A stretch of 62,925 bases of DNA, filler included, from Licmophora abbreviata (lineage: Eukaryota), in assembly GCA_900291995.1 (NCBI GenBank). It is 25 parts of 25 records of this genome, joined end to end, with 100 filler letters (N's around TTAATTAATTAA, not from the genome) between each part and the next. Parts side by side here need not be neighbours in the genome. Positions count along the whole stretch, not along the records: positions 26,549 to 30,910 come from OLMU01002874.1; positions 31,011 to 32,909 come from OLMU01002875.1; positions 33,010 to 34,123 come from OLMU01002876.1; positions 34,224 to 36,060 come from OLMU01002877.1; positions 36,161 to 37,949 come from OLMU01002878.1; positions 38,050 to 39,092 come from OLMU01002879.1; positions 39,193 to 43,047 come from OLMU01002880.1; positions 43,148 to 45,939 come from OLMU01002881.1; 17 more parts are not named here. One strand, given 5' to 3'. The notes under the pieces were generated by a model. The model saw nothing but the letters and a program-made list of their open reading frames with translations. It made no database searches and was not told the origin of the DNA. The translations under genes were made by a program, and so were the position numbers. Positions 1 to 62,925 of this stretch are shown here, in pieces (position 1 is the stretch's first letter; each line of letters begins with the position of its first letter).

Positions 1-207
1 CAGCTTGGCATTGTCTGCTTCGCCCATCGCGGCTCGGACGCGGCCGACCATGCCGCCCGCGCCGCGCGCGTCTCGGCCTCGGGCTTTGCCACGCTGTCCT
101 CGACGATGCTCAAGGACCGCTCAGCGCTCCGGCTGTGCACGATCAATCCCTTGACCACCGAAGACGACATCGCCCGCACGCTCGAGATGCTGGCCGCGCC
201 GAACTGA
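1..207 (+). CDS. C-terminal fragment of PLP-dependent (group II) amino-acid decarboxylase
   Basis: Frame 1 reads QLGIVCFAHRG...LSSTMLKDRSALRLCTINPLTTEDDIARTLE*, the typical C-terminal domain of group II decarboxylases. Truncated by the window start. Confidence 0.75.
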   Translation, partial: QLGIVCFAHRGSDAADHAARAARVSASGFATLSSTMLKDRSALRLCTINPLTTEDDIARTLEMLAAPN

Positions 208-411
208 GGGCGTCGGCCCCAATGTGTCGTTTCGACAAACAGGCCAATTAAGCCTAACAATCCTGACTGCTTCCCGAAATCGGGTTAACTGGTGACCCGC
301 ACAGGTCTTGCCGCAACCGCGTCCGCCGGTCTGCCCCTTCTGGCAGCAAGTCCGGGCCTGATAGGCGTCTTGGGCCACCGCCGAAAAGCCAGAAAAGGCT
401 CAACGAAAATC

Positions 412-969
412 CTATGATATCGCTTGAGCGGGCCTTGCGCCCGCCCCTTGCGTCAAGGGCGCGGTCACGCTGTCCACCCATGTCCTCAATGCCGCGGCTT
501 CAGGAGCAAGCGCGATCGCCAGCCCCTCGGTGAAACGCTCGAATGCCTCCCGGTTGAGAGAATTGACGCCGACAAGCACGGGAATGTCCATCGCCAGAGC
601 CTCGGCGATCACGTCACGAAACCCGCGCCCCTCGGCCTCGTGCTTGCCGAACTTGTTCACGATCAACAGATCAGCGCCCTGCGCCAGCCGCTCGGCCACC
701 AGACCCACCGCTGTCTCCAGCACGTTCGGATCCAACCGGCAGCCGCGCGCCGATGGCCCCAGATCCTGACTGATGCGCAGCACCGGACCCTCTGGCAAAA
801 CGCGCACATTCATGTCGCACGGGCCTGCCGTGCCATAGGTGGGATTGACGGTGTTGATCTGGACGGTGCCACAGCACCGAAGGCCAGCGGCCTCCAGCTC
901 CGCTGCCAGCGACGCGAGGATCAGATCCATATCGCCGCGCCCCGGCGCCGTCGTATAGGCAATGTTCAT
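412..969 (-). CDS. DUF2478 domain protein
   Basis: Motifs ISQDLGPSARGCRLDP and LLIVNKFGKHEAEGRG; RBS GAGGAG before ATG. Confidence 0.85.
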   Translation of the reverse strand: MNIAYTTAPGRGDMDLILASLAAELEAAGLRCCGTVQINTVNPTYGTAGPCDMNVRVLPEGPVLRISQDLGPSARGCRLDPNVLETAVGLVAERLAQGADLLIVNKFGKHEAEGRGFRDVIAEALAMDIPVLVGVNSLNREAFERFTEGLAIALAPEAAALRTWVDSVTAPLTQGAGARPAQAIS

Positions 970-1279
970 CTGTCATCTCCTCAGGCAGGGCAAAGGGTTG
1001 GAATGCCACCCGCCCCGTCGAAATTCCGTCCTTGGTCATACCAAGTTCGGCCTGCGCCGCCAATGCCGCCAGTTACCGCGCAAGCGCTGCGGGATCGTCG
1101 GCGCCGCGGGCGCTCCTCACAAGCAAGGCCAAGCGCAGACGCGGGCGCCCGATTGCCGTCTGAAGACGCGCGACCCGAAGGGCAGGCGCCGATGCCTCGC
1201 CCGTTGACAGCCTCTGATCCCGGCGGCATGACCCTCCGGGGATCTTTTCTCGCCGACACAGAAACATCAGGACCAGACG

Positions 1280-2843
1280 ATGCGCGACCTTCCGGAACAG
1301 ATCGAAGGCTACGGCGCCATGCGCGCCTATGACGACAGCACAAGCCCGGCCCCCTGCCGGTCCAAGCTGCTGGCTGATCTCGATGCCGCCATCGCCGCCT
1401 GCGAGCTCAGCAACGGCGCGACCGTGTCGTTCCACCACCACCTTCGCAACGGCGACGCGGTGCTGAACATGGTGCTCGATCGTCTGGCGGCGCGTGGTCT
1501 CAAGAACCTGCATGTCGCCGCCACCTCGATCTTCCCGGTCCATGCACCATTGGTGGGGCATATCCGCGCCGGCACCGTCACGCGCCTGTCCGCCAGCTTC
1601 ATTTCCGGCCCCGTGGGCGAGGCAATCAGCCATGGCCTCGTGCCGCATCCCGTGGTGCTGCGCACCCATGGCGGGCGGGCGCNNNNNNNNNNNNNNNNNN
1701 NNNNNNNNNNNNNNNNNNNNNNNNNNTTAATTAATTAANNNNNNNNNNNNNNNNNNNNNNNNNNNNNNNNNNNNNNNNNNNNCCTTCGTGGCCGCCCCTG
1801 CCGCCGACGATATGGGCAATCTCTCAGGCCGCGTCGGCCCGGCCGCCTGCGGCACGCTCGGCTATCCGCTCACCGATGTCGAGGTCGCCCGCCGCGTGGT
1901 GGCCGTGACCGATACGCTGGTGCCCTTCCCCGCCCCCGCCATAGACATCCCGCAAGGCAAGGTGCATCACGTCGTGGCCGTGGACCGGATCGGCGATCCG
2001 TCGGGTATCGCCTCGGGCACCACGACCCCCGCAACCGACCCCGTCAGCACCCGCATCGGAGACACTGCCGCAGCCGTGATCGCAGCCAGCGGGCTCCTGA
2101 GCGATGGCTTCTCGTTCCAGACCGGCGCGGGCGGCATTTCGCTCTGCACCGCCGCCGCCGTGGGACGCCTGATGACCGAACACCGCGTCACCGGCAGTTT
2201 TTGCGCAGGCGGCATCACCGGCTTTCACGTCGACATGCTGAATGCCGGCCTCTTCCGGGCGCTGATGGATGTGCAATGCTTCGATCTCGCGGCCGTGCGC
2301 TCGTATCAAACCGATCCCCGCCACCAGATGATGAGCGCGGCCACCTACTGCGCCCCCCATATCGGCGGCGCCGTGGTGGACAGGGTGGATGCCGTGGTTC
2401 TGGGCGCCGCCGAGGTTGACCTTGCCTTCAACGTCAACGTGACCACCAAGGCGGACGGCATCGTGATCGGCGGCTCTGGCGGGCATGCCGACACCGCCGC
2501 GGGCGCGCGTCTGACCATCGTGACGACGCGCCTGACCGCTGCGGGCTTTCCCAAGATCGTGCCGCATGTGGGCACCCTGACCACACCCGGTGCAACGGTT
2601 GACGTGGTGGTCACCGATCATGGCATCGCGGTCAACCCGCTGCGCCCCGCACTGGCCGAGCGGTTGCGTGCCGCCGGGCTTGCGCTCTGCGGCATCGAGT
2701 CCCTCTGCGATCAGGCCGCCCGCCTTGCCACGCGCGCCACACCACCCAGCCCCTCGGGGCGTATCGTGGCAATGTCGGAATATCGCGACGGCAGCGTGAC
2801 CGACGTGATCCGCCAGATCGAGGATGGCCATAGAAGCGCCTGA
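1280..2843 (+). CDS. citF: Citrate lyase alpha subunit / citrate CoA-transferase (split by linker 1683-1782)
   Basis: SFHHHLRNGD, LRTHGGR, FSFQTGAGG, GSGGHADTAAGA and EYRDG motifs across the two contigs. Confidence 0.88.
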
Positions 2844-2891
2844 CCCATCGCCCGCCGCATCATTGCCTTGGACCCGCACCGCGCTAAGCCC

Positions 2892-3645
2892 ATGAGCAAG
2901 ACGCAAGGAACCCTGATGCCCCGCCCACGCCCCGCCGCCTTCGCCATACCCGGAGACCTGTCCAGTCCCACGGGTGGCTATCACTATGACCGCCGCCTTT
3001 TGTCCGCCCTGCGCGACGCGGGCCGCGAGGTGGCCCATATCCGCCTGCCCGACGGGTTCCCCCACCCGTCCGAGGCGCAGATGTCCGAAGCCTGCGACCA
3101 GCTGGCCAAGGTGCCCCGCGACCACATCCTGATCGTCGACGGTCTGGCCTTCGGCGCGCTGCCCACAGACGCGCTTGACCATATCACCGCCCCGATCGTG
3201 GCGCTTGTCCATCACCCGCTCGCCCATGAAAGCGGCCTGCCCGAACCCGAGGCCGCGCGCCTTCGGGCGCTGGAAAAGGCCAATCTCACCCGTGCCGCGC
3301 ATATCCTCGTGCCAAGCCCTCATATCAGGGATGTCTTGCTGGCCGATTACGCCGTTGATCCAGACCGCATCACGGTGATCCGCCCCGGCAGGCCCGATCT
3401 TTCGGCGCAGCCGGTGGCAGCCCCCACCACGCCCGATGCGGGTGCGCCGCCACTCATCCTCTCGGTCGGCCTTCTGCATCCCCGCAAGGGCCATGACACC
3501 CTGATCGACGCGCTGTCGCGGATCACCGACCAGCCGTGGCGCGCGGTCATCGTCGGTGCGCCATGGGCGCCGGGACATGCCGACGCCCTGACCCGGCAGA
3601 TCGACCGCGCGGGCATTTCGGGCCGGGTGCATCTTGCCGGCCGGG
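2892..3645 (+). CDS. Glycosyltransferase family 4 (3' end lost in gap)
   Basis: FAIPGDLSSPTGGYHYDRR N-terminus and LSVGLLHPRKGHDTLIDAL GT-B motif. Start uncertain (2868/2892/2916). Confidence 0.85.
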
Positions 3646-3745
3646 NNNNNNNNNNNNNNNNNNNNNNNNNNNNNNNNNNNNNNNNNNNNTTAATTAATTA
3701 ANNNNNNNNNNNNNNNNNNNNNNNNNNNNNNNNNNNNNNNNNNNN

Positions 3746-4466
3746 CTTGCACCACTGGCAGACCCGCGACAGCCTCGCCATCAGCACCAAACGCGCCGGC
3801 GACTTCATGTCCCGCGCCGATCTCGATGCCGAGACCTTTCTGCGTGACGCATTGCGCACCGCCCGCCCCTCCGACGGCTGGCTGGGCGAGGAAACCGGCC
3901 CAGACGGAAACTCCGAGCGTGTCTGGATCGTCGATCCGCTGGACGGCACCACCAACTTCCTGCGCGGTATCCCGCATTGGGCCGTCTCCATCGCCCTGCG
4001 CGAGGCGGGCAGGCTCACCCTCGGCGTGATCCACGACCCGATCAAATCCGAGACCTTCACCGCGCGATGCAGCACCCCCGCCACCCTGAATGGGCAACCG
4101 ATCCGCACCGCCCCGACCAAAACCCTCGAGCCTGCCCTTTTCGGCACCGGCATTCCCTTCGGCGGCATGGCCCATATCGACGACCACGCCGCCGATATCG
4201 CGCGGCTGATGCCGCTCTGCGCGGGTGTGCGCCGGATGGGGGCTGCATCCCTTGATCTGGCCTATGTCGCCGCAGGGCGGCTCGATGGCTTCTGGGAACG
4301 CCGCCTGCAGCCTTGGGACATTGCCGCCGGCCTCGTGATCCTGCAGCAATCGGGCGCACGGACCGAAGGCTGGCACAGCACCGAAAACCCTCAGGACAGC
4401 GGCACGGTCATCACCGCAGCCCCCGCCTTGTTCGACGACTTCGCCCGCGTCCTGCGCACGGGCTGA
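3746..4466 (+). CDS. Inositol monophosphatase family (SuhB-like), 5' end in gap
   Basis: LGEE, WIVDPLDGTTNF, RRMGAASLDL and WDIAAG motifs. Confidence 0.92.
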
Positions 4467-4486
4467 ACCATGCGGATCACACCGCG

Positions 4487-5215
4487 TTACTCAGGCAGGC
4501 GCGCAAACAGATCACCCGAGCTCGCATCCGCCTGCAACCCGTCCAGCCAGTCCCTCGCCGCCGCCGCATCGCGCCAGTCACGCCACAAAAAGCCACCCGT
4601 CTCGCCCTGCACCGGGTTGAACCGGTACTCCCCCAGCTCCGTCAACCGATCGATCACCGCATGGGTCAGATGCGGAAATCCCGGCAGAAACTCGACCGAG
4701 ATCAGCGGCACCGGCTGCGACAGCCCCGCCAGAACATCAATCTCGAACCCCTCGACATCGATCTTGATGTAACGCGGCACGCCATATCTCGCGATCAGCC
4801 CATCCAGCGTGACCATCCGCACGCGCTGCCTGCGATCCCATTTCACATGGCCGAAACCGGGCGCGTCCCGCGCGCCCTCGACGAAATCGCCGCGCAAGGA
4901 CGACACGGTGGGATGACGCGACGACACAGCCATCTCGGCCTCGGTCTCACTGGCGCCCGCCGCCGCCTCGATCAGGGTGATATCGCGCGGCAACGTGAGG
5001 CGCAGAAACCCTGCAAACGGGTGTTGCGGCTCCAATGCCACGACCCGCGCGCCCGCCGCCCGCATCGCCCGTGCCCTCGTGCCCACATGCGCGCCCACAT
5101 CGATCACCAGATCCCCGGGTTCCAGAAGACCGTGATAGAACCGCCGCCAGGCCCGCCTCGACACGGGATTGTGATAGATCACCAGCGACCGAAGAAACCC
5201 CATCCAAAGCGCCAT
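4487..5215 (-). CDS. FkbM family SAM methyltransferase
   Basis: VIDVGAHVG, ALEP and YIKIDVEGFE motifs; ATG at 5215 follows a purine-rich RBS. Confidence 0.88.
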   Translation of the reverse strand: MALWMGFLRSLVIYHNPVSRRAWRRFYHGLLEPGDLVIDVGAHVGTRARAMRAAGARVVALEPQHPFAGFLRLTLPRDITLIEAAAGASETEAEMAVSSRHPTVSSLRGDFVEGARDAPGFGHVKWDRRQRVRMVTLDGLIARYGVPRYIKIDVEGFEIDVLAGLSQPVPLISVEFLPGFPHLTHAVIDRLTELGEYRFNPVQGETGGFLWRDWRDAAAARDWLDGLQADASSGDLFARLPE

Positions 5216-5469
5216 TGCCCCGCCTTTCCACAGTCTGATAACATCCAGATAGCACGCCCTCGCGGCTGTCCAGCGCCCCGATCGGCAAAGCTTTGCACAT
5301 TTTTCGCAAGCCACTTGTCTTGGGCTGTGGTGGCCTACCTACTTAAGTATAGGACACGGATATCGGACCNNNNNNNNNNNNNNNNNNNNNNNNNNNNNNN
5401 NNNNNNNNNNNNNTTAATTAATTAANNNNNNNNNNNNNNNNNNNNNNNNNNNNNNNNNNNNNNNNNNNN

Positions 5470-5985
5470 CTGCACTGGATCATGGCAGTGCTGGTGCTCG
5501 CGATGATCGCAGCGGGCTTTTTGATGGTACAGGACGGTCTTGGCCGCTCGCTCCAGAACGCGCTCTTCATCTTCCATAAGAATGTCGGTGTTCTGGTGCT
5601 GCTCCTGATGGTCCTGCGCATCGGCTATCGCCTGATCCAGCCGCCGCCGCCCCTGCCCGCAGATCTGCCGTCCTGGCAGGCCCGCGCCGCCGGCGCGAGC
5701 CATCTGGCGCTGTATATCCTGCTCGTGGTGATGCCCGTTGCGGGCTATGTCCGGGTCAAGGCCGGTGGCTTCCCGATCGAGTCTCTGGATGCGCTTGGCG
5801 TCCCCTCGCTCGTGCCGCGCTCCGAGGGGCTGGCCGATCTTGCGAAGGCCGTCCACCATTATGCCGCATTTGTGATCGCCGGGATCGTGCTTGTGCATGT
5901 TTCCGCCGCTTTCTACCACGGAATGCTGCGTCGCGACGGCGTCTTTTCGCGCATGTGGCCACCCGTGATCCGATCCGCAAAATAG
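5470..5985 (+). CDS. Cytochrome b561 (YceJ-like), 5' end in gap
   Basis: LHW...HKNVG...HLALY...H-x13-H heme-ligand pattern with 4 TM helices. Confidence 0.88.
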   Translation: MHWIMAVLVLAMIAAGFLMVQDGLGRSLQNALFIFHKNVGVLVLLLMVLRIGYRLIQPPPPLPADLPSWQARAAGASHLALYILLVVMPVAGYVRVKAGGFPIESLDALGVPSLVPRSEGLADLAKAVHHYAAFVIAGIVLVHVSAAFYHGMLRRDGVFSRMWPPVIRSAK

Positions 5986-6083
5986 CCTCTTGTCGGGCCG
6001 AAAGCGCACGATATGTGTTGGCGCTAACTGACCCTAGAATCAACGACATCAGCCCTTTTTTCAACGGATGAAATCCCACTGCC

Positions 6084-6942
6084 ATGGCCCTATCGGAACA
6101 TCTTCTTCGCCCGGCGGGAACGCCGGCCGCTTCATGGCTCCCCTCGCCCGGCGCGGGCACGGCATTTGCCGCGCTCACGCTGGCGCTCGCAACGCTCATC
6201 ACCGGGGCCTTCGCCCTGTCGATCAGCCATTGGTCACCGCTTGCCATAGCCGCGCTGGCGCTGCTCGCGCTCAACGCGGCCTGGGTCTCGGGGGGGGCGC
6301 CACCGCCCTGATCGGGCTTCTGGCCCCCGCCCGGCCCATGCCCTCCGCCCCCGATCACTGGACCCCGTCCAGCCGCACCGCGATCCTCGTGCTCCTGTGC
6401 AAGGAAGACCCCGACGCTCTGGCGGCCTATCTGCGTGATCTCGGCGCCCGCCTGCAGCGGTGCGGGCTCGATCGGGCCACCGCCATTTTCGTGCTGTCGG
6501 ACACTTCGGGTGATGCGCTTGTCGCCCGCGAAGAGGCCGCGATGCGCGCTCTGGTGGCCAACGGCACGATCACCTATCGCCGCCGCGCGCTCAACACCGG
6601 GCGCAAACCCGGCAATATCGCCGACTGGCTGGACGCTCAGGGCGCAGGCTTCGACCATATGCTGATCCTCGACGCCGACAGCCGCATGTCCTGCACGCGC
6701 ATCCGCCGCCTCATCCACCAGATCGAGACGCGCCCCCGCACCGGCCTCATTCAGGCCGGCATGGCCCTGATCCCGGCGCAAAGCCGCTTCGGCCAGCTTC
6801 AGCGCAACGCCGTGCGCCTGATGTCGGCCAATTTCGGGCGTGGCATGGCGGCATGGACAGGCCGCAACGGCAATTACTGGGGACATAACGCGATCATCCG
6901 CATCGCCGCCTTCCGCAATGCCGCGCGCCTGCCCCATCTGCC
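6084..6942 (+). CDS. opgH: Glucans biosynthesis glucosyltransferase H, frameshifted at G8 run 6290-6297, 3' end in gap
   Basis: FVLSDT, YRRR-x2-NTGRKPGNIADW, LILDADSRM and NYWGHNAIIR motifs. The N-terminal TM segments are in the 6084..6311 frame; the catalytic part is in another frame. Confidence 0.85.
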
Positions 6943-7044
6943 NNNNNNNNNNNNNNNNNNNNNNNNNNNNNNNNNNNNNNNNNNNNTTAATTAATTAANN
7001 NNNNNNNNNNNNNNNNNNNNNNNNNNNNNNNNNNNNNNNNNNAT

Positions 7045-7686
7045 CTGTGGCGCCCCATCGCCAATCCCGCCAGCCTGCAATCGTCCGCCTTCGTCGATAA
7101 CGGCCCCTCGGCCTTCGGCCTCTTTCAGATCCCCCGCCGCTACGCCGATTACGAGGACACCGAGGCCCGCTACCACGACCGCCCCTCTGCCATGGTGCGC
7201 CCCACCGGCAATTGGGGGCGCGGCGCCGTGGTGCTGGTGGAGATTCCCACCGATACGGAATTCATGGACAATATCGTGGCCTTCTGGCGCCCCGAGGCAC
7301 CGCTCCTGCCCGGCAGAGAACACAGCTTCCGCTACAGCCTTGACTGGACGCTCGGCCTCCCCGTTCAGACACCGCCGATGCGCATCCTGCAAAGCCGGTC
7401 GGGCCGCGAACATGACCAACCCGGAACGCGGCGTTTCGTGATCGACCTCTCCGGCGCCCCCGAGGGGCACAGCCCCGATATCTCGGTCAACGGCCCCGCC
7501 GAAATCCGTGGCATCGGCGCCTTCGCCCTGCCTGAGGGGCTTGGCACCCGCGTCACCTTCCTCCTCACCCCCGAGGACACCAGCGCGCTTGAGCTGCGCA
7601 TGGTGATGCGCAACGACGCCTCGGGCCAGCCGGCAAGCCCCATCTGGCTGCACCGCTGGACACCGGCCCGTGATGGCGAGGTGTGA
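7045..7686 (+). CDS. opgG: Glucan biosynthesis protein G/D family, C-terminal part
   Basis: LWRPIANPASLQ...YEDTEARYHDRPS...WGRGAVVLVEIPTDTEFMDNIVAFW. Confidence 0.85.
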   Translation: MWRPIANPASLQSSAFVDNGPSAFGLFQIPRRYADYEDTEARYHDRPSAMVRPTGNWGRGAVVLVEIPTDTEFMDNIVAFWRPEAPLLPGREHSFRYSLDWTLGLPVQTPPMRILQSRSGREHDQPGTRRFVIDLSGAPEGHSPDISVNGPAEIRGIGAFALPEGLGTRVTFLLTPEDTSALELRMVMRNDASGQPASPIWLHRWTPARDGEV

Positions 7687-8084
7687 CGGCGGGGTGTGAC
7701 CCGACAGATCCTCGGCGCCCTGCGGCTCGAAATCCGGCCTACGCGCTACAATCCGGCGTGACACCCGACGGCGACACATTCGGCGCCGGTATGGGCAAGA
7801 TCATCCGGCGGCGCTTGCAGGCCATCCCACCTCGCGCCACCCACCGCCAGAATGAATTTCTCAGCAAAACAATGATTTGCAATCCATAGTTGATATATTG
7901 GATCAACAGCACATCCAGCGTTGATCGAAACAAACTCTTGGGGCAAACTCAGCGGATGTTTGCCACGGGTCATCTGCGACACTCTGGCCCGCACCATTTC
8001 GGGCCGAACCGGCGACAGGGTCAAGATCCTGTTACATTCGCTCGCTAGGCCCGGCTGACAGATATACTCAAAGGGGGGGGACCC

Positions 8085-8592
8085 ATGAAACTCACGACGA
8101 CGCTGACCGCATTTATCGCCTTGACCCTGGCGCTGCCCGCACAGGCGGAATTCAAGCTGGGCGACCGCTACACCGACGCCGATGGCGACCTGATCGCCGA
8201 CATTCCCGCCGACGCGTCCGAGTGGATCGATCCCGACACCCTGATCTTCGCCTACACACCCGTCGAAGACCCCGCCGTCTATGCCGAGGTTTGGCAGGGC
8301 TTTCTTGATCATATGTCCGAGGTGACCGGCAAGCGGGTGCAGTTCTTCCCCGTGCAGTCGAACGCCGCCCAGATCGAAGCGATGCGCGCGGGCCGCCTGC
8401 ATGTCGCGGGCTTCAACACCGGCTCCAACCCGCTCGCCGTGGCCTGCGCGGGCTTCCGGCCCTTCGCGATGATGGCCGCCGACGATGGCTCATTCGGCTA
8501 TGAGATGGAAATCATCACCTACCCCGACTCGGGCGTCACCTCGGTCGAGGATCTCAAGGGCAAGCAACTGGCCTTCACCTCGGAAACCTCCA
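8085..8592 (+). CDS. phnD: Phosphonate/phosphite ABC transporter substrate-binding protein (partial)
   Basis: Signal peptide, then LIFAYTPVEDP, AQIEAMRAGRLHVA and LAFTSETS; upstream of phnC/E. Confidence 0.85.
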
Positions 8593-8692
8593 NNNNNNNN
8601 NNNNNNNNNNNNNNNNNNNNNNNNNNNNNNNNNNNNTTAATTAATTAANNNNNNNNNNNNNNNNNNNNNNNNNNNNNNNNNNNNNNNNNNNN

Positions 8693-8900
8693 CGTACCGC
8701 TGGCCCAGCAATTCATGCAGCGCATCGTTGGCCTTCGCGCCGGCCGCGTCGTCTTTGACGGCCCCCCCGAGGCGCTCACCGAATCCGCCCTGACCCAGAT
8801 CTACGGCGAGGAAGACTGGAACGCCATGCGCGCCGGCGACGCCGAACAGGCCGCCGCCGAAGCTGAAGCCCGCGACCGCATCGCGGCGCTGGCCAAATGA
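8693..8900 (+). CDS. phnC: Phosphonate ABC ATPase, C-terminal fragment
   Basis: [14 protein letters not shown]...LTQIYG tail; ATGA overlap with phnE. Confidence 0.75.
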
Positions 8901-9703
8901 CCGCCCCCTCCTATCCGACCACGTGGCGCCGCCCTCCGCAGATCGTCAAGGATCGGCGCTGGCGACTGGCGCTCCAGATCGGCATACTCGTCTATCTGGT
9001 GCTCGCCATCGGCTCGGTCGAGGTGAACTGGGCGCGCGTCTATGACGGGCTGGAACGCGGCCAGCGCTTCATCATGGGCTTCCTGCAACCCGATTTCTCC
9101 AGCCGCTGGCGCGACATCAGCCAGGGCCTCATCGAAAGCCTGACGATGACGCTCACTTCCACGGTGGTGGGCGTGGCGATATCGGTGCCCATCGGCATCG
9201 GTGCCGCGCGCAACCTCGCGCCGCACTGGATCTATTACATCTGCCGCAGCATCATCGCCGTCAGCCGCGCCCTGCAGGAAATCATCATCGCGATCTTCTT
9301 CGTGGCGATGTTCGGCTTCGGCCCCTTCGCGGGCTTCCTGACCCTCAGCTTCGCCACCATCGGCTTCATCGCCAAGCTCTTGGCCGACGATATCGAGGAA
9401 ATCAACGAATCCCAGGCCGAGGCGATCCGCTCCACCGGCGCCTCGTGGTGGCAGGTGGTCAACTACGCCATCCAGCCACAGGTCATGCCCCGCCTGATCG
9501 GCCTGTCGCTCTACCGGCTCGACATCAATTTCCGCGAAAGCGCGGTGATCGGCATCGTCGGCGCGGGCGGCATCGGTGCCACGCTGAACACCGCCATCGA
9601 CCGCTATGAATATGACAGCGCCGGCGCCGTGCTGCTCATCATCATCGCCATCGTGATGGTCGCGGAATACGGCTCCAGCTATCTGCGAAAGTTCCTGCAA
9701 TGA
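8897..9703 (+). CDS. phnE: Phosphonate ABC permease
   Basis: [12 protein letters not shown] loop; [19 protein letters not shown]. Confidence 0.9.
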
Positions 9704-10512
9704 CCGAGATCACCCATCACAGCCAGGTCTGGACCTACCGCGCACCCAAGGCCCGCCTCCTGCTCTGGGGCGGGTGGCTGGCGCTGGTCGCACTCTTCGT
9801 GTGGTGCTGGCAGGTCATGACCCGCGACACGATCTGGTTTTTCGTGGCCGATGCCCCCCGGCAGGCCGCCGATATCGGCAACCGCATGGTGCCGCCACGC
9901 TGGTCCTACATGTCCGAACTCTGGCTTCCCCTCTGGGACACGATCAACATCGCCACCCTGGGCACCATCGGCGGCGTCATTATGGCGGTGCCCGTGGCCT
10001 TCATGGCCGCGCGCAACACCACGCCCTCGGCCCGCATCCTGCGCCCCATAGCACTGTTCATCATCGTGGCCTCGCGCTCGATCAACTCGCTGATCTGGGC
10101 GCTTTTGCTGGTGGCGATCATCGGCCCCGGCCTTCTCGCCGGGATCGTCGCCATCGCGCTGCGCTCCATCGGCTTCGTCGGCAAACTGCTCTACGAGGCG
10201 ATCGAGGAAACCGACGCCCGCCAGATCGAGGCGATCGAGGCAACCGGCGCCAGCGGCTCACAGGTCCTCAGCTACGGGATCGTGCCACAGATCATGCCGG
10301 CCTTCTGGGGCATCTCGGTCTTTCGCTGGGATATCAACATCCGCGAAAGCACCATCCTTGGGCTGGTGGGCGCGGGCGGCATCGGGCTCAAGCTGCAGGC
10401 CTCGCTCAATGTCCTCGCCTGGAGTCAGGTCTCGGTGATCCTGCTTCTGATCCTCGCCACCGTCGTGCTCAGCGAATGGGTCTCGGCCCGGATGCGCCAC
10501 GCCATCATCTGA
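9700..10512 (+). CDS. phnE: Phosphonate ABC permease (second)
   Basis: EAIEATGAS; WDINIRESTILGLVGAGGIG. Confidence 0.9.
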   Translation: MTEITHHSQVWTYRAPKARLLLWGGWLALVALFVWCWQVMTRDTIWFFVADAPRQAADIGNRMVPPRWSYMSELWLPLWDTINIATLGTIGGVIMAVPVAFMAARNTTPSARILRPIALFIIVASRSINSLIWALLLVAIIGPGLLAGIVAIALRSIGFVGKLLYEAIEETDARQIEAIEATGASGSQVLSYGIVPQIMPAFWGISVFRWDINIRESTILGLVGAGGIGLKLQASLNVLAWSQVSVILLLILATVVLSEWVSARMRHAII

Positions 10513-10667
10513 CCCTTGCCGCCGCTCTCGCACCGGCGCGTTTTCGGGTTTCGCACCCTATCCCAAAAAGGTATCGTTCCCCTACAGGTGCAAGTATGAC
10601 GCCCGTCCTCCGCCATATCGGGCCGGGTTCAGATTTCACCCATTCATTATTTCGGAAGGAAGCCATC

Positions 10668-11063
10668 ATGCGTGCTTTCGCAAGATCTATCGTTCTGGCC
10701 GGCTCGGCCCTGATCCTCGCCCAGATGGCGGACACGGCCAGCGCATCCGATGCGTCTTCTCGCCTGACCGTCACGGAACAACGCAATGCGCTCGTCGAAT
10801 GCAAATACGATCTTGGCCGTCGCGGCTGGCCCCTGCTGCAGGCGACCTACGTGGAAACGCCCTGGGGCGGACAGACCGTCATGCGCCTATTGCCCCATGG
10901 CAGCGTGTCGGTCGAGGATGCCGCCTGGATCAACGCCTGCGCCGATGAGCGGCTTGGCCGCGGCGGCCCTGCTGGTGCCGCCCCCGCCCAAGCCTTTCGC
11001 AGTGCCTGCCCGTCACATGCGCCGGTAATCTATGGTGGCACACTCTACTGCATCCGCAACTGA
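10668..11063 (+). CDS. Secreted Cys-containing hypothetical protein (131 aa)
   Basis: RBS GGAAGG, signal peptide MRAFARSIVLAGSALILAQ...ASA, four Cys. The long ORF 9774..11063 is just the upstream extension. Confidence 0.65.
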   Translation: MRAFARSIVLAGSALILAQMADTASASDASSRLTVTEQRNALVECKYDLGRRGWPLLQATYVETPWGGQTVMRLLPHGSVSVEDAAWINACADERLGRGGPAGAAPAQAFRSACPSHAPVIYGGTLYCIRN

Positions 11064-11090
11064 CGACGCCCAGAGGGCGAGGCGGGAAAT

Positions 11091-11116
11091 CCCTTCAAAC
11101 TCAATAGCTTGAAGGG
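11091..11116. terminator. Inverted repeat between convergent genes
   Basis: CCCTTCAA-N10-TTGAAGGG. Confidence 0.35.
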
Positions 11117-11130
11117 CATTCCTCAGGCGC

Positions 11131-11425
11131 TCAGCCGCCTGACTTTGCCCTAACCCCCTCGATCACCGTGTCGAGCAGGGCGGTCTCTCCCGCTCCGGGT
11201 CCGGTCGGCTCGAAATAGATCTCGATCACCCCGTCATCATCGGCATCGCGATAGATCAGCTGCCTCGGCAGGCGGATCGTCACCGGCTCTGCCGCATCTC
11301 CTTCGGTCCAGCTCAGGTCGGTCTGCACGCAATTGGCCATCGCCCCGGCATAGCTCTCCGCAGGCGCCACTTCGTTCATGAAAAGCAGCCCTCGCACCGC
11401 AGCCCGATCCCCAATATACACGCTG
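11131..11425 (-). CDS. Hypothetical protein, C-terminal part (possible start ATG 11528 across the gap)
   Basis: Open frame with GC3-biased codons; contains a DADDDGVIE acidic motif. Confidence 0.5.
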
Positions 11426-11615
11426 NNNNNNNNNNNNNNNNNNNNNNNNNNNNNNNNNNNNNNNNNNNNTTAATTAATTAANNNNNNNNNNNNNNNNNNN
11501 NNNNNNNNNNNNNNNNNNNNNNNNNCATGGGGTCACATCTTCAGCCGGATGGTCATTCGGGGCGGCGCACAAGCCGTTTACACCTATAGCCGCAGACCGC
11601 GATTTTCCAGCCGAT

Positions 11616-11648
11616 AAAACAGAAAAGAGCGGGCTTTTGCCCGCTCTT
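11616..11648 (-). terminator. Rho-independent terminator of porin gene
   Basis: AAGAGCGGGC-AAAA-GCCCGCTCTT hairpin followed by TTCTGTTTT on the minus strand. Confidence 0.85.
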
Positions 11649-11672
11649 CCCTTAGGTCTGCGTGATCTTCAA

Positions 11673-12872
11673 TTAGAAGGTCAGGCGGATACCGGTACCG
11701 ACGGTGGTCGACTTGGTTGTCTGCTTGATCGTGCCGGGCGTCGCCGAAGACGTTTCCGAGTCGATCGCGTAGATGCGCCATGCCACACCGTTGCCGAGCG
11801 AACGCTCTGCACCGATCTGGTACGCAACGTATTCGCTCTTTTCGCGTGTGCCGTTTCCGAACAGAACGCCCTGACGCTCACCCTGGTAGGTGTCGAAACC
11901 AACGCGCCACGGACCTGCGATGTCGTAGGTCACACCCAGGCTCCAGCCTTCGGTGTCGCCGACGCCGAACAGAGCACCAGTGGTGTTCTCGGCATAGCTA
12001 CCACCAAAGGTGAAGCCAGCGGTCGAGAACTGTGCGCCAACGGCCCATGTCTCGGGGTCACCCGGCTGGATGACGGCCGGTGTCAGGATGTCGTCCGCGG
12101 TGCCGACGACGCCGTCGAGACCGGGTGCGATATTTGCGAACACGGTGCCCGCGTCGCCTGTGCCCCAACGTGCCGACAGAGTCATGTCAACAGCGCCGAA
12201 CGACTGGCTGTAGTTTGCAGCGATGTCGAAGATGTCGCTCAGACCGGCATTGCGGTCAACCAGACCGGAGTTTTGAACGTTGGTGTTGCCCGGTGCATAG
12301 CTCACACCCAGGGTCAGACCGTTGAAGCTCGGCGTGTAGTAGCTGATGCGCGCGGTGTCGTTGTTGCCAGCGACTTCAGTTGCCGACGAACCCATGGCGT
12401 TACGGCCGAGGGGGAACGCGCCTGCGGGCGGCAGGAACGCGGTCGGGTGATAGGCCGACGGCGACGGCGAGTTGATGCCGAAGCCAACGCCGGGTGCGCC
12501 GACGCTCAGCTTGTAGCCGGCCGAGTTCTCGGAACCGACTTCAACGCGACCCATCGTGTCGCTCGAGATGAACATGTACGACTCGTCGATACCGTCAGCA
12601 CCACCACCGGCGTTTGCTGCTTCCATTTCGACGACGACGCCGAAGGTCATGCCGTTGTCCAGCGTCACCGACGGGGTGAAGTGGATTTCACCGTTCTGGT
12701 GAATGTTGATGCCGTCCAGATCAGCTGCGGCAGCAACTTGGTTGCCGCTGGCGTCGTTGTACAGGACGTCCATGTTGTAGTACCCACCCCAGTCCAGGTT
12801 CCAGTCCTGAGCCGAAGCTGCGCCGCCGACCATCGTGATGGCTGCGGTCGTTGCGAGAAGATGCTTTTTCAA
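11673..12872 (-). CDS. Rhodobacteraceae-type outer-membrane porin
   Basis: TTG start after GGAGGG; signal KKHLLATTA; EIHFTPSVTLDNGMTFG, IDESYMF and RISYYTPSFNGL motifs; terminal Phe. Confidence 0.92.
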   Translation of the reverse strand: MKKHLLATTAAITMVGGAASAQDWNLDWGGYYNMDVLYNDASGNQVAAAADLDGINIHQNGEIHFTPSVTLDNGMTFGVVVEMEAANAGGGADGIDESYMFISSDTMGRVEVGSENSAGYKLSVGAPGVGFGINSPSPSAYHPTAFLPPAGAFPLGRNAMGSSATEVAGNNDTARISYYTPSFNGLTLGVSYAPGNTNVQNSGLVDRNAGLSDIFDIAANYSQSFGAVDMTLSARWGTGDAGTVFANIAPGLDGVVGTADDILTPAVIQPGDPETWAVGAQFSTAGFTFGGSYAENTTGALFGVGDTEGWSLGVTYDIAGPWRVGFDTYQGERQGVLFGNGTREKSEYVAYQIGAERSLGNGVAWRIYAIDSETSSATPGTIKQTTKSTTVGTGIRLTF

Positions 12873-13193
12873 GGTGTCCCTCCATAAAGCAGAGTGTTTC
12901 AAGTTCCACCGCGTCCCGGAGTGGAAACGGCTTGGAAAATGAAATGCGGCAAACACCCCCCAAGTGTCAACGAACCCGCCAAGCCCCGGCCGGTTGTTGT
13001 CCGGTCTGTGACGTTTAAACCACACACTCGCCACGCCTTGGGCTGGAAACCGCCCAAATCAGGTGTTTTTCCCTTTTCCTTCAAAGCGCAGCCCCCCTCT
13101 GCTTGCACATGCCGCCCCCCGGCCACTCTGGCGTGTCAGGCCGCCCGTCCCGCCCCGAAGGACCGAGTCGGACCCGCCCTAAGCCCTCAGCCC

Positions 13194-13574
13194 TCAGCCC
13201 TCGTCCAGCACCTTGCGCGCCACCCGGAAACATTCCAGCGCCTGCGGCACCCCGCAATAGATCCCGATCACATGACAGATCGCCCGGATCTGCTCGCGGC
13301 TCACCCCATTGGTCAGCGCGCCCCGGCAATGGATCTCCCATTCATGCATCTTGCCCAAGGCCCCGATCATCGCGAGGTTCATCATCGAGCGTGTCTTGGG
13401 GTCGATCACGTCATCGCCCCAGCCGAATCCCCAGCACCACGCCGTCATCGCCTCTTGGAAGGGCCGCGTGAAGTCATCCGCCGCCGCAAGGTTCTTCTCC
13501 ACATACTCCGCCCCCAGCGTCGCCTTGCGCTGCTCGAGCCCTTTCAGGAACAGGTCCTCATCGAATATCGCCAT
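13194..13574 (-). CDS. Carboxymuconolactone decarboxylase family protein
   Basis: GLEQRKATLGAEYV...KTRSMMNLAM...HCRGALTNG...YCGVP. Confidence 0.9.
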   Translation of the reverse strand: MAIFDEDLFLKGLEQRKATLGAEYVEKNLAAADDFTRPFQEAMTAWCWGFGWGDDVIDPKTRSMMNLAMIGALGKMHEWEIHCRGALTNGVSREQIRAICHVIGIYCGVPQALECFRVARKVLDEG

Positions 13575-13598
13575 GTTCAGTCGCCTTTCTCTCCGGTG

Positions 13599-14372
13599 CT
13601 ACATGTCTATGGGTCGCATCGCGTGCAGATCTTCCGCCGCGACGCGGATCTTGTCGTAATCGTAAAGGCCCGTCCGCCATGCCGCCGGAATACCCGACAG
13701 CCCATGCAAGCGCCCTGCCAATTGCCCGGTGATGGCACCCGCGCGCGCCGCCTCTCCGCCCAGATTGACCGCCGCCAGCACCTGACCCGCGAAATCATCC
13801 GCCTGCCCCAGCGCCCAGAACGCCGCGTGCAACAGGCTCGTCACCTCGTCCGTCACCACCTCGGGCGGCGCATCCGGGCGCGGCAGCGGCGCAAAATCCC
13901 CGCTCACCATCACCTGCGCCAGATTGGCCGCCGCCTGCAGCGCCTTGGNNNNNNNNNNNNNNNNNNNNNNNNNNNNNNNNNNNNNNNNNNNNTTAATTAA
14001 TTAANNNNNNNNNNNNNNNNNNNNNNNNNNNNNNNNNNNNNNNNNNNNCCGCGACGCTCGCCGCATCCATCCCGAAGCACCGCCGCGTCGCCGACAGGTA
14101 CCCGTGATCGCGCCAGTTGAGATAGCGCCGCATCGCATCCTCCGCGTCCCAGCCATTGGCCGAGCGCAACATCTGCGCCAGACACATCGCCATCGCCGTG
14201 GCGGCCCCCCATTGCCCCGGCGCCAGATCATGCCGCCGCCCCCCTGCAACCCGGTGACCGGCTCCAGCTCGGCGCGCGCCACGCCATCGGCCCCCGCGCC
14301 CAGCGCATCGCCCACCGCAAGCCCCACCAGCATCCCGCAGGCCGCATCCTCGTCAAAGCGTTTGGCGATCAT
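13599..14372 (-). CDS. ADP-ribosylglycohydrolase (DraG/ARH) family protein with degenerate metal ligands; split by gap, frameshift near 14240
   Basis: GMLVGLAVGDALGA, PGQW(GAA)TAMAMCLA, AVNLGG(EAAR)AGAITGQLAG and IPAAWR motifs. Confidence 0.8.
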
Positions 14373-14815
14373 GCAGCACCTGCCCGCGTGTGGCCAAAGC
14401 CGCCTCGCCCCGTCTGGTCCGCCCTCATCGGTCCGATCCTTTCCCGAGTCACCTCACCCCGTTCTCTCCGCAATCCTGCGGCAGTCCACCGCTCTTGACC
14501 AGTGGCCCCCGCCGCCCGACCGGCCCCCGCCGGCGCCCCCAAGCGACAAGGCCGAGCAGAAAACAGGCTCTTGCCCTCTCTCCGGCCCCTTTCGGTAGCC
14601 ACTTGATTTTTCAGGAAAATATTTTCACCTCTGTGAATAATCTCCAAAGATCATTCTCTTACGCATCTTTTATAGCCGCTAAAGATTAAAAAATAGTCGG
14701 AAAAAGAACGAAGGTGGGTTAACATCGGTTCTGCCAGTGAACCAAAATTGGCCCAACCAGAGCGGGGATAACCCCGCCCACCCCAACAAAAGCAGTCCAA
14801 CGGGAGGACAATTGA

Positions 14816-16094
14816 ATGGACACCGATATCGGCGCGCTGACGGTGATCTTCACCGAGTTCTATTACTGGGTGACGATCCCCCTGATGTTCCTGATCCATG
14901 TCGGCTTCTGCATGTACGAAGTCGGCGCATCGCGGCACAAGAACCACGTCCACACCCTTATGAAGAACACCATGCTCATCCCACTGGTGACCGTGACGTT
15001 CTTCTTCTTCGGCTGGTGGATCTATTTCGCCTTTCCCAACGGTCCCGGCATCACCGGCGGCCTGACGCAATCCGACCATGCCGTGCCGTGGTCCGAACTG
15101 ATGGGCACACATCTCGGTGGCCCCGGACCGGCGCTCGAGTCGGCCCAAGGCTATGGCGCCGATCTCGGCAACGCCTTCTGGTCACGCCTCAACGGTGTGT
15201 TCTGGGCGGCCTTCCTGCTCTTTTCATGGACNNNNNNNNNNNNNNNNNNNNNNNNNNNNNNNNNNNNNNNNNNNNTTAATTAATTAANNNNNNNNNNNNN
15301 NNNNNNNNNNNNNNNNNNNNNNNNNNNNNNNCGGGACACCCCGCAACATCAACCCGCACAACAAGTGGCTGGTGACCATCGGTCTGTTCATGATCTATTG
15401 CGGCTTCTGGGGCTTCTATGTCGCCTGCAACGTGCCGATCATCGGCTCGGGCGCAATCGGCGCTGCCGAAGGCACCTTCACCGCAACCACCATTTACCTC
15501 ACGCCCACCACCCTGTCGGCGATCGTCTTCAACTTCCTGATGTCGCTCTCGGGCGGAATGCTTGCAGGCTATGTCGTCTCGCGCGGCGAAGCGTTCTGGA
15601 CCTATTCCTGCGGTCTGGCGGGGATCATCACCGCCTCTGCGGGCAATGACCTCTATCACCCGATCCAGGCCATGCTGATCGGCGGTGTCGGCGCTGTCTG
15701 CGCCTACAAGCTGCATTTCTGGGTCGAACGCCGGTTCAAGATCGACGATCCGGTGGGCGCGGTCGCGGTGCATGGCTATGCGGGCTTCATCGGTCTGGTG
15801 ATCTGCGGCTTCGTGCTCTGGGGTCACCCGGCCACGGCGGGCTATCACGCCGAGGTCGCCACCATCAATCCGGTGGGCCAGTTCCTTGGCGCCTGCATCA
15901 TGTTCATCGTGCTGGGCTTCATCCCCGCCTTCATCGTCTCCAAGATCCTTTCGATGATGGGCATGCTGCGCGTGCCGCCTGCTGTCGAGCTGGTGGGCCT
16001 CGATATGTCCGAGGAGCTGCGTGAAGAGATGGACGCCATCGAAGTATCCGAAGCCGACATCGCCGAGGCGCGTCGCCTCGGCCTGCTGACCTGA
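14816..16094 (+). CDS. amt: Ammonium transporter (Amt family), split by gap
   Basis: GFCMYEVGASRHKN...LMKN; IDDPVGAVAVHG; MLRVP...ELVGLD. Confidence 0.9.
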
Positions 16095-16105
16095 GGAGAG
16101 ACCCC

Positions 16106-16336
16106 ATGTCCACAACACTCGTCGAAAGCTGGTCCGGCGCGGACCTGTCGCAATTGGGCCCGATCTACCCGATGGTGGGAACGGAGTTCATCCTCTTCAT
16201 CATCGGGGTGGCCTTCTGGCTCGGCTTCCACATCCTGCAAGCCCGTATCGAGAAACGCGAGATGGAGGAAGACGAGGCCGCCGCCCGCAGCCCCGAACGC
16301 CTCAAACGCGTCTTCGAACGCGAAGCGCAGGAATAA
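16106..16336 (+). CDS. Small single-TM protein co-transcribed with amt
   Basis: RBS GAGGAG 11 nt after the amt stop; GPIYPMVGTE plus a TM helix and charged tail. Confidence 0.75.
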   Translation: MSTTLVESWSGADLSQLGPIYPMVGTEFILFIIGVAFWLGFHILQARIEKREMEEDEAAARSPERLKRVFEREAQE

Positions 16337-16363
16337 CCCTCCCGCCGCCACTCACGCAAAACC

Positions 16364-16396
16364 AAAGCCCCCCGGACCCGTCCGGGGGGCTTTTCT
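16364..16396 (+). terminator. Rho-independent terminator
   Basis: AAAGCCCCCCGGA-CCCG-TCCGGGGGGCTTTT. Confidence 0.9.
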
Positions 16397-16495
16397 TGTA
16401 CCGAGAGGTCAAGGCGTTGTGTCAAGCGGCGCTCGGCCCTATCAAGTCCAAGTGAGCGTCGATTGATTTTACTCCCCCAATAGAGTATATGAACA

Positions 16496-16837
16496 GTGCG
16501 GAACACGGTTGTCCTGTCGGTCACCATCGACGCAGCGGAAGATCCGGTCGTGATCGTGTCTGTCCAGATTGCCGAGGGGTGTCTCGAGGTCATGGCCGAG
16601 ATCGAAATCGATCAGGATCGAAGCGTGATTATTGCGACTGGCCTTCATCTGCACGGTGCAGGCTTTGACCCGAATAGCCTCGGCCCCATCAGGCTTAGGC
16701 AAATTGTACAGGCAATGCTCGAGGAGCTGGACTATGACGAATGCAGGATTGAAGGAGGTGTTCGGACGACTGGGGCAAATCCGGGACGTCGACCGAAACC
16801 GATCCGGTTCACCAGAAAGCCTCGTGCTGCGTCCTGA
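16496..16837 (+). CDS. Hypothetical protein (candidate toxin of a TA-like pair)
   Basis: 113-aa ORF ending EGGVRTTGANPGRRPKPIRF; overlaps the next gene. Confidence 0.55.
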   Translation: MRNTVVLSVTIDAAEDPVVIVSVQIAEGCLEVMAEIEIDQDRSVIIATGLHLHGAGFDPNSLGPIRLRQIVQAMLEELDYDECRIEGGVRTTGANPGRRPKPIRFTRKPRAAS

Positions 16838-16974
16838 GCGCGCGCCTTCCGCGATCAATGCCATCGCGGCGACGCGCACCTTGGCACGGTACGGTCTCAC
16901 CCTTCTGAGGGCAAAGCGGGCCATCGAAACCGTCATTGCCGGCGACGAGGTCACACTCGTTCTTCCGAACGTGG
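16734..16974 (+). CDS. N-terminus of putative HTH/XRE antitoxin-like protein (truncated by gap)
   Basis: RBS GAGGAG at 16721, then MTNAGLKEVFGRLGQIRDVDRNRSGSP...LARYGLTLLRAKRAIE. The HTH itself would lie in the gap. Confidence 0.55.
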
Positions 16975-17074
16975 NNNNNNNNNNNNNNNNNNNNNNNNNN
17001 NNNNNNNNNNNNNNNNNNTTAATTAATTAANNNNNNNNNNNNNNNNNNNNNNNNNNNNNNNNNNNNNNNNNNNN

Positions 17075-17326
17075 ATCGCCATCGGCAATCAGCGGAATGG
17101 GGATCGCATCGGCGATATTGCGCGCTTGATCCACCACCTCGCCATAGCTCATCAACCCCAGATCCGGCGCCCCGATCCGGCTCGCCGAGGCGGCGAACCC
17201 CGACATGAACGTCAGATCATACCCCTCCTGAGCAATCAGCTTGGCCGACAGCGCATCAAAGCAGCAGGGCATCACGTGGCATATGTCTTGCGCCAGCAGG
17301 CGGCGCAGCGTTTCGGCCTTGGTCAT
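17075..17326 (-). CDS. Isocitrate lyase/PEP mutase family enzyme, N-terminal part
   Basis: PCCFDALSAKLI...FMSGF...GAPDLGLM...PLIADGD. Confidence 0.88.
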
Positions 17327-17330
17327 CACA

Positions 17331-18248
17331 TCACCATTTGAAGGGAATATACAGCGCCACATCCGGCACCAGATAGAGGATCACCACAGTCACCAGCATC
17401 ATCACGAGAAACGGCAGCACCCCGCGCGACACATCCGCCAGCGTCGCCCGCGCCACCGATTGGATCACATACAGGTTCAACCCCACAGGCGGCGTGATCA
17501 ACGCACATTCCACCATGATCACCATATAGATGCCGAACCAGATCGGATCAAAGCCCAGCCCCATCGCCGCCGGCAACAGAACCGGCGTCATGATCAAGAT
17601 CATCGACAGCGCCTCGAAGACCAGCCCCATCAGCAGCAACACACACGACACCACCAACAGGAACATGATCGGCCCGTCGATGGCCGACGCGATGAACGCC
17701 GAAATATCCTGCGGAATACGGTACAGCGCAATCGCCTTGCCGAACACCTTGGCCCCCGCCACGATCAGCAGGATCGCCGCCGTGGTGATGGCGGATTCCT
17801 TGATCGCGCTCCACAGCGCCTCCCAGGTCAGGGTCCGTAGCCAGAACGCCGTGATCGCCAATGCCGCGGCAAATCCGATGGCCGCCGCCTCGGTCGGCGT
17901 GAACGCCCCCGAATACAGCCCCACCACCACCAGCGCCGCCAGCGCCACCGATGGCAGCGCCCGGAACGAGGCCTGCCAGCGTTCGGCCCAATCGGCCTTC
18001 TCCATCGGGATATAGGCCGATGTGAACCGCGAATGCACCATCGCAAAGATCACGAACAGCGTGACCAGCACGAGCCCCGGCCCGATCCCCGCCAGAAACA
18101 GCGCAATCACCGACTGCTCGGTGACAAAGCCGTAGACGATCATCGGGATCGACGGCGGGATCAGAATCCCCAACGTGCCCCCCGCCGCCAGCAAGCCATA
18201 GACGAACCGCTTCTCATAGCCGCGCTTGATCATCTCCGGGATCGCCAC
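17331..18248 (-). CDS. dctM: TRAP transporter large permease (partial)
   Basis: GTLGILIPPSIPMIVY, FTPTEAA and ITPPVGLNLYV motifs. Confidence 0.92.
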   Translation of the reverse strand: MAIPEMIKRGYEKRFVYGLLAAGGTLGILIPPSIPMIVYGFVTEQSVIALFLAGIGPGLVLVTLFVIFAMVHSRFTSAYIPMEKADWAERWQASFRALPSVALAALVVVGLYSGAFTPTEAAAIGFAAALAITAFWLRTLTWEALWSAIKESAITTAAILLIVAGAKVFGKAIALYRIPQDISAFIASAIDGPIMFLLVVSCVLLLMGLVFEALSMILIMTPVLLPAAMGLGFDPIWFGIYMVIMVECALITPPVGLNLYVIQSVARATLADVSRGVLPFLVMMLVTVVILYLVPDVALYIPFKW

Positions 18249-18348
18249 NNNNNNNNNNNNNNNNNNNNNNNNNNNNNNNNNNNNNNNNNNNNTTAATTAA
18301 TTAANNNNNNNNNNNNNNNNNNNNNNNNNNNNNNNNNNNNNNNNNNNN

Positions 18349-19337
18349 CAGGAGCCACCGGCACCGACCGCATCAAGGATCTTCTGGCCCGCATCACCTG
18401 TTGCGGCCAGATAGGCGTCATAGACCGGCTGCGCGACAGCCTTCCACGCGGTCAGATCCTCGTCCGAGATCTGGACGACGGTCATGCCGTTCTCTTCGGC
18501 GGCCGCAAAGGCCTCCGCCTCGATCTGCGACATGCGGTTGCGCACATCCTCCTGCGCCACAGCGGCGGCATCGCGGATATGGCCCTGAATCTCGGGGGAC
18601 AAGCCGTTGAACCACTCGGTGTTGACGACGACGACGAACTCGATATCGGCATGGTTGGTCACGGTGATCGTATCCATCACCTCCCACAGTTTGCGCGACT
18701 TCACGCCCGACACGCCCGTCATGCCGACATCGACCGTGCCGCGCTGATAGGCTAGATACTGCTCGGACCCCGAAATCAGTGTCGGCGCACCGCCCGCCGC
18801 GGTCACGAAATCACCCAGCGTCTTGCCGAAAACCCGGACCTTCTTGCCCTTCAGATCGTCGGGATTGCGGATCGGCCCGCCATTCGACAGCATCACCGCG
18901 CCGCCATAGGCCTGCCAGAACAGGATTTCGCCGCCGGTCTTGGCAACCTCTTCCTCGATCACGGTCCGCACGACTGATCCCTCGGCCACCGCCGCGCGCA
19001 CCTTGTCCTCGGTGTTGAACAGGAACGGCATGTAGAACACATCCACCACCGGCGCATCGCCCACATACCGGGTCAGCGATGCAACCCCCGCTTCGATCGA
19101 CCCCGATCCGACAGCCGACGGCACTTCCTTGTCCCGGTAAAGCGTCGCGCTGTCATAGATCTCCACGTCGATCGCGCCTCCGGTGCGCGCCTCGACCTCT
19201 TTCTCGAACAACACCAGATTTTCGCCCAGATGGCTGGTCAGCGGCAATTGCAGAGAAATCCGCATCTTTTCTGCCGCCACAGCGGATGTGCCCAGAGCCG
19301 CAATCGCAGCGGCCGTGCAAATGACCTTGGTGAACAT
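18349..19337 (-). CDS. dctP: TRAP transporter substrate-binding protein
   Basis: Signal peptide; DLKGKKVRV; YLAYQRGTVD. Confidence 0.9.
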
Positions 19338-19463
19338 GGTTACCCTCCCTTTTTTTGTGGGCAAAGCTTACCCCACAACTTCGGTCCGGCAATCGTCTAT
19401 TTTTAAAACGCCCCGTTTTTAGGCATCTCGCCTTTCGCACACCGCACAGCCCCGGGACATGGC

Positions 19464-19748
19464 TCAGTTTTTCGCGGCGCGCACCCGTGCCGCGGTGCGC
19501 CGGCACATCACCGTGAAAAATGCGATATTGATCAGCGGCGCCGCAACCAAGGCCCAGGGCCGCAAGGCCTCGGGCAATCCGGTCAGCAACAACGACCACG
19601 GCAGGCCCAGCGGCAACAGGAACACCCCCGCCATCGGGTCGGCCTCCTGCCCGAACAGCCCGTAAGTGCCAATCACGAAATATCCCAGCGCGAACAGATA
19701 AAGCGCGGTGATCCCGATCACCACCATTCTGCAAATGGTCACGGCCAT
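19464..19748 (-). CDS. Small membrane protein (FGQExxPxAGVFLxPLGLPW family)
   Basis: RBS AGGAGAG; 3 hydrophobic segments; paralog at 35827..36060. Confidence 0.75.
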   Translation of the reverse strand: MAVTICRMVVIGITALYLFALGYFVIGTYGLFGQEADPMAGVFLLPLGLPWSLLLTGLPEALRPWALVAAPLINIAFFTVMCRRTAARVRAAKN

Positions 19749-19938
19749 GGCTGTCTCTCCTTTGCGCGGTGTCGCCGCTCTGCGTCGGCGCCCTCGCCCG
19801 CCACAATGGCGTCAGACGGGCACTCTGTCATCTGGCGGCAGGGCGGCGACGTGGCCCTTTTTGGGAATTGTGTACACAAAACCCCGGACTGACCCCGATG
19901 TTCGTCCTGAACGCGCGTAGGTTTCGTACAAACCGTCC

Positions 19939-21252
19939 TCAACGCGCCTGCCAGTTTTCCACCCGGTCCACCCAATGCCGATAGTAAAGATCAGCCGCCT
20001 TCAGGAAATGCGGTTTCTGGAACTGGTGCAGAAAATGCTTTTTGAACAATGTGTTGGCATAGGCCGTCTCGCCCCGCGCATCGCCCATCGCCCGATACGC
20101 CGCCTTCGCCCCCAGATAAGGCGCCATCACCGTCCCCGACCCGGAATACCCCATGGCGTAAAAAATCCCGTTCTGCTCCCCGACTTGCGGCATGTGGTTG
20201 AAGCTGAACCCGGTAAACCCATACCACGCATGGGAAATTTTCGCATCACGCAGCTCGGGCCAGATGCCCGACATGGTCTCGTGCAGCCGTTTTGCGGCGA
20301 TTTCCATGGGCAAATCCCGCATCGACGCCCGCCCCCCGAACAGCACCCTTTTGCCATCCGGCGAAATCCTGAAATAGCTGTGCCTCGCCCTCGTCTCGAC
20401 CATCATCCGCCGCCCCGGCGCCAGGTGACCGATCAGGTTCGAGGGCAATTCTTCTGTTGAAATCAAATAGCTAGGAAGCGGGAACACCCGCTGTACATGC
20501 CATCCGAAGGGCTTTGTCGTATAACCGTTCGTGCCCAGAATGACCTTCTCGGCCTGCAGCTCTCCCTTCGCCGTCTTCACCCGGAACCGCCCCGCCCCCT
20601 CCCTGCGCAGATCCGTCACCGCCGCATGAGTCACCACCGGCACCCCCCTGCGCCTCACCGCCTCGAGAAGCCCGCTATGGAATTTGGCCGGATGGATCGC
20701 GCCGTGCTCGGGGAACACAATCGCCCCGTGATATTTATCGGTCGAGATTTCCTTATTCAGATCAGCACGTTGCACCAGATGCACGGAAACGTCGCTCTTG
20801 TCCTGAACGCTTTTCGCGAGCCGTTTCTGGTTCTCGAAATGGCCCGGCGTCCATGCCAGTTGGATGCGTCCGGTCTGCTGAAAATCGCAGTCGATCCCCT
20901 CGGCCTCGATCAGCCCGCGCGTCCACTCCAACGCCGGCTTCGCCTCGGCAAACAAGGCATCCGCCGTCTCAGCGCCAAACTTGCGCTCCAATTCGCTCCA
21001 TCCCAACCTCGGATGCGCCCCGAACATCCCGCCATTGCGGCTCGATGCGCCCTGCCCCGGCACCCCTGCCTCGACCACCACGACCTGCGCGCCGCAGTCA
21101 TGCGCGGCGATGGCAGCAGATAGCCCCGTATAGCCCGCACCGATGACCAGAACATCGCAAGTCTTTGGAAGATCGTCAGAATCCGCGACTGGCGGGGCAG
21201 CTTCCCACCACCAGGGGTGTCCAGGTTCAGCCTCGCCCGTCCAATGTGCCAT
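19939..21252 (-). CDS. FAD-dependent oxidoreductase (DAO/PuuB-like)
   Basis: DVLVIGAGYTGLSAA, GASSRNGG, IHPAK, GTNGY and GYSGSG motifs. Confidence 0.9.
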   Translation of the reverse strand: MAHWTGEAEPGHPWWWEAAPPVADSDDLPKTCDVLVIGAGYTGLSAAIAAHDCGAQVVVVEAGVPGQGASSRNGGMFGAHPRLGWSELERKFGAETADALFAEAKPALEWTRGLIEAEGIDCDFQQTGRIQLAWTPGHFENQKRLAKSVQDKSDVSVHLVQRADLNKEISTDKYHGAIVFPEHGAIHPAKFHSGLLEAVRRRGVPVVTHAAVTDLRREGAGRFRVKTAKGELQAEKVILGTNGYTTKPFGWHVQRVFPLPSYLISTEELPSNLIGHLAPGRRMMVETRARHSYFRISPDGKRVLFGGRASMRDLPMEIAAKRLHETMSGIWPELRDAKISHAWYGFTGFSFNHMPQVGEQNGIFYAMGYSGSGTVMAPYLGAKAAYRAMGDARGETAYANTLFKKHFLHQFQKPHFLKAADLYYRHWVDRVENWQAR

Positions 21253-21398
21253 CGCAGTATCACCTTTCAGCCCTGCCCGGTCAGACCCCTCTGATTAACC
21301 GTGCCGTCCGAAAGACAATCTGCGAGAAGAGTATAAAGAGCACAAGTGAAACAATAGGCGCAACACGCCAAGTCCGATGTGATGTATGATCCAACGCG

Positions 21399-22358
21399 TC
21401 AGAGAAGGTCTCGGGGCGTTTTTCCCGCAAAGAATGCATCGAGATTGTCCAAGGCGCGAAAGCCCATCGCGTCCCGCGTCTGCCGCGTCGCGCTGCCGAT
21501 ATGGGGCAGCATGAAGACATTTTCATACTTGGAAAACAAAGGGTTTCCCCCCGGCTCAACCTTGAAGCAGTCAAGCCCCGCAGCCGCCACCTTGCCTGTG
21601 TCCAAAGCCGCCATCAAGGCATCTTCATCCACCAAGGCCCCCCGTGCGGTGTTCACGATCACAGCCCCATCGGGCAACATCGCAAAGCGCTCTGCATTCA
21701 TCAGGTCTGTTGTCTCGGGCGTGGCGGGACAATGCAGGGACAGGAAATCTGAAACCTCCAACAGACTTTCGACCGTTTCATGATAGGTCGCGCCTTGGGC
21801 CTGATCGTCTGGCAGGCGGGTTCGATTGAAATAATGCACATCCATATCGAAGCCACGCGCCTTGGCCGCAAACGCACGTCCGACGCGGCCCATGCCTATG
21901 ATCCCAAGACGCGCGCCAGTCACCTGTTTGCCCACCATGAAGGCAGGCGACCAGCTGTCCCAAGCTCCGGTCCGTACGATCCGGTCGCCGGCAACAGCAT
22001 GCCGGGCCGCCCCCAGCATCAGCAGCATGGCCAATTCCGCCGTTGCATCAGACAGCACATCCGGCGTGTTCGTGACCACAATGCCGCGCTCTTTGAGAGC
22101 GGGCAAATTGCAGTGGTCCACACCGACAGAATGGTTGGCGACAATCTGCAAACGATCCGCAAATTGGGCGACAACATCCGCGGTGAAATGTTCCGAATGA
22201 CACGGAATGATCGCATCGAACTCGGCGCTCGCCGCGATCAGGTCCTCGGCGGTTCCTGGCGTGTCCGCATGGTTGATGACGACATCATAATCGCGTGCGG
22301 CACGCTCCAGTGTCGCGTCGGACAGGCGGCGGGTGATCCAGAGGCGTTTCTTGGTCAT
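21399..22358 (-). CDS. D-isomer 2-hydroxyacid dehydrogenase (glyoxylate reductase-like)
   Basis: VGVDH, TNTPDVL, GIIGMGRVG, VNTARG and PHIGSAT motifs. Confidence 0.92.
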   Translation of the reverse strand: MTKKRLWITRRLSDATLERAARDYDVVINHADTPGTAEDLIAASAEFDAIIPCHSEHFTADVVAQFADRLQIVANHSVGVDHCNLPALKERGIVVTNTPDVLSDATAELAMLLMLGAARHAVAGDRIVRTGAWDSWSPAFMVGKQVTGARLGIIGMGRVGRAFAAKARGFDMDVHYFNRTRLPDDQAQGATYHETVESLLEVSDFLSLHCPATPETTDLMNAERFAMLPDGAVIVNTARGALVDEDALMAALDTGKVAAAGLDCFKVEPGGNPLFSKYENVFMLPHIGSATRQTRDAMGFRALDNLDAFFAGKTPRDLL

Positions 22359-22549
22359 TTCTTGCGAACACACTCGTCCCAGAAGTCATAAACCGCCATG
22401 GCGCAGACGAAGATGGCGATCAACATAAAGGGCAAACCGCCCATGAAACCTGCGAACCCCGAAGAGATACTCTGCGACAGGCCACCGATAAACACGCAGA
22501 GCAGCGCCGTTCCGATCAGTCCCGCGATCAGTTTCACTGTATATGACAT
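22355..22549 (-). CDS. Small 2-TM membrane protein
   Basis: RBS GGAGG; ATGA overlap with the downstream dehydrogenase. Confidence 0.7.
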   Translation of the reverse strand: MSYTVKLIAGLIGTALLCVFIGGLSQSISSGFAGFMGGLPFMLIAIFVCAMAVYDFWDECVRKK

Positions 22550-22561
22550 CTCAGTTCCTCC

Positions 22562-23902
22562 CTATTCAGCTGCGTCAGAAAGATATTTCTGCAGCCAGCG
22601 CGCAGTGCGCAGTAGACGGTCATCTTTTTCAGCTGGGCCAATCAGTTGCACCCCGATGGGCAGCCCGTGTTCTCCAACCAGCAACGGCAAGCTGACACAC
22701 GGCAGGCCCGCCAATGTCCAGAGCGTGCAAAAGATCGGATCGCCCGTGCCTTCCCCGAACAAAGGCGCTTCTCCGGCGGCGGAGGGTGCAATGATGGCAT
22801 CGTAATCAAGGAGGAAATTGGCGAAAAACGCTTCGGCCGAGGCTTTCACGGCCAGCGCATCTTCGTACTCGTCCTTGGAGATCTGCCGAGCGCGCGTGAT
22901 AATCGGCTGGAGCGTCGGGCTTATCTGATCCCAATGCGCGTCAAAAACATCTGCCTGATGTTTCGCAATCTCGTATTCATGGATACGGGCTTGCACGGCA
23001 ACAAGGTTGGACAACGTATCAGCCGGTTCCATTCTCGTCACTTTCGGCCCGAGAATTTCAAGAACGGCTTCGAGGCCCTCGCGCGCATCACCCGCCAGCC
23101 TGTCATTGAATGGCAGCTCGAACCAAGCAAACTCGGGCTCTACCAAGACATCGGCTCGTGCACCCGTCAACATGTCAGGGCGCGGACGTGGATAGCTGAC
23201 GGGATCCGTTTGATCGTAGCACCCAATCGCATCCGTCAGCAGGGCGACATCATCTAGGCTGCGACCGAAACAGCCGACCTGATCGAGCGAAACCGAGGTT
23301 TGCAGCAGTCCCGCCCGCGAGATCACCCCACGGGTCGGTTTGAAACCAAATGCTCCGCAAAACGACGCCGGCCGGATAACCGATCCATTGGTCTGCGTGC
23401 CCACCGACAAGGGCACATGGCACGCGGCCACGGCGGCAGCCGATCCACTGGATGACCCACCAGGGCTGCGATTTGCATCATGCGGATTGCGCGTTTCATT
23501 TGCATGCACGAACGCCATTTCCGTGGTCACGGTCTTGCCCATGATCACGGCACCCGCATCGCGCAACCGCTCCACCAACCGGGCGGAATGATCGGTCTGA
23601 CGACCGGCAAAGATCGGGGTGCCACGCTGCGTCGGCATCTCTTTGGTGTCGATGATGTCCTTCAACCCCACAGGGATACCGTGCAGCGGGCCTGTCGCCA
23701 GGCCCGCCTTACGGATCCGATCACATTCCGCAGCCTGTTCGAGGGCCATATCGGCATCAATAAACGCCCAAGCCTTGATCGTGCTGTCTGTCGCTTCGAT
23801 TTGCGCAAGACAGGACTTCACAAGCTCAACGGAACTCAGGCGTCCAGAAGAGATAACGGCCAACGCATCGGTTGCAGTCAGTTTATAGCTGTCGCGGATC
23901 AT
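22562..23902 (-). CDS. Amidase-signature family enzyme
   Basis: GPLHGIPVGLKD, PGGSSSGSAAAVA and GTQTNGSVIRPAS motifs. Confidence 0.93.
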   Translation of the reverse strand: MIRDSYKLTATDALAVISSGRLSSVELVKSCLAQIEATDSTIKAWAFIDADMALEQAAECDRIRKAGLATGPLHGIPVGLKDIIDTKEMPTQRGTPIFAGRQTDHSARLVERLRDAGAVIMGKTVTTEMAFVHANETRNPHDANRSPGGSSSGSAAAVAACHVPLSVGTQTNGSVIRPASFCGAFGFKPTRGVISRAGLLQTSVSLDQVGCFGRSLDDVALLTDAIGCYDQTDPVSYPRPRPDMLTGARADVLVEPEFAWFELPFNDRLAGDAREGLEAVLEILGPKVTRMEPADTLSNLVAVQARIHEYEIAKHQADVFDAHWDQISPTLQPIITRARQISKDEYEDALAVKASAEAFFANFLLDYDAIIAPSAAGEAPLFGEGTGDPIFCTLWTLAGLPCVSLPLLVGEHGLPIGVQLIGPAEKDDRLLRTARWLQKYLSDAAE

Positions 23903-25128
23903 GGAATATATGGGCCAAAGAGGTAGTCCGGGAACCAAAGCGCGATGCCGGGGAAGATATACATCAAGACCATCGTCAAGATCACAATTCCAAGATACGG
24001 CATGATCCCGGCAAAGATCTCCATCAGCTCGATCTTGTTTTTAAGCACCCCTTTTAGATAGTAGGCCGACATGGCCATTGGTGGGGTCAGGAACGAGGTT
24101 TGCAGGTTCAACGCGATCAGCATGGCAAAGAAGTACGGATTCACTCCGAACACTTCGAGAAGCGGCAGGAAGATCGGCACGAAGATGATCAGGATCTCTG
24201 ACCATTCCAGCGGCCAGCCAAGCAGGAAGATGATGATCTGGGCAAGGACCAGGAATTGCCACGGCTCCAGATCCATTCCGCCGACCCAATGCGCGATCAC
24301 ATCATGTCCGCCAAGATACGAGAACACCGACGCGAACGTCCACGAGCCGACGAACAGCCAGCACACCATCGCCGTGGACTTGGCCGTCAGAAACACGCTT
24401 TCCTTGAGCTTTGTCCATGTCATCGACCGATAGAGTATCGCCAGCACAATGCCACCCAAGGCCCCCANNNNNNNNNNNNNNNNNNNNNNNNNNNNNNNNN
24501 NNNNNNNNNNNTTAATTAATTAANNNNNNNNNNNNNNNNNNNNNNNNNNNNNNNNNNNNNNNNNNNNCCGCAACGGTGACAGGTCGGCAATCGCCGCATA
24601 GACGATCAGCATGATGGAGGGCGGGATCAGGATGCCCAATGTGCCCCCCGCGCAGATCACGCCGGATGCAAAGCTCTTGTTATAGTTTGCGTTCGCCATC
24701 GCCGGAAAGGCCAGCAGACCCATCAGCGTCACCACCGCGCCCACGATCCCCGATGCTGTCGAGAACACAGCACAGGTCAAAAGTGCCGCGATAGCAAGAC
24801 TGCCCGGCAGGTTACGCGCCGCCATGTAGAGCGAGAAGAACAGCTTGTCGATGATATTGGCGCGCTCGACGATATACCCCATGAACAAGAACAGGGGGAT
24901 GGCGACCAGGATCGGGTTTTCCATCACCGAATAGGTGTTCTGGTTCAGCAAATAGAAGATATTGTTATTGAAGATATCGCCGAACGTATCGACCGACCCA
25001 CTTTGGTGGTAGGCGTAGTATCCAAATGCAACGCCCATAGCGAGCAGCGTGAAGGCAATCGGAAACCCTAGAAGAACCAGGATAATAAACAGCCCAAGCA
25101 TGACCAGGGCGACTTCGGGATTTGTCAT
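23899..25128 (-). CDS. dctM: TRAP large permease (split by gap)
   Basis: LVAIPLFLFMG, GTLGILIPPS and QTSFLTPP motifs. Confidence 0.9.
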
Positions 25129-25160
25129 CTTTTTATCTCTCTAGAAGCGCTTAAGGCGGT

Positions 25161-25761
25161 TTATTTGTCAGACGGGCGGAAGGAGCTGATCACTTCCAGG
25201 TCGGCATCGGTCAGCAGGTCTTCGGTCTCTTTCACATCGACCAATCTCTCGGGCCAGACCCCGGTCCGCATCGCCATCACGCAACGCACCACTTCTGCCA
25301 AGCCTTGGACCGCGAGCAAACAACCCGCCAAGGGAATGAGAGATTTGAAGAAGTAAATCTGGATGCTGGCGGGGGCTGTTGAAGCTCACCTCTTTGTAGC
25401 GCCAGCTGTCGGACGCGATCTCGTATCCAAACCACGCCAAGGCTAGGATGCCCGGAAAGAAGAACAGGAAATACAGAAAGAAATCCAGGGTGGCCTGCAC
25501 CTTGACCGGAAACAAGCGGTACACGACGTCGGCGCGAACATGTGTGTCCTGAGCCAACGCATAAGCGCCGCACATCAAGAACAGCGCACCATACATCTGG
25601 ATCATCATGTCGAAGGCCCAGACCGTCGGCGCGTTGAGCACGTAACGTACAAAAACCTCGTACGAAACCGAAAGCGTAAGTATCAGGATGCACCATCCAA
25701 AGGCGCGACCTACCCAGAGGCTTAGCCCCTCAATGGCGTGAACGAATTTCATGAGGCTCAT
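25161..25761 (-). CDS. dctQ: TRAP small permease, +1 frameshift at homopolymer 25371-25375
   Basis: YEVFVRYVLNAPTVW and HVRAD. Removing one base restores NSPASIQIYFFKSLIP...QGLAE (span 601 nt). Confidence 0.85.
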
Positions 25762-25862
25762 GCTCCCTAGCGGATCGACTGTCATCTCCGTGCAAGGCGC
25801 CCTAGCACAGAAATGTCCGAGCGCCATAAGGACGCCCGGACATCTTATTCAGCGTAGTGCTA

Positions 25863-26950
25863 TCAACCGAAGTAGTGGTTGTAAGCCAGCTTGTAGTCAG
25901 GCTGGTTCAGGTTCAGGTAGTTCATCACATCCTTGGCATAGGCCTTCTGCGACTCCATCACCTTGGCGAAGAACGGGTCTTCTTCCGCAATACGGTTCGC
26001 GACGACGTCCCATGCCTCGAGCTGGGCTGCCAGAACCGAGTCGGGTGTGCGATAGACATTCACGCCGTCGGCTTCCTGCAGCTTGATCAGGTCATCCGAA
26101 TAACGCTTCGTGTTACCCCAGTAGAAACCGGAGTTTTCAGCCATCGATGCGTTCCGGATAATCGCCTGATGCTCAGGCGACAGCGCGTTGAACTTGTCCT
26201 TATTGAACGTCACCTCGAAGCATTCCTGGCTCTGGTGATAAGAGGCCAGGTGATAATGCTTGGACACGTCCTGCATGCCGAAGTCACGGTCAGACGTGGG
26301 GTTGTTGAATTCCGCGGCGTCGATCAGGCCGGATTTCATCGCCGGCTGGATTTCACCACCGGGCAGCTGAACAACGGACATACCCATTTCCAGAAGAACG
26401 TCAGCGGCAAGGCCAACCGTGCGGTACTTGAGGCCATTCATCTGGCTTNNNNNNNNNNNNNNNNNNNNNNNNNNNNNNNNNNNNNNNNNNNNTTAATTAA
26501 TTAANNNNNNNNNNNNNNNNNNNNNNNNNNNNNNNNNNNNNNNNNNNNTTCCTGACCACCGCCTGCGTGGACCCAGCCCAGCATTTCCTGGCTCGACCAG
26601 CCAAAGCACGGACCGGTTCCGAACAGCGACGCGGACTTGGACTTGCCATACCAGTAGGCCGACACGTAGTGCGCGGCATCAAGAACACCGCGGTGAACGG
26701 CGTCTTGCATCTGGCTGGTCTTGACCACCGAATCCACCGACAGAACTTCGATGACAAGCGAGCCGCCCGACATTTCGTTTACGCGGTTTGCAAAGGACTG
26801 AGCATTTTCAAGGAAGATGCCACCGCCCCATGCGGCCTGCATTTTCAGGGTCGTCGCGTCATTTGCCGCGATCGCGGGGGTTGCCAGAACAGCGGCACCA
26901 GCGACTGCACCGCCGCGCAGGAATTTTCTACGATTGATAGTATCTGTCAT
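25863..26950 (-). CDS. dctP: TRAP substrate-binding protein, TakP-like, Tat signal (split by gap)
   Basis: NRRKFLRGG Tat motif; DAVHRGVLDAAH; LPGGEI; IDAAEF. Confidence 0.88.
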
Positions 26951-27665
26951 GTTTCCTCCCAATATATGTAGTTGGTGTCTTACGCCCTCGAAGGGTCTGA
27001 CACTGTGGTCTGTTTTTGCGCCACGAGCAAGTAGCATGGGGGGCTGAAACTCCCAAGTCAGCCGCACATGACATCTCCTCCCGCGATCAGACGTAGTTTT
27101 AGAAGAATTGCGCAGGCAAACAAGCGTTTCATTTCAGATAAAATTCCACCATGTGAAATAAATGGAAACACGCAGAACCGATGATCAACGCATCCATTCC
27201 GAATTCAAACCAAGCTCTGAGACGGAAAAATCTGCATTAATATATATATTACAATAACTTATATAGGTTCATACATATTCATACATAGTCGTTGCGCGCA
27301 CAGCCCCGCCCCTATGAAACGGACAGCGCCAAAATCTAGCGATCAGGAAAGACCAATATTTTTGCGAAGACATTTCGCGCCTGACAGCGGCATAGAGCCC
27401 CTCAAGCTGCAGATGGATCCCAAGTTACCCGACAAGCGGGTGCAAAATACAGATGCGCCGCGACACGCGAAAGCTCTACCTTAAACGTGGCTTTACAGAT
27501 CGAGGCGAAATCATTTCGCGCAGCGCGTGCCCGCAAAACCTCGGTCATGAGCAAGGCCGACTGTTCCGTATAAACGTCAAGCAATTGCGCCCAACCAACC
27601 AGGAACAGGCGTTCTGCGTCCGGATCACTGAACCGGGCTCGCTTTCGGAAATTTAGCGAGGTGAA

Positions 27666-27679
27666 TGGTGCCCACACGG
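27666..27679 (-). repeat. Displaced tRNA-Thr 3' fragment (att site, 2 nt shorter in the C run)
   Basis: CCGTGTGGGCACCA versus CCGTGTGGGGGCACCA in the tRNA. Confidence 0.8.
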
Positions 27680-27740
27680 CAACCCAAATATACTTTAACC
27701 CATTGGAAGCAAGCCAGAAAAAATTCTATGAACTTTGGAA

Positions 27741-27760
27741 TGCCCCCAATAATGCCCCCA
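27741..27760. repeat. Integrase arm-type sites (TGCCCCCA x2, 12-bp period)
   Basis: Same pair and spacing as 49710-49729. Confidence 0.75.
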
Positions 27761-27958
27761 GAAGGCAGTATCGGCCCATTGCTGCCGTTCGCCCACCTTC
27801 GGTCCTGCCGCAGTGTGGCCCGTCGAACCGGCCATTTGCTGCAACCGCAAAATGCTTTGATGTGCGGATGGAGCAGTCGCTCGAACCCGCAACCCTCATG
27901 ATTGCTTTCCCGGTTTGTGACATTGCCAACGGTTCAAGCAGCGTATTAGTTTAAACAA

Positions 27959-28498
27959 ATGACCGCGGCGGTGCTCCTTGTAATTGTTGGCCTCTTGGCA
28001 CTCCACATCGCGTTTGGTGGGGAAGCGATGCCGTCGAGGCGACGGGTTAGTATTGCTGTTGCAGGTCTGGCAGCACTACCACTCACTTTCGGACCTTTCG
28101 TTCCGATCTCCCATTTCGTCTTCGAAGCTTCAAGTGGAGCAATACTCGTGGCTATGCAGGCCGTCGCAGCGCTGCTTTTAGTCTCACTTGTATGGCGTCT
28201 GGCCACACGATGGCAGGCCGAGACCAGCTCAGATTTCCAGGTGCTATGTGCTGCTATTCTGATTAGTCACACTATCTGGCTGGGAACATCAATCTGGATG
28301 TCAGGCTATGAGCGAGGACCGACACCGGAGGTCTGGGATTCGCCAATATACATCTTGGATTGGCTGGCGGCGCTAGCCGCATGTAGTCTTCTCGCTATTG
28401 CAGCATGGCGCATCCCGGAATCCGGGTTGATTTTCCGATTTCTGGTTGCCGTTTATCTGGTTCTACTGGTGACCTTGGCGTACGCAACACTTAGCTGA
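27959..28498 (+). CDS. Hypothetical multi-TM membrane protein (low GC)
   Basis: 179-aa ORF with about 6 hydrophobic helices and atypical codon usage. Confidence 0.6.
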   Translation: MTAAVLLVIVGLLALHIAFGGEAMPSRRRVSIAVAGLAALPLTFGPFVPISHFVFEASSGAILVAMQAVAALLLVSLVWRLATRWQAETSSDFQVLCAAILISHTIWLGTSIWMSGYERGPTPEVWDSPIYILDWLAALAACSLLAIAAWRIPESGLIFRFLVAVYLVLLVTLAYATLS

Positions 28499-28804
28499 AC
28501 GGGCAGTGTCAGAGCAACCTGACTTCAGGCTGGTTACCTGATCCATTGCGTCAGGCCGCAGAGATCATTGGGAACAAGATCAAAGACCGGGAAGCAGAAA
28601 CATAGGTGCCGTCTGTCGTAACGCACCAAGCTTCGAGTCGCTGAGGCAGATTCCTTGCCAAGCAACGGTTCGCAAGCTGTCACGCCAAGCTCAGCAACGG
28701 TCACAACGGCTCCCACATTCCCCAAGTAATTCGCTGAGCTCGCTGTCGCGAGCACGGTATTTCCATTATAAATCATAGCGTTGATGCAAAGAGAGGCGGG
28801 TTTC

Positions 28805-28969
28805 ATGGATCACCCAGAGGGTGCAGGCTCGCAGCGGGCAGATCGGGTGGAATTCGATCGCCGTATGCGGGTGGAGTTCCGGGGTGCGCAGATCAGTTCA
28901 GACGGCGGCCTGCTGGTGATACGCGAGCTCGATGACGCGCTCGGACTGTCGGGCCTTGCGTCAGCGGCT
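28805..28969 (+). pseudogene. IS1380-family transposase N-terminal remnant
   Basis: MDHPEGAG...RVEFRGAQISSDGGLLVIRELDDALGL, after which similarity stops. Confidence 0.8.
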
Positions 28970-29185
28970 CGCCAAACTCCGTGCGCTTCCGGGACCTCCA
29001 GCACCACGCAGGGCGAAAAACGCGTGATCAGCGCGCAGATTCTGGCAATCTTCACGCCGAACGGCATGCCACTTGGCGATTTTCCGCTCATACCCCTCGG
29101 CCGCTGCGCCGCTTCCGCCTCCCGCGTCGAACGCAAATTGATCTGGAACAATGCAATCGCCGGTTCCCTATGTTGCAATTAAAAG

Positions 29186-30259
29186 ATGGAGCGGGAGTCG
29201 CCACCAATCAACAAGACGGTTCTGTCGTCGCACACCATCGACACCTTCCGGCTGTCGGGGGACCAGTCGCGCGATATCCGGGAATACGTGGTCGCAGGGA
29301 CGTTCAGACTAGAGGATCCGCCCACTGGCCCCTCCAATCATGCGGTGAACACGCAGGTCTGGTTTCTGGAAGACATGGTCGTCGCGACCTCCAAAGCCGA
29401 AAGAAGCGTGCTCTACCGGACACCGGAACTGATCGAACGGAACCCGACCTCCGTGTTGAAGGTCCGAATGTATAGGTCTGGGTGCAGCCTGCTTGTGGAT
29501 CACGACCGTCAACAGGCCATCGGGCCGGAGGCCATCCACTTCATCGATCATGACCGCCCGCTCCGCCAGATCTCCACAGATCACGACCAGATGACCCTTG
29601 CCGTGCCCTACAGCGCCATCGATTACGATCCGTCGCGGCACCCGGCCTGTGTAAGCATCGCTCTGGAAACGGCGCAGGGCCGCTTGCTGCAGGCCGGATT
29701 GCAGTCCGTCTTCGCCGAGATCGGGGCCCTGTCGTCCTCGCAGGCGCCCGCCCTCGCCATGGCGATCAGAGGCCTTCTCCGTGGCGTGCTGGAAGGCTGC
29801 ACCGACAGCATCGACGACGGCAGCATCCAGCAGGCGAGGATCGCCGCCATGAAGCGTAGCATCGACCAGAAACTCGGTGACCCGGACCTAGGAATCGAGA
29901 CGCTGCTGAAGGATTTCGGCGCGTCGCGGTCGACGATCTATCGTGATTTCGCGGAGGATGGCGGACTCCAACGCTACATCCAAGACCGGCGCCTGCAGCG
30001 CGCGTTCCTGCTCCTGTCCGAGGCGGCTCCGGGCCGTGGTGTCGTTCAGGATGTGGCCACGCGATGCGGCTTTCTCTGCAACGCACATTTCAGCCGCAGC
30101 TTCCGTGCGCGGTACGGCGTTGCACCGAGCGACTCCATAGCGCGCTGGCGTCAGGCCGCGGAGGCGAGATGTGGTAGTGAAGAGCGTGCGTTGGCCGGTG
30201 ATCTGGCGGAGCGGACGGATATGGAAGCGATCAGGTGGTCATACGACCGCTTCAAGTGA
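29186..30259 (+). CDS. AraC-family transcriptional activator (paralog A)
   Basis: C-terminal FGASRSTIYRDF...GF...AHFSRSFRARYGVAPS double HTH. Confidence 0.92.
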   Translation: MERESPPINKTVLSSHTIDTFRLSGDQSRDIREYVVAGTFRLEDPPTGPSNHAVNTQVWFLEDMVVATSKAERSVLYRTPELIERNPTSVLKVRMYRSGCSLLVDHDRQQAIGPEAIHFIDHDRPLRQISTDHDQMTLAVPYSAIDYDPSRHPACVSIALETAQGRLLQAGLQSVFAEIGALSSSQAPALAMAIRGLLRGVLEGCTDSIDDGSIQQARIAAMKRSIDQKLGDPDLGIETLLKDFGASRSTIYRDFAEDGGLQRYIQDRRLQRAFLLLSEAAPGRGVVQDVATRCGFLCNAHFSRSFRARYGVAPSDSIARWRQAAEARCGSEERALAGDLAERTDMEAIRWSYDRFK

Positions 30260-30302
30260 GACCGGAAGCGCCGCGTCCGGCGAGCGGCGAGACTCCCGGC
30301 AA

Positions 30303-30626
30303 ATGGTATGGGAGTTTCTCATTGAACACGGTAGCTCGCAAGAATTGGCAGCCCGTGTTGCAGATCGCGCCATACACTCTGTTCTTGACGAACTGGAGTC
30401 CCCCGCTGAAACCGAACATCTCGACTATATTGTCGCGTTCTTCTTTGAGCGTTTAGCGAATGAACGGACTGCGGCATTTGCGGAGCATTTCGTGAACGGC
30501 TTGAAGGTGCTGAAAGCCGGCATGCAGCCCTGCGAGGCACCTGATCATGCTACTGGCGAGAGTCCCAGACAACAAAGATCGCGACTTGCATGCAACGACA
30601 TGCGCCGTTGGCTGCAATACACTTGA
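30303..30626 (+). CDS. Possible small hypothetical protein
   Basis: ORF with helical composition, but its 3' end overlaps promoter element P1. Confidence 0.3.
   Translation: MVWEFLIEHGSSQELAARVADRAIHSVLDELESPAETEHLDYIVAFFFERLANERTAAFAEHFVNGLKVLKAGMQPCEAPDHATGESPRQQRSRLACNDMRRWLQYT
30558..30623 (+). promoter_or_regulatory. Conserved operator/promoter P1
   Basis: GAGAG-TCCCAGA-CAA-N8-GCGAC-N7-CAACGACA-N17-TACACT upstream of the 30719 lipoprotein. Confidence 0.8.
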
Positions 30627-30718
30627 GCAGCGTCTCACGTTGAAGCGAAGTGTTCAGCTGACCATCGGTCGTGACGCGCAACAAGCGTGACGCGCATGCT
30701 ATGGGAAAGAAGCATCCA

Positions 30719-31140
30719 ATGTCATACACTTTCAAACTTGCGCTCGGCCTGGCGGCCGCGGCGGCCCTCGCCGGCTGCGTCGAAGACACGGGAAGCGCAT
30801 CGATCGCGCCCGTCGACCCGCCGTTCAGGACCACGTTCGATCCTTCGGTGAGCAGCACAGCCATCAACGCATGCCGCTCCGCGCTCGAAGCGGACACCGG
30901 CACCGCCGGCNNNNNNNNNNNNNNNNNNNNNNNNNNNNNNNNNNNNNNNNNNNNTTAATTAATTAANNNNNNNNNNNNNNNNNNNNNNNNNNNNNNNNNN
31001 NNNNNNNNNNCGAATTCTCGCAGGCCAATAGCGGGGTCTTCATGCGCGTCGGAGCCAACGGTGCGCCTTGGCGTTGCCTCGTGTCGAACGACGGACGCGG
31101 TCCGGAACTGATGTTCATGGGTAGCGAAGGCGCAGCCTGA
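30719..31140 (+). CDS. Small two-Cys lipoprotein A (split by gap)
   Basis: Lipobox LAGC; AINACRSAL...EFSQANSGVFMRVGANGAPWRCLVSNDG; paralog of 45084..45434. Confidence 0.85.
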
Positions 31141-31510
31141 GCCACCGGGACTGAAGTCACACGACCGGGTTTCGCTTGGTAAGATCCATCTTCTGACGGC
31201 TCGACCGGTCGGGTCACCTCGGGTGGTCTTTCGAAACGAGTCGCCCATATCCGAAAGACCTGGCCGTCGATCGACGGTTGCCATGCGCGTGAAACGAAGG
31301 AGGCGCCATTGGTGCCGTAGGGGATTTGCACCCCGATCACGGGCCACAGTCAGCGCTGTGATACGCGCGCCAGCCGTAGAGGGAAAGGGATGCAGCCTAA
31401 AGCGTTTCGCGAAAAGCCTGACCCACAGATTATCGCGACATGCAGTGCTTTGTTCAATCGTTGCACGCGTTCCGCCTTTAGCTGATGACTCAGGTTAAAG
31501 GCGGAATGCT

Positions 31511-32587
31511 TTAGTTGAAACGCTTGTATGCCCATTGCAGCGCCGCCACCGGACCGGGAAGAAGATTGGACTCACTCACCATGTCGCCGCTCGCGATTTG
31601 CATCTGGTCGAGCCGTTCGTTCCATTGTCCCAAGACGTCGCTCGGACGTTCGCCGAAGTGATCGCGGAAACTGCGGCTGAAATGAGCCAGCGTGACGAAC
31701 CCGCTGCGGTCGGCCACATCCTGAACCGCGCCGCGCAAGGGTGTCGCCTCGGACAGGATCCGGTAGGCGCGGTGGAGACGCCGCGAAAGGATGAAGTGCT
31801 GTAGGCCGCCATCTTCGCCGAAATCACGGTAGATCGTCGCGCGCGAAGCACCGAAGGCTTTCAGAAGCATTTCGATGCCAAGCTCGGGGTCCGCCAGGTT
31901 CCTGTCGATGAAAACCTTCATCGCCGCGATCCTTGCTTTACGGGTCGGTCCGTCCTGCTCGCTGTCCGTGTTGCCTGCGACAATGCCCTGCAGCAGACCG
32001 CCCAGAGCTGCGGCAAGACCGCCAGCCTCCGCCTGGTCAATGGTTCTGGCTTCTTCCAACGCAAGCCCCATACCCGCTTGCAGAAGCCGTCCCCGCGGTG
32101 TGTCCATGCCAATGCTGAACGTCGCCGGATGGAGCGAGGGGTCGTAGCCAATCAGGTGATAAGGCACCGTCAGAGTGAACTGTTCGTGATTGCTCGAAAT
32201 CTGTCGCCCGGCGCGGTCATGGTCGATAAAGTGGATGGCCCCGGTACCCAAAGTGCGCCGCTCGTCGCCATTGTCGAACAGGCTGTAGCCCGAGCGGTAT
32301 ATGCGCACCTTGACCACCGGCGTCGGGTTCCGGTCGATCAGGGCCTGCGTGCGGTGAACGGTGTTTGCCTCGGCCTTCAGCGCCGCAAGCAGGAGGTCGT
32401 CCAGAAACCACACCTGCGTCTTCACGCGGTGACCGCGATTTGCCGTGAATGGCCCCTCGAGATCGAAGGTTCCGTCCACGACATAACGCCAGAGTTCACG
32501 CGATCGTTCCGGCGCCATGTCGAAGGTATCCAGCGAATGGGTCGCCAAGGCAACGCCTGGTGCATGTGAAATCAAATTCATACGCAT
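31511..32587 (-). CDS. AraC-family transcriptional activator (paralog B)
   Basis: FGASRATIYRDF...AHFSRSFRDHFGERPS; colinear with paralog A over its full length. Confidence 0.92.
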   Translation of the reverse strand: MRMNLISHAPGVALATHSLDTFDMAPERSRELWRYVVDGTFDLEGPFTANRGHRVKTQVWFLDDLLLAALKAEANTVHRTQALIDRNPTPVVKVRIYRSGYSLFDNGDERRTLGTGAIHFIDHDRAGRQISSNHEQFTLTVPYHLIGYDPSLHPATFSIGMDTPRGRLLQAGMGLALEEARTIDQAEAGGLAAALGGLLQGIVAGNTDSEQDGPTRKARIAAMKVFIDRNLADPELGIEMLLKAFGASRATIYRDFGEDGGLQHFILSRRLHRAYRILSEATPLRGAVQDVADRSGFVTLAHFSRSFRDHFGERPSDVLGQWNERLDQMQIASGDMVSESNLLPGPVAALQWAYKRFN

Positions 32588-32723
32588 GACCCTCAGGAAC
32601 TGAAGTGGATGCAAAACCTCACCTCCCTAGTATCGAAAGATCAGACAGTCGCCAAGGAATAACCTGTAGCAACTAACGCGATGGCGCGGCGGCAGTATTC
32701 CAAATGGGGACTTCGGTTAAACC

Positions 32724-34460
32724 TCAGTCTCCCTCTGGCATCGTGAAATCGGGCCGCATGAACGGCAAGGGTTGGCCTTCGTCCACGCAGGTCAGGTCCG
32801 GCGGCGCGTCGGGGTCAAAGACGAAGTCCCGCATGATCGCGATCGCACACCGGTTGATGTTCATGACTTGGACGTGGAACCCGGCGGGAAAGATCACGTG
32901 GGTGGCATTNNNNNNNNNNNNNNNNNNNNNNNNNNNNNNNNNNNNNNNNNNNNTTAATTAATTAANNNNNNNNNNNNNNNNNNNNNNNNNNNNNNNNNNN
33001 NNNNNNNNNGCGTCCACCACTTCCCGGCTCGTATACCACGGCGTCTGAACGTCCAGCCCGCCGCTGAGGACAAGGGTCGGGACATCCGCGGTCGCCAACT
33101 CATCGGCGCGATCGGGCAGTTGCGGCAGGTCCAGTACGTCGCACAACTCGACATAGAGGACGGCGCTGTTTCTTGCGAACAGGCGTCCGTAAAGGTCGAC
33201 ATCCTCCGTGACCACGTCGTCCGCCGACGTGGGCGGATCGTCAGTACAGACCATAGCGGCATGCATCAGGATCGCCATGGCGGCGTCCATCGCCGCGGGA
33301 TCGCCCAGAAGTTCCGCCCCGCGCTGCGCCGCCATGTCGCTCGCGATACGCTCCCGCCCCTCCGTGACGTAGGCGGTCAGGAGCGCGGGAAAAGCCATCA
33401 CAGCGAATTTCTCGGTCTGCAAACCGTGCAGATAGGACGCGAACTCACCCTGCGTCAGGGTCAGATCGAAGCTGACATCCGTTTGATCCGGCACTGCATA
33501 GGTCGTCTTGATCGGCCCGTCGTCGAACAAGGCGAGGGCCGCATCCAGCAGCGCCGGGATGTCATAGCTTGCCGCGCATTCGGCATCCTCGGCGCAGAGC
33601 CGGGTCAGGTTGTCGATACCCCACTGCGCGAAACTGGAGCGCCGTGCGCTCCAATCCGTCGAGGCAAGGGAGGCCGCGCCATCGAGCACCACGGCCTCGA
33701 GGATGCCTGGAAACTCTCGCATGACGTTCTGGCCCAGTTGCGAGCCGTAGGACTCGCCGTAGAAGACGATCCGCTCGTAGCCAAGCGCCCGCCGCATGTC
33801 GTTCACATCGGCGGCGTTCTCGAGGTTGTTGTATGCGGCAAGATCGACACCTGCTGCGCCATGCCTTGTGACGCAGTCCCGGATCCGCGCGCGCAGTAGA
33901 AGGCGCCCTTCCACGTCGTCCAGACCGCGCTCCACGGCCTCACGCTGCGCCGTCCAGAGTTCGGGACAGTCGAGGTAGGGCCGGGATCTGAGCGTACCGC
34001 GCTGCTCCATCAGGACGACATCGCGGCTTTCGAGGATCGGCCCAAGGAGTTCGGGCTGGAACAGCGCCAGGATCGCCGGATCGCCGGTGATCGCCTGACC
34101 TGGCCCGCCTGCCAGCATAAAGANNNNNNNNNNNNNNNNNNNNNNNNNNNNNNNNNNNNNNNNNNNNTTAATTAATTAANNNNNNNNNNNNNNNNNNNNN
34201 NNNNNNNNNNNNNNNNNNNNNNNGGCTAGGCGCACCTCGCCCTCGCCGCCCACCCGGCTCTGCGGGACAACGACATATCCGCAATCTGCGCCGCTCGATT
34301 GGGTGACCTCGGCGGGGAGGTCGAGAAAGCAAGTGTCGAGCGGCTCGACGGCCGGCGTAGTCTGCGCCCAGGCAGACGAAGCCGCAAGCGCCGGCATGAT
34401 TGCCGTCGCGCCAGCAGACAGGAAGTACTTCCATCTGTCGATCGTCTCTATCACTCGCAT
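32724..34460 (-). CDS. Secreted alpha/beta hydrolase (tripeptidyl-peptidase/TAP-like), split by two gaps
   Basis: Signal peptide, CGYVVVP, LAGGPG, EQRGT, GESYG nucleophile, SGGLDVQTP and C-terminal GFHVQ His. Confidence 0.85.
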
Positions 34461-34508
34461 TCTTTCGCCTCCTTGCAGTCGTGTCATCCCCGTCCGCCGC
34501 ACGCTTGC

Positions 34509-35234
34509 TTAGAACAGCATGGCGATCCCGACGCGGATTTCGTGGGTGTCGAGATCGCCGGCAAGTCTGTTGGTGCGACTTAAATTGAGGTAATCGAACT
34601 GGCCGAAATCCGAGTAGCGGTAATCGATCCTGCCGATCCAATGCTCGTCGAAGGCGTGCTCCACGCCGACGCCCACTGTCCACCCACGCTCGGTTCCGGA
34701 CCAAGCACGTGGCCGACTTCGAACGCCACGCACATCAGCTTGGTAAACACCTTCATGTTTGACCCAGGCCAGACCGGCGGCGGCGTAGATCAACGTATTG
34801 TCCAGCGCGTATCCGATGCGCCCACGCAGGGCTGCCGTGCCGAGGATGCGCGTGTCGACCACTTCGGTTAAGGTGCCTGTGAAGTTGCCTCCGGCGTTGG
34901 TAAGCGCCCTTCTCTGGACGGCACGGCCATCCGCACCGCTCCAGTTTACCTCGCCCTCGACGCCGTATACGAGCGCCGAGCCATAATGCCAATTGTAGCC
35001 GAGGTAGAGGCCACGCTGGACCCCCTCGGGGTCCGTGGACCAAGACCGGCCCACAACACCGGTGTTGGCGACATTGTTGACGATCTGGTCGGCACCTATT
35101 GCACCGACTTGGAGGCCCATATAGCCGCCGGACCAATCGCCAGAAAACTCTCCTCCCGTAGCCGACTCCTGCGCTACGGAGGCTGCGGGAATAAGACAGG
35201 CCAACATAAGGCCAGATATTCGTTTCAATGTCAT
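34509..35234 (-). CDS. Omp25/RopB-like outer-membrane beta-barrel protein
   Basis: DWSGGYMGLQVG, LRGRIGYA, GWTVGVGVEHA and RIDYRYSDFG motifs; terminal Phe. Confidence 0.88.
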   Translation of the reverse strand: MTLKRISGLMLACLIPAASVAQESATGGEFSGDWSGGYMGLQVGAIGADQIVNNVANTGVVGRSWSTDPEGVQRGLYLGYNWHYGSALVYGVEGEVNWSGADGRAVQRRALTNAGGNFTGTLTEVVDTRILGTAALRGRIGYALDNTLIYAAAGLAWVKHEGVYQADVRGVRSRPRAWSGTERGWTVGVGVEHAFDEHWIGRIDYRYSDFGQFDYLNLSRTNRLAGDLDTHEIRVGIAMLF

Positions 35235-35476
35235 ATCGTTTCCATTCGTTGAAGGTTGCGTTGCGAACCGGCCCCCCTGCGGGTCAGGTTCGCCCTGGAC
35301 GGCATCGTGGTCAGATCTTCGCCGGTCATCACGACGACGCCGGAGTCCGACTGGACGTTCTGGTGCGCGGCGACGTCGGAAGCTGCCGGGACCAGCCCGG
35401 CACATAGCCGATGGCGCATCTCTCGGACGAAGTCGGAGGAAAGGCTTAACAAGATCTGCAGGCGTTCGGGTGTCAT
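35231..35476 (-). CDS. Small hypothetical protein
   Basis: 81-aa ORF with ATGA overlap to the OMP start. Confidence 0.4.
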   Translation of the reverse strand: MTPERLQILLSLSSDFVREMRHRLCAGLVPAASDVAAHQNVQSDSGVVVMTGEDLTTMPSRANLTRRGAGSQRNLQRMETI

Positions 35477-35507
35477 CTCATCTGGTCCGTCGATGGGGCA
35501 CCGCGGC

Positions 35508-35813
35508 TCAGTTTGCCGTGGCCTGCATGAGTTCCTTCATGACCTCGTCGCATCGGGCCGTCGTGCCCGTGAGCGTTGCCGGGTCAACAGTGCCGCCGAG
35601 ATCCTTAGTCGCGCGGGCGACAACCTGCTCGATCTGGTCCTCGGTCAGGAGGCCCTCCGCGGTCGCGGCCATGACGGTCGAGCAGATGCCGGCGCTTAGC
35701 CCCGTGGCAATACCAGCGCCGGTTCCAGCGCCGGCAAGGATTGACCCACCGATCACGGCGCCGCCAAGAAAGCCCACAACGAGGCCGATAAGTCCGATAA
35801 GGAGTTTACCCAT
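35508..35813 (-). CDS. Gly-rich membrane/secreted hypothetical protein with Cys pair
   Basis: GxxxG-rich N-terminal helices; two Cys. Confidence 0.7.
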   Translation of the reverse strand: MGKLLIGLIGLVVGFLGGAVIGGSILAGAGTGAGIATGLSAGICSTVMAATAEGLLTEDQIEQVVARATKDLGGTVDPATLTGTTARCDEVMKELMQATAN

Positions 35814-35826
35814 TTGTCTGATACCT

Positions 35827-36060
35827 TCAGTTGCGAGACGCCAGTCGCAGCCACCTGCAGAATCCGGCGAGAATGGCGATGTTCAGCATGGGAGTGAGCC
35901 CTGCCGCCCAGGGGCGAAGAGACTCCGACACCCCATCCAGCCAGTTGTTCCAGGGCAGGCCAAGCGGTGCGAGGAAGACGCCGGCAAGCGGCGTAGGCTC
36001 CTGCCCGAACCAGCCAAACATGCCGGTGAAAAAAAGGAAAAGCGCAGCGACGTAGAGCAG
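35827..36060 (-). CDS. Small membrane protein, paralog of 19464..19748 (5' end in gap)
   Basis: FGQEPTPLAGVFLAPLGLPW...LRPWA...PMLNIA...C. Confidence 0.75.
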   Translation of the reverse strand: MLYVAALFLFFTGMFGWFGQEPTPLAGVFLAPLGLPWNNWLDGVSESLRPWAAGLTPMLNIAILAGFCRWLRLASRN

Positions 36061-36303
36061 NNNNNNNNNNNNNNNNNNNNNNNNNNNNNNNNNNNNNNNN
36101 NNNNTTAATTAATTAANNNNNNNNNNNNNNNNNNNNNNNNNNNNNNNNNNNNNNNNNNNNGCTCAGGGGGAGAAGGAAAGTCGTTTTCATTGGGATGTCC
36201 CTTTCGATTGATGGCTCCGCAGCCTATGAGCGGGCAGAAAGGCAGGTGGCACCACCGGTCGTCGGCCAGCCGCCAAAGAGAATTCAATACAACCGACTGG
36301 CGG

Positions 36304-36849
36304 TCATAGCCTCCGGTACTCGGTGTTGAAGATCTGACCGGCCGAATTGACTGTGCAAACCACATGCTTGTGGCCATGCGCCAGTTCGATGTAGTAGGTA
36401 TCTGCCCCTTCCTGAGCAGCCTTGGTGACGTGCACGTTTCTTGCGCTCGTCTGGAAGACGCCGTTCACGGCATCATTGAAGCAGGAATTCATCGCAGCTG
36501 CGGGGACCTTTACCCCCACGACATTATTGGACTTGTGCGAAAGGTTGTGGGCGCGCTCCCTGTGTCCGGCATCATAGCCGTTCATGTAGGCCGCCGTCGG
36601 GTAGTTGCTTGCGTAGGGCTCGTTGTGCACGCCGTCGCGATAACCCATCTCGAACTGGGCCGTTTCATCCGCGCCGTTTGGCTGATAGCCGTCCCGGTAG
36701 TGGTCCTTGTGATGCGCCAGAGCGGCTATCCCCAGAATCGCCAGGGCCGCCGCAGCGGCTTTATCGCTGTTATCACTAGCCAGCGCAGGCGCGCTTCCGA
36801 CTTGCAGAGCGAGTGCCGCTGCCGTGGCTGCCATCAATAACTTTTTCAT
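36304..36849 (-). CDS. Secreted hypothetical protein (GYRDG/GYDAG repeats + C-terminal two-Cys domain)
   Basis: RBS GGAGAG; signal MKKLLMAATAAA...ALA; AMNSC...VVCTVNSAG. Confidence 0.8.
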   Translation of the reverse strand: MKKLLMAATAAALALQVGSAPALASDNSDKAAAAALAILGIAALAHHKDHYRDGYQPNGADETAQFEMGYRDGVHNEPYASNYPTAAYMNGYDAGHRERAHNLSHKSNNVVGVKVPAAAMNSCFNDAVNGVFQTSARNVHVTKAAQEGADTYYIELAHGHKHVVCTVNSAGQIFNTEYRRL

Positions 36850-36886
36850 CGGTCTACTCTCCAAGATTGGATGATCATTGAACAAA

Positions 36887-36952
36887 TTGTTACCGCAGCT
36901 GGGCCACGCTGTCGTTACACCGAAGTCGCAGTGTTCCTTGTCTAAATGTCTC
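36887..36952 (-). promoter_or_regulatory. Conserved operator/promoter P4
   Basis: GAGAC-ATTTAGA-CAA-N8-GCGAC-N7-TAACGACA-N17-TAACAA. Confidence 0.75.
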
Positions 36953-37024
36953 ACGGAAAGGAAAACTGACCGAACTGGCGTCTGTCGATCCGTGTGCGGA
37001 CCCGCCGCCAGGCATTCTGCGCGA

Positions 37025-37411
37025 TCAGCCGAACACCGCGAAGCCTTCGTCGATCCTCGCAAGGATGGCATAGGTCACAAGCGTCAAGATAAAGCACAAA
37101 AATAGCCCTGGGATCAGCATGAGCTTGATCAGCCGGGACAGCCTCGCACCCAGTTGAGGCCCGTCCACTTGATCGGGGTCCAAAGCAAGTCTCACCAGTC
37201 CCGAAACCTGAACCAAGATCCCCGCGATCACCAGTCCGAGAGCCATGAACGTTGCGCTGACAACCAAGTGAATACCCAAAGACACGCCGGTCTCGGGCCG
37301 CGTGTCCGCAAGGAAGAGACTGGCCATGACAAGAACCCCGGCCATGCCAGACAGCGCCCCTGCCACAGCGAAGGAGGTCGAAAAGGCTATCGAAAGGACC
37401 TTCATGGGCAT
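37025..37411 (-). CDS. Hypothetical 3-TM membrane protein
   Basis: Hydrophobic ORF ending ARIDEGFAVFG. Confidence 0.6.
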   Translation of the reverse strand: MPMKVLSIAFSTSFAVAGALSGMAGVLVMASLFLADTRPETGVSLGIHLVVSATFMALGLVIAGILVQVSGLVRLALDPDQVDGPQLGARLSRLIKLMLIPGLFLCFILTLVTYAILARIDEGFAVFG

Positions 37412-37769
37412 GCGAGCGCACCGTCTTTTGTGGAGTTTTCGCGGCCCTCCGGCGTCATGACGCAAACACGCGCATCCAACGCTAACGATCCGATCGGAGA
37501 CGTTCCACGAGCCGCCCACACTCTCAGAGATCACCTGCGGCACTTGCGGCGCCGAAGACCGTCTCGCCGGAAGGGAATTGCATCCTCTTTGCTGAACTCA
37601 TGAGGACCTGACCAATCGATTTCGGGGTCGAAAGCAACGTTTGCCCCGCCGCCTCGATGAAAGGAAAATCCCGCTGACGACGGAAACCGATGATCGGTGT
37701 GATCAGCGATCTTCTTATCTCAATTTACTTTAAAGTCGATCCGAGATGCAACAGGCCCAGCCGATCTCT

Positions 37770-38746
37770 TCAACCGCCGTGGATGATTGCATCGGGAAGG
37801 AAGTACCGCTCATCTCCGATCAATACGACGAACGCGTCACTTTCCCGCGTCACGGTCATGTCCATTACGCCGTCGGCCTCTGACCGGTCAAAGGAAACAG
37901 GCTCGCCGTTCTCGAAGTAGATCGTGCGCGTGGCTGCCTCGGGCCAGAANNNNNNNNNNNNNNNNNNNNNNNNNNNNNNNNNNNNNNNNNNNNTTAATTA
38001 ATTAANNNNNNNNNNNNNNNNNNNNNNNNNNNNNNNNNNNNNNNNNNNNCCTTCGACCCCTCGACCAGATAGTCACCAGCGGCCCAACCCGTCAGGGACG
38101 GCTCTGGTGTTGAGACCCGGCACCACCGCTGGCCCTCCGCCATCCGGCAGCCGAGATTGCGGACTTCGAGCCCGTTAGGCAGCGTGGCGAGCACGCGCGC
38201 GCCTCTCGAGGGCGCATCTCTGAGGTTCAGCCCACCGCCGGCGCGGACGCGCCAGTAATCCGGGCCACCCTGGAGTCCGTCCGCAAAATCGCCCTCAACG
38301 ACAGCGCCAGTCTCGCCCATGATGGAAATCTCCAGAGCGTAGTTCGACGACTCGCCCCGGCGCGCGGCGTTGCGGTAGAGATAAACCGAAACCGAGTAGG
38401 TCCCGGAGTTCGGTAGGACGCCATCGAAGACGTTGAGAGCGGGTATCATCGGGCCGGTGATCTCACTGACCGCGAGCGCTTCGTCGCCTGGTCCGCGCCC
38501 TGGGGCGTAGACGTTGAAATAGGTGGCGGTATTGTCTGTGGTTAGCCGGATCTGCATGCGCTGACCTGCCTCGGCCCCGATCGTGTAGAGAACGTATTCC
38601 CGGCCGGTGATCCTGTCGGAAATGGTCGCGCCGCTCGTTCCGGGCGCAAAGCGTACCTGCTCGGTGCGCATGTCCTGCGCGAGGACCGGACCAGCGCAGA
38701 GACCAAGACAGATCGCGGCGGCCAAAAAGGACAGTGTTCGTTTCAT
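37770..38746 (-). CDS. Secreted protein: PliG-like domain + SH3b domain + C-terminal ERYxxPDAxxxGG domain (split by gap)
   Basis: VRFAPGTSGATI...YFNVYAPG...LPNSGTYSVSVYLYRNAARRGE (PliG-like); LNLRDAPS...CRM...WCRV...GW (SH3b). Confidence 0.75.
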
Positions 38747-38949
38747 CGCTTGCTTCCCGGTTGTTGATTGTGACGCGCCCGCCGGTCTTCGCCGGCGAGT
38801 GCTACAGTGGCGCAAACCCTTTTGGCCTGGCAGGTCGACACGACTTGGCCCGCCGAGTGGTTCATGCAGTTCAAAACAGCCGCCCTTGCAACGATCCTGA
38901 GATAAGGCCGCGAGATTTGACCTTGTCAGGGTATCCAACTTCCAACTGG

Positions 38950-39015
38950 AACCTATCATCAGGCGCGACCACTGTCGTTGCCCGGAGATCGCATTGTTTG
39001 TTGCCCGAGACTCTC
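38950..39015 (-). promoter_or_regulatory. Conserved operator/promoter P3
   Basis: GAGAG-TCTCGGG-CAA-N8-GCGAT-N7-CAACGACA-N17-TAGGTT. Confidence 0.78.
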
Positions 39016-39395
39016 AATCCAATTCGCGGGCGATCATTGCCTCGGATTTAAAGAAGAAAATTATTGATTATTATCAATATCTTGAAACGTTTNNNNNNNN
39101 NNNNNNNNNNNNNNNNNNNNNNNNNNNNNNNNNNNNTTAATTAATTAANNNNNNNNNNNNNNNNNNNNNNNNNNNNNNNNNNNNNNNNNNNNGATTATTA
39201 TCAATATCTTGAAACGTTTCCCTCAAAGCGGACCTTCGCTGAACCACATCACCGGATCACGCAGTTGCGGACCACTGCGCGACTGTACGCTGTAGATCAA
39301 CGGCTTCATTTATTCTAACATTCTACACAATTATTCTGAATCGGACCGCCCGCCAAAGGTGCGCGCGGCATGCCAAGATCCACAAGGTTACGCGA

Positions 39396-40175
39396 ATGAG
39401 ACCAATGCTTCCGATACGCGGCATGCTGGGGGCTGCGCTGACCGTGCTCATGATTGTGGGCGCGGCGCCTGTTCTTGCGCAGGTAGCCGACGGCCCGCTT
39501 ACCATACCAGCCGAGGTCGAGGTACGCGGGCGTGGCTGGACGCAATTATCCGACTTCAACGAGATGAGCGATTTCGGGCTGACGCTGCTTGAGACCATTC
39601 TGCTGACCACCGCCCTCGCCTTCCACCCGGTCAATCTTGCCTACCGCGATCACAGCAAAGGCGTTGATTTACAGAAAGGCATGATCCTTTTTGCGCTCAT
39701 CGGTATGGTGACGGGCTTTCTCATTGTTTATCATGGTTATCTTATCGGCTTCGTGATCTTCGGGATCGGAAGCCTGTTCCGCTTCCGAATGGAGTCGAGT
39801 TCGATCGCGGATACTGCGCAGCTCGTTTTCGCATCGCTCATCGGGCTTTCAGCTGGCCTTGATCTGCCCGTCATGGCGTTGGTCGCCACGGCCGCCGTCT
39901 GGGTGGTCGTCTACATATTCGGACGTACGACGCAACTCTCGCTAGAAGTGAAGTTCGACGAAAAGAGCGCTCTGGCGGATGCGATGCTCCACTTGCAGGA
40001 GCTTCTGAGCGATAGCGGCTTCTCGGTCGCTGCCGTCGCGAAGACGAAATTCAAGCCGGTGGCGCTCTACACCATGACCAGTCAGCACCCGGACGCGAAG
40101 GCGTCGCTCGTTCGGACCATGTCGGAACTCCACGGCAAGAAGGATAGCGGAGTTTCGGACTGGCACGTGGACTGA
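39396..40175 (+). CDS. DUF4956-like membrane protein
   Basis: Multi-TM segment with FVIFGIGSLFRFR...DT...F...IGLSAG and a soluble ACT-like C-terminus. Confidence 0.6.
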   Translation: MRPMLPIRGMLGAALTVLMIVGAAPVLAQVADGPLTIPAEVEVRGRGWTQLSDFNEMSDFGLTLLETILLTTALAFHPVNLAYRDHSKGVDLQKGMILFALIGMVTGFLIVYHGYLIGFVIFGIGSLFRFRMESSSIADTAQLVFASLIGLSAGLDLPVMALVATAAVWVVVYIFGRTTQLSLEVKFDEKSALADAMLHLQELLSDSGFSVAAVAKTKFKPVALYTMTSQHPDAKASLVRTMSELHGKKDSGVSDWHVD

Positions 40176-40182
40176 TCCCCCA

Positions 40183-41061
40183 ATGATGCGCATGTGCTCA
40201 GCTCTCACGGTCGCAGGGGTGATCTGCGCCGCTGCGGTCTCCCAAACCGAGGCTGATGAAACCGACTTGCCCGAGCGGCTGGTATTCCGCGAAAGCCATG
40301 TGATCTTTGCGCATGCGGACGGGCTGAAGGAGCCGTCCGGCCTCGCGCTCGATCCCGAAACAGGGGCGTTGATGACAGTCAGCGACAACTCTCGCCATGT
40401 GTTTCTCCTTGATCCCAAGGGCGGGATCACGCGGCGCCTTCATGCGGTTAGCGGACTGAAAGATGCCGAGGCGGTCGACATCGCGTCCGATGGCCGGGTT
40501 CTGCTGCTGTCCGAGGAACGGGGAGCGATCCTTTCGATGGACCCCGCCGCACCCAATAAGGCGACCCTGCACCCGCTGTCGAAGATGAAAGGCTTCGAAG
40601 CGTTTCTCTCCGTCGCGGACGGTGACCCGGATCGGCTGAGCCCCGAGGGCCTTGCCGTACACGGGCTGACCGGATCCGTGATCGTGGCGAACGAAAGCGA
40701 TCCCCGGGTGTTGATCGAAGTTTCTCCCGCCCTCGATCGAATCTTCGGGGTCACCCTTCTGTCTCAAGAGCGCGGCTTCGCCTGCTCATACACGACCGAC
40801 GACGCGCTCGACGCCAGTGGCCTTGCCTATGACCCTGTGCGGGACGGCCTGTGGATCACCAGCGATACCGGGAAGTGCGTGTTTTTCTGGGATGGTTCGG
40901 AAAACCCGGCGCGGCATTTCGAACTGGCTTGGCTCGATGGTCAACATGTTAGACCGGTGGACAATGCCGAGGGCGTGGCCCTCGATCTAGACAGCGATAC
41001 GCTCCTTGTCGTAACCGATGACGGGAAGGCATCGAGGCTCTTCCGCTACGCCATTGAGTGA
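40183..41061 (+). CDS. Secreted YjiK/SdiA-regulated-type beta-propeller
   Basis: Repeats EPSGLALD, DAEAV, PEGLAV, DASGLAYD and NAEGVALD; signal peptide. Confidence 0.75.
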   Translation: MMRMCSALTVAGVICAAAVSQTEADETDLPERLVFRESHVIFAHADGLKEPSGLALDPETGALMTVSDNSRHVFLLDPKGGITRRLHAVSGLKDAEAVDIASDGRVLLLSEERGAILSMDPAAPNKATLHPLSKMKGFEAFLSVADGDPDRLSPEGLAVHGLTGSVIVANESDPRVLIEVSPALDRIFGVTLLSQERGFACSYTTDDALDASGLAYDPVRDGLWITSDTGKCVFFWDGSENPARHFELAWLDGQHVRPVDNAEGVALDLDSDTLLVVTDDGKASRLFRYAIE

Positions 41062-41082
41062 CTTTTCGGATGACCGGCTCGG

Positions 41083-42048
41083 CTACCGCGTCTTGCCCGT
41101 GGAGACGCCGGGAACCCGTGCGCGGTCGAGGCGCTCGAGAACGACCCCGCCGGAGACGATTTTGGCTGGCAGCGTTTCGGGATCCAGCCGTGTCCCAAAG
41201 TCGGGACCGATCATCGCCGACACGGTGATCGTGCCGTTTTCGCCGATGTCGAGGATCGTGAAGCCCGGCTCGGCCCTCTTCGACGTGCCAATCAGGTGGC
41301 GCGGGCCCGCCCCGAGACACGCCTGTACCACGTAGGCGACGCCCTCCGACGCGCCCGGATAGTAGGCATGGTGGTGACCGGAGAGATGCAGGTCTATCCC
41401 GATCTCCTCGAACAGATCCGCAAGCCCCGGATCGCCGATGATTTCCTTCTCGCGCCCCGCCGCCACGGGCCAAAGCGGAAGATGGCTGAAGACGACGCGG
41501 GTCGGCCCCGCGCCTGCCATCGCCGCCTTCAGCCAGGTCTCCTGCTCGGGCGCGAGCGCTCCGACTGTCGTCGCGTCGAGCGAAACGAAACGGACGCCGC
41601 CCAGATCGAAGGCGTAGGCGAAAGGGTATCCGTCCCGCCCGACATAGGCGAGCTGGGGCCGGTGCGCGGCCCAGCTTTCCGCGTAGAGCCGCCGCTCCTG
41701 CTCGAACCCGGCATAGGCGGAGGCGTCGTGATTGCCCGGCGTCACGGCGAGCGGAATGTCCGCCGCCTCAAGCGGCGCGGTGACCGTCCGGTGGAAGGCG
41801 TCCCACATGGCGCGCACCTCCGCTTCGGTCAGTTGTGGGCGGCGCTGGCCCGCGACCATGTCGCCCGTCGAGATCACGAGGTCGGGTTTCATGGCCACGA
41901 TCGCGCGGATGGCCTCGGCGACACGCGGCTCGTAGGCGACGGATCCGTAGGACCCGTTCAGATCCGAGATTACCACGACGCGCAACGGCGCTGCCAAGGC
42001 CGCGCCGCCGAAGAGAAATGCGAGGACAAAAAAGAGTCTAGCTACCAT
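41083..42048 (-). CDS. Secreted calcineurin-like metallophosphoesterase
   Basis: Signal peptide; SDLN, TGDMVAG, PGNHD, FSHLP and SGHHH motifs. Confidence 0.9.
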   Translation of the reverse strand: MVARLFFVLAFLFGGAALAAPLRVVVISDLNGSYGSVAYEPRVAEAIRAIVAMKPDLVISTGDMVAGQRRPQLTEAEVRAMWDAFHRTVTAPLEAADIPLAVTPGNHDASAYAGFEQERRLYAESWAAHRPQLAYVGRDGYPFAYAFDLGGVRFVSLDATTVGALAPEQETWLKAAMAGAGPTRVVFSHLPLWPVAAGREKEIIGDPGLADLFEEIGIDLHLSGHHHAYYPGASEGVAYVVQACLGAGPRHLIGTSKRAEPGFTILDIGENGTITVSAMIGPDFGTRLDPETLPAKIVSGGVVLERLDRARVPGVSTGKTR

Positions 42049-43406
42049 GGCAGGGCACGTCGTCCGGTATCACAGATCCTGTCTCCAAGAATTGCTTCGG
42101 GTTGAGGTCGAAGGCAAGATCGCCGTTGCGGCAACTTTCCGACAGAATGCCCGCGGCGAGGTTCGTGTTCTTGACGATCTGCTGGATCTGGCCGTCGTTC
42201 AGGCCGAGGCTCGTGGCCGTCCACAGATAGACCGGCCCTTGCGACTGGAGATCGGCGTCCAGCGCCATGAGCTTGGCGTATACGTCTCCGTCGAAGTGGC
42301 GGAGCTTTTCCAGCATCTGGGTCGACTTGGCGAAGTTCGCGTATTGTACACGCCCGCCCGCGTCATTGTCGTTTAGGTTCGTTCGACGCAGAAGAATGGC
42401 CCCCTCTGGCACGTCGCCATCGCCAGGCTCATGATGCCTGGCCTTCCTGCGCTTCAGTTCGCCCGCCTCGACCCAGTGGTAGTAGGGCGTGAAGTCGATG
42501 TTGCCGACCCTGTCCTGCTGGCTGAAGATGTAGTCGAGAAGGACGATCTCGGAGAGTTCGCGCATCCAGTAGGCCATCTGCTGCGCCGGGACATCCCTGC
42601 CGAGGTCCCTCGCGATGGTGCGGTCCTTCCGGCCTTCGGTCAGCCCGTGTTCGATGGCCTCGGCCAGCGGCAGCGACGAGCGCAGAGCGAGAAAAGCGGG
42701 TGTTTCCTGAAAGTCGAAGTTCTGGCCCTTGCCCCAGCCGGACTTGCGAGTGCCGTTGATCTCGGAGCCGTAGCGGTGGCCCGGGCTCGACAGGAGCACG
42801 CCGTAAAGTTGAGACCGGTCGGCGGTGTAGATATCGTCGGTGGGAGAGTAGCTTTCGGGCTTCACGTCCGCGTTGACAATGTGGCGCCAGCCCTCGTGGT
42901 TCATCCGGGCGCTTTGGTTGTGGCCGGAGATGGCGAGGCCGGGTTCGGCGACCTCGGTAAGGTGCATCTTCGTGTCCATCGAACGCCAGACCGCAGCCGG
43001 GACGATCACGTCCATGCCAAAAAACCGCGAAAAGTGGTAATAGAGCANNNNNNNNNNNNNNNNNNNNNNNNNNNNNNNNNNNNNNNNNNNNTTAATTAAT
43101 TAANNNNNNNNNNNNNNNNNNNNNNNNNNNNNNNNNNNNNNNNNNNNCATGCCGGGGCTGGTGCTCCAGGTCTTGGGACAGAGGGCAACGGCGGGCGCGT
43201 AGAAGTCGATCGCGCACGTAGCCCTCTTCCGCTTCGATATCGTCCTCGCCATAGTGGCCACCCGGGATCTGGGCGATCCGCAAGCAGCGTTCGACGACCC
43301 CGTTCGGACTCGTGAACGTTGTCTCCTTGCCCCGGATTGCGTCAGAGCCGAAAGCGGCGACGGGTAAGAGGAACGCACAGGTGAGAGATAGTGAGATTGA
43401 CTTCAT
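42038..43406 (-). CDS. Secreted atypical kinase, four-jointed/Fam20-like (split by gap, +1 frameshift near 43218)
   Basis: Signal MKSISLSLTCAFLLPVAAFG; YHFSRFFG..IVPAAVWR; EIVLLDYIFSQQDRVGN; NLNDNDAG. Confidence 0.6.
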
Positions 43407-43426
43407 GCCTGAACCTTTCCGCACTA

Positions 43427-44077
43427 TCATTTCGGACAGATCGCGGCGCGCTCGGCGTCGGTGATCGAGAGCGAGGCATCGACCGAGAACTTGCTGAATT
43501 TCTCGTCGATCCAGCCGTCACACCCGCCCGAGCACGGCGCGCCGTTCCGGGCCTCGTTCCAATAGGCCTTTGCGCGGTCTTCGGACCAACCGCAGAACTG
43601 AACGAGCGCCATCGCCGAGAGCGCGCCCGAGGAATGGACGCCCCACATGCAATGGACGAGGACCGGGCCTTCGTCGGGATCTTTGATAACATCATGGATT
43701 GCCTTCATGACCGCTGCGGGACGCGATGAGCGAGTGGATGCATAGTCAAGATCGCCGGCGCCGCATGTGGTCGTGCCGTAGTCGGCGTTCTTGCCGAAGT
43801 CGGCGTAGAAGGCCCTCGAGAAGCCGTCGCTGCAGAGCGCGTGGCGCTGGGCGGTGCTGAGGCCGGTCCGGTTTTTGTCCCCGCCGGAGAATCCCGCGCG
43901 GTAGAGCACGCCGCTCAGGACGGGCCGAAAGAAGGTCAGGCCTTCGGGTGCACCCGAAGGGTTCCGAGCAAGCATGGCGCTTTCCGAGGGGCCGCCGCCG
44001 CGTTCTGTGAAGTCCTCGGCGTGGGCGATTGAAAGCATCGCGAGACAGGCGACGAGGCCTGATGCTAGATATTTCAT
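43427..44077 (-). CDS. Secreted PTP/dual-specificity phosphatase-like protein with non-canonical P-loop
   Basis: Signal peptide; FRPVLSGVLYRAG; GPVLVHCMWGVHSSG...QFCGWS. Confidence 0.7.
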   Translation of the reverse strand: MKYLASGLVACLAMLSIAHAEDFTERGGGPSESAMLARNPSGAPEGLTFFRPVLSGVLYRAGFSGGDKNRTGLSTAQRHALCSDGFSRAFYADFGKNADYGTTTCGAGDLDYASTRSSRPAAVMKAIHDVIKDPDEGPVLVHCMWGVHSSGALSAMALVQFCGWSEDRAKAYWNEARNGAPCSGGCDGWIDEKFSKFSVDASLSITDAERAAICPK

Positions 44078-44224
44078 GGCGACTACCTTGTCTATCTGGT
44101 CAGCGTTGAGCCCTGATCCGTTGAGTACCCTTTGTGCATGAACCTCCGCGCAAGAAATGCGGCGCGGCTTTGTCGCCACATTTCTGGAGGCAAGTGCCGG
44201 CCGGCACGGAGGCCGCAGCACAAA

Positions 44225-44896
44225 TCATTCGATTCCGAAGTAGATGTCGTAGCGCACGTTCTTTCCCGTGCGATTGATCACTTCGACAATGTGATCGCCG
44301 GATTGCCAGAGCTGCCCACGATAAGGCTTGTCGAGAGGAAGCTCGTCAAGAAGCGCGCTGCCGTCCGGGTTCACGATCCGGTAGGTGAGCGGCGCATTGG
44401 CGGGCGAGACGCTCACGTTCAGGAACTGTCCATTCCGCGCACCAAGCTGGTAGCGCACCGTTGCTCCGGGGCGCAGTTGCGCAGAAAACTCCGTCGAACG
44501 CGCCCCCGAGGGGAACCGAACCCTCGCGGTCGTGACGGTTTGCGACTGGGACGAGCCGGCGCTTCCGGCCTGATGCGGACTGCCTTCGCCGCGCACGAAG
44601 GCGGGCCAGGATTTTTGATCGGCAAAGAACTCGACCAGCCTATCGCCCTTGGCATCGTAGGAGCAGCTGAAGTAGGTGCTCCGGGTCTCGAGATATATGG
44701 TGCCGTTCACGGCGTGCGTCCCGTTTGTTCGCTGCCCATCGTAGGTCGCTTCAGTACGTGCGTCGAAGTCCTGATAGAATTGCTGCGAGGCGAGACGGCA
44801 GTCTTCGACCATGTAGCTGGGAGATTGGGCGAGGGCTGGGACTGCTGAACAGGCAAATGCTCCCAAGATGAATAGCGGCGAAATGGTCGTTTTCAT
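44225..44896 (-). CDS. Secreted protein: N-terminal two-Cys domain + C-terminal PliG/PPC-like domain
   Basis: Signal ...ALA-Q; EDCR...FSCSYDAKG; RVRFPSGA...YQLGARNGQ...GQLWQSGDH. Confidence 0.72.
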   Translation of the reverse strand: MKTTISPLFILGAFACSAVPALAQSPSYMVEDCRLASQQFYQDFDARTEATYDGQRTNGTHAVNGTIYLETRSTYFSCSYDAKGDRLVEFFADQKSWPAFVRGEGSPHQAGSAGSSQSQTVTTARVRFPSGARSTEFSAQLRPGATVRYQLGARNGQFLNVSVSPANAPLTYRIVNPDGSALLDELPLDKPYRGQLWQSGDHIVEVINRTGKNVRYDIYFGIE

Positions 44897-45083
44897 GGTA
44901 AGATCCTCTTGGTCAATCGCGCAGCTTTGCGCGGGTGGTACATCGGTTTCATGTGCAGCCCGGTCTCCTCGGGCGAGGGTGTCATTTGCAACAGGCACCC
45001 GAACCTCGGGCCAGCATCCCGTGCGGGCCAGTTGAGCCGCAGCATATGGGGCCTTCACCGATAACGCCGGTCGGGCCGGTTTC

Positions 45084-45434
45084 TCAGGCGGCGCCTTCGC
45101 TGCCCATGAACATCAGTTCGGGACCACGCCCGTCATTGGACACCAGACAACGCCATGGGGCGCCATTCTCGCCAACGCGCATGAAAACTCCCGAATTGGC
45201 CTGTGAAAACTCGGTACCAACGAGCCGGACCTTGCCATCGGTCTGGGCGTCAAGCGCGGCGACGCAGGACCGCATGGCGGCATCGCTGACCGACGCATCG
45301 AATGTGGAGATGAACGGAGGGCCACTCGGCGAGGGCTCCATCGGCAACTGGTTCGCAGCGCGCGGACCTTCGACGCAACCGGCGAGCGTCACCGCGCCCC
45401 CAAGACAGAAGGCCAGCCTGTAGATATGTTTCAT
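45084..45434 (-). CDS. Small two-Cys lipoprotein B
   Basis: RBS AAGGA; lipobox LAGC; last 42 aa are 41/42 identical to lipoprotein A. Confidence 0.88.
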   Translation of the reverse strand: MKHIYRLAFCLGGAVTLAGCVEGPRAANQLPMEPSPSGPPFISTFDASVSDAAMRSCVAALDAQTDGKVRLVGTEFSQANSGVFMRVGENGAPWRCLVSNDGRGPELMFMGSEGAA

Positions 45435-45530
45435 GTGGGTTTTTCCTTTCCACAGCACGAAATCAGAACCTTTCGCGCGTCCCCATCGACCATCTGAAGG
45501 AGAGTCCGGTTGAGCGACCACAGCGTAAGC

Positions 45531-45596
45531 AGCCTACGTCTCCGGACGGCCCATGTCGTTGGATGCATGTCGCGAACTTCGTTGTCTGGGAGTCTC
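45531..45596 (-). promoter_or_regulatory. Conserved operator/promoter P2
   Basis: GAGAC-TCCCAGA-CAA-N8-GCGAC-N7-CAACGACA-N17-TAGGCT. Confidence 0.8.
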
Positions 45597-45654
45597 AGTC
45601 GGAGAGAGCGCCAGCCCCTTTTCAACGCAACCTGAAGCGCCCGCGATCAAAGGG

Positions 45655-45797
45655 GGGCAATGTCAGAGGAAACCGGGTTGCGGCGCAATCGGCGCCGCCC
45701 TAGCCTGCCCGATGAAATAACACGATCCATTCAAGTATTTCAAAACCAGCCGGGAAATTATCCGGCTGGCCTTTATGCTGTATGTCCGGTTTCCGCC
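45655..45797 (+). mobile_element. IS6-family left end and decayed transposase start
   Basis: GGGCAATGTCAGA terminal motif, then MK*HDPFKYFKTSREIIRLAFMLYVRFP with an internal stop. Confidence 0.78.
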
Positions 45798-45798
45798 T

Positions 45799-46879
45799 TT
45801 ACTTCTTCTTTTTGATGATCTCCGCCTGCCGTTCCAGAGAAACATGGCAATAGGCGCTCGCAGTGGTGACGACGCTGGAGTGGCCGATATTTAGCGAAAA
45901 CGCTTTGAACTCTTCGATTGAGGGATAATGGGCGCTGGCNNNNNNNNNNNNNNNNNNNNNNNNNNNNNNNNNNNNNNNNNNNNTTAATTAATTAANNNNN
46001 NNNNNNNNNNNNNNNNNNNNNNNNNNNNNNNNNNNNNNNGAAGGTCGGCAGACCAGCCGTCTCGAACGCTTGCCGGACCGCTTTGCGGAGCGCGTTGGCG
46101 TTGCGGTAGATAGCGCGCTTGAAGCCTAGAACTTTGAACTCACCGTCCTTGTGACCGATTTCGAGCGGCGGGAAGAGCGGGTCATCGGGGCCGAAGAGCT
46201 TAGCCTTTTGTAGGTATCGGACCCATTCGGTGAAGAACTCTTCATAGACCGGATCGACCGAGAGGAAGAAGGTCGTGATCGTCTTCGACCCTTTGGTGCG
46301 GACCTCGCGGGCGTCTTGGAACACATAGCCGTCAATCGTGTTTACATGCTTGAGTCGAAGCGAAGAAATAGCCCCGTCTCGCGCGCCAGTCAGCATCAGG
46401 AATGCGATAAGAGCTTTGTCGCGGCGCTCGACTTCGGTGTTTTCCGGCATGGCGTCGAAAGTGTGGCGAACCATGTCGAGCGACGGATACGGCGTTTCTC
46501 TTGCCGTTCGGGCGACACGCTGGCCTTTGGCATCCATGTTGAAGTAGTCGGCATCGGAATGCCCGATCCGGCTCTTGTAGCCAGGTTTATCCGCCAGCCA
46601 AAAGATGAAGTCCTTGTTTGCCGCCAGGATGCTGGCGATTGTGGACTTCGCCAGCGGCTTGCCTGTCGTCTGACTGGTTTCCGTATCCAGCCGATCCCTG
46701 AAGCGGACCACCTGCTCGATTTTGAACTTCTTAAACGACGCATAGTTGCAGCTTGCCTCGAAGCGCTGGATCGCTTCAGCAGCCTTCACGATGGTCGCCT
46801 TGTCCTTGCGTTTGGCCGTCCGCAGATAGTGGAAATACTGGCGCTTGATCCGTTCGTTTTCTTCGTTAATTTTACGCAT
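45799..46879 (-). CDS. Second tyrosine recombinase (split by gap)
   Basis: RDKALIAFLMLTGARDG, VRTK; after the gap NIGHSSVVTTASAY (catalytic H and Y). Confidence 0.88.
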
Positions 46880-46930
46880 GATGAACATGTCCTTGGAAGT
46901 GTAAGTTAAGGCTGTGGGGAGCGGCATCTA

Positions 46931-47356
46931 TTAGGCGTCGCTCTCACCCCGTTTCGTGATGTCGAAGATTGCGGCGAAATCGGAGAGGTTACGCAATCCG
47001 ATGATCCGGTTGCTTGGGCCATCGCAGAAATCGCACACGCCTTTCAGCATGCCCGTCTTTGCATTGCGTGGCACCAGATCGACTAGAAGGCCGAAGGGGC
47101 GCCGTCCTTTCCTGCACGCTGGGCAAAACAACTCGTCAGGACCGAGCCGGCGCTTTGTGCGCTCCCGCTCCTGAGACAAGAACTCGCGCAGTTCTTCACC
47201 CGAATACAGGTAAGGGCGCTGTTCCTTCATCACCGGCAAACCCCTCCGCACGTAGTTCCGGATGGTCGCGGTTGTCACCTTGAGGTCGCGCGCCGCCTCT
47301 TCAGTGGTGTAGGTGAGCGCCTTGTTGATCGCCATCGGATTAGGTCTCTTGGGCAT
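46931..47356 (-). CDS. Excisionase-like HTH protein with C-terminal CxxC...CxxC zinc ribbon
   Basis: YTTEEAARDLKVTTATIRNYVRRGL; CPAC...CDFC. Confidence 0.8.
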   Translation of the reverse strand: MPKRPNPMAINKALTYTTEEAARDLKVTTATIRNYVRRGLPVMKEQRPYLYSGEELREFLSQERERTKRRLGPDELFCPACRKGRRPFGLLVDLVPRNAKTGMLKGVCDFCDGPSNRIIGLRNLSDFAAIFDITKRGESDA

Positions 47357-47558
47357 CGTCGTCCCCCTTGAAAAGGGCGCGGATTTGCTCCACCCGCCAA
47401 ACAGTCGTCCGAGGACCGAGCTTCTGCGGTTTCGGAAAACGTCCGTCTTTGACGCCTTGCCACCAAGTCGATTTGGAAACCGGGATGGGACCGTGAGGGG
47501 CAAGAATTTGAGAAAGGCGGACCAGTCCGGTTGTCGGGAATGTAGGTTTGTCTGTCAC
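47340..47558 (-). CDS. alpA: AlpA-family regulator / recombination directionality factor
   Basis: IPVSKSTWWQGVKDGRFPKPQKLGPRTTVW. Confidence 0.88.
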   Translation of the reverse strand: MTDKPTFPTTGLVRLSQILAPHGPIPVSKSTWWQGVKDGRFPKPQKLGPRTTVWRVEQIRALFKGDDDAQET

Positions 47559-47697
47559 GATGTAGCCTCGTTCGTTGTTGTGGAACGAGGTCTGTCACAG
47601 TCGGATTGCCTTGTGTGCGAACAGCAGCAGCGCTTGTTCGAACTCCACAAAAAATTGAAAAAAATAGGATTTTCAAAATTATTCGTTAAACGATTAA

Positions 47698-48585
47698 TTA
47701 TTCTTCTTTGTCGCCGTCCTTGGGCAGGTACTTGGCACCGATCTGAAGGTATTTACGAATCGTGTCTTGAGACACAGACAACCCGAGCCTGTCCGCGATG
47801 TCTTGGATTTCGCGTGGTATCGGGCTGCGACGACTGGCCGGGTCATAGCCATACTCTTCAATAGCAATGGCGGTCAGCAGTTTGGCGAGCGACGCAATCT
47901 CCCGGCCCTCTGGCGCACGTTCGGAGGCCAAAGCGGGTATGTCCTGACTCATCGTGTCTGCTTCAACTGGGCTGTTTTCCCGTTTTTCGACGATTTCGAG
48001 CATCCGCAGGAAACCTGGGTGGCAATCCAGCTGGACTGATCGAACCCATTCAGTCAGCTCTTTGGGAAATACGCTTCCGGCCCAGCCGTATGGCGCAAAC
48101 CGTCTACGGATCATTTCGAAGCGGCGAGACGCAAATTCGTAAGCTGGGGAGCTCTCATTTCGCTTTATTTTTTCGGGATTAAACCGTTCGCAGATGTACT
48201 GTTTCGGCTCAATCCCCACGGACAGTAGGGCGACCTCAGCCGAGTTGTACTTTGCCATCTTTGCCCAATAGTCAAAATCTGCCAGAATGTCTGGACGGCC
48301 TAAGCCAGCTTGATACCAGTCAGCCGTATCCTCAAGGAAGCGTTTCGCCTCCTTTGTCCAAGCAGCTTGTTTTTGCAACGCAATTGATGAAGTTGCCCGC
48401 CCCGTAGGAAGAAAGCTGTCCAAGCGCTCTTCTTCGACGAGTTCGTAAAGCCATGCTCTGATCGACGTGAAAAGATGATCCCTTTGGGTGCGTAGCCGAT
48501 CAACTGATTTAAGGTATTCCGTACCAAGATGGGGAGGTTCCAGAGGATCACTCCAATCATAGAGCAGGCCAACCGACTTATGCAC
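47698..48585 (-). CDS. Island hypothetical protein with C-terminal HTH-like segment
   Basis: 295-aa low-GC ORF between the integrase and AlpA; ends DRLGLSVSQDTIRKYL. Confidence 0.7.
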   Translation of the reverse strand: MHKSVGLLYDWSDPLEPPHLGTEYLKSVDRLRTQRDHLFTSIRAWLYELVEEERLDSFLPTGRATSSIALQKQAAWTKEAKRFLEDTADWYQAGLGRPDILADFDYWAKMAKYNSAEVALLSVGIEPKQYICERFNPEKIKRNESSPAYEFASRRFEMIRRRFAPYGWAGSVFPKELTEWVRSVQLDCHPGFLRMLEIVEKRENSPVEADTMSQDIPALASERAPEGREIASLAKLLTAIAIEEYGYDPASRRSPIPREIQDIADRLGLSVSQDTIRKYLQIGAKYLPKDGDKEE

Positions 48586-48646
48586 AATCAGTTCGATGAA
48601 TTCTTCTTCGGAAATGACGAGCCTCTATCGGATGATGATGGACAGA

Positions 48647-49677
48647 TCAGAAATCTGCCCGAGCTTCATCCAAAAATCCAGCCCACCAATCGGCCAGCTG
48701 CACCCGTTCCTGCCAGTGCTCGCCCCGGTCATAGGCACGGCGCACCCGATTGGTTTCCACATGCGCCAAAGCACGCTCTATGGCATCCGGGTGCCAAAGG
48801 TTGCTCTCATTCGCTAGCGTCGAGAATGTCGCGCGAAATCCGTGGGCGGTCATTTCGTCACCCGAATACCCCAAACGTCGCAGCGCGGCGTTGAGGGTGT
48901 TTTCGCTCATGGGCCGGTTAAATGACCGGAGGCTTGGAAACAGATAACGTCCGTTGCCATTGATCCGGCGCAGATCGTCGAGCAAGTCCAAGGCTTGCTT
49001 CGGAAGCGGCACACTATGCGGACGGCGCATTTTGGTGCGTTCGGCTGGGNNNNNNNNNNNNNNNNNNNNNNNNNNNNNNNNNNNNNNNNNNNNTTAATTA
49101 ATTAANNNNNNNNNNNNNNNNNNNNNNNNNNNNNNNNNNNNNNNNNNNNCCGAAAAACGGCGCTGATCCTTGATCTGAGCCGTTGCGCGGTTTCATGGTG
49201 CCCCTGCGCCTCGGCTTTGCGCAGGGTTTGCAGAATGAGAGGAGCACCAATTTCGGTGATTGCGACATCGCCGAAATCAACCTTGGCCATATCAAGCAAC
49301 CAAGCGTTCTTGTCCAAAGTCGCTTTGGCAAGCCCTTCCTTGGCAATCTTGACAAGGAAGTCGTCAGCCACTTTAGAAAAAGTGTGCTCCGAGCTTTCTT
49401 TTCGAGCAGTCTTCTCCGCCTGCTTGGCCGCGCCCGGATCAATACCTTTGGCAAGCAAGCCCTTTGCAGCATCGCGCGCCACTCGCGCATCGGCCAAGGA
49501 AACCGATGGGTAGGCTCCGAACGAAAGCCGCTTCTCGCGCCCCTGAAACCGATACTTTAGACGCCAGAGCTTCGACCCGGACGGGGTAACCTCAATGTAA
49601 AGCCCGCCCGAGTCGGCGAGCTTATAAGGTTTTCCCTTCGCTTTGAGGTTTTTCAGTTTGGTGTCTGACATCGGCAT
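48647..49677 (-). CDS. P4-like tyrosine integrase (split by gap)
   Basis: KPYKLADSGGLY...GSKLWRLKYRF arm-binding domain; HGFRATFST, ERALAH, RRAY. Confidence 0.93.
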
Positions 49678-49740
49678 TGGGGGCATCCCTTCAACAAGCA
49701 TTTCGCATGTGCCCCCAATTCTGCCCCCATGACGGGGGCA
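49678..49740. repeat. Integrase arm-type sites (TGCCCCCA x2 plus two inverted copies)
   Basis: TGGGGGCA 49678, TGCCCCCA 49710 and 49722, CGGGGGCA 49733. Confidence 0.72.
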
Positions 49741-49841
49741 TTTGGCTGGCCCGAACAAAACTACATCGGACAACCGAAAGCACGAAAGCCCTTCTTTTTC
49801 GGGCTTTATCATACTTAGTCGCTTGTATCTGGATGTTTAGG

Positions 49842-49917
49842 TGGTGCCCCCACACGGACTCGAACCGCGGACCTACTGATTACAAATCAGTTGCTCTACC
49901 AGCTGAGCTATAGGGGC
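49842..49917 (-). tRNA. tRNA-Thr (anticodon TGT)
   Basis: GCCCCTATAGCTCAGCTGGTAGAGCAACTGATTTGTAATCAGTAGGTCCGCGGTTCGAGTCCGTGTGGGGGCACCA, 76 nt, cloverleaf with CCA. Confidence 0.97.
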
Positions 49918-50065
49918 GCCGGGAAATGAGATACGCACATAGCGGAAATACTGCAAGTCGAAATGCAGGCTTTCGTCATATGTTCCGTCCAAAAGCCGTA
50001 AGCGGTTTAACTGCGTGGCAAATGTCGTATATTGCCGTGACCAGTTGGCCATATCCGGAACCAGT

Positions 50066-50941
50066 ATGAAGGTTGTTCTCCACGCGGGCGCCCATGTCAC
50101 CGACGAAGATCTTCTCGTTCGGTGCCTTACAGACAACGCGGACCTGCTTGCAGGGCATGGGACCCTGGCGCCCCATCCCGTTACCTATCGCAAACTCATC
50201 CGGGATATCCTGCAGGATATGCATCAGGGACGCGGTCCGGCGGAGGCGCGGAAAAGCTTGTTGGACGCCATTGGCCTCAATGCCACGACCGAGCGCCTGA
50301 TCTTGTCGAACCCCGGCCTTTTCGGCACGCCCAAAATGGCAGCATCCGCCGGCATCCTCTATTCGGCGGCCGAAGAACGCCTTGCCGCTCTGGACACGAT
50401 CCTTGCGGGGGCCGAGCTCGAACTCTTCATCGCCATTCGCAACCCCGCGACCTTCCTGCCCGCGATCTTCCGCCAGAGCCCGGTCGCCAGTTTTTCCGAA
50501 CTGATGCGAGGCAAGAAACCCGAAACCGTTCGCTGGTCGGAGATGATTATTCGGGTGCGCAGGGCATTTCCAGACATGCCGATCACCCTGTGGTGCAACG
50601 AGGACACGCCCCTTATCTGGGCCGAAGTCGTTCGCGAACTGGCCGGGCTTGATCCGACGGCCACCTTCGAGGGCGAATTCCTGCTGCTGTCGCGCATCAT
50701 GAGCGAGGTGGGGATGAAGCGTTTCCATACCTATCTGGCATCGCATCCCGGCATGACCGAAGTGCAAAAACGCCGGGTCATCGCCGCGTTTCTCGACAAA
50801 TTCGCCGAAGAAGAAGCCATCGAGGAAGAGTTGGACCTGCCCGGCTGGACCGATGATCTGGTCGACCGGCTGAGCGATCTGTATGACGAGGATGTCTACA
50901 ATATACAGCGCATTCCCGGTGTGCAGGTGATTACCCCCTGA
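50066..50941 (+). CDS. Conserved roseobacter hypothetical (sulfotransferase-like N-terminal LHxGAHxT)
   Basis: VVLHAGAHVTDED; IRNPATFLP; WCNEDTPLIW. Confidence 0.75.
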   Translation: MKVVLHAGAHVTDEDLLVRCLTDNADLLAGHGTLAPHPVTYRKLIRDILQDMHQGRGPAEARKSLLDAIGLNATTERLILSNPGLFGTPKMAASAGILYSAAEERLAALDTILAGAELELFIAIRNPATFLPAIFRQSPVASFSELMRGKKPETVRWSEMIIRVRRAFPDMPITLWCNEDTPLIWAEVVRELAGLDPTATFEGEFLLLSRIMSEVGMKRFHTYLASHPGMTEVQKRRVIAAFLDKFAEEEAIEEELDLPGWTDDLVDRLSDLYDEDVYNIQRIPGVQVITP

Positions 50942-50961
50942 CCGGCGAACACGGAAGGATC

Positions 50962-51219
50962 CTACATCCCGAGGGCTTCCTTGTACATCTCCAGCACGGC
51001 CTCTTCCTCGGCGATATCGTCCCTGTCGCGCTTGCGCAGCGCGATAACCTTGCGCATCACCTTGGTGTCGTAACCTCGCGCCTTGGCCTCGGCCATGACC
51101 TCTTTTTGCTGATCCGCGATATCTTTCTTTTCGGCGTCCAGACGCTCGAAGCGCTCGATGAACTGGCGCAGCTCATCCGCGGTGACACGATAGCTCGATT
51201 GTGGGTTGCTCTCGTCCAT
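50962..51219 (-). CDS. DUF2312 / GapR-like nucleoid-associated protein
   Basis: ELRQFIERFERLDAEKKDIAD...EAKARGYDTK...LRKRD. Confidence 0.92.
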   Translation of the reverse strand: MDESNPQSSYRVTADELRQFIERFERLDAEKKDIADQQKEVMAEAKARGYDTKVMRKVIALRKRDRDDIAEEEAVLEMYKEALGM

Positions 51220-51364
51220 GGGATCCTCCGGTCTGGTTGGTCGTCCTCCTAACCTTGCCCGAGCACCGCCGCAAGATACAACTCGCGTCACGCTGCGTGG
51301 TTGCAGTCACGCCGGGCTTCGGATAGGCGATCACACACTCACCGCCAAGGCGAAAGGGCGCGCA

Positions 51365-51580
51365 ATGGAGTTGTTGATCTGGTTTGGGGCGTTCATGTCC
51401 TGCGTCGGGCTTGCCGCGCTGGTCTGGTGCATCGTGACGGTCTGGAAGGCGCGCCGCGCAGGATTGTCGGACGAGGCGTTGCGCGAGCGGGTCCGCAAGG
51501 TGGTGCCGGTCAATGCCGGCGCGTTGATGCTGTCGATCCTGGGGCTCATGCTGATTGTGCTGGGGATCTTTCTGGGCTGA
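51365..51580 (+). CDS. Small 2-TM membrane protein
   Basis: MELLIWFGA...VVPVNAGALMLSILGLM. Confidence 0.75.
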   Translation: MELLIWFGAFMSCVGLAALVWCIVTVWKARRAGLSDEALRERVRKVVPVNAGALMLSILGLMLIVLGIFLG

Positions 51581-51599
51581 TGACCCGAGACGGCGCGCC

Positions 51600-53795
51600 T
51601 CAGACGATGGGGCGCCGAAAAAACCCCTGCCCGTTCTTGACCATGCTTTCCACCAAAGGGGTCGGCTGCCAGATATCCGGAGCAAGCGGACTTGCCAGCT
51701 TCATGACCTTGAGCAATCCAAACAGCCCTGCAAGATCGGCCTGAATGAGCGGGCCGCCCCGATCCGGATCGAACCGCGCGCCCTTGACCATCACCACATC
51801 GATATCCGAGGCACGCAGCACGGTCTTGCTCATCACAAGGCGTGCCGCCTCGTTCACCAGCGCAGCCTGAAGCGCCGCCGCAAGGTCCAGACGTTCGACA
51901 ACGCCATCGGGATCGGATTTGCGGCTTTCGATCCAGGCCAGCACCGCGCGATCCGCTTCCTTGTTGCGGCCTGTCGGATAGAGATAGATGCCCTTGCCCG
52001 CGGCTTTCCCGGTGGCACCGGCGGCAATCCGGTTGGCCAGAAGACCAGTAGCCGACCTGCCCACGGCATTGTCGCCCGTGTCAGCGGTCAGCCTCTCCTG
52101 CACCTCACGCAAGCCTTCGGAATCGGCGTATTCAAAGGGTCCCGTGGCAAACCCGAGACTGCGCGCCGCCGCATCGATCTCATAGGGCGAAACGCCTGCG
52201 TCCACTAAGGCAAGAGCGGCATTCAGCAGCGCCATCTGCATCCTGTCCCCCGCACTTTGCCCCGTCGCGGCCTCGCGAATGACCGTCCGGCGGAGCAACG
52301 TGAAAAACCCCGCAAGCCCGGCCACCGCCTCGGCGTGGCAGCCGTCCGGTACCAGCAGTTCCACCAGCCGCTGCCGATAGGCCGGCCGGTAAAGCCGCAC
52401 GCCCAGAACCCTTTCGTGATTCAAGTTCTCTACGGTGCGCCGCGCTATCCGTTCGGCCCCACCGATGACAGCCCAGATGGCCTCGGACGCAGGACGGGGA
52501 AATTGATCTGTCATCGNNNNNNNNNNNNNNNNNNNNNNNNNNNNNNNNNNNNNNNNNNNNTTAATTAATTAANNNNNNNNNNNNNNNNNNNNNNNNNNNN
52601 NNNNNNNNNNNNNNNNCTCGGACGCAGGACGGGGAAATTGATCTGTCATCGCGATCTCGTCCGTGTCGAAAATCAGATCGGCCTTCGACAGCGCCTCGTA
52701 GCCGGACGCGATGGACAAACGGCCCAAACGGGCATCGCGGTCCTCGGGGCTGATGTTGCCGCGTCGCACCGCCCTGTCATAAAGACGCTTGGCTCGCTGC
52801 AACAGCTGCTCTGCCTGCTCAGACGTCGCCGATATCAGGGTGACATGCTGACCAAAGTCAAGACAGCTGACCGCCAGCTCGGCCAGCACCGGATCGTTCC
52901 CCAGCATGACCAAATTGCTAAGCGGCTTGACCGTCCCAGCCTGTGCAAGTTCCGGCATGATGGCGGTCCGGCGCGTCGCGGCAAAGAGATGCCGACGGCA
53001 AATCGCTTCTGGGTTGGACAGGCGATCCTCGAACAGCGCCAACTCCAGATCGAGCCCACGTTCAAAAGGCAAAAGCTGCGCCGCCTCTATGCATTTCAAA
53101 AGGTCGGCCTCTACCCCATCGGCCACTTTCAGACGCTCCGCGACCATCGCCACGGATTTCTGATAGGATGCGGGATCGGCAAAGCCGCGGTCCTGCTCGC
53201 TGCTGCGCGGCCAGCGGCCCTGATCGGCAAATTCACGTGCCAGTTCCAGAGCCACCGGCAAGGGCGCGCTCTCGACCAGTCTGTCCCATAATCCTGCAAC
53301 CGCGGGATCGTCCGCCGACACAACGCGTCCCGAAAGCATGAAATCCAGCGTGGCCTGCGCTCCGATCAGGCGCGGCAGGCGCTGCGTCGCGCCGCCCGCC
53401 GGCACCAGACCAAGTGTGATATCCGGAACCGCAACACGGGTATCCTTGGCGACCACCCGGCCATGCGCCGCCAACGCCAGTTCAAGTCCTGCACCAAGCG
53501 CCGCCCCATGCAGAGCCGCGACGACGGGTTTCGGCGCGGTTTCGATCAACGTGCAGATATCCCGCAGATGCGGGCTGGATAACGGTCTGTCATATTCGTT
53601 GATGTCGATGCCCGAGGAAAATACCTTGCCTCTGCCATGCAAGACGATGGCGCGGACAGCCTCATCCGAAATCGCCGCCCGCAAGGCCGCATCCAGCCCG
53701 GCGCGCAGACCCGGCGCAAGCGCATTCGCCACAGGCCGATCCAGTGCGATCAACGCCACTCCATCCTGCAATTCCGTATGGATTTCCGGCGTCAA
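51600..53795 (-). CDS. Enoyl-CoA hydratase / degenerate 3-hydroxyacyl-CoA dehydrogenase fusion (FadB/FadJ-like); one gene across a false gap
   Basis: FSSGIDI, GAALGAGLELAL, GATQRLPRLIG; 3HCDH-type C-terminal repeats; a 35-nt overlap flanks the linker at 52517. Confidence 0.8.
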
Positions 53796-53894
53796 AACCC
53801 GTTCCACCCGCTCAATATCTCGCTGCCCACCCTGCAATTAACACGTAAAAAGGGACGCTATGCAACCCTTGCGTGAAGGGCCGCTGTCCCGACG

Positions 53895-54104
53895 TCAGAC
53901 GGGCATATTGTCGAATTGAGACTCGATCATCTCGTTGACCAATTCCTCATGCAGATCCCGAATTTCGGCGGGCACGGAAATGTCCTGCTCCTGCATCAAC
54001 GCGATGAGCTTCCCAAGCGGCGCCTCGTAGCTCAAACGCTCGTCAGGATCGGCATCAAGGATTTCGCGCTTCAATTTCAAACTTTGGTCAATGAGGTCGG
54101 ACAT
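53895..54104 (-). CDS. Small conserved hypothetical protein
   Basis: 69-aa helical ORF ending FDNMPV with RBS GGAG. Confidence 0.7.
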   Translation of the reverse strand: MSDLIDQSLKLKREILDADPDERLSYEAPLGKLIALMQEQDISVPAEIRDLHEELVNEMIESQFDNMPV

Positions 54105-54187
54105 GAGCTATTTCTCCATTCGCAATGACCGTATGGCACATGCCATTCCGGCCTGTTTTAAAAAGGGTATAACACGAAAATATTGTA

Positions 54188-54511
54188 TCAGATCGCCGCG
54201 GCGCAATCCTTGCAAAACGGCGTTTCCGGCAAAACATTCAGCCTTTCGGCCGAAATTCGCTCGCCACAGCGTACACATTCACCATAGCTGCCGTCGCGGA
54301 TGCGCTGCAGCGCCGCCCTGATCCGGGCGATTTCGTCCTGACCGCTCTGGCCCAGATGCTCGAGCACCTGATCGCCCTCGGTTTCGATCGCGGCATCGTC
54401 CCAATCTTTGGAATGCGGCGCGTCCAGTTCGGCTTCGATCTTGTGCAGGCGGCTGTCGAGTTCTCCAAGCCGTTTCAGCAGGGCTGTGCGATATGTGTCG
54501 ATAGATTGCAT
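54188..54511 (-). CDS. TraR/DksA C4 zinc-finger protein
   Basis: ALQRIRDGSYGECVRCGERI..ERL..LP..PFCKDC. Confidence 0.9.
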   Translation of the reverse strand: MQSIDTYRTALLKRLGELDSRLHKIEAELDAPHSKDWDDAAIETEGDQVLEHLGQSGQDEIARIRAALQRIRDGSYGECVRCGERISAERLNVLPETPFCKDCAAAI

Positions 54512-54612
54512 ATTGGTCCTCCGTCACCGTTGGGCACTCTTGCACGCAAAGATGGGGCGCTCTTTGACACACATCAACATCCATACCAAAGGCATCCTTC
54601 GTCAGGCAGGCC

Positions 54613-55553
54613 TCAGCTCACATCCTCGTTTTTTTCATGGTCTTCCGCTGCATCGGGCGCGGCTTGCCCTGGGTCGACCGGCGCAAGATAACGCGTCGTC
54701 TGCGCCCCCTCGGCAAGCGGCGCCTGCGGCATGTCCTGCGCCACCATATCAGCCTTTGTGGCCGCGCCTTGCCCAGACTCCGCCCCGCCCAAAAGGCGCA
54801 CCGCGCGCCATCCGTTCAACTGGCCCAGCCTGACGGGGGCAACCAGATGCTGGCCCGCACCCAGAAGTTCGGCCTTTTTGAGCGCCTCACGCGGAACCGG
54901 CAGCTGCATGCCCGGGGTCAGGGCGCAAAGCTTGTTCAGCGGCATTGAAAGGCGCGCCAGAACGGCATCCAACATGACCGGCGCGTTCAGGGCACTGGCC
55001 TCCAGAGTAGGACCGGCAAAAGCCCCATCACGCGCGGATGTCGCCGGATCGCGACGCCGCGCGCGCGGCAACAACAAAGACAGACTGCCCGTCTTGGCCC
55101 CATCCGCCAAATCCGCGGTGATCCGGAAGAGATCGTATTCCGGCACTTCCAACGCCAGCGCCAGCGTGCGGGAATCCTCCACCATATCGCCGAAACGCCA
55201 GTCCGAGGGCGCCACCTTCTCTGCGGCGCTGCTCAGATACGCGTCATAGGCCTTCAGGNNNNNNNNNNNNNNNNNNNNNNNNNNNNNNNNNNNNNNNNNN
55301 NNTTAATTAATTAANNNNNNNNNNNNNNNNNNNNNNNNNNNNNNNNNNNNNNNNNNNNCATCTCGGCCTTCACGGCCGATTGCGCCAGGACAGTCTGTTC
55401 GACCGTCGCGACGACAAGCGCCAGATCGAGAAGGGCATCCGCCATCTTTTCCAACGACAGCCGCAGCGCCTTGCTGGGCGACATGGCACGCGCGTCGAAA
55501 TCTTCGCGGGCGACCTTCGCCTTGCGTTGTAAGAGTGAAATGCCGTCCTGCAT
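54613..55553 (-). CDS. FliM/FliN C-terminal (SpoA) domain protein (split by gap)
   Basis: LDAVLARLSMPL...RLGQLNGWRAVRL. Confidence 0.7.
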
Positions 55554-55645
55554 CGTCTTCCGTGCGCCCCTGACCGTTCTTCTTGCGACACGCCGCCGGC
55601 CGCGCGTTCAGACAGACATTACCGCCTGATCGGTTACCAGAAGGT

Positions 55646-58342
55646 TCACGCCGATGCGGCATGCGGCACGGAAACCGTCTCTGACGGCAGGATCACGCGA
55701 AACGCCGCGCCGGACTGCCCCGGCAGATAGATGATCTCGCCCCTAAGCCGCGCCATGATCTCACGGCAGATGGCCAGTCCAAGCCCTGCCCCGCCCGCCT
55801 TGGTATGACCGATCCGCGAGAACTTTTCGAAGATCACCGATTGCTGGTCGGTCGGAATGCCCGATCCGTTGTCGGTAAAGTCGATCACAAGTCCCGCCGT
55901 CTCGCGCTTGGCCGTTATCGTCAGGACAGGCTTTCCGGCGTCGCAATATTTGCGGGCATTCGAGATCAGATTGATGAACACCTGCGCCAGACGATCCAGA
56001 TCGGTGGTCAACCACAGCTCTTCTTCGGACCCGTGACGCTCGATCCTGAACGTGTCGGTTTCGCCCCCCGCGGCACCGACGGCGCGGTCCAGGAGATCGC
56101 GCAATCTGCCGCTATGAATATTGAGAACGACCTGACCGTGCTCCAGAACGCTGAGATCCAGAAGATCATCCAGCAAGCGTGTCAGGCGGATCGCTTCGTC
56201 ATGAATGATCGTCGCATATTTGCCCTTTTCTTCGGATGTCAGCCCTTCGGTATCTCGCAGGATTTCCGAGAACGCCCTGATCGATGTCATCGGCGTGCGC
56301 AGCTCGTGGCTGATTTGACTGAGAAAGGCGTCTTTTTGAACCGAAAGCTGCGTCAACTTCTGATAGGCCTCGCGCAACTGGCGCGCGGTGCGTTCCTGCT
56401 CTTGAGTCTTGGCCTCCAGCTGGCTGGAATACTCCATGATCTGCGCGGTTTCGTCGGCCACCGCCATCAAGTCCTCGACCGACACGGTCGCCCCGCCGAC
56501 AATCTGCGAAATCATCGCATGTGCGGTCGCCGCCCCCACCGACCCCGACAGCTCTCGCTCGAGCTCCTGCAGGAATTCAGGCGTCGGTTCGGGCAGGTAC
56601 CCCGCAAGACCCTGCCGCTTCGCCGCCGAGGAAAACAGCGCCTGAGCCTGCGCCGCGCCCATGATCCGCTGAGACATGATGAGCAGGTCCTCACTCTGCG
56701 CCAGCCCCCCCGACCAGCCCGGCGCCGTGCCCGAATGCTGGAACACGTTGACGAATTGCGCGCCCTGCAACCGCTCGACCGGTCTCGGGAACGTCATCAC
56801 CGAGACCATGACGAACACCGCCGTGTTCAGCATCATGCTCCACATCACCGCATGCACCAGCGGGTCCATGCCCTCAGCCCCGAAAAGCGCCTGGGGCCTG
56901 AGCCAGCCCAGCCCGAATGGACCATGATCGAAAACCGATTGCGGCAGGATCATCGAAGGGCCGAAACTTGGAAGGAACAGACAGTAAAGCCAGATCGTAG
57001 CCCCGACCCCCAGCCCGGCAAGCGCCCCGGTGCGGTTCGCCCCACGCCAGAACAGCCCCCCGAGCAGAGCAGGCAGAAACTGCGCCACACCGGCAAACGA
57101 CACCAGCCCGATCGCCGCCAGCGCCGTACCGCCCCCCGAGATCTGAAAATAGAGATAGCCCAGCAACACGATCCCGCCGATCGACAGGCGCCGCGCTAGA
57201 AGCGCCACATGCCGCACATCCCCCGACATCATCGCCGTGCCGCCCGTGCTCCACAGCCAGACCGGCATCACCACATGGTTCGACACCATCGTGGACACCG
57301 CGATGGCCGCCACGATCACCATCGAGGTCGCCGAGGAAAACCCTCCGATGAACGACAGGATCGCCAGCCAGTCGCGCCCCTCCTGCAATGGCAAGGTCAG
57401 CACGAACATATCCGGGTTCGACCCAGGCGGCAGGATATCCAGACCCACCACCGCAATCGGCACCACGAACAGGCTCATCAGCATCAGATAACCCGGAAAC
57501 GCCCAGGCGGCGGTGCGCAAATGATCCTCGTCCTCGTTTTCCACGACCATCACCTGAAACATCCGCGGCAGGCACAGGAACGCCGCCGCCGACAACATGG
57601 TCAGGCCGATCCAGCGCCCTCCGGACTGGTCCCATGTGGCGATGGGCGAGGCGTCGATCCGGTCCAGCGTCGGGCCGATCCCTCCTGCAAGTCCCCAGAC
57701 CACGAAGATCCCGACCGCCAGAAGGGCCGCCAGCTTGACCACCGCCTCAACGGCGATAGCCATGACCACGCCATGATGTCGCTCGTTGGCATCAAGGTTG
57801 CGTGTCCCGAACAGGATCGTAAACAGCGCAAGCCCGAGCGCCACCCAGAAAGCCGTGGATTGCAGGGTCGGCAATTCCGCCGCAGAGGCATCATGCGCGG
57901 CGAACGTGGAAAACGACAGAGTGACCGATTGCAATTGCAGCGCGATATAGGGCGTGGTGCCGATCACGGCCAACAGGGTGACCAGGACCGCCAGAAGGTT
58001 CGACTTGCCATAGCGCGACGAGATCAGGTCCGCGATCGAAGTGATCCGCTGGCTCCGGCCCACGCGCACCATCTTGCGCAATGTCCACCACCAGCCGATC
58101 ATCACCAGCGTCGGGCCAAGATAGATCGTCAGAAACTCAAGCCCCGACCGCGCCGCCGAGCCGACGGCCCCGTAAAACGTCCAGGCCGTGCAATAGATCG
58201 ACAGTGACAGCGTATAGACCACCGGCGAGCGCAGCCATGTCCCCCGGCCGCGCCGCGCCGCACGGTCCGCCCCGAAGGCCACCGCGAACAGAAACGCCAC
58301 GTAGAGCAGGCACACAAGGACAAGAATGTTGAGCGTTGCCAT
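55646..58342 (-). CDS. Sodium:solute symporter-domain histidine kinase (CrbS-like)
   Basis: YTLSLSIYCTAWTFYG SSS domain; ISHELRTP H-box; N, G1, F and G2 boxes. Confidence 0.92.
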   Translation of the reverse strand: MATLNILVLVCLLYVAFLFAVAFGADRAARRGRGTWLRSPVVYTLSLSIYCTAWTFYGAVGSAARSGLEFLTIYLGPTLVMIGWWWTLRKMVRVGRSQRITSIADLISSRYGKSNLLAVLVTLLAVIGTTPYIALQLQSVTLSFSTFAAHDASAAELPTLQSTAFWVALGLALFTILFGTRNLDANERHHGVVMAIAVEAVVKLAALLAVGIFVVWGLAGGIGPTLDRIDASPIATWDQSGGRWIGLTMLSAAAFLCLPRMFQVMVVENEDEDHLRTAAWAFPGYLMLMSLFVVPIAVVGLDILPPGSNPDMFVLTLPLQEGRDWLAILSFIGGFSSATSMVIVAAIAVSTMVSNHVVMPVWLWSTGGTAMMSGDVRHVALLARRLSIGGIVLLGYLYFQISGGGTALAAIGLVSFAGVAQFLPALLGGLFWRGANRTGALAGLGVGATIWLYCLFLPSFGPSMILPQSVFDHGPFGLGWLRPQALFGAEGMDPLVHAVMWSMMLNTAVFVMVSVMTFPRPVERLQGAQFVNVFQHSGTAPGWSGGLAQSEDLLIMSQRIMGAAQAQALFSSAAKRQGLAGYLPEPTPEFLQELERELSGSVGAATAHAMISQIVGGATVSVEDLMAVADETAQIMEYSSQLEAKTQEQERTARQLREAYQKLTQLSVQKDAFLSQISHELRTPMTSIRAFSEILRDTEGLTSEEKGKYATIIHDEAIRLTRLLDDLLDLSVLEHGQVVLNIHSGRLRDLLDRAVGAAGGETDTFRIERHGSEEELWLTTDLDRLAQVFINLISNARKYCDAGKPVLTITAKRETAGLVIDFTDNGSGIPTDQQSVIFEKFSRIGHTKAGGAGLGLAICREIMARLRGEIIYLPGQSGAAFRVILPSETVSVPHAASA

Positions 58343-58615
58343 TCAGTGGTCCCCGTGGCCGCCCCCGTTGTCCGTGTCCGATCGCAGATGCCGGGATATC
58401 AGAACCGACGTCAGAGCCAGCAAAAACCAGACCGGAAACAGATAGAACATCACCATGGATGTGCGCACCGGCTCCCCCGGCTTGCCTTCCCATAAAAGCG
58501 GCAGCAAGAACAGCGCCCCCCCGAGGATCGGCAGCATCCGGGCCGCATCGGCCATCCTGCGGCGCCTGTAGGTGCGCCGCTCCAGAAACACAGGGCCAGG
58601 CGTCTCGCGCATCAC
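58343..58615 (-). CDS. Small 2-TM protein in sensor operon
   Basis: FLERRTYRRRRMADAARMLP; abuts the kinase start. Confidence 0.75.
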   Translation of the reverse strand: MMRETPGPVFLERRTYRRRRMADAARMLPILGGALFLLPLLWEGKPGEPVRTSMVMFYLFPVWFLLALTSVLISRHLRSDTDNGGGHGDH

Positions 58616-58980
58616 GATCCGACCATGCTGCGCACGGCCTCCAGCACATCCGCATTCGCGAAGGGCTTGGTCATGTAGCGGCTGACCCCGGATTTCTCGG
58701 CCAGCTCGCGATCCTTGAGCTGACCGCGCGCAGTCAGCATCAGAACCGGCATGGCGCCGAGATCCGCATCGGCGCGAATTTCCTGCAGGATGTCAAACCC
58801 GCTCTTGCCGGGCAGCATCACATCCAGAATGACCAGATCAGGCTTGCGCGCACGCACCGCATCCATGGCGTCATGCCCATTGGAATGCGTTTTCACCTCC
58901 CAACCATCTCGCGACAGAATGAAGCTGATGGCCTCAATGATATTGGGTTCGTCTTCTATCAGAAGCACTTTTCTGTCCAT
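58612..58980 (-). CDS. Single-domain response regulator
   Basis: VLLIEDE, ILDVMLP, MLTA and KPF motifs. Confidence 0.92.
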   Translation of the reverse strand: MDRKVLLIEDEPNIIEAISFILSRDGWEVKTHSNGHDAMDAVRARKPDLVILDVMLPGKSGFDILQEIRADADLGAMPVLMLTARGQLKDRELAEKSGVSRYMTKPFANADVLEAVRSMVGS

Positions 58981-59050
58981 GCAACCGGCCTCCCCACCGA
59001 TCATCACGGCCAAGACCGCCCTGCACTTATCCTAAATGTCTGGCCTTCTG

Positions 59051-60358
59051 TCAAAAACCGTCTGCAACGATCGACGGCTCGCGGCGCGCAGGGCACTCGC
59101 GCAAGGGGCAAATCCGGCAGCTGGCGCCCACATCCCGCACGGGATCCTCCGCGCGCGCCTTGGGCTCGGGCAGGATGAGCATATGCGCCCGCAGCAAGGC
59201 CGGCTGGTCGAACGTGGCCGGTGCCGTCTGCTCGGTCGCGGCAAGCGCCAGCACCGTTTCCTGACCCCGCCCCGCCTGCCGCAGCAAGGCCCGCACCGGC
59301 GCATGCGGCTGGCCCAGAACCTGAAACAAGGGCCACAGCGCACAGGCCGCCGCATCCCGAGGCATGACAAACCCCGGAAAGGGCCGTCGGAAGATCAGTG
59401 CGCCGGACATGTCACAGATCACCAGCCCGATCAGCCCGACTTCGCTGTCCGGCAAGGCCGCCAGACGCCGGAAAATCACGGGCAAGCCGCAGCAGAACAC
59501 CCGCGCCAGCCGTTCCGGCGACGGATCGCGGCGGACCTCCGACAAGAAAGGCCCGATCGGCAGCACCCGCGCATCCGCACGGTACTGCTCGAGCGTGTCG
59601 CGGGCCAGTCGGCGGGCCGCTTCGGTGCCAAGCTCGGCGGCGGCATCGATGATCGCGGTGATTTCGAACGCGCCCGTCCTGTCCTCTTCGAGCGTCGGAA
59701 AGTGAAATCCGCTGCGGGCAAGAAAGGCCTGCAATTCGTCCTGCGGAGACTTGATGTCGGCCTCTGAACTGGCAGCCCCCTCGAGATAGCGCACCAGCGC
59801 CTCCGCCCCTTCGGCCAGACGGCGGCTGTCCTCGTCGATATTGCGGTGGAATCTGGCCTGCCATTCCGGCTCCAGCGCCTCGGTCTCCACAAGGATGGAA
59901 GACGTCGACCGGATCGCGGTGACCGATGAAATCACCTCGTGCAGCGACGCGGCGAGATGCGGGTCATGCGCCAGCCGGTCGGTCAGCGTCTCGACCGTGC
60001 GCTCCAACCCCTCGACCCTCGCATGAAGCCGCGCCAGAAGAGTGGCCCAGCCGGAAAACCTGCCCGCGAATTCCTGCACGCGTTCGGTTTCCACCCTTAT
60101 CCCGGTCTGCGAGCCCGCCGCCTCTCTCAAGGCGGCGATCAGCGTGACTTCGGCCCCCTCCGAAAGGGCCGACGGCTCGACCTCCAGAACCTCGGCCAAT
60201 TTGATAAGGGTCTTGCCGGCGATTCTTCGCCGATTGTGTTCGATCAGATTGAGATAGGAGGGTGATATCCCGACCATCTTCGCCAACTCGGACTGGCGGA
60301 TACCGTTCATCACTCGCCTTTCACGGATACGGGTGCCGATCATCGAACTTTCGGGCAT
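59051..60358 (-). CDS. XRE-family short-chain acyl-CoA regulator (ScfR/RamB/PccR-like)
   Basis: GISPSYLNLIEHNRRRI HTH; C-terminal GASCRICP...CPARREPS. Confidence 0.9.
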   Translation of the reverse strand: MPESSMIGTRIRERRVMNGIRQSELAKMVGISPSYLNLIEHNRRRIAGKTLIKLAEVLEVEPSALSEGAEVTLIAALREAAGSQTGIRVETERVQEFAGRFSGWATLLARLHARVEGLERTVETLTDRLAHDPHLAASLHEVISSVTAIRSTSSILVETEALEPEWQARFHRNIDEDSRRLAEGAEALVRYLEGAASSEADIKSPQDELQAFLARSGFHFPTLEEDRTGAFEITAIIDAAAELGTEAARRLARDTLEQYRADARVLPIGPFLSEVRRDPSPERLARVFCCGLPVIFRRLAALPDSEVGLIGLVICDMSGALIFRRPFPGFVMPRDAAACALWPLFQVLGQPHAPVRALLRQAGRGQETVLALAATEQTAPATFDQPALLRAHMLILPEPKARAEDPVRDVGASCRICPLRECPARREPSIVADGF

Positions 60359-60581
60359 CGGAATTTTTCCTGCAATTCGCGGATGTTCGACCGCTTATGG
60401 CAAAAACTTTACACTTCAGCACGACATCCTGTCTAGTTTTTTACAAAAAAATCGTTCTTCTAAAAGCAGTTGTTGCGTAATTTTCTTACCTCTTGCGATA
60501 ATGCATTTGCACATTAGTGCCAATTTGGGGCGCGCGCAGAGGAGGCGCGTTTCCCGAGTTAATCTTAATGGGAGGATATCA

Positions 60582-60967
60582 ATGTCCAAAACCAACCTCA
60601 CTCGTCGTGGCCTGCTGAAGACCAGTGCCGTTGCCGGCGCCGGCGTGGCGCTGCCGACCATTTTCACCTCTTCCGCCAATGCCTTCACGAACGAGCCCAC
60701 AGGCTCTACCGTGACGCTTGGCTTCAACGTCCCGCAGAGCGGACCCTATGCTGACGAGGGCGCGGACGAACTGCGCGCCTACGAGCTGGCGGTCGAGCAC
60801 CTGAACGGTGGCGGCGACGGCGGCATGATGAACACCTTCAGCTCCAAGGCGCTGCAAGGGAACGGTATTCTGGGCAAGAAGGTCGAATACGTCACCGGCG
60901 ACACCCAGACCAAGTCTGACGCCGCCCGCGCATCGGCCAAGTCGATGATCGAAAAAGACGGCGCCAT
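60582..60967 (+). CDS. Tat-exported ABC substrate-binding protein (branched-chain amino acid type), partial
   Basis: TRRGLLK Tat motif; LGFNVPQSGPYADEG; GILGKKVE. Confidence 0.85.
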
Positions 60968-61067
60968 NNNNNNNNNNNNNNNNNNNNNNNNNNNNNNNNN
61001 NNNNNNNNNNNTTAATTAATTAANNNNNNNNNNNNNNNNNNNNNNNNNNNNNNNNNNNNNNNNNNNN

Positions 61068-61777
61068 CGTTCGTTCTGGCCCTTCGCACCGGGCCAGCCG
61101 GGGTGATCGGCGGTCTGGCGCTGGTGGCGGCCTATACCGGCGGCATTCACGCGGTGCAGACAACCTCGGTCGCCAATGCCATGCTGCTTTTCGCCTCCGC
61201 TCCGTTCATGGCGGCGATCCTTGGCCGGCTGATCCTGCGCGAATCCGTCCGCCCGGCCACATGGATCGCCATTGCCGTGGCCTGTATCGGTATCGGCGTC
61301 ATGGTCTGGGACAAGTTCGGCGAGCCTTCGGCGATCGAAGGCAACCTCTCGGCGCTCGGCTCTGCCTTTGGATTTGCCGTGTTCACCGTGGCCCTCAGAT
61401 GGGGCAAGGCCGGTGAGATGATGCCTGCTGTCTTTCTGTCCGGCCTTTTCGCGGTACCGATCATGGGCGCGATCTGCCTGTGGCAGGGCCTGCCGCTGGT
61501 GATCGGCGCACAGGATGCGGGGCTGTCCCTCGGCATGGGCATATTCCAGGTGGGCGCGGGGCTGATCCTTTACACCATCGGCTCGAAAACCGTGCCCGCG
61601 GTGGAACTCACCCTTCTGTCGCTAGCCGAGGTGGTGCTTGGCCCCCTCTGGGTCTGGCTCTTTCTGGGTGAGACGGCGACACCCTACACCCTTGCGGGCG
61701 GCGCGATCCTTCTGAGCGCCATCGCCGGGAACGCGATATCGGGCGCGCGTCGCAAACCGCCGCCCCCCATGGTCTGA
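61068..61777 (+). CDS. DMT/EamA family transporter, 5' end in gap
   Basis: TSVANAMLLFASAPF...ILRE; LAEVVLGPLWVWLFLGE. Confidence 0.85.
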
Positions 61778-61856
61778 GCTTTCCCACACAGCACCGACAT
61801 TTGTGCTACACTGGGTCTGCTTTGCAATTTAGCTGCATAAACAGGAGGCATCCCAC

Positions 61857-62129
61857 ATGCGCAAAACCCTCATGACGACAGCCCTTGCCGCCGGTCTTGC
61901 CCTGACCGGCTGCGTAACCGCCGAACAAGAACGCCAGGTATCCGGCGCGGTGATCGGCGGCGGGCTTGGCCTCATCACCGCCAAGGTGCTCGGAGCAGAT
62001 AATGACTGGGTCGTGGTATCGACGCTGGCCGGGGCCGCGGCCGGGGCACTGGTCGCGCGCAACACCGCAACCGGGCAATGCGCCTATGCGCGCGGCGACG
62101 GCACATATTACAACGCGCCCTGCCCCTGA
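61857..62129 (+). CDS. Glycine-zipper lipoprotein
   Basis: RBS AGGAGG; lipobox LTGC; GAVIGGGLG...AGAAAGALV; C-terminal Cys pair. Confidence 0.8.
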   Translation: MRKTLMTTALAAGLALTGCVTAEQERQVSGAVIGGGLGLITAKVLGADNDWVVVSTLAGAAAGALVARNTATGQCAYARGDGTYYNAPCP

Positions 62130-62179
62130 CACCCCAAAAGCGGCGCGGCGGGGATCATCCCGCCGCCCCGAAACAAGGC

Positions 62180-62644
62180 TCAGCCGCGCCCGCGATAGGG
62201 CGGAACACCCTGATCGGGGATCCAGACGCCCTCGGGCATCGGCCCCGTCTGGTAAAAGACATCAATGGGGATGCCGCCGCGCGGATACCAATACCCCCCG
62301 ATCCGAAGCCATGTCGGCTCGATAAACTCCGCCAGACGCCGCGCGATACTGATCGTGCAATCCTCGTGGAACGCGCCGTGATTGCGGAAACTGCCTAGAA
62401 ACAGCTTGAGCGACTTGCTCTCCACCAGCCACGCCCCCGGCACGTAATCGATCACCAGATGCGCGAAATCCGGCTGTCCGGTCATCGGACAAAGCGAGGT
62501 GAACTCCGGCGCCACAAACCGCACGTTATAGGCCACATCCGCCTGCGGATTGGCCACCCGCTCCAACTCGGCTTCCTCGGGCCGCTGCGGCACCACCGTC
62601 GCCCCGCCCAACTGCTTGAGATCCTTGTAGATATTGTCGCTCAT
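62180..62644 (-). CDS. queF: preQ0 reductase
   Basis: [27 protein letters not shown] and PRGGIP motifs. Confidence 0.95.
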
Positions 62645-62657
62645 TGCGTGCCTTTCC

Positions 62658-62925
62658 TCAAACGCCGCGCTTATTGCCCCACAGCGCCACATGCAGCTGC
62701 GGCAGCACCCGCGCCTCGAACCAGCCATCCCGCGTCACGTGATCCACCAGCCAGCGCATCCGCGCATCAAGCCCGTCCTGATCGACGCGCGCCGCATCGT
62801 CCCCCGGCGGCGGGGGCGTGTGATTGCCGGGCTGCAGGAAGAGCGGCAATTGCGGATAGCGCCCCGCCACCTCCCGCGCCCAGTCGTAATCCGTCTCGTC
62901 GAAAATCACGATCTTCATCACCATG
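62658..62925 (-). CDS. queE: 7-carboxy-7-deazaguanine synthase, C-terminal part
   Basis: [10 protein letters not shown]...FLQPGN...RVLPQLH...WGNKRGV; upstream of queF. Confidence 0.9.

Follow-up and report, generated by a model that had tools for sequence, protein, structure and literature searches.

Four copies of a 66-bp element, designated P1 to P4, lie in an accessory region of the 62,925-nt window (the whole stretch of DNA analyzed here), which raises the question of what this element does and which protein reads it. Comparison across genomes suggests an activator-driven promoter of the sigma70 type that is combined with the operator of one CuxR/FeaR-like subfamily of AraC proteins, a reading to which we give a probability of roughly 0.8. 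P1-P4 very probably serve as docking site and promoter of the neighboring AraC-type regulator for exported envelope proteins. The pieces of the window are scaffolded with 24 spacers of the form N44-12 bp-N44, and P1-P4 are located on four different pieces, whose arrangement is supported because genes continue across the spacers and by the gene order of locus L003. The accessory region and the element are absent from the nearest genome, and a search for attL found no tRNA duplicate of at least 12 nt.

27682..49841: accessory region with a predicted left border, ending at tRNA-Thr(TGT) (49842-49917)
45992-46927 and 48647-49812: integrase genes within the accessory region
30289..30350 (+): fifth copy, probably decayed, located 30 nt past the AraC1 stop, which is the position of the element in relatives; 5.7 bits
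30558..30623 (+): P1, tandem half-sites, -35 ACGACA, N17, -10 TACACT, predicted start ~30630; 36.0 bits
36887..36952 (-): P4, architecture as in P1, -10 TAACAA, predicted start ~36880; 48.3 bits
38950..39015 (-): P3, architecture as in P1, -10 TAGGTT, predicted start ~38943; 38.0 bits
45531..45596 (-): P2, architecture as in P1, of which it is a near-duplicate, -10 TAGGCT, predicted start ~45524; 47.4 bits

The sequence-only reading had described four 66-bp copies with invariant spacing. Strings, strands and coordinates all match the window, and the spacing is identical in P1-P4, with 24 of 66 columns invariant; the copies are present but not all independent, as P1 and P2 are near-duplicates (38/43 core bases identical), which leaves three independent contexts. 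With leave-one-out matrices, the omitted copy scored 34.9-55.3 bits, compared to at most 11.1 bits elsewhere in the window. A consensus pattern with up to three mismatches matched exactly four times in the window (0.02 expected by chance), a circular test in that the pattern was derived from the four copies themselves. A non-circular matrix, built from 23 sites that all come from other genomes, ranked P1-P4 highest in the window (36.0-48.3 bits), followed by a match of 10.0 bits; the maximum in shuffled windows was 11.5 +/- 3.4 bits (20 shuffles, highest 20.1). The score of the putative fifth copy is below this shuffle maximum and alone not significant.

Across genomes, the element consists of a half-site with the consensus YGMGAY-N7-YAW, repeated in tandem, with box A at 0 and box B at +12, roughly one helical turn further on, in agreement with the tandem reading made from the window. 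The half-sites of one element form a direct repeat about two helical turns apart, with periods of 20-23 across clades; the proposed 23-bp period holds in one clade, while periods of 22, 21 and 20 occur elsewhere. The proximal half-site runs into the -35 (WCGAC), followed by TA at a fixed 17 bp across a spacer of unconserved sequence. This downstream TA was not used in site selection and bears out the suggested -35 overlap and fixed spacer (T in 15/21 and A in 18/21 sites; final T in 10/21, and lacking in the -10 of P4). Variants of box B may be linked to the second recognition helix of the regulators, a pattern that rests on single clades; the regulator tree was built by a quick, not a careful, method. 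The promoters of XylS, FeaR and HrpX/PIP-box systems have class II geometry. The element resembles AraC/XylS class II promoters in its fixed distance to the -10, its -35 overlap and its tandem direct sites, but has its own recognition sequence. AraC-type sites overlapping the -35, with contact to sigma domain 4, are described for AggR in PMC6392122.

Each copy faces a gene for a secreted protein, as had been proposed, with a signal peptide or lipobox (identified by eye) 37-203 nt downstream. The putative regulators, targets and co-oriented genes are as follows.

29186..30259 (+): AraC1, 357 aa, CuxR/FeaR-like, with cupin, helical hairpin and bipartite HTH
30719..31140 (+): P1 target, small lipoprotein with LAGC lipobox, scaffold spacer inside; paralogue of the P2 target
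31511..32587 (-): AraC2, paralogue of AraC1, 53% identical
32724..36190 (-): two small membrane proteins and two further genes, co-oriented from P4 to AraC2
32724-34460 (-): predicted exported TAP-like hydrolase, within 32724..36190
34509-35234 (-): outer-membrane beta-barrel, within 32724..36190
36304..36849 (-): P4 target, predicted exported 181-aa protein matching no known family
37770..38746 (-): P3 target, predicted exported PliG-like + SH3b protein, spacer inside
44225..44896 (-): predicted exported protein of 223 aa whose C-terminal domain is weakly PliG-like (E 0.009)
45084..45434 (-): P2 target, 116-aa lipoprotein

A 107-aa ORF overlying P1 (30303-30626) was dropped as a gene, as it has no homologue and a GC3 of 0.53, compared to 0.71-0.77 in real genes. 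The lipoprotein genes under P1 and P2 are 80% identical in DNA sequence at their 3' ends, and the P2 target is YsaB-like by language-model features alone (0.90, rank 3), which provides a lead. In both L002 and L003, the element is followed directly by the counterpart of the 223-aa protein, and in genome G049 by a homologue of the P4 target. In the P3 target, the N-terminal domain can be aligned along the entire PliG domain of g-type lysozyme inhibitors (4DZG, E 8e-15; 4DY3, E 3e-7) and keeps the R-x-x-A-R stretch; PliG inhibitors have key residues that block the active site. Unlike these inhibitors, the P3 target is fused to SH3b and further domains, and inhibition is only putative. In E. coli, pliG appears to be a Zur target. 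In relatives, an L,D-transpeptidase is part of the envelope-protein cluster.

The distribution of the element across Alphaproteobacteria shows that it follows one AraC subfamily, and not the cargo. Sites of at least 20 bits (leave-locus-out) within 700 nt were found at 8/9 of the closest, 8/15 of the mid-range and 2/18 of the distant subfamily regulators, counts that include kin and hence are not independent. These elements are mostly located 19-43 nt past the regulator stop and co-oriented with it. Such a site is missing at 24 of the 42 subfamily regulators, including L013 and L057, which have the same cargo. The strict four-copy pattern proved too strict for the 401 family genomes (0 matches), and a relaxed pattern was then used, which in a blind test of these genomes matched 14 times in 13 genomes, compared to four times for the reversed control. 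Five of the 14 matches have the full form, and four of these five abut a subfamily AraC, all of them in the three genomes whose AraC matches rank highest. In 10 genomes with subfamily regulators, each of the eight matches is no more than about 8 kb away from the regulator, and the control had none. Furthermore, the element was found within 1.5 kb at 0/30 PliG-SH3 loci, and among 19 widened cargo regions only in the one with an intact subfamily AraC. Another AraC type beside the same cargo is accompanied by a different tandem repeat, TTTGGATA (by eye, L105 and L106). The description of the element as island-internal is thus valid for this window only, and elsewhere it forms part of a subfamily-wide regulator-operator cassette.

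The closest solved protein to the regulators is CuxR (E 8e-30; 5NLA at Foldseek rank 1). The predicted match in sequence and fold is full-length, spanning cupin, helical hairpin and bipartite HTH, at 26% identity, and both AraC1 and AraC2 contain HTH_18. FeaR identity was ruled out because the NCBIfam FeaR model scores (75-89 bits) are below the cut-off of 199. CuxR and its target promoter Puxs1 were reportedly described by Schaper in 2017 in Sinorhizobium. Both Puxs1 and the element contain tandem half-sites with a 5-bp box, N7 and YAA, the proximal one running into YGACA at the -35. They differ in period (23 in the element, 20 in the CuxR target promoter) and in box A (GMGAC versus GSAC/GGAT of the CuxR type), and only the proximal half-site geometry is common to both. 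The TAACGACA of P4 is identical to that of three CuxR-type promoters, and five of six cuxR upstream regions keep NGGAT-N7-TAA-YGACA in the register of the element. These upstream regions fit the element matrix better than column shuffles (fraction 0.0002); individual CuxR-type sites reach just 2.7-9.1 bits with it and rank first in 3/5 loci. The CuxR operator fronts the uxs1-aps exopolysaccharide cluster, whereas the targets in the window are lipoproteins and PliG-SH3 proteins. According to PMC12560781, CuxR is an activator that binds a direct repeat in its target promoter. Its footprint there would overlap the aligned block. Co-occurrence, the cargo control and the similarity to the CuxR target promoter support the earlier suggestion that an AraC-family protein is the probable reader of the element.

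In CuxR-type effectors, RxxxR occupies an N-terminal position and is seen as RWPR-flanked arginines; the motif is absent there in AraC1, AraC2 and 30 of 31 alignment rows (three rows lack the N-terminus). The position of R162, presumably the second c-di-GMP arginine in the CuxR cupin, aligns to Ile in AraC2, with an invariant Arg two positions away. RxxxR is described in c-di-GMP effectors in PMC9045272. Induction by c-di-GMP via the CuxR mechanism is unlikely here.

The same AraCs could also use the same site for repression, occluding a usable -35/-10 until ligand release. The -35 (ACGACA or TCGACN) matches 4/6 consensus positions and is covered by the site, and the structurally related WhpR is reported to repress (PMC12538310). 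However, different clades preserve the exact register between the site and the -35, although occlusion could do without it; a simple sigma70 consensus scan picks up none of P1-P4, and CuxR, the closest characterized relative, activates (PMC12560781). We regard repression as improbable and infer activation at P1-P4. The sequence-only reading had envisaged co-activation by both AraCs, which could take the form of a heterodimer or an obligate partnership. Two paralogues in one region and the slightly unlike half-sites (distal GAGA, proximal GCGA) are consistent with this; yet AraC1 and AraC2 hardly differ in their recognition helices, and co-activation appears unnecessary because relatives have a single AraC: G402 and G404 combine one subfamily AraC with one and two sites of the same asymmetric element, respectively. 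A need for both proteins is very unlikely; given their 53% identity and the close match of these helices, AraC1 and AraC2 look redundant or tuned to different signals. No element follows the AraC2 stop, whereas one does in the L001 orthologue of AraC2 (78% identical).

Alternatively, the AraC could be a passenger and another trans factor (a host regulator, an alternative sigma factor or a sigma54 activator with GAGAC boxes) could read the element. G305 has a full-form site (31 bits) and no such AraC in the genome, a GAGTC variant in G384 precedes a homologue of the P4 gene and adjoins a LysR, and many subfamily AraCs lack a site. Against this, the element in whole genomes occurs at regulator loci only, is missing from the nearest genome and from cargo beside other regulators, and has no conserved GG-N10-GC within 40 nt downstream, leaving such a factor with very little probability. 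That the element marks shuffled cassettes as a structured RNA, a mobile repeat or a recombination site is hardly tenable: cargo genes are indeed shuffled between loci and a tyrosine recombinase gene is found about 400 nt away from P2, but the symmetry is direct and not inverted, with no att/attC dyad or foldable bottom strand, the downstream TA is fixed and the flanks of P1-P4 are mutually unrelated. Folding z-scores of -0.5 to +1.6 indicate no structure in the elements, and an Rfam search detected no RNA apart from the tRNA.

In the activator-driven promoter reading, a regulator dimer would bind head-to-tail with one bipartite HTH per half-site, and its proximal subunit would recruit RNA polymerase at the -35 by class II activation. 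AraC1 and/or AraC2 would thereby turn on four transcripts that encode exported envelope proteins. Transcription from P4 may continue into AraC2, resulting in positive feedback, and transcription from P2 may extend into a kinase/phosphatase module; this co-transcription would span gaps of 114-274 nt. A terminator scan of the window found 15 terminators, no more than the 15.5 expected by chance, and is no guide to operon length. A search for RNA data covering 36200-39050 found none, and contigs of two runs that match the window at 26549-30910, one of which may be its source, are uninformative about expression.

41083-42048 (-): metallophosphoesterase, in module 41083..44077
42038-43406 (-): predicted secreted Fam20-fold kinase, spacer inside, in the same module
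43427-44077 (-): PTP-like protein, in the same module

In a broader and distinctly speculative reading, P1-P4 would control an envelope-defence programme that is mobile and amplifies itself, and whose regulator and operator are swapped as a cassette. Positive feedback would come from a CuxR-like AraC encoded last in the operon that it controls; lysozyme-inhibitor and peptidoglycan-binding proteins would be co-induced with secreted phosphatases and a Fam20-fold kinase that is likewise secreted, and the same cargo would be re-wired in other genomes via regulator-operator swaps. If so, the operators, with periods of 20-23 and box B variants, would provide a CuxR-anchored natural series for AraC recognition rules.

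The type of switch is textbook knowledge and appears to be newly seen for an unstudied AraC subfamily of Alphaproteobacteria. In the full-text literature covered, which excludes most subscription journals, no paper on the motif or the cluster was found; the original CuxR paper and the supplement of PMC12560781 may already generalize the motif. If right, the activator-driven reading would assign a binding site and targets to this subfamily, extend the CuxR promoter design to relatives without the c-di-GMP motif and supply four ready-made reporters with which to look for the inducing signal. The same reading would also tie together a recurrent unannotated envelope-protein cluster (PliG-SH3 proteins, lipoproteins and, in relatives, L,D-transpeptidase) and might point to a large family of secreted Fam20-fold kinases without a Pfam entry.

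The module 41083..44077 is a possible distal part of the P2 transcript. Its suggested placement under P2 has a parallel in G049, where it is co-oriented downstream of the element. The module is absent within 10 kb in L001-L003 and adjoins the same cargo in 4/19 widened cargo regions. The kinase has a signal peptide (by eye), and sequence searches against PDB, Pfam and NCBIfam returned no match. In a comparison that used a model of a family member and not the window protein (pLDDT 91.6), the predicted fold is closest to Fam20 (Z 17.6, rmsd 4.2, 287 residues; Foldseek E 2e-4), followed by PI4K-II (Z 14.3). The kinase thus resembles Fam20 secretory-pathway kinases (5XOO, 5YH0) in fold and signal peptide, but shares only 13-15% identity with them and belongs to no Pfam family. 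The motifs QQDRxGN and LNDND are invariant in 114 kinase homologues.

The four copies of the 66-bp element described by the sequence-only reading were confirmed in the window, with 24 of 66 columns invariant and zero indels. Each consists of tandem half-sites (box A YGMGAY, N7, box B YAW), a -35 (WCGAC), a 17-bp spacer and TA.

30558-30623 (+), element P1
45531-45596 (-), element P2
38950-39015 (-), element P3
36887-36952 (-), element P4
29186-30259 (+), regulator AraC1
31511-32587 (-), regulator AraC2
37770-38746 (-), P3 target, PliG-like plus SH3b protein
41083-44077 (-), kinase module
42038-43406 (-), secreted kinase, with relatives in related loci L108, L109, L110:482-1912 and L111

Leave-one-out matrices regained the omitted copy at 34.9-55.3 bits, the rest of the window reaching at most 11.1 bits. 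With an independent matrix of 23 sites from other genomes, from which window and CuxR sites were left out, P1-P4 were the top four window matches (36-48 bits), followed by 10.0 bits; the shuffled-window maximum was 11.5 +/- 3.4 bits. P1 and P2 form a duplicate pair (38/43 core bases), each preceding a paralogous lipoprotein gene, and the genes downstream of P3 and P4 are unrelated, as are their flanks. The element is real, and we interpret it, with a probability of about 0.8, as a class II AraC operator-promoter and a cousin of the CuxR promoter. The motif was not found in the literature searched in full text, the coverage of which is limited.

Across 21 non-redundant sites, conservation is maximal at box A, box B and then CGAC, is at background level over the next 17 bases, and rises again at TA (T 15/21, A 18/21), a position that had no part in choosing the sites. 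The last T of the -10 is poorly conserved (10/21 sites), and no sigma54 GG-N10-GC is conserved among these sites. Half-sites repeat every 23 bp in the clade of the window; other clades have periods of 22, 21 or 20. Where box B reads CAT, the second recognition helix is PYHFSR; a GAC/GAG variant accompanies a third type of helix. Each pairing occurs in a single clade. Versions with short periods (20-22) precede the transcription unit that contains the regulator itself (L052:3640, L053:3653, L074:2170 and L012:9399), which suggests autoregulation in distant clades.

AraC1 and AraC2 share 53% identity. Their relatives were gathered from a 31-row alignment of close homologues, yielding 17 genome and 11 metagenome loci. 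CuxR (5NLA) is their best solved relative by both sequence and fold, at 26% identity; FeaR is their top NCBIfam model, yet far under its cut-off. Six cuxR regions from public plasmids were compared, five of which carry a TGSAC-N7-TAA-N5-NGGAT-N7-TAA-YGACA block upstream of uxs1 or its position. P4 and three cuxR regions have TAACGACA in common. The fit of the proximal block halves to the element matrix was beaten by only 0.02% of column shuffles, whereas in full scans the blocks scored only 2.7-9.1 bits, ranking first in three of five loci. According to PMC12560781, CuxR leaves a 63-bp footprint on Puxs1 and needs a direct repeat, given there as CG-GAT, in order to bind. In the S. meliloti region, the two CGnGAT words are located inside the conserved block, which we infer to correspond to that footprint. 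CuxR also has an N-terminal RxxxR, whose role is cited in PMC9045272. This motif is absent from AraC1, AraC2 and 30 of 31 alignment rows (three of these without an N-terminus), which argues that the two are probably not c-di-GMP effectors of the CuxR type; on the DNA side they would probably act like CuxR.

In related loci, the element is usually co-oriented with the AraC gene and begins 19-43 nt past its stop; in some loci it is upstream or divergent instead. After exact duplicate loci had been removed, and with each locus in turn withheld from training, a site of at least 20 bits was present within 700 nt of 8/9 closest, 8/15 mid and 2/18 distant regulators, the sole miss among the closest being AraC2. 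A relaxed pattern gave eight matches in six of 10 whole genomes, every one within about 8 kb of a regulator, and zero in controls; because these same loci supplied the pattern, which overlooks some variant sites, the one informative point is that it stays silent elsewhere. Applied to 401 family genomes, the relaxed pattern matched 14 times, versus four for a reversed control. Nine of the 14 fail a stricter seed and are without a nearby AraC; of the five full-form matches, four are adjacent to a subfamily AraC and come from the three top-scoring genomes among the 12 that have such a regulator. The element also adjoins subfamily AraCs in other genomes; the proposal that it is island-internal is not supported. 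The fifth full-form match (genome G305, L124:7383 (-)) is an orphan: its genome lacks the regulator, and by eye it lies beside relaxase/MobC-like mobilisation genes.

The element does not track the cargo. P3-target homologues occur in 55/401 genomes, and no element was present inside 1.5 kb of any of 30 such loci among the matches listed, the top score being 7.9 bits. When 19 of these were widened to 8-16 kb, the element appeared in genome G049 only (45 bits), also the only widened region with an intact subfamily AraC. Another AraC type lies beside or near the cargo in six widened regions (L105, L106, L107, L108, L113 and L120), and a different tandem, TTTGGATA, with period 21, precedes the cargo in L105:5990-6330 and L106:6340-6760 (by eye). 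This tandem beside a different AraC type suggests that regulator and operator were swapped together. Against the element tracking the regulator, L013 and L057 combine cargo and a divergent subfamily AraC with a half-site at most. A GAGTC-N7-CAA tandem variant also precedes a P4-gene homologue next to a LysR gene in G384 (L109:6809 (-)), a genome without a subfamily AraC.

The proposed co-activation by both window AraCs is not supported: genomes G402 (one site) and G404 (two sites) each have one subfamily AraC, so a pair of regulators is not required. Close-clade targets are exported envelope proteins (PliG-SH3 fusions, lipoproteins, LysM-BON), with an L,D-transpeptidase inside the L003 operon. 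Subfamily-wide, targets include RTX and beta-helix proteins and also a glutamine synthetase, so that secretion is a rule, not a law. In L055 / L127:8032 and 9199, elements flank the AraC on both sides, one towards glutamine synthetase and the other towards sensor/ammonium-transporter-like genes (by eye); these targets may concern nitrogen rather than the envelope. A co-oriented gene run that begins at an element ends with the regulator in L002, L003 and the window, an order that would give positive feedback if the run is one transcript. Regulator binding, activation versus repression, start sites, operon length and signal are predicted. The TAP-like hydrolase (32724-34460), a candidate source of inducer, is 80-90% identical to its L001-L003 homologues versus 53-78% for the adjacent AraC, which may reflect recent exchange or strong constraint.

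The suggested inclusion of the kinase operon in the regulon has some support: the module is downstream of the element in G049 and adjoins cargo in 4/19 widened regions, but is not near L001-L003. No Pfam entry matches the kinase family, which numbers at least 723 proteins, and the predicted fold of one member is closest to Fam20 (Z 17.6). Genes recurring alongside the kinase encode a secreted PTP-like protein, a metallophosphoesterase, an SdiA-regulated protein and DUF4956, together a candidate extracytoplasmic phosphorylation module.

Judged from named close relatives, the host would belong to the Rhodobacterales. The nearest genome (G001), which lacks the element, aligns to the window through 27681 and again from 49842, the start of tRNA-Thr(TGT), the two flanks lying on different contigs. 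Integrase, AlpA and MerR-like genes occupy the right end of the accessory region; attL was not found and the flanks are split between contigs, which leaves the left border unproven. Two other loci have a subfamily AraC within a few kb of this tRNA: L010, which shares the integrase module, and L013, which shares the cargo. Spacers (N44-12 bp-N44) occupy 24 window places, so piece order depends on scaffolding; it is consistent with L003. The 12-bp insert, an artefact of assembly, interrupts many ORFs, and flanks are duplicated at 39093-39192. A strongly folding repeat of ~120 bp (31394-31514, z -5.9; no Rfam match) directly follows the AraC2 stop, where relatives have the element, and has 39 matches in the nearest genome. 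A transposase fragment (DDE_Tnp_1_4, below cut-off) lies at 28781-29182, just upstream of AraC1.
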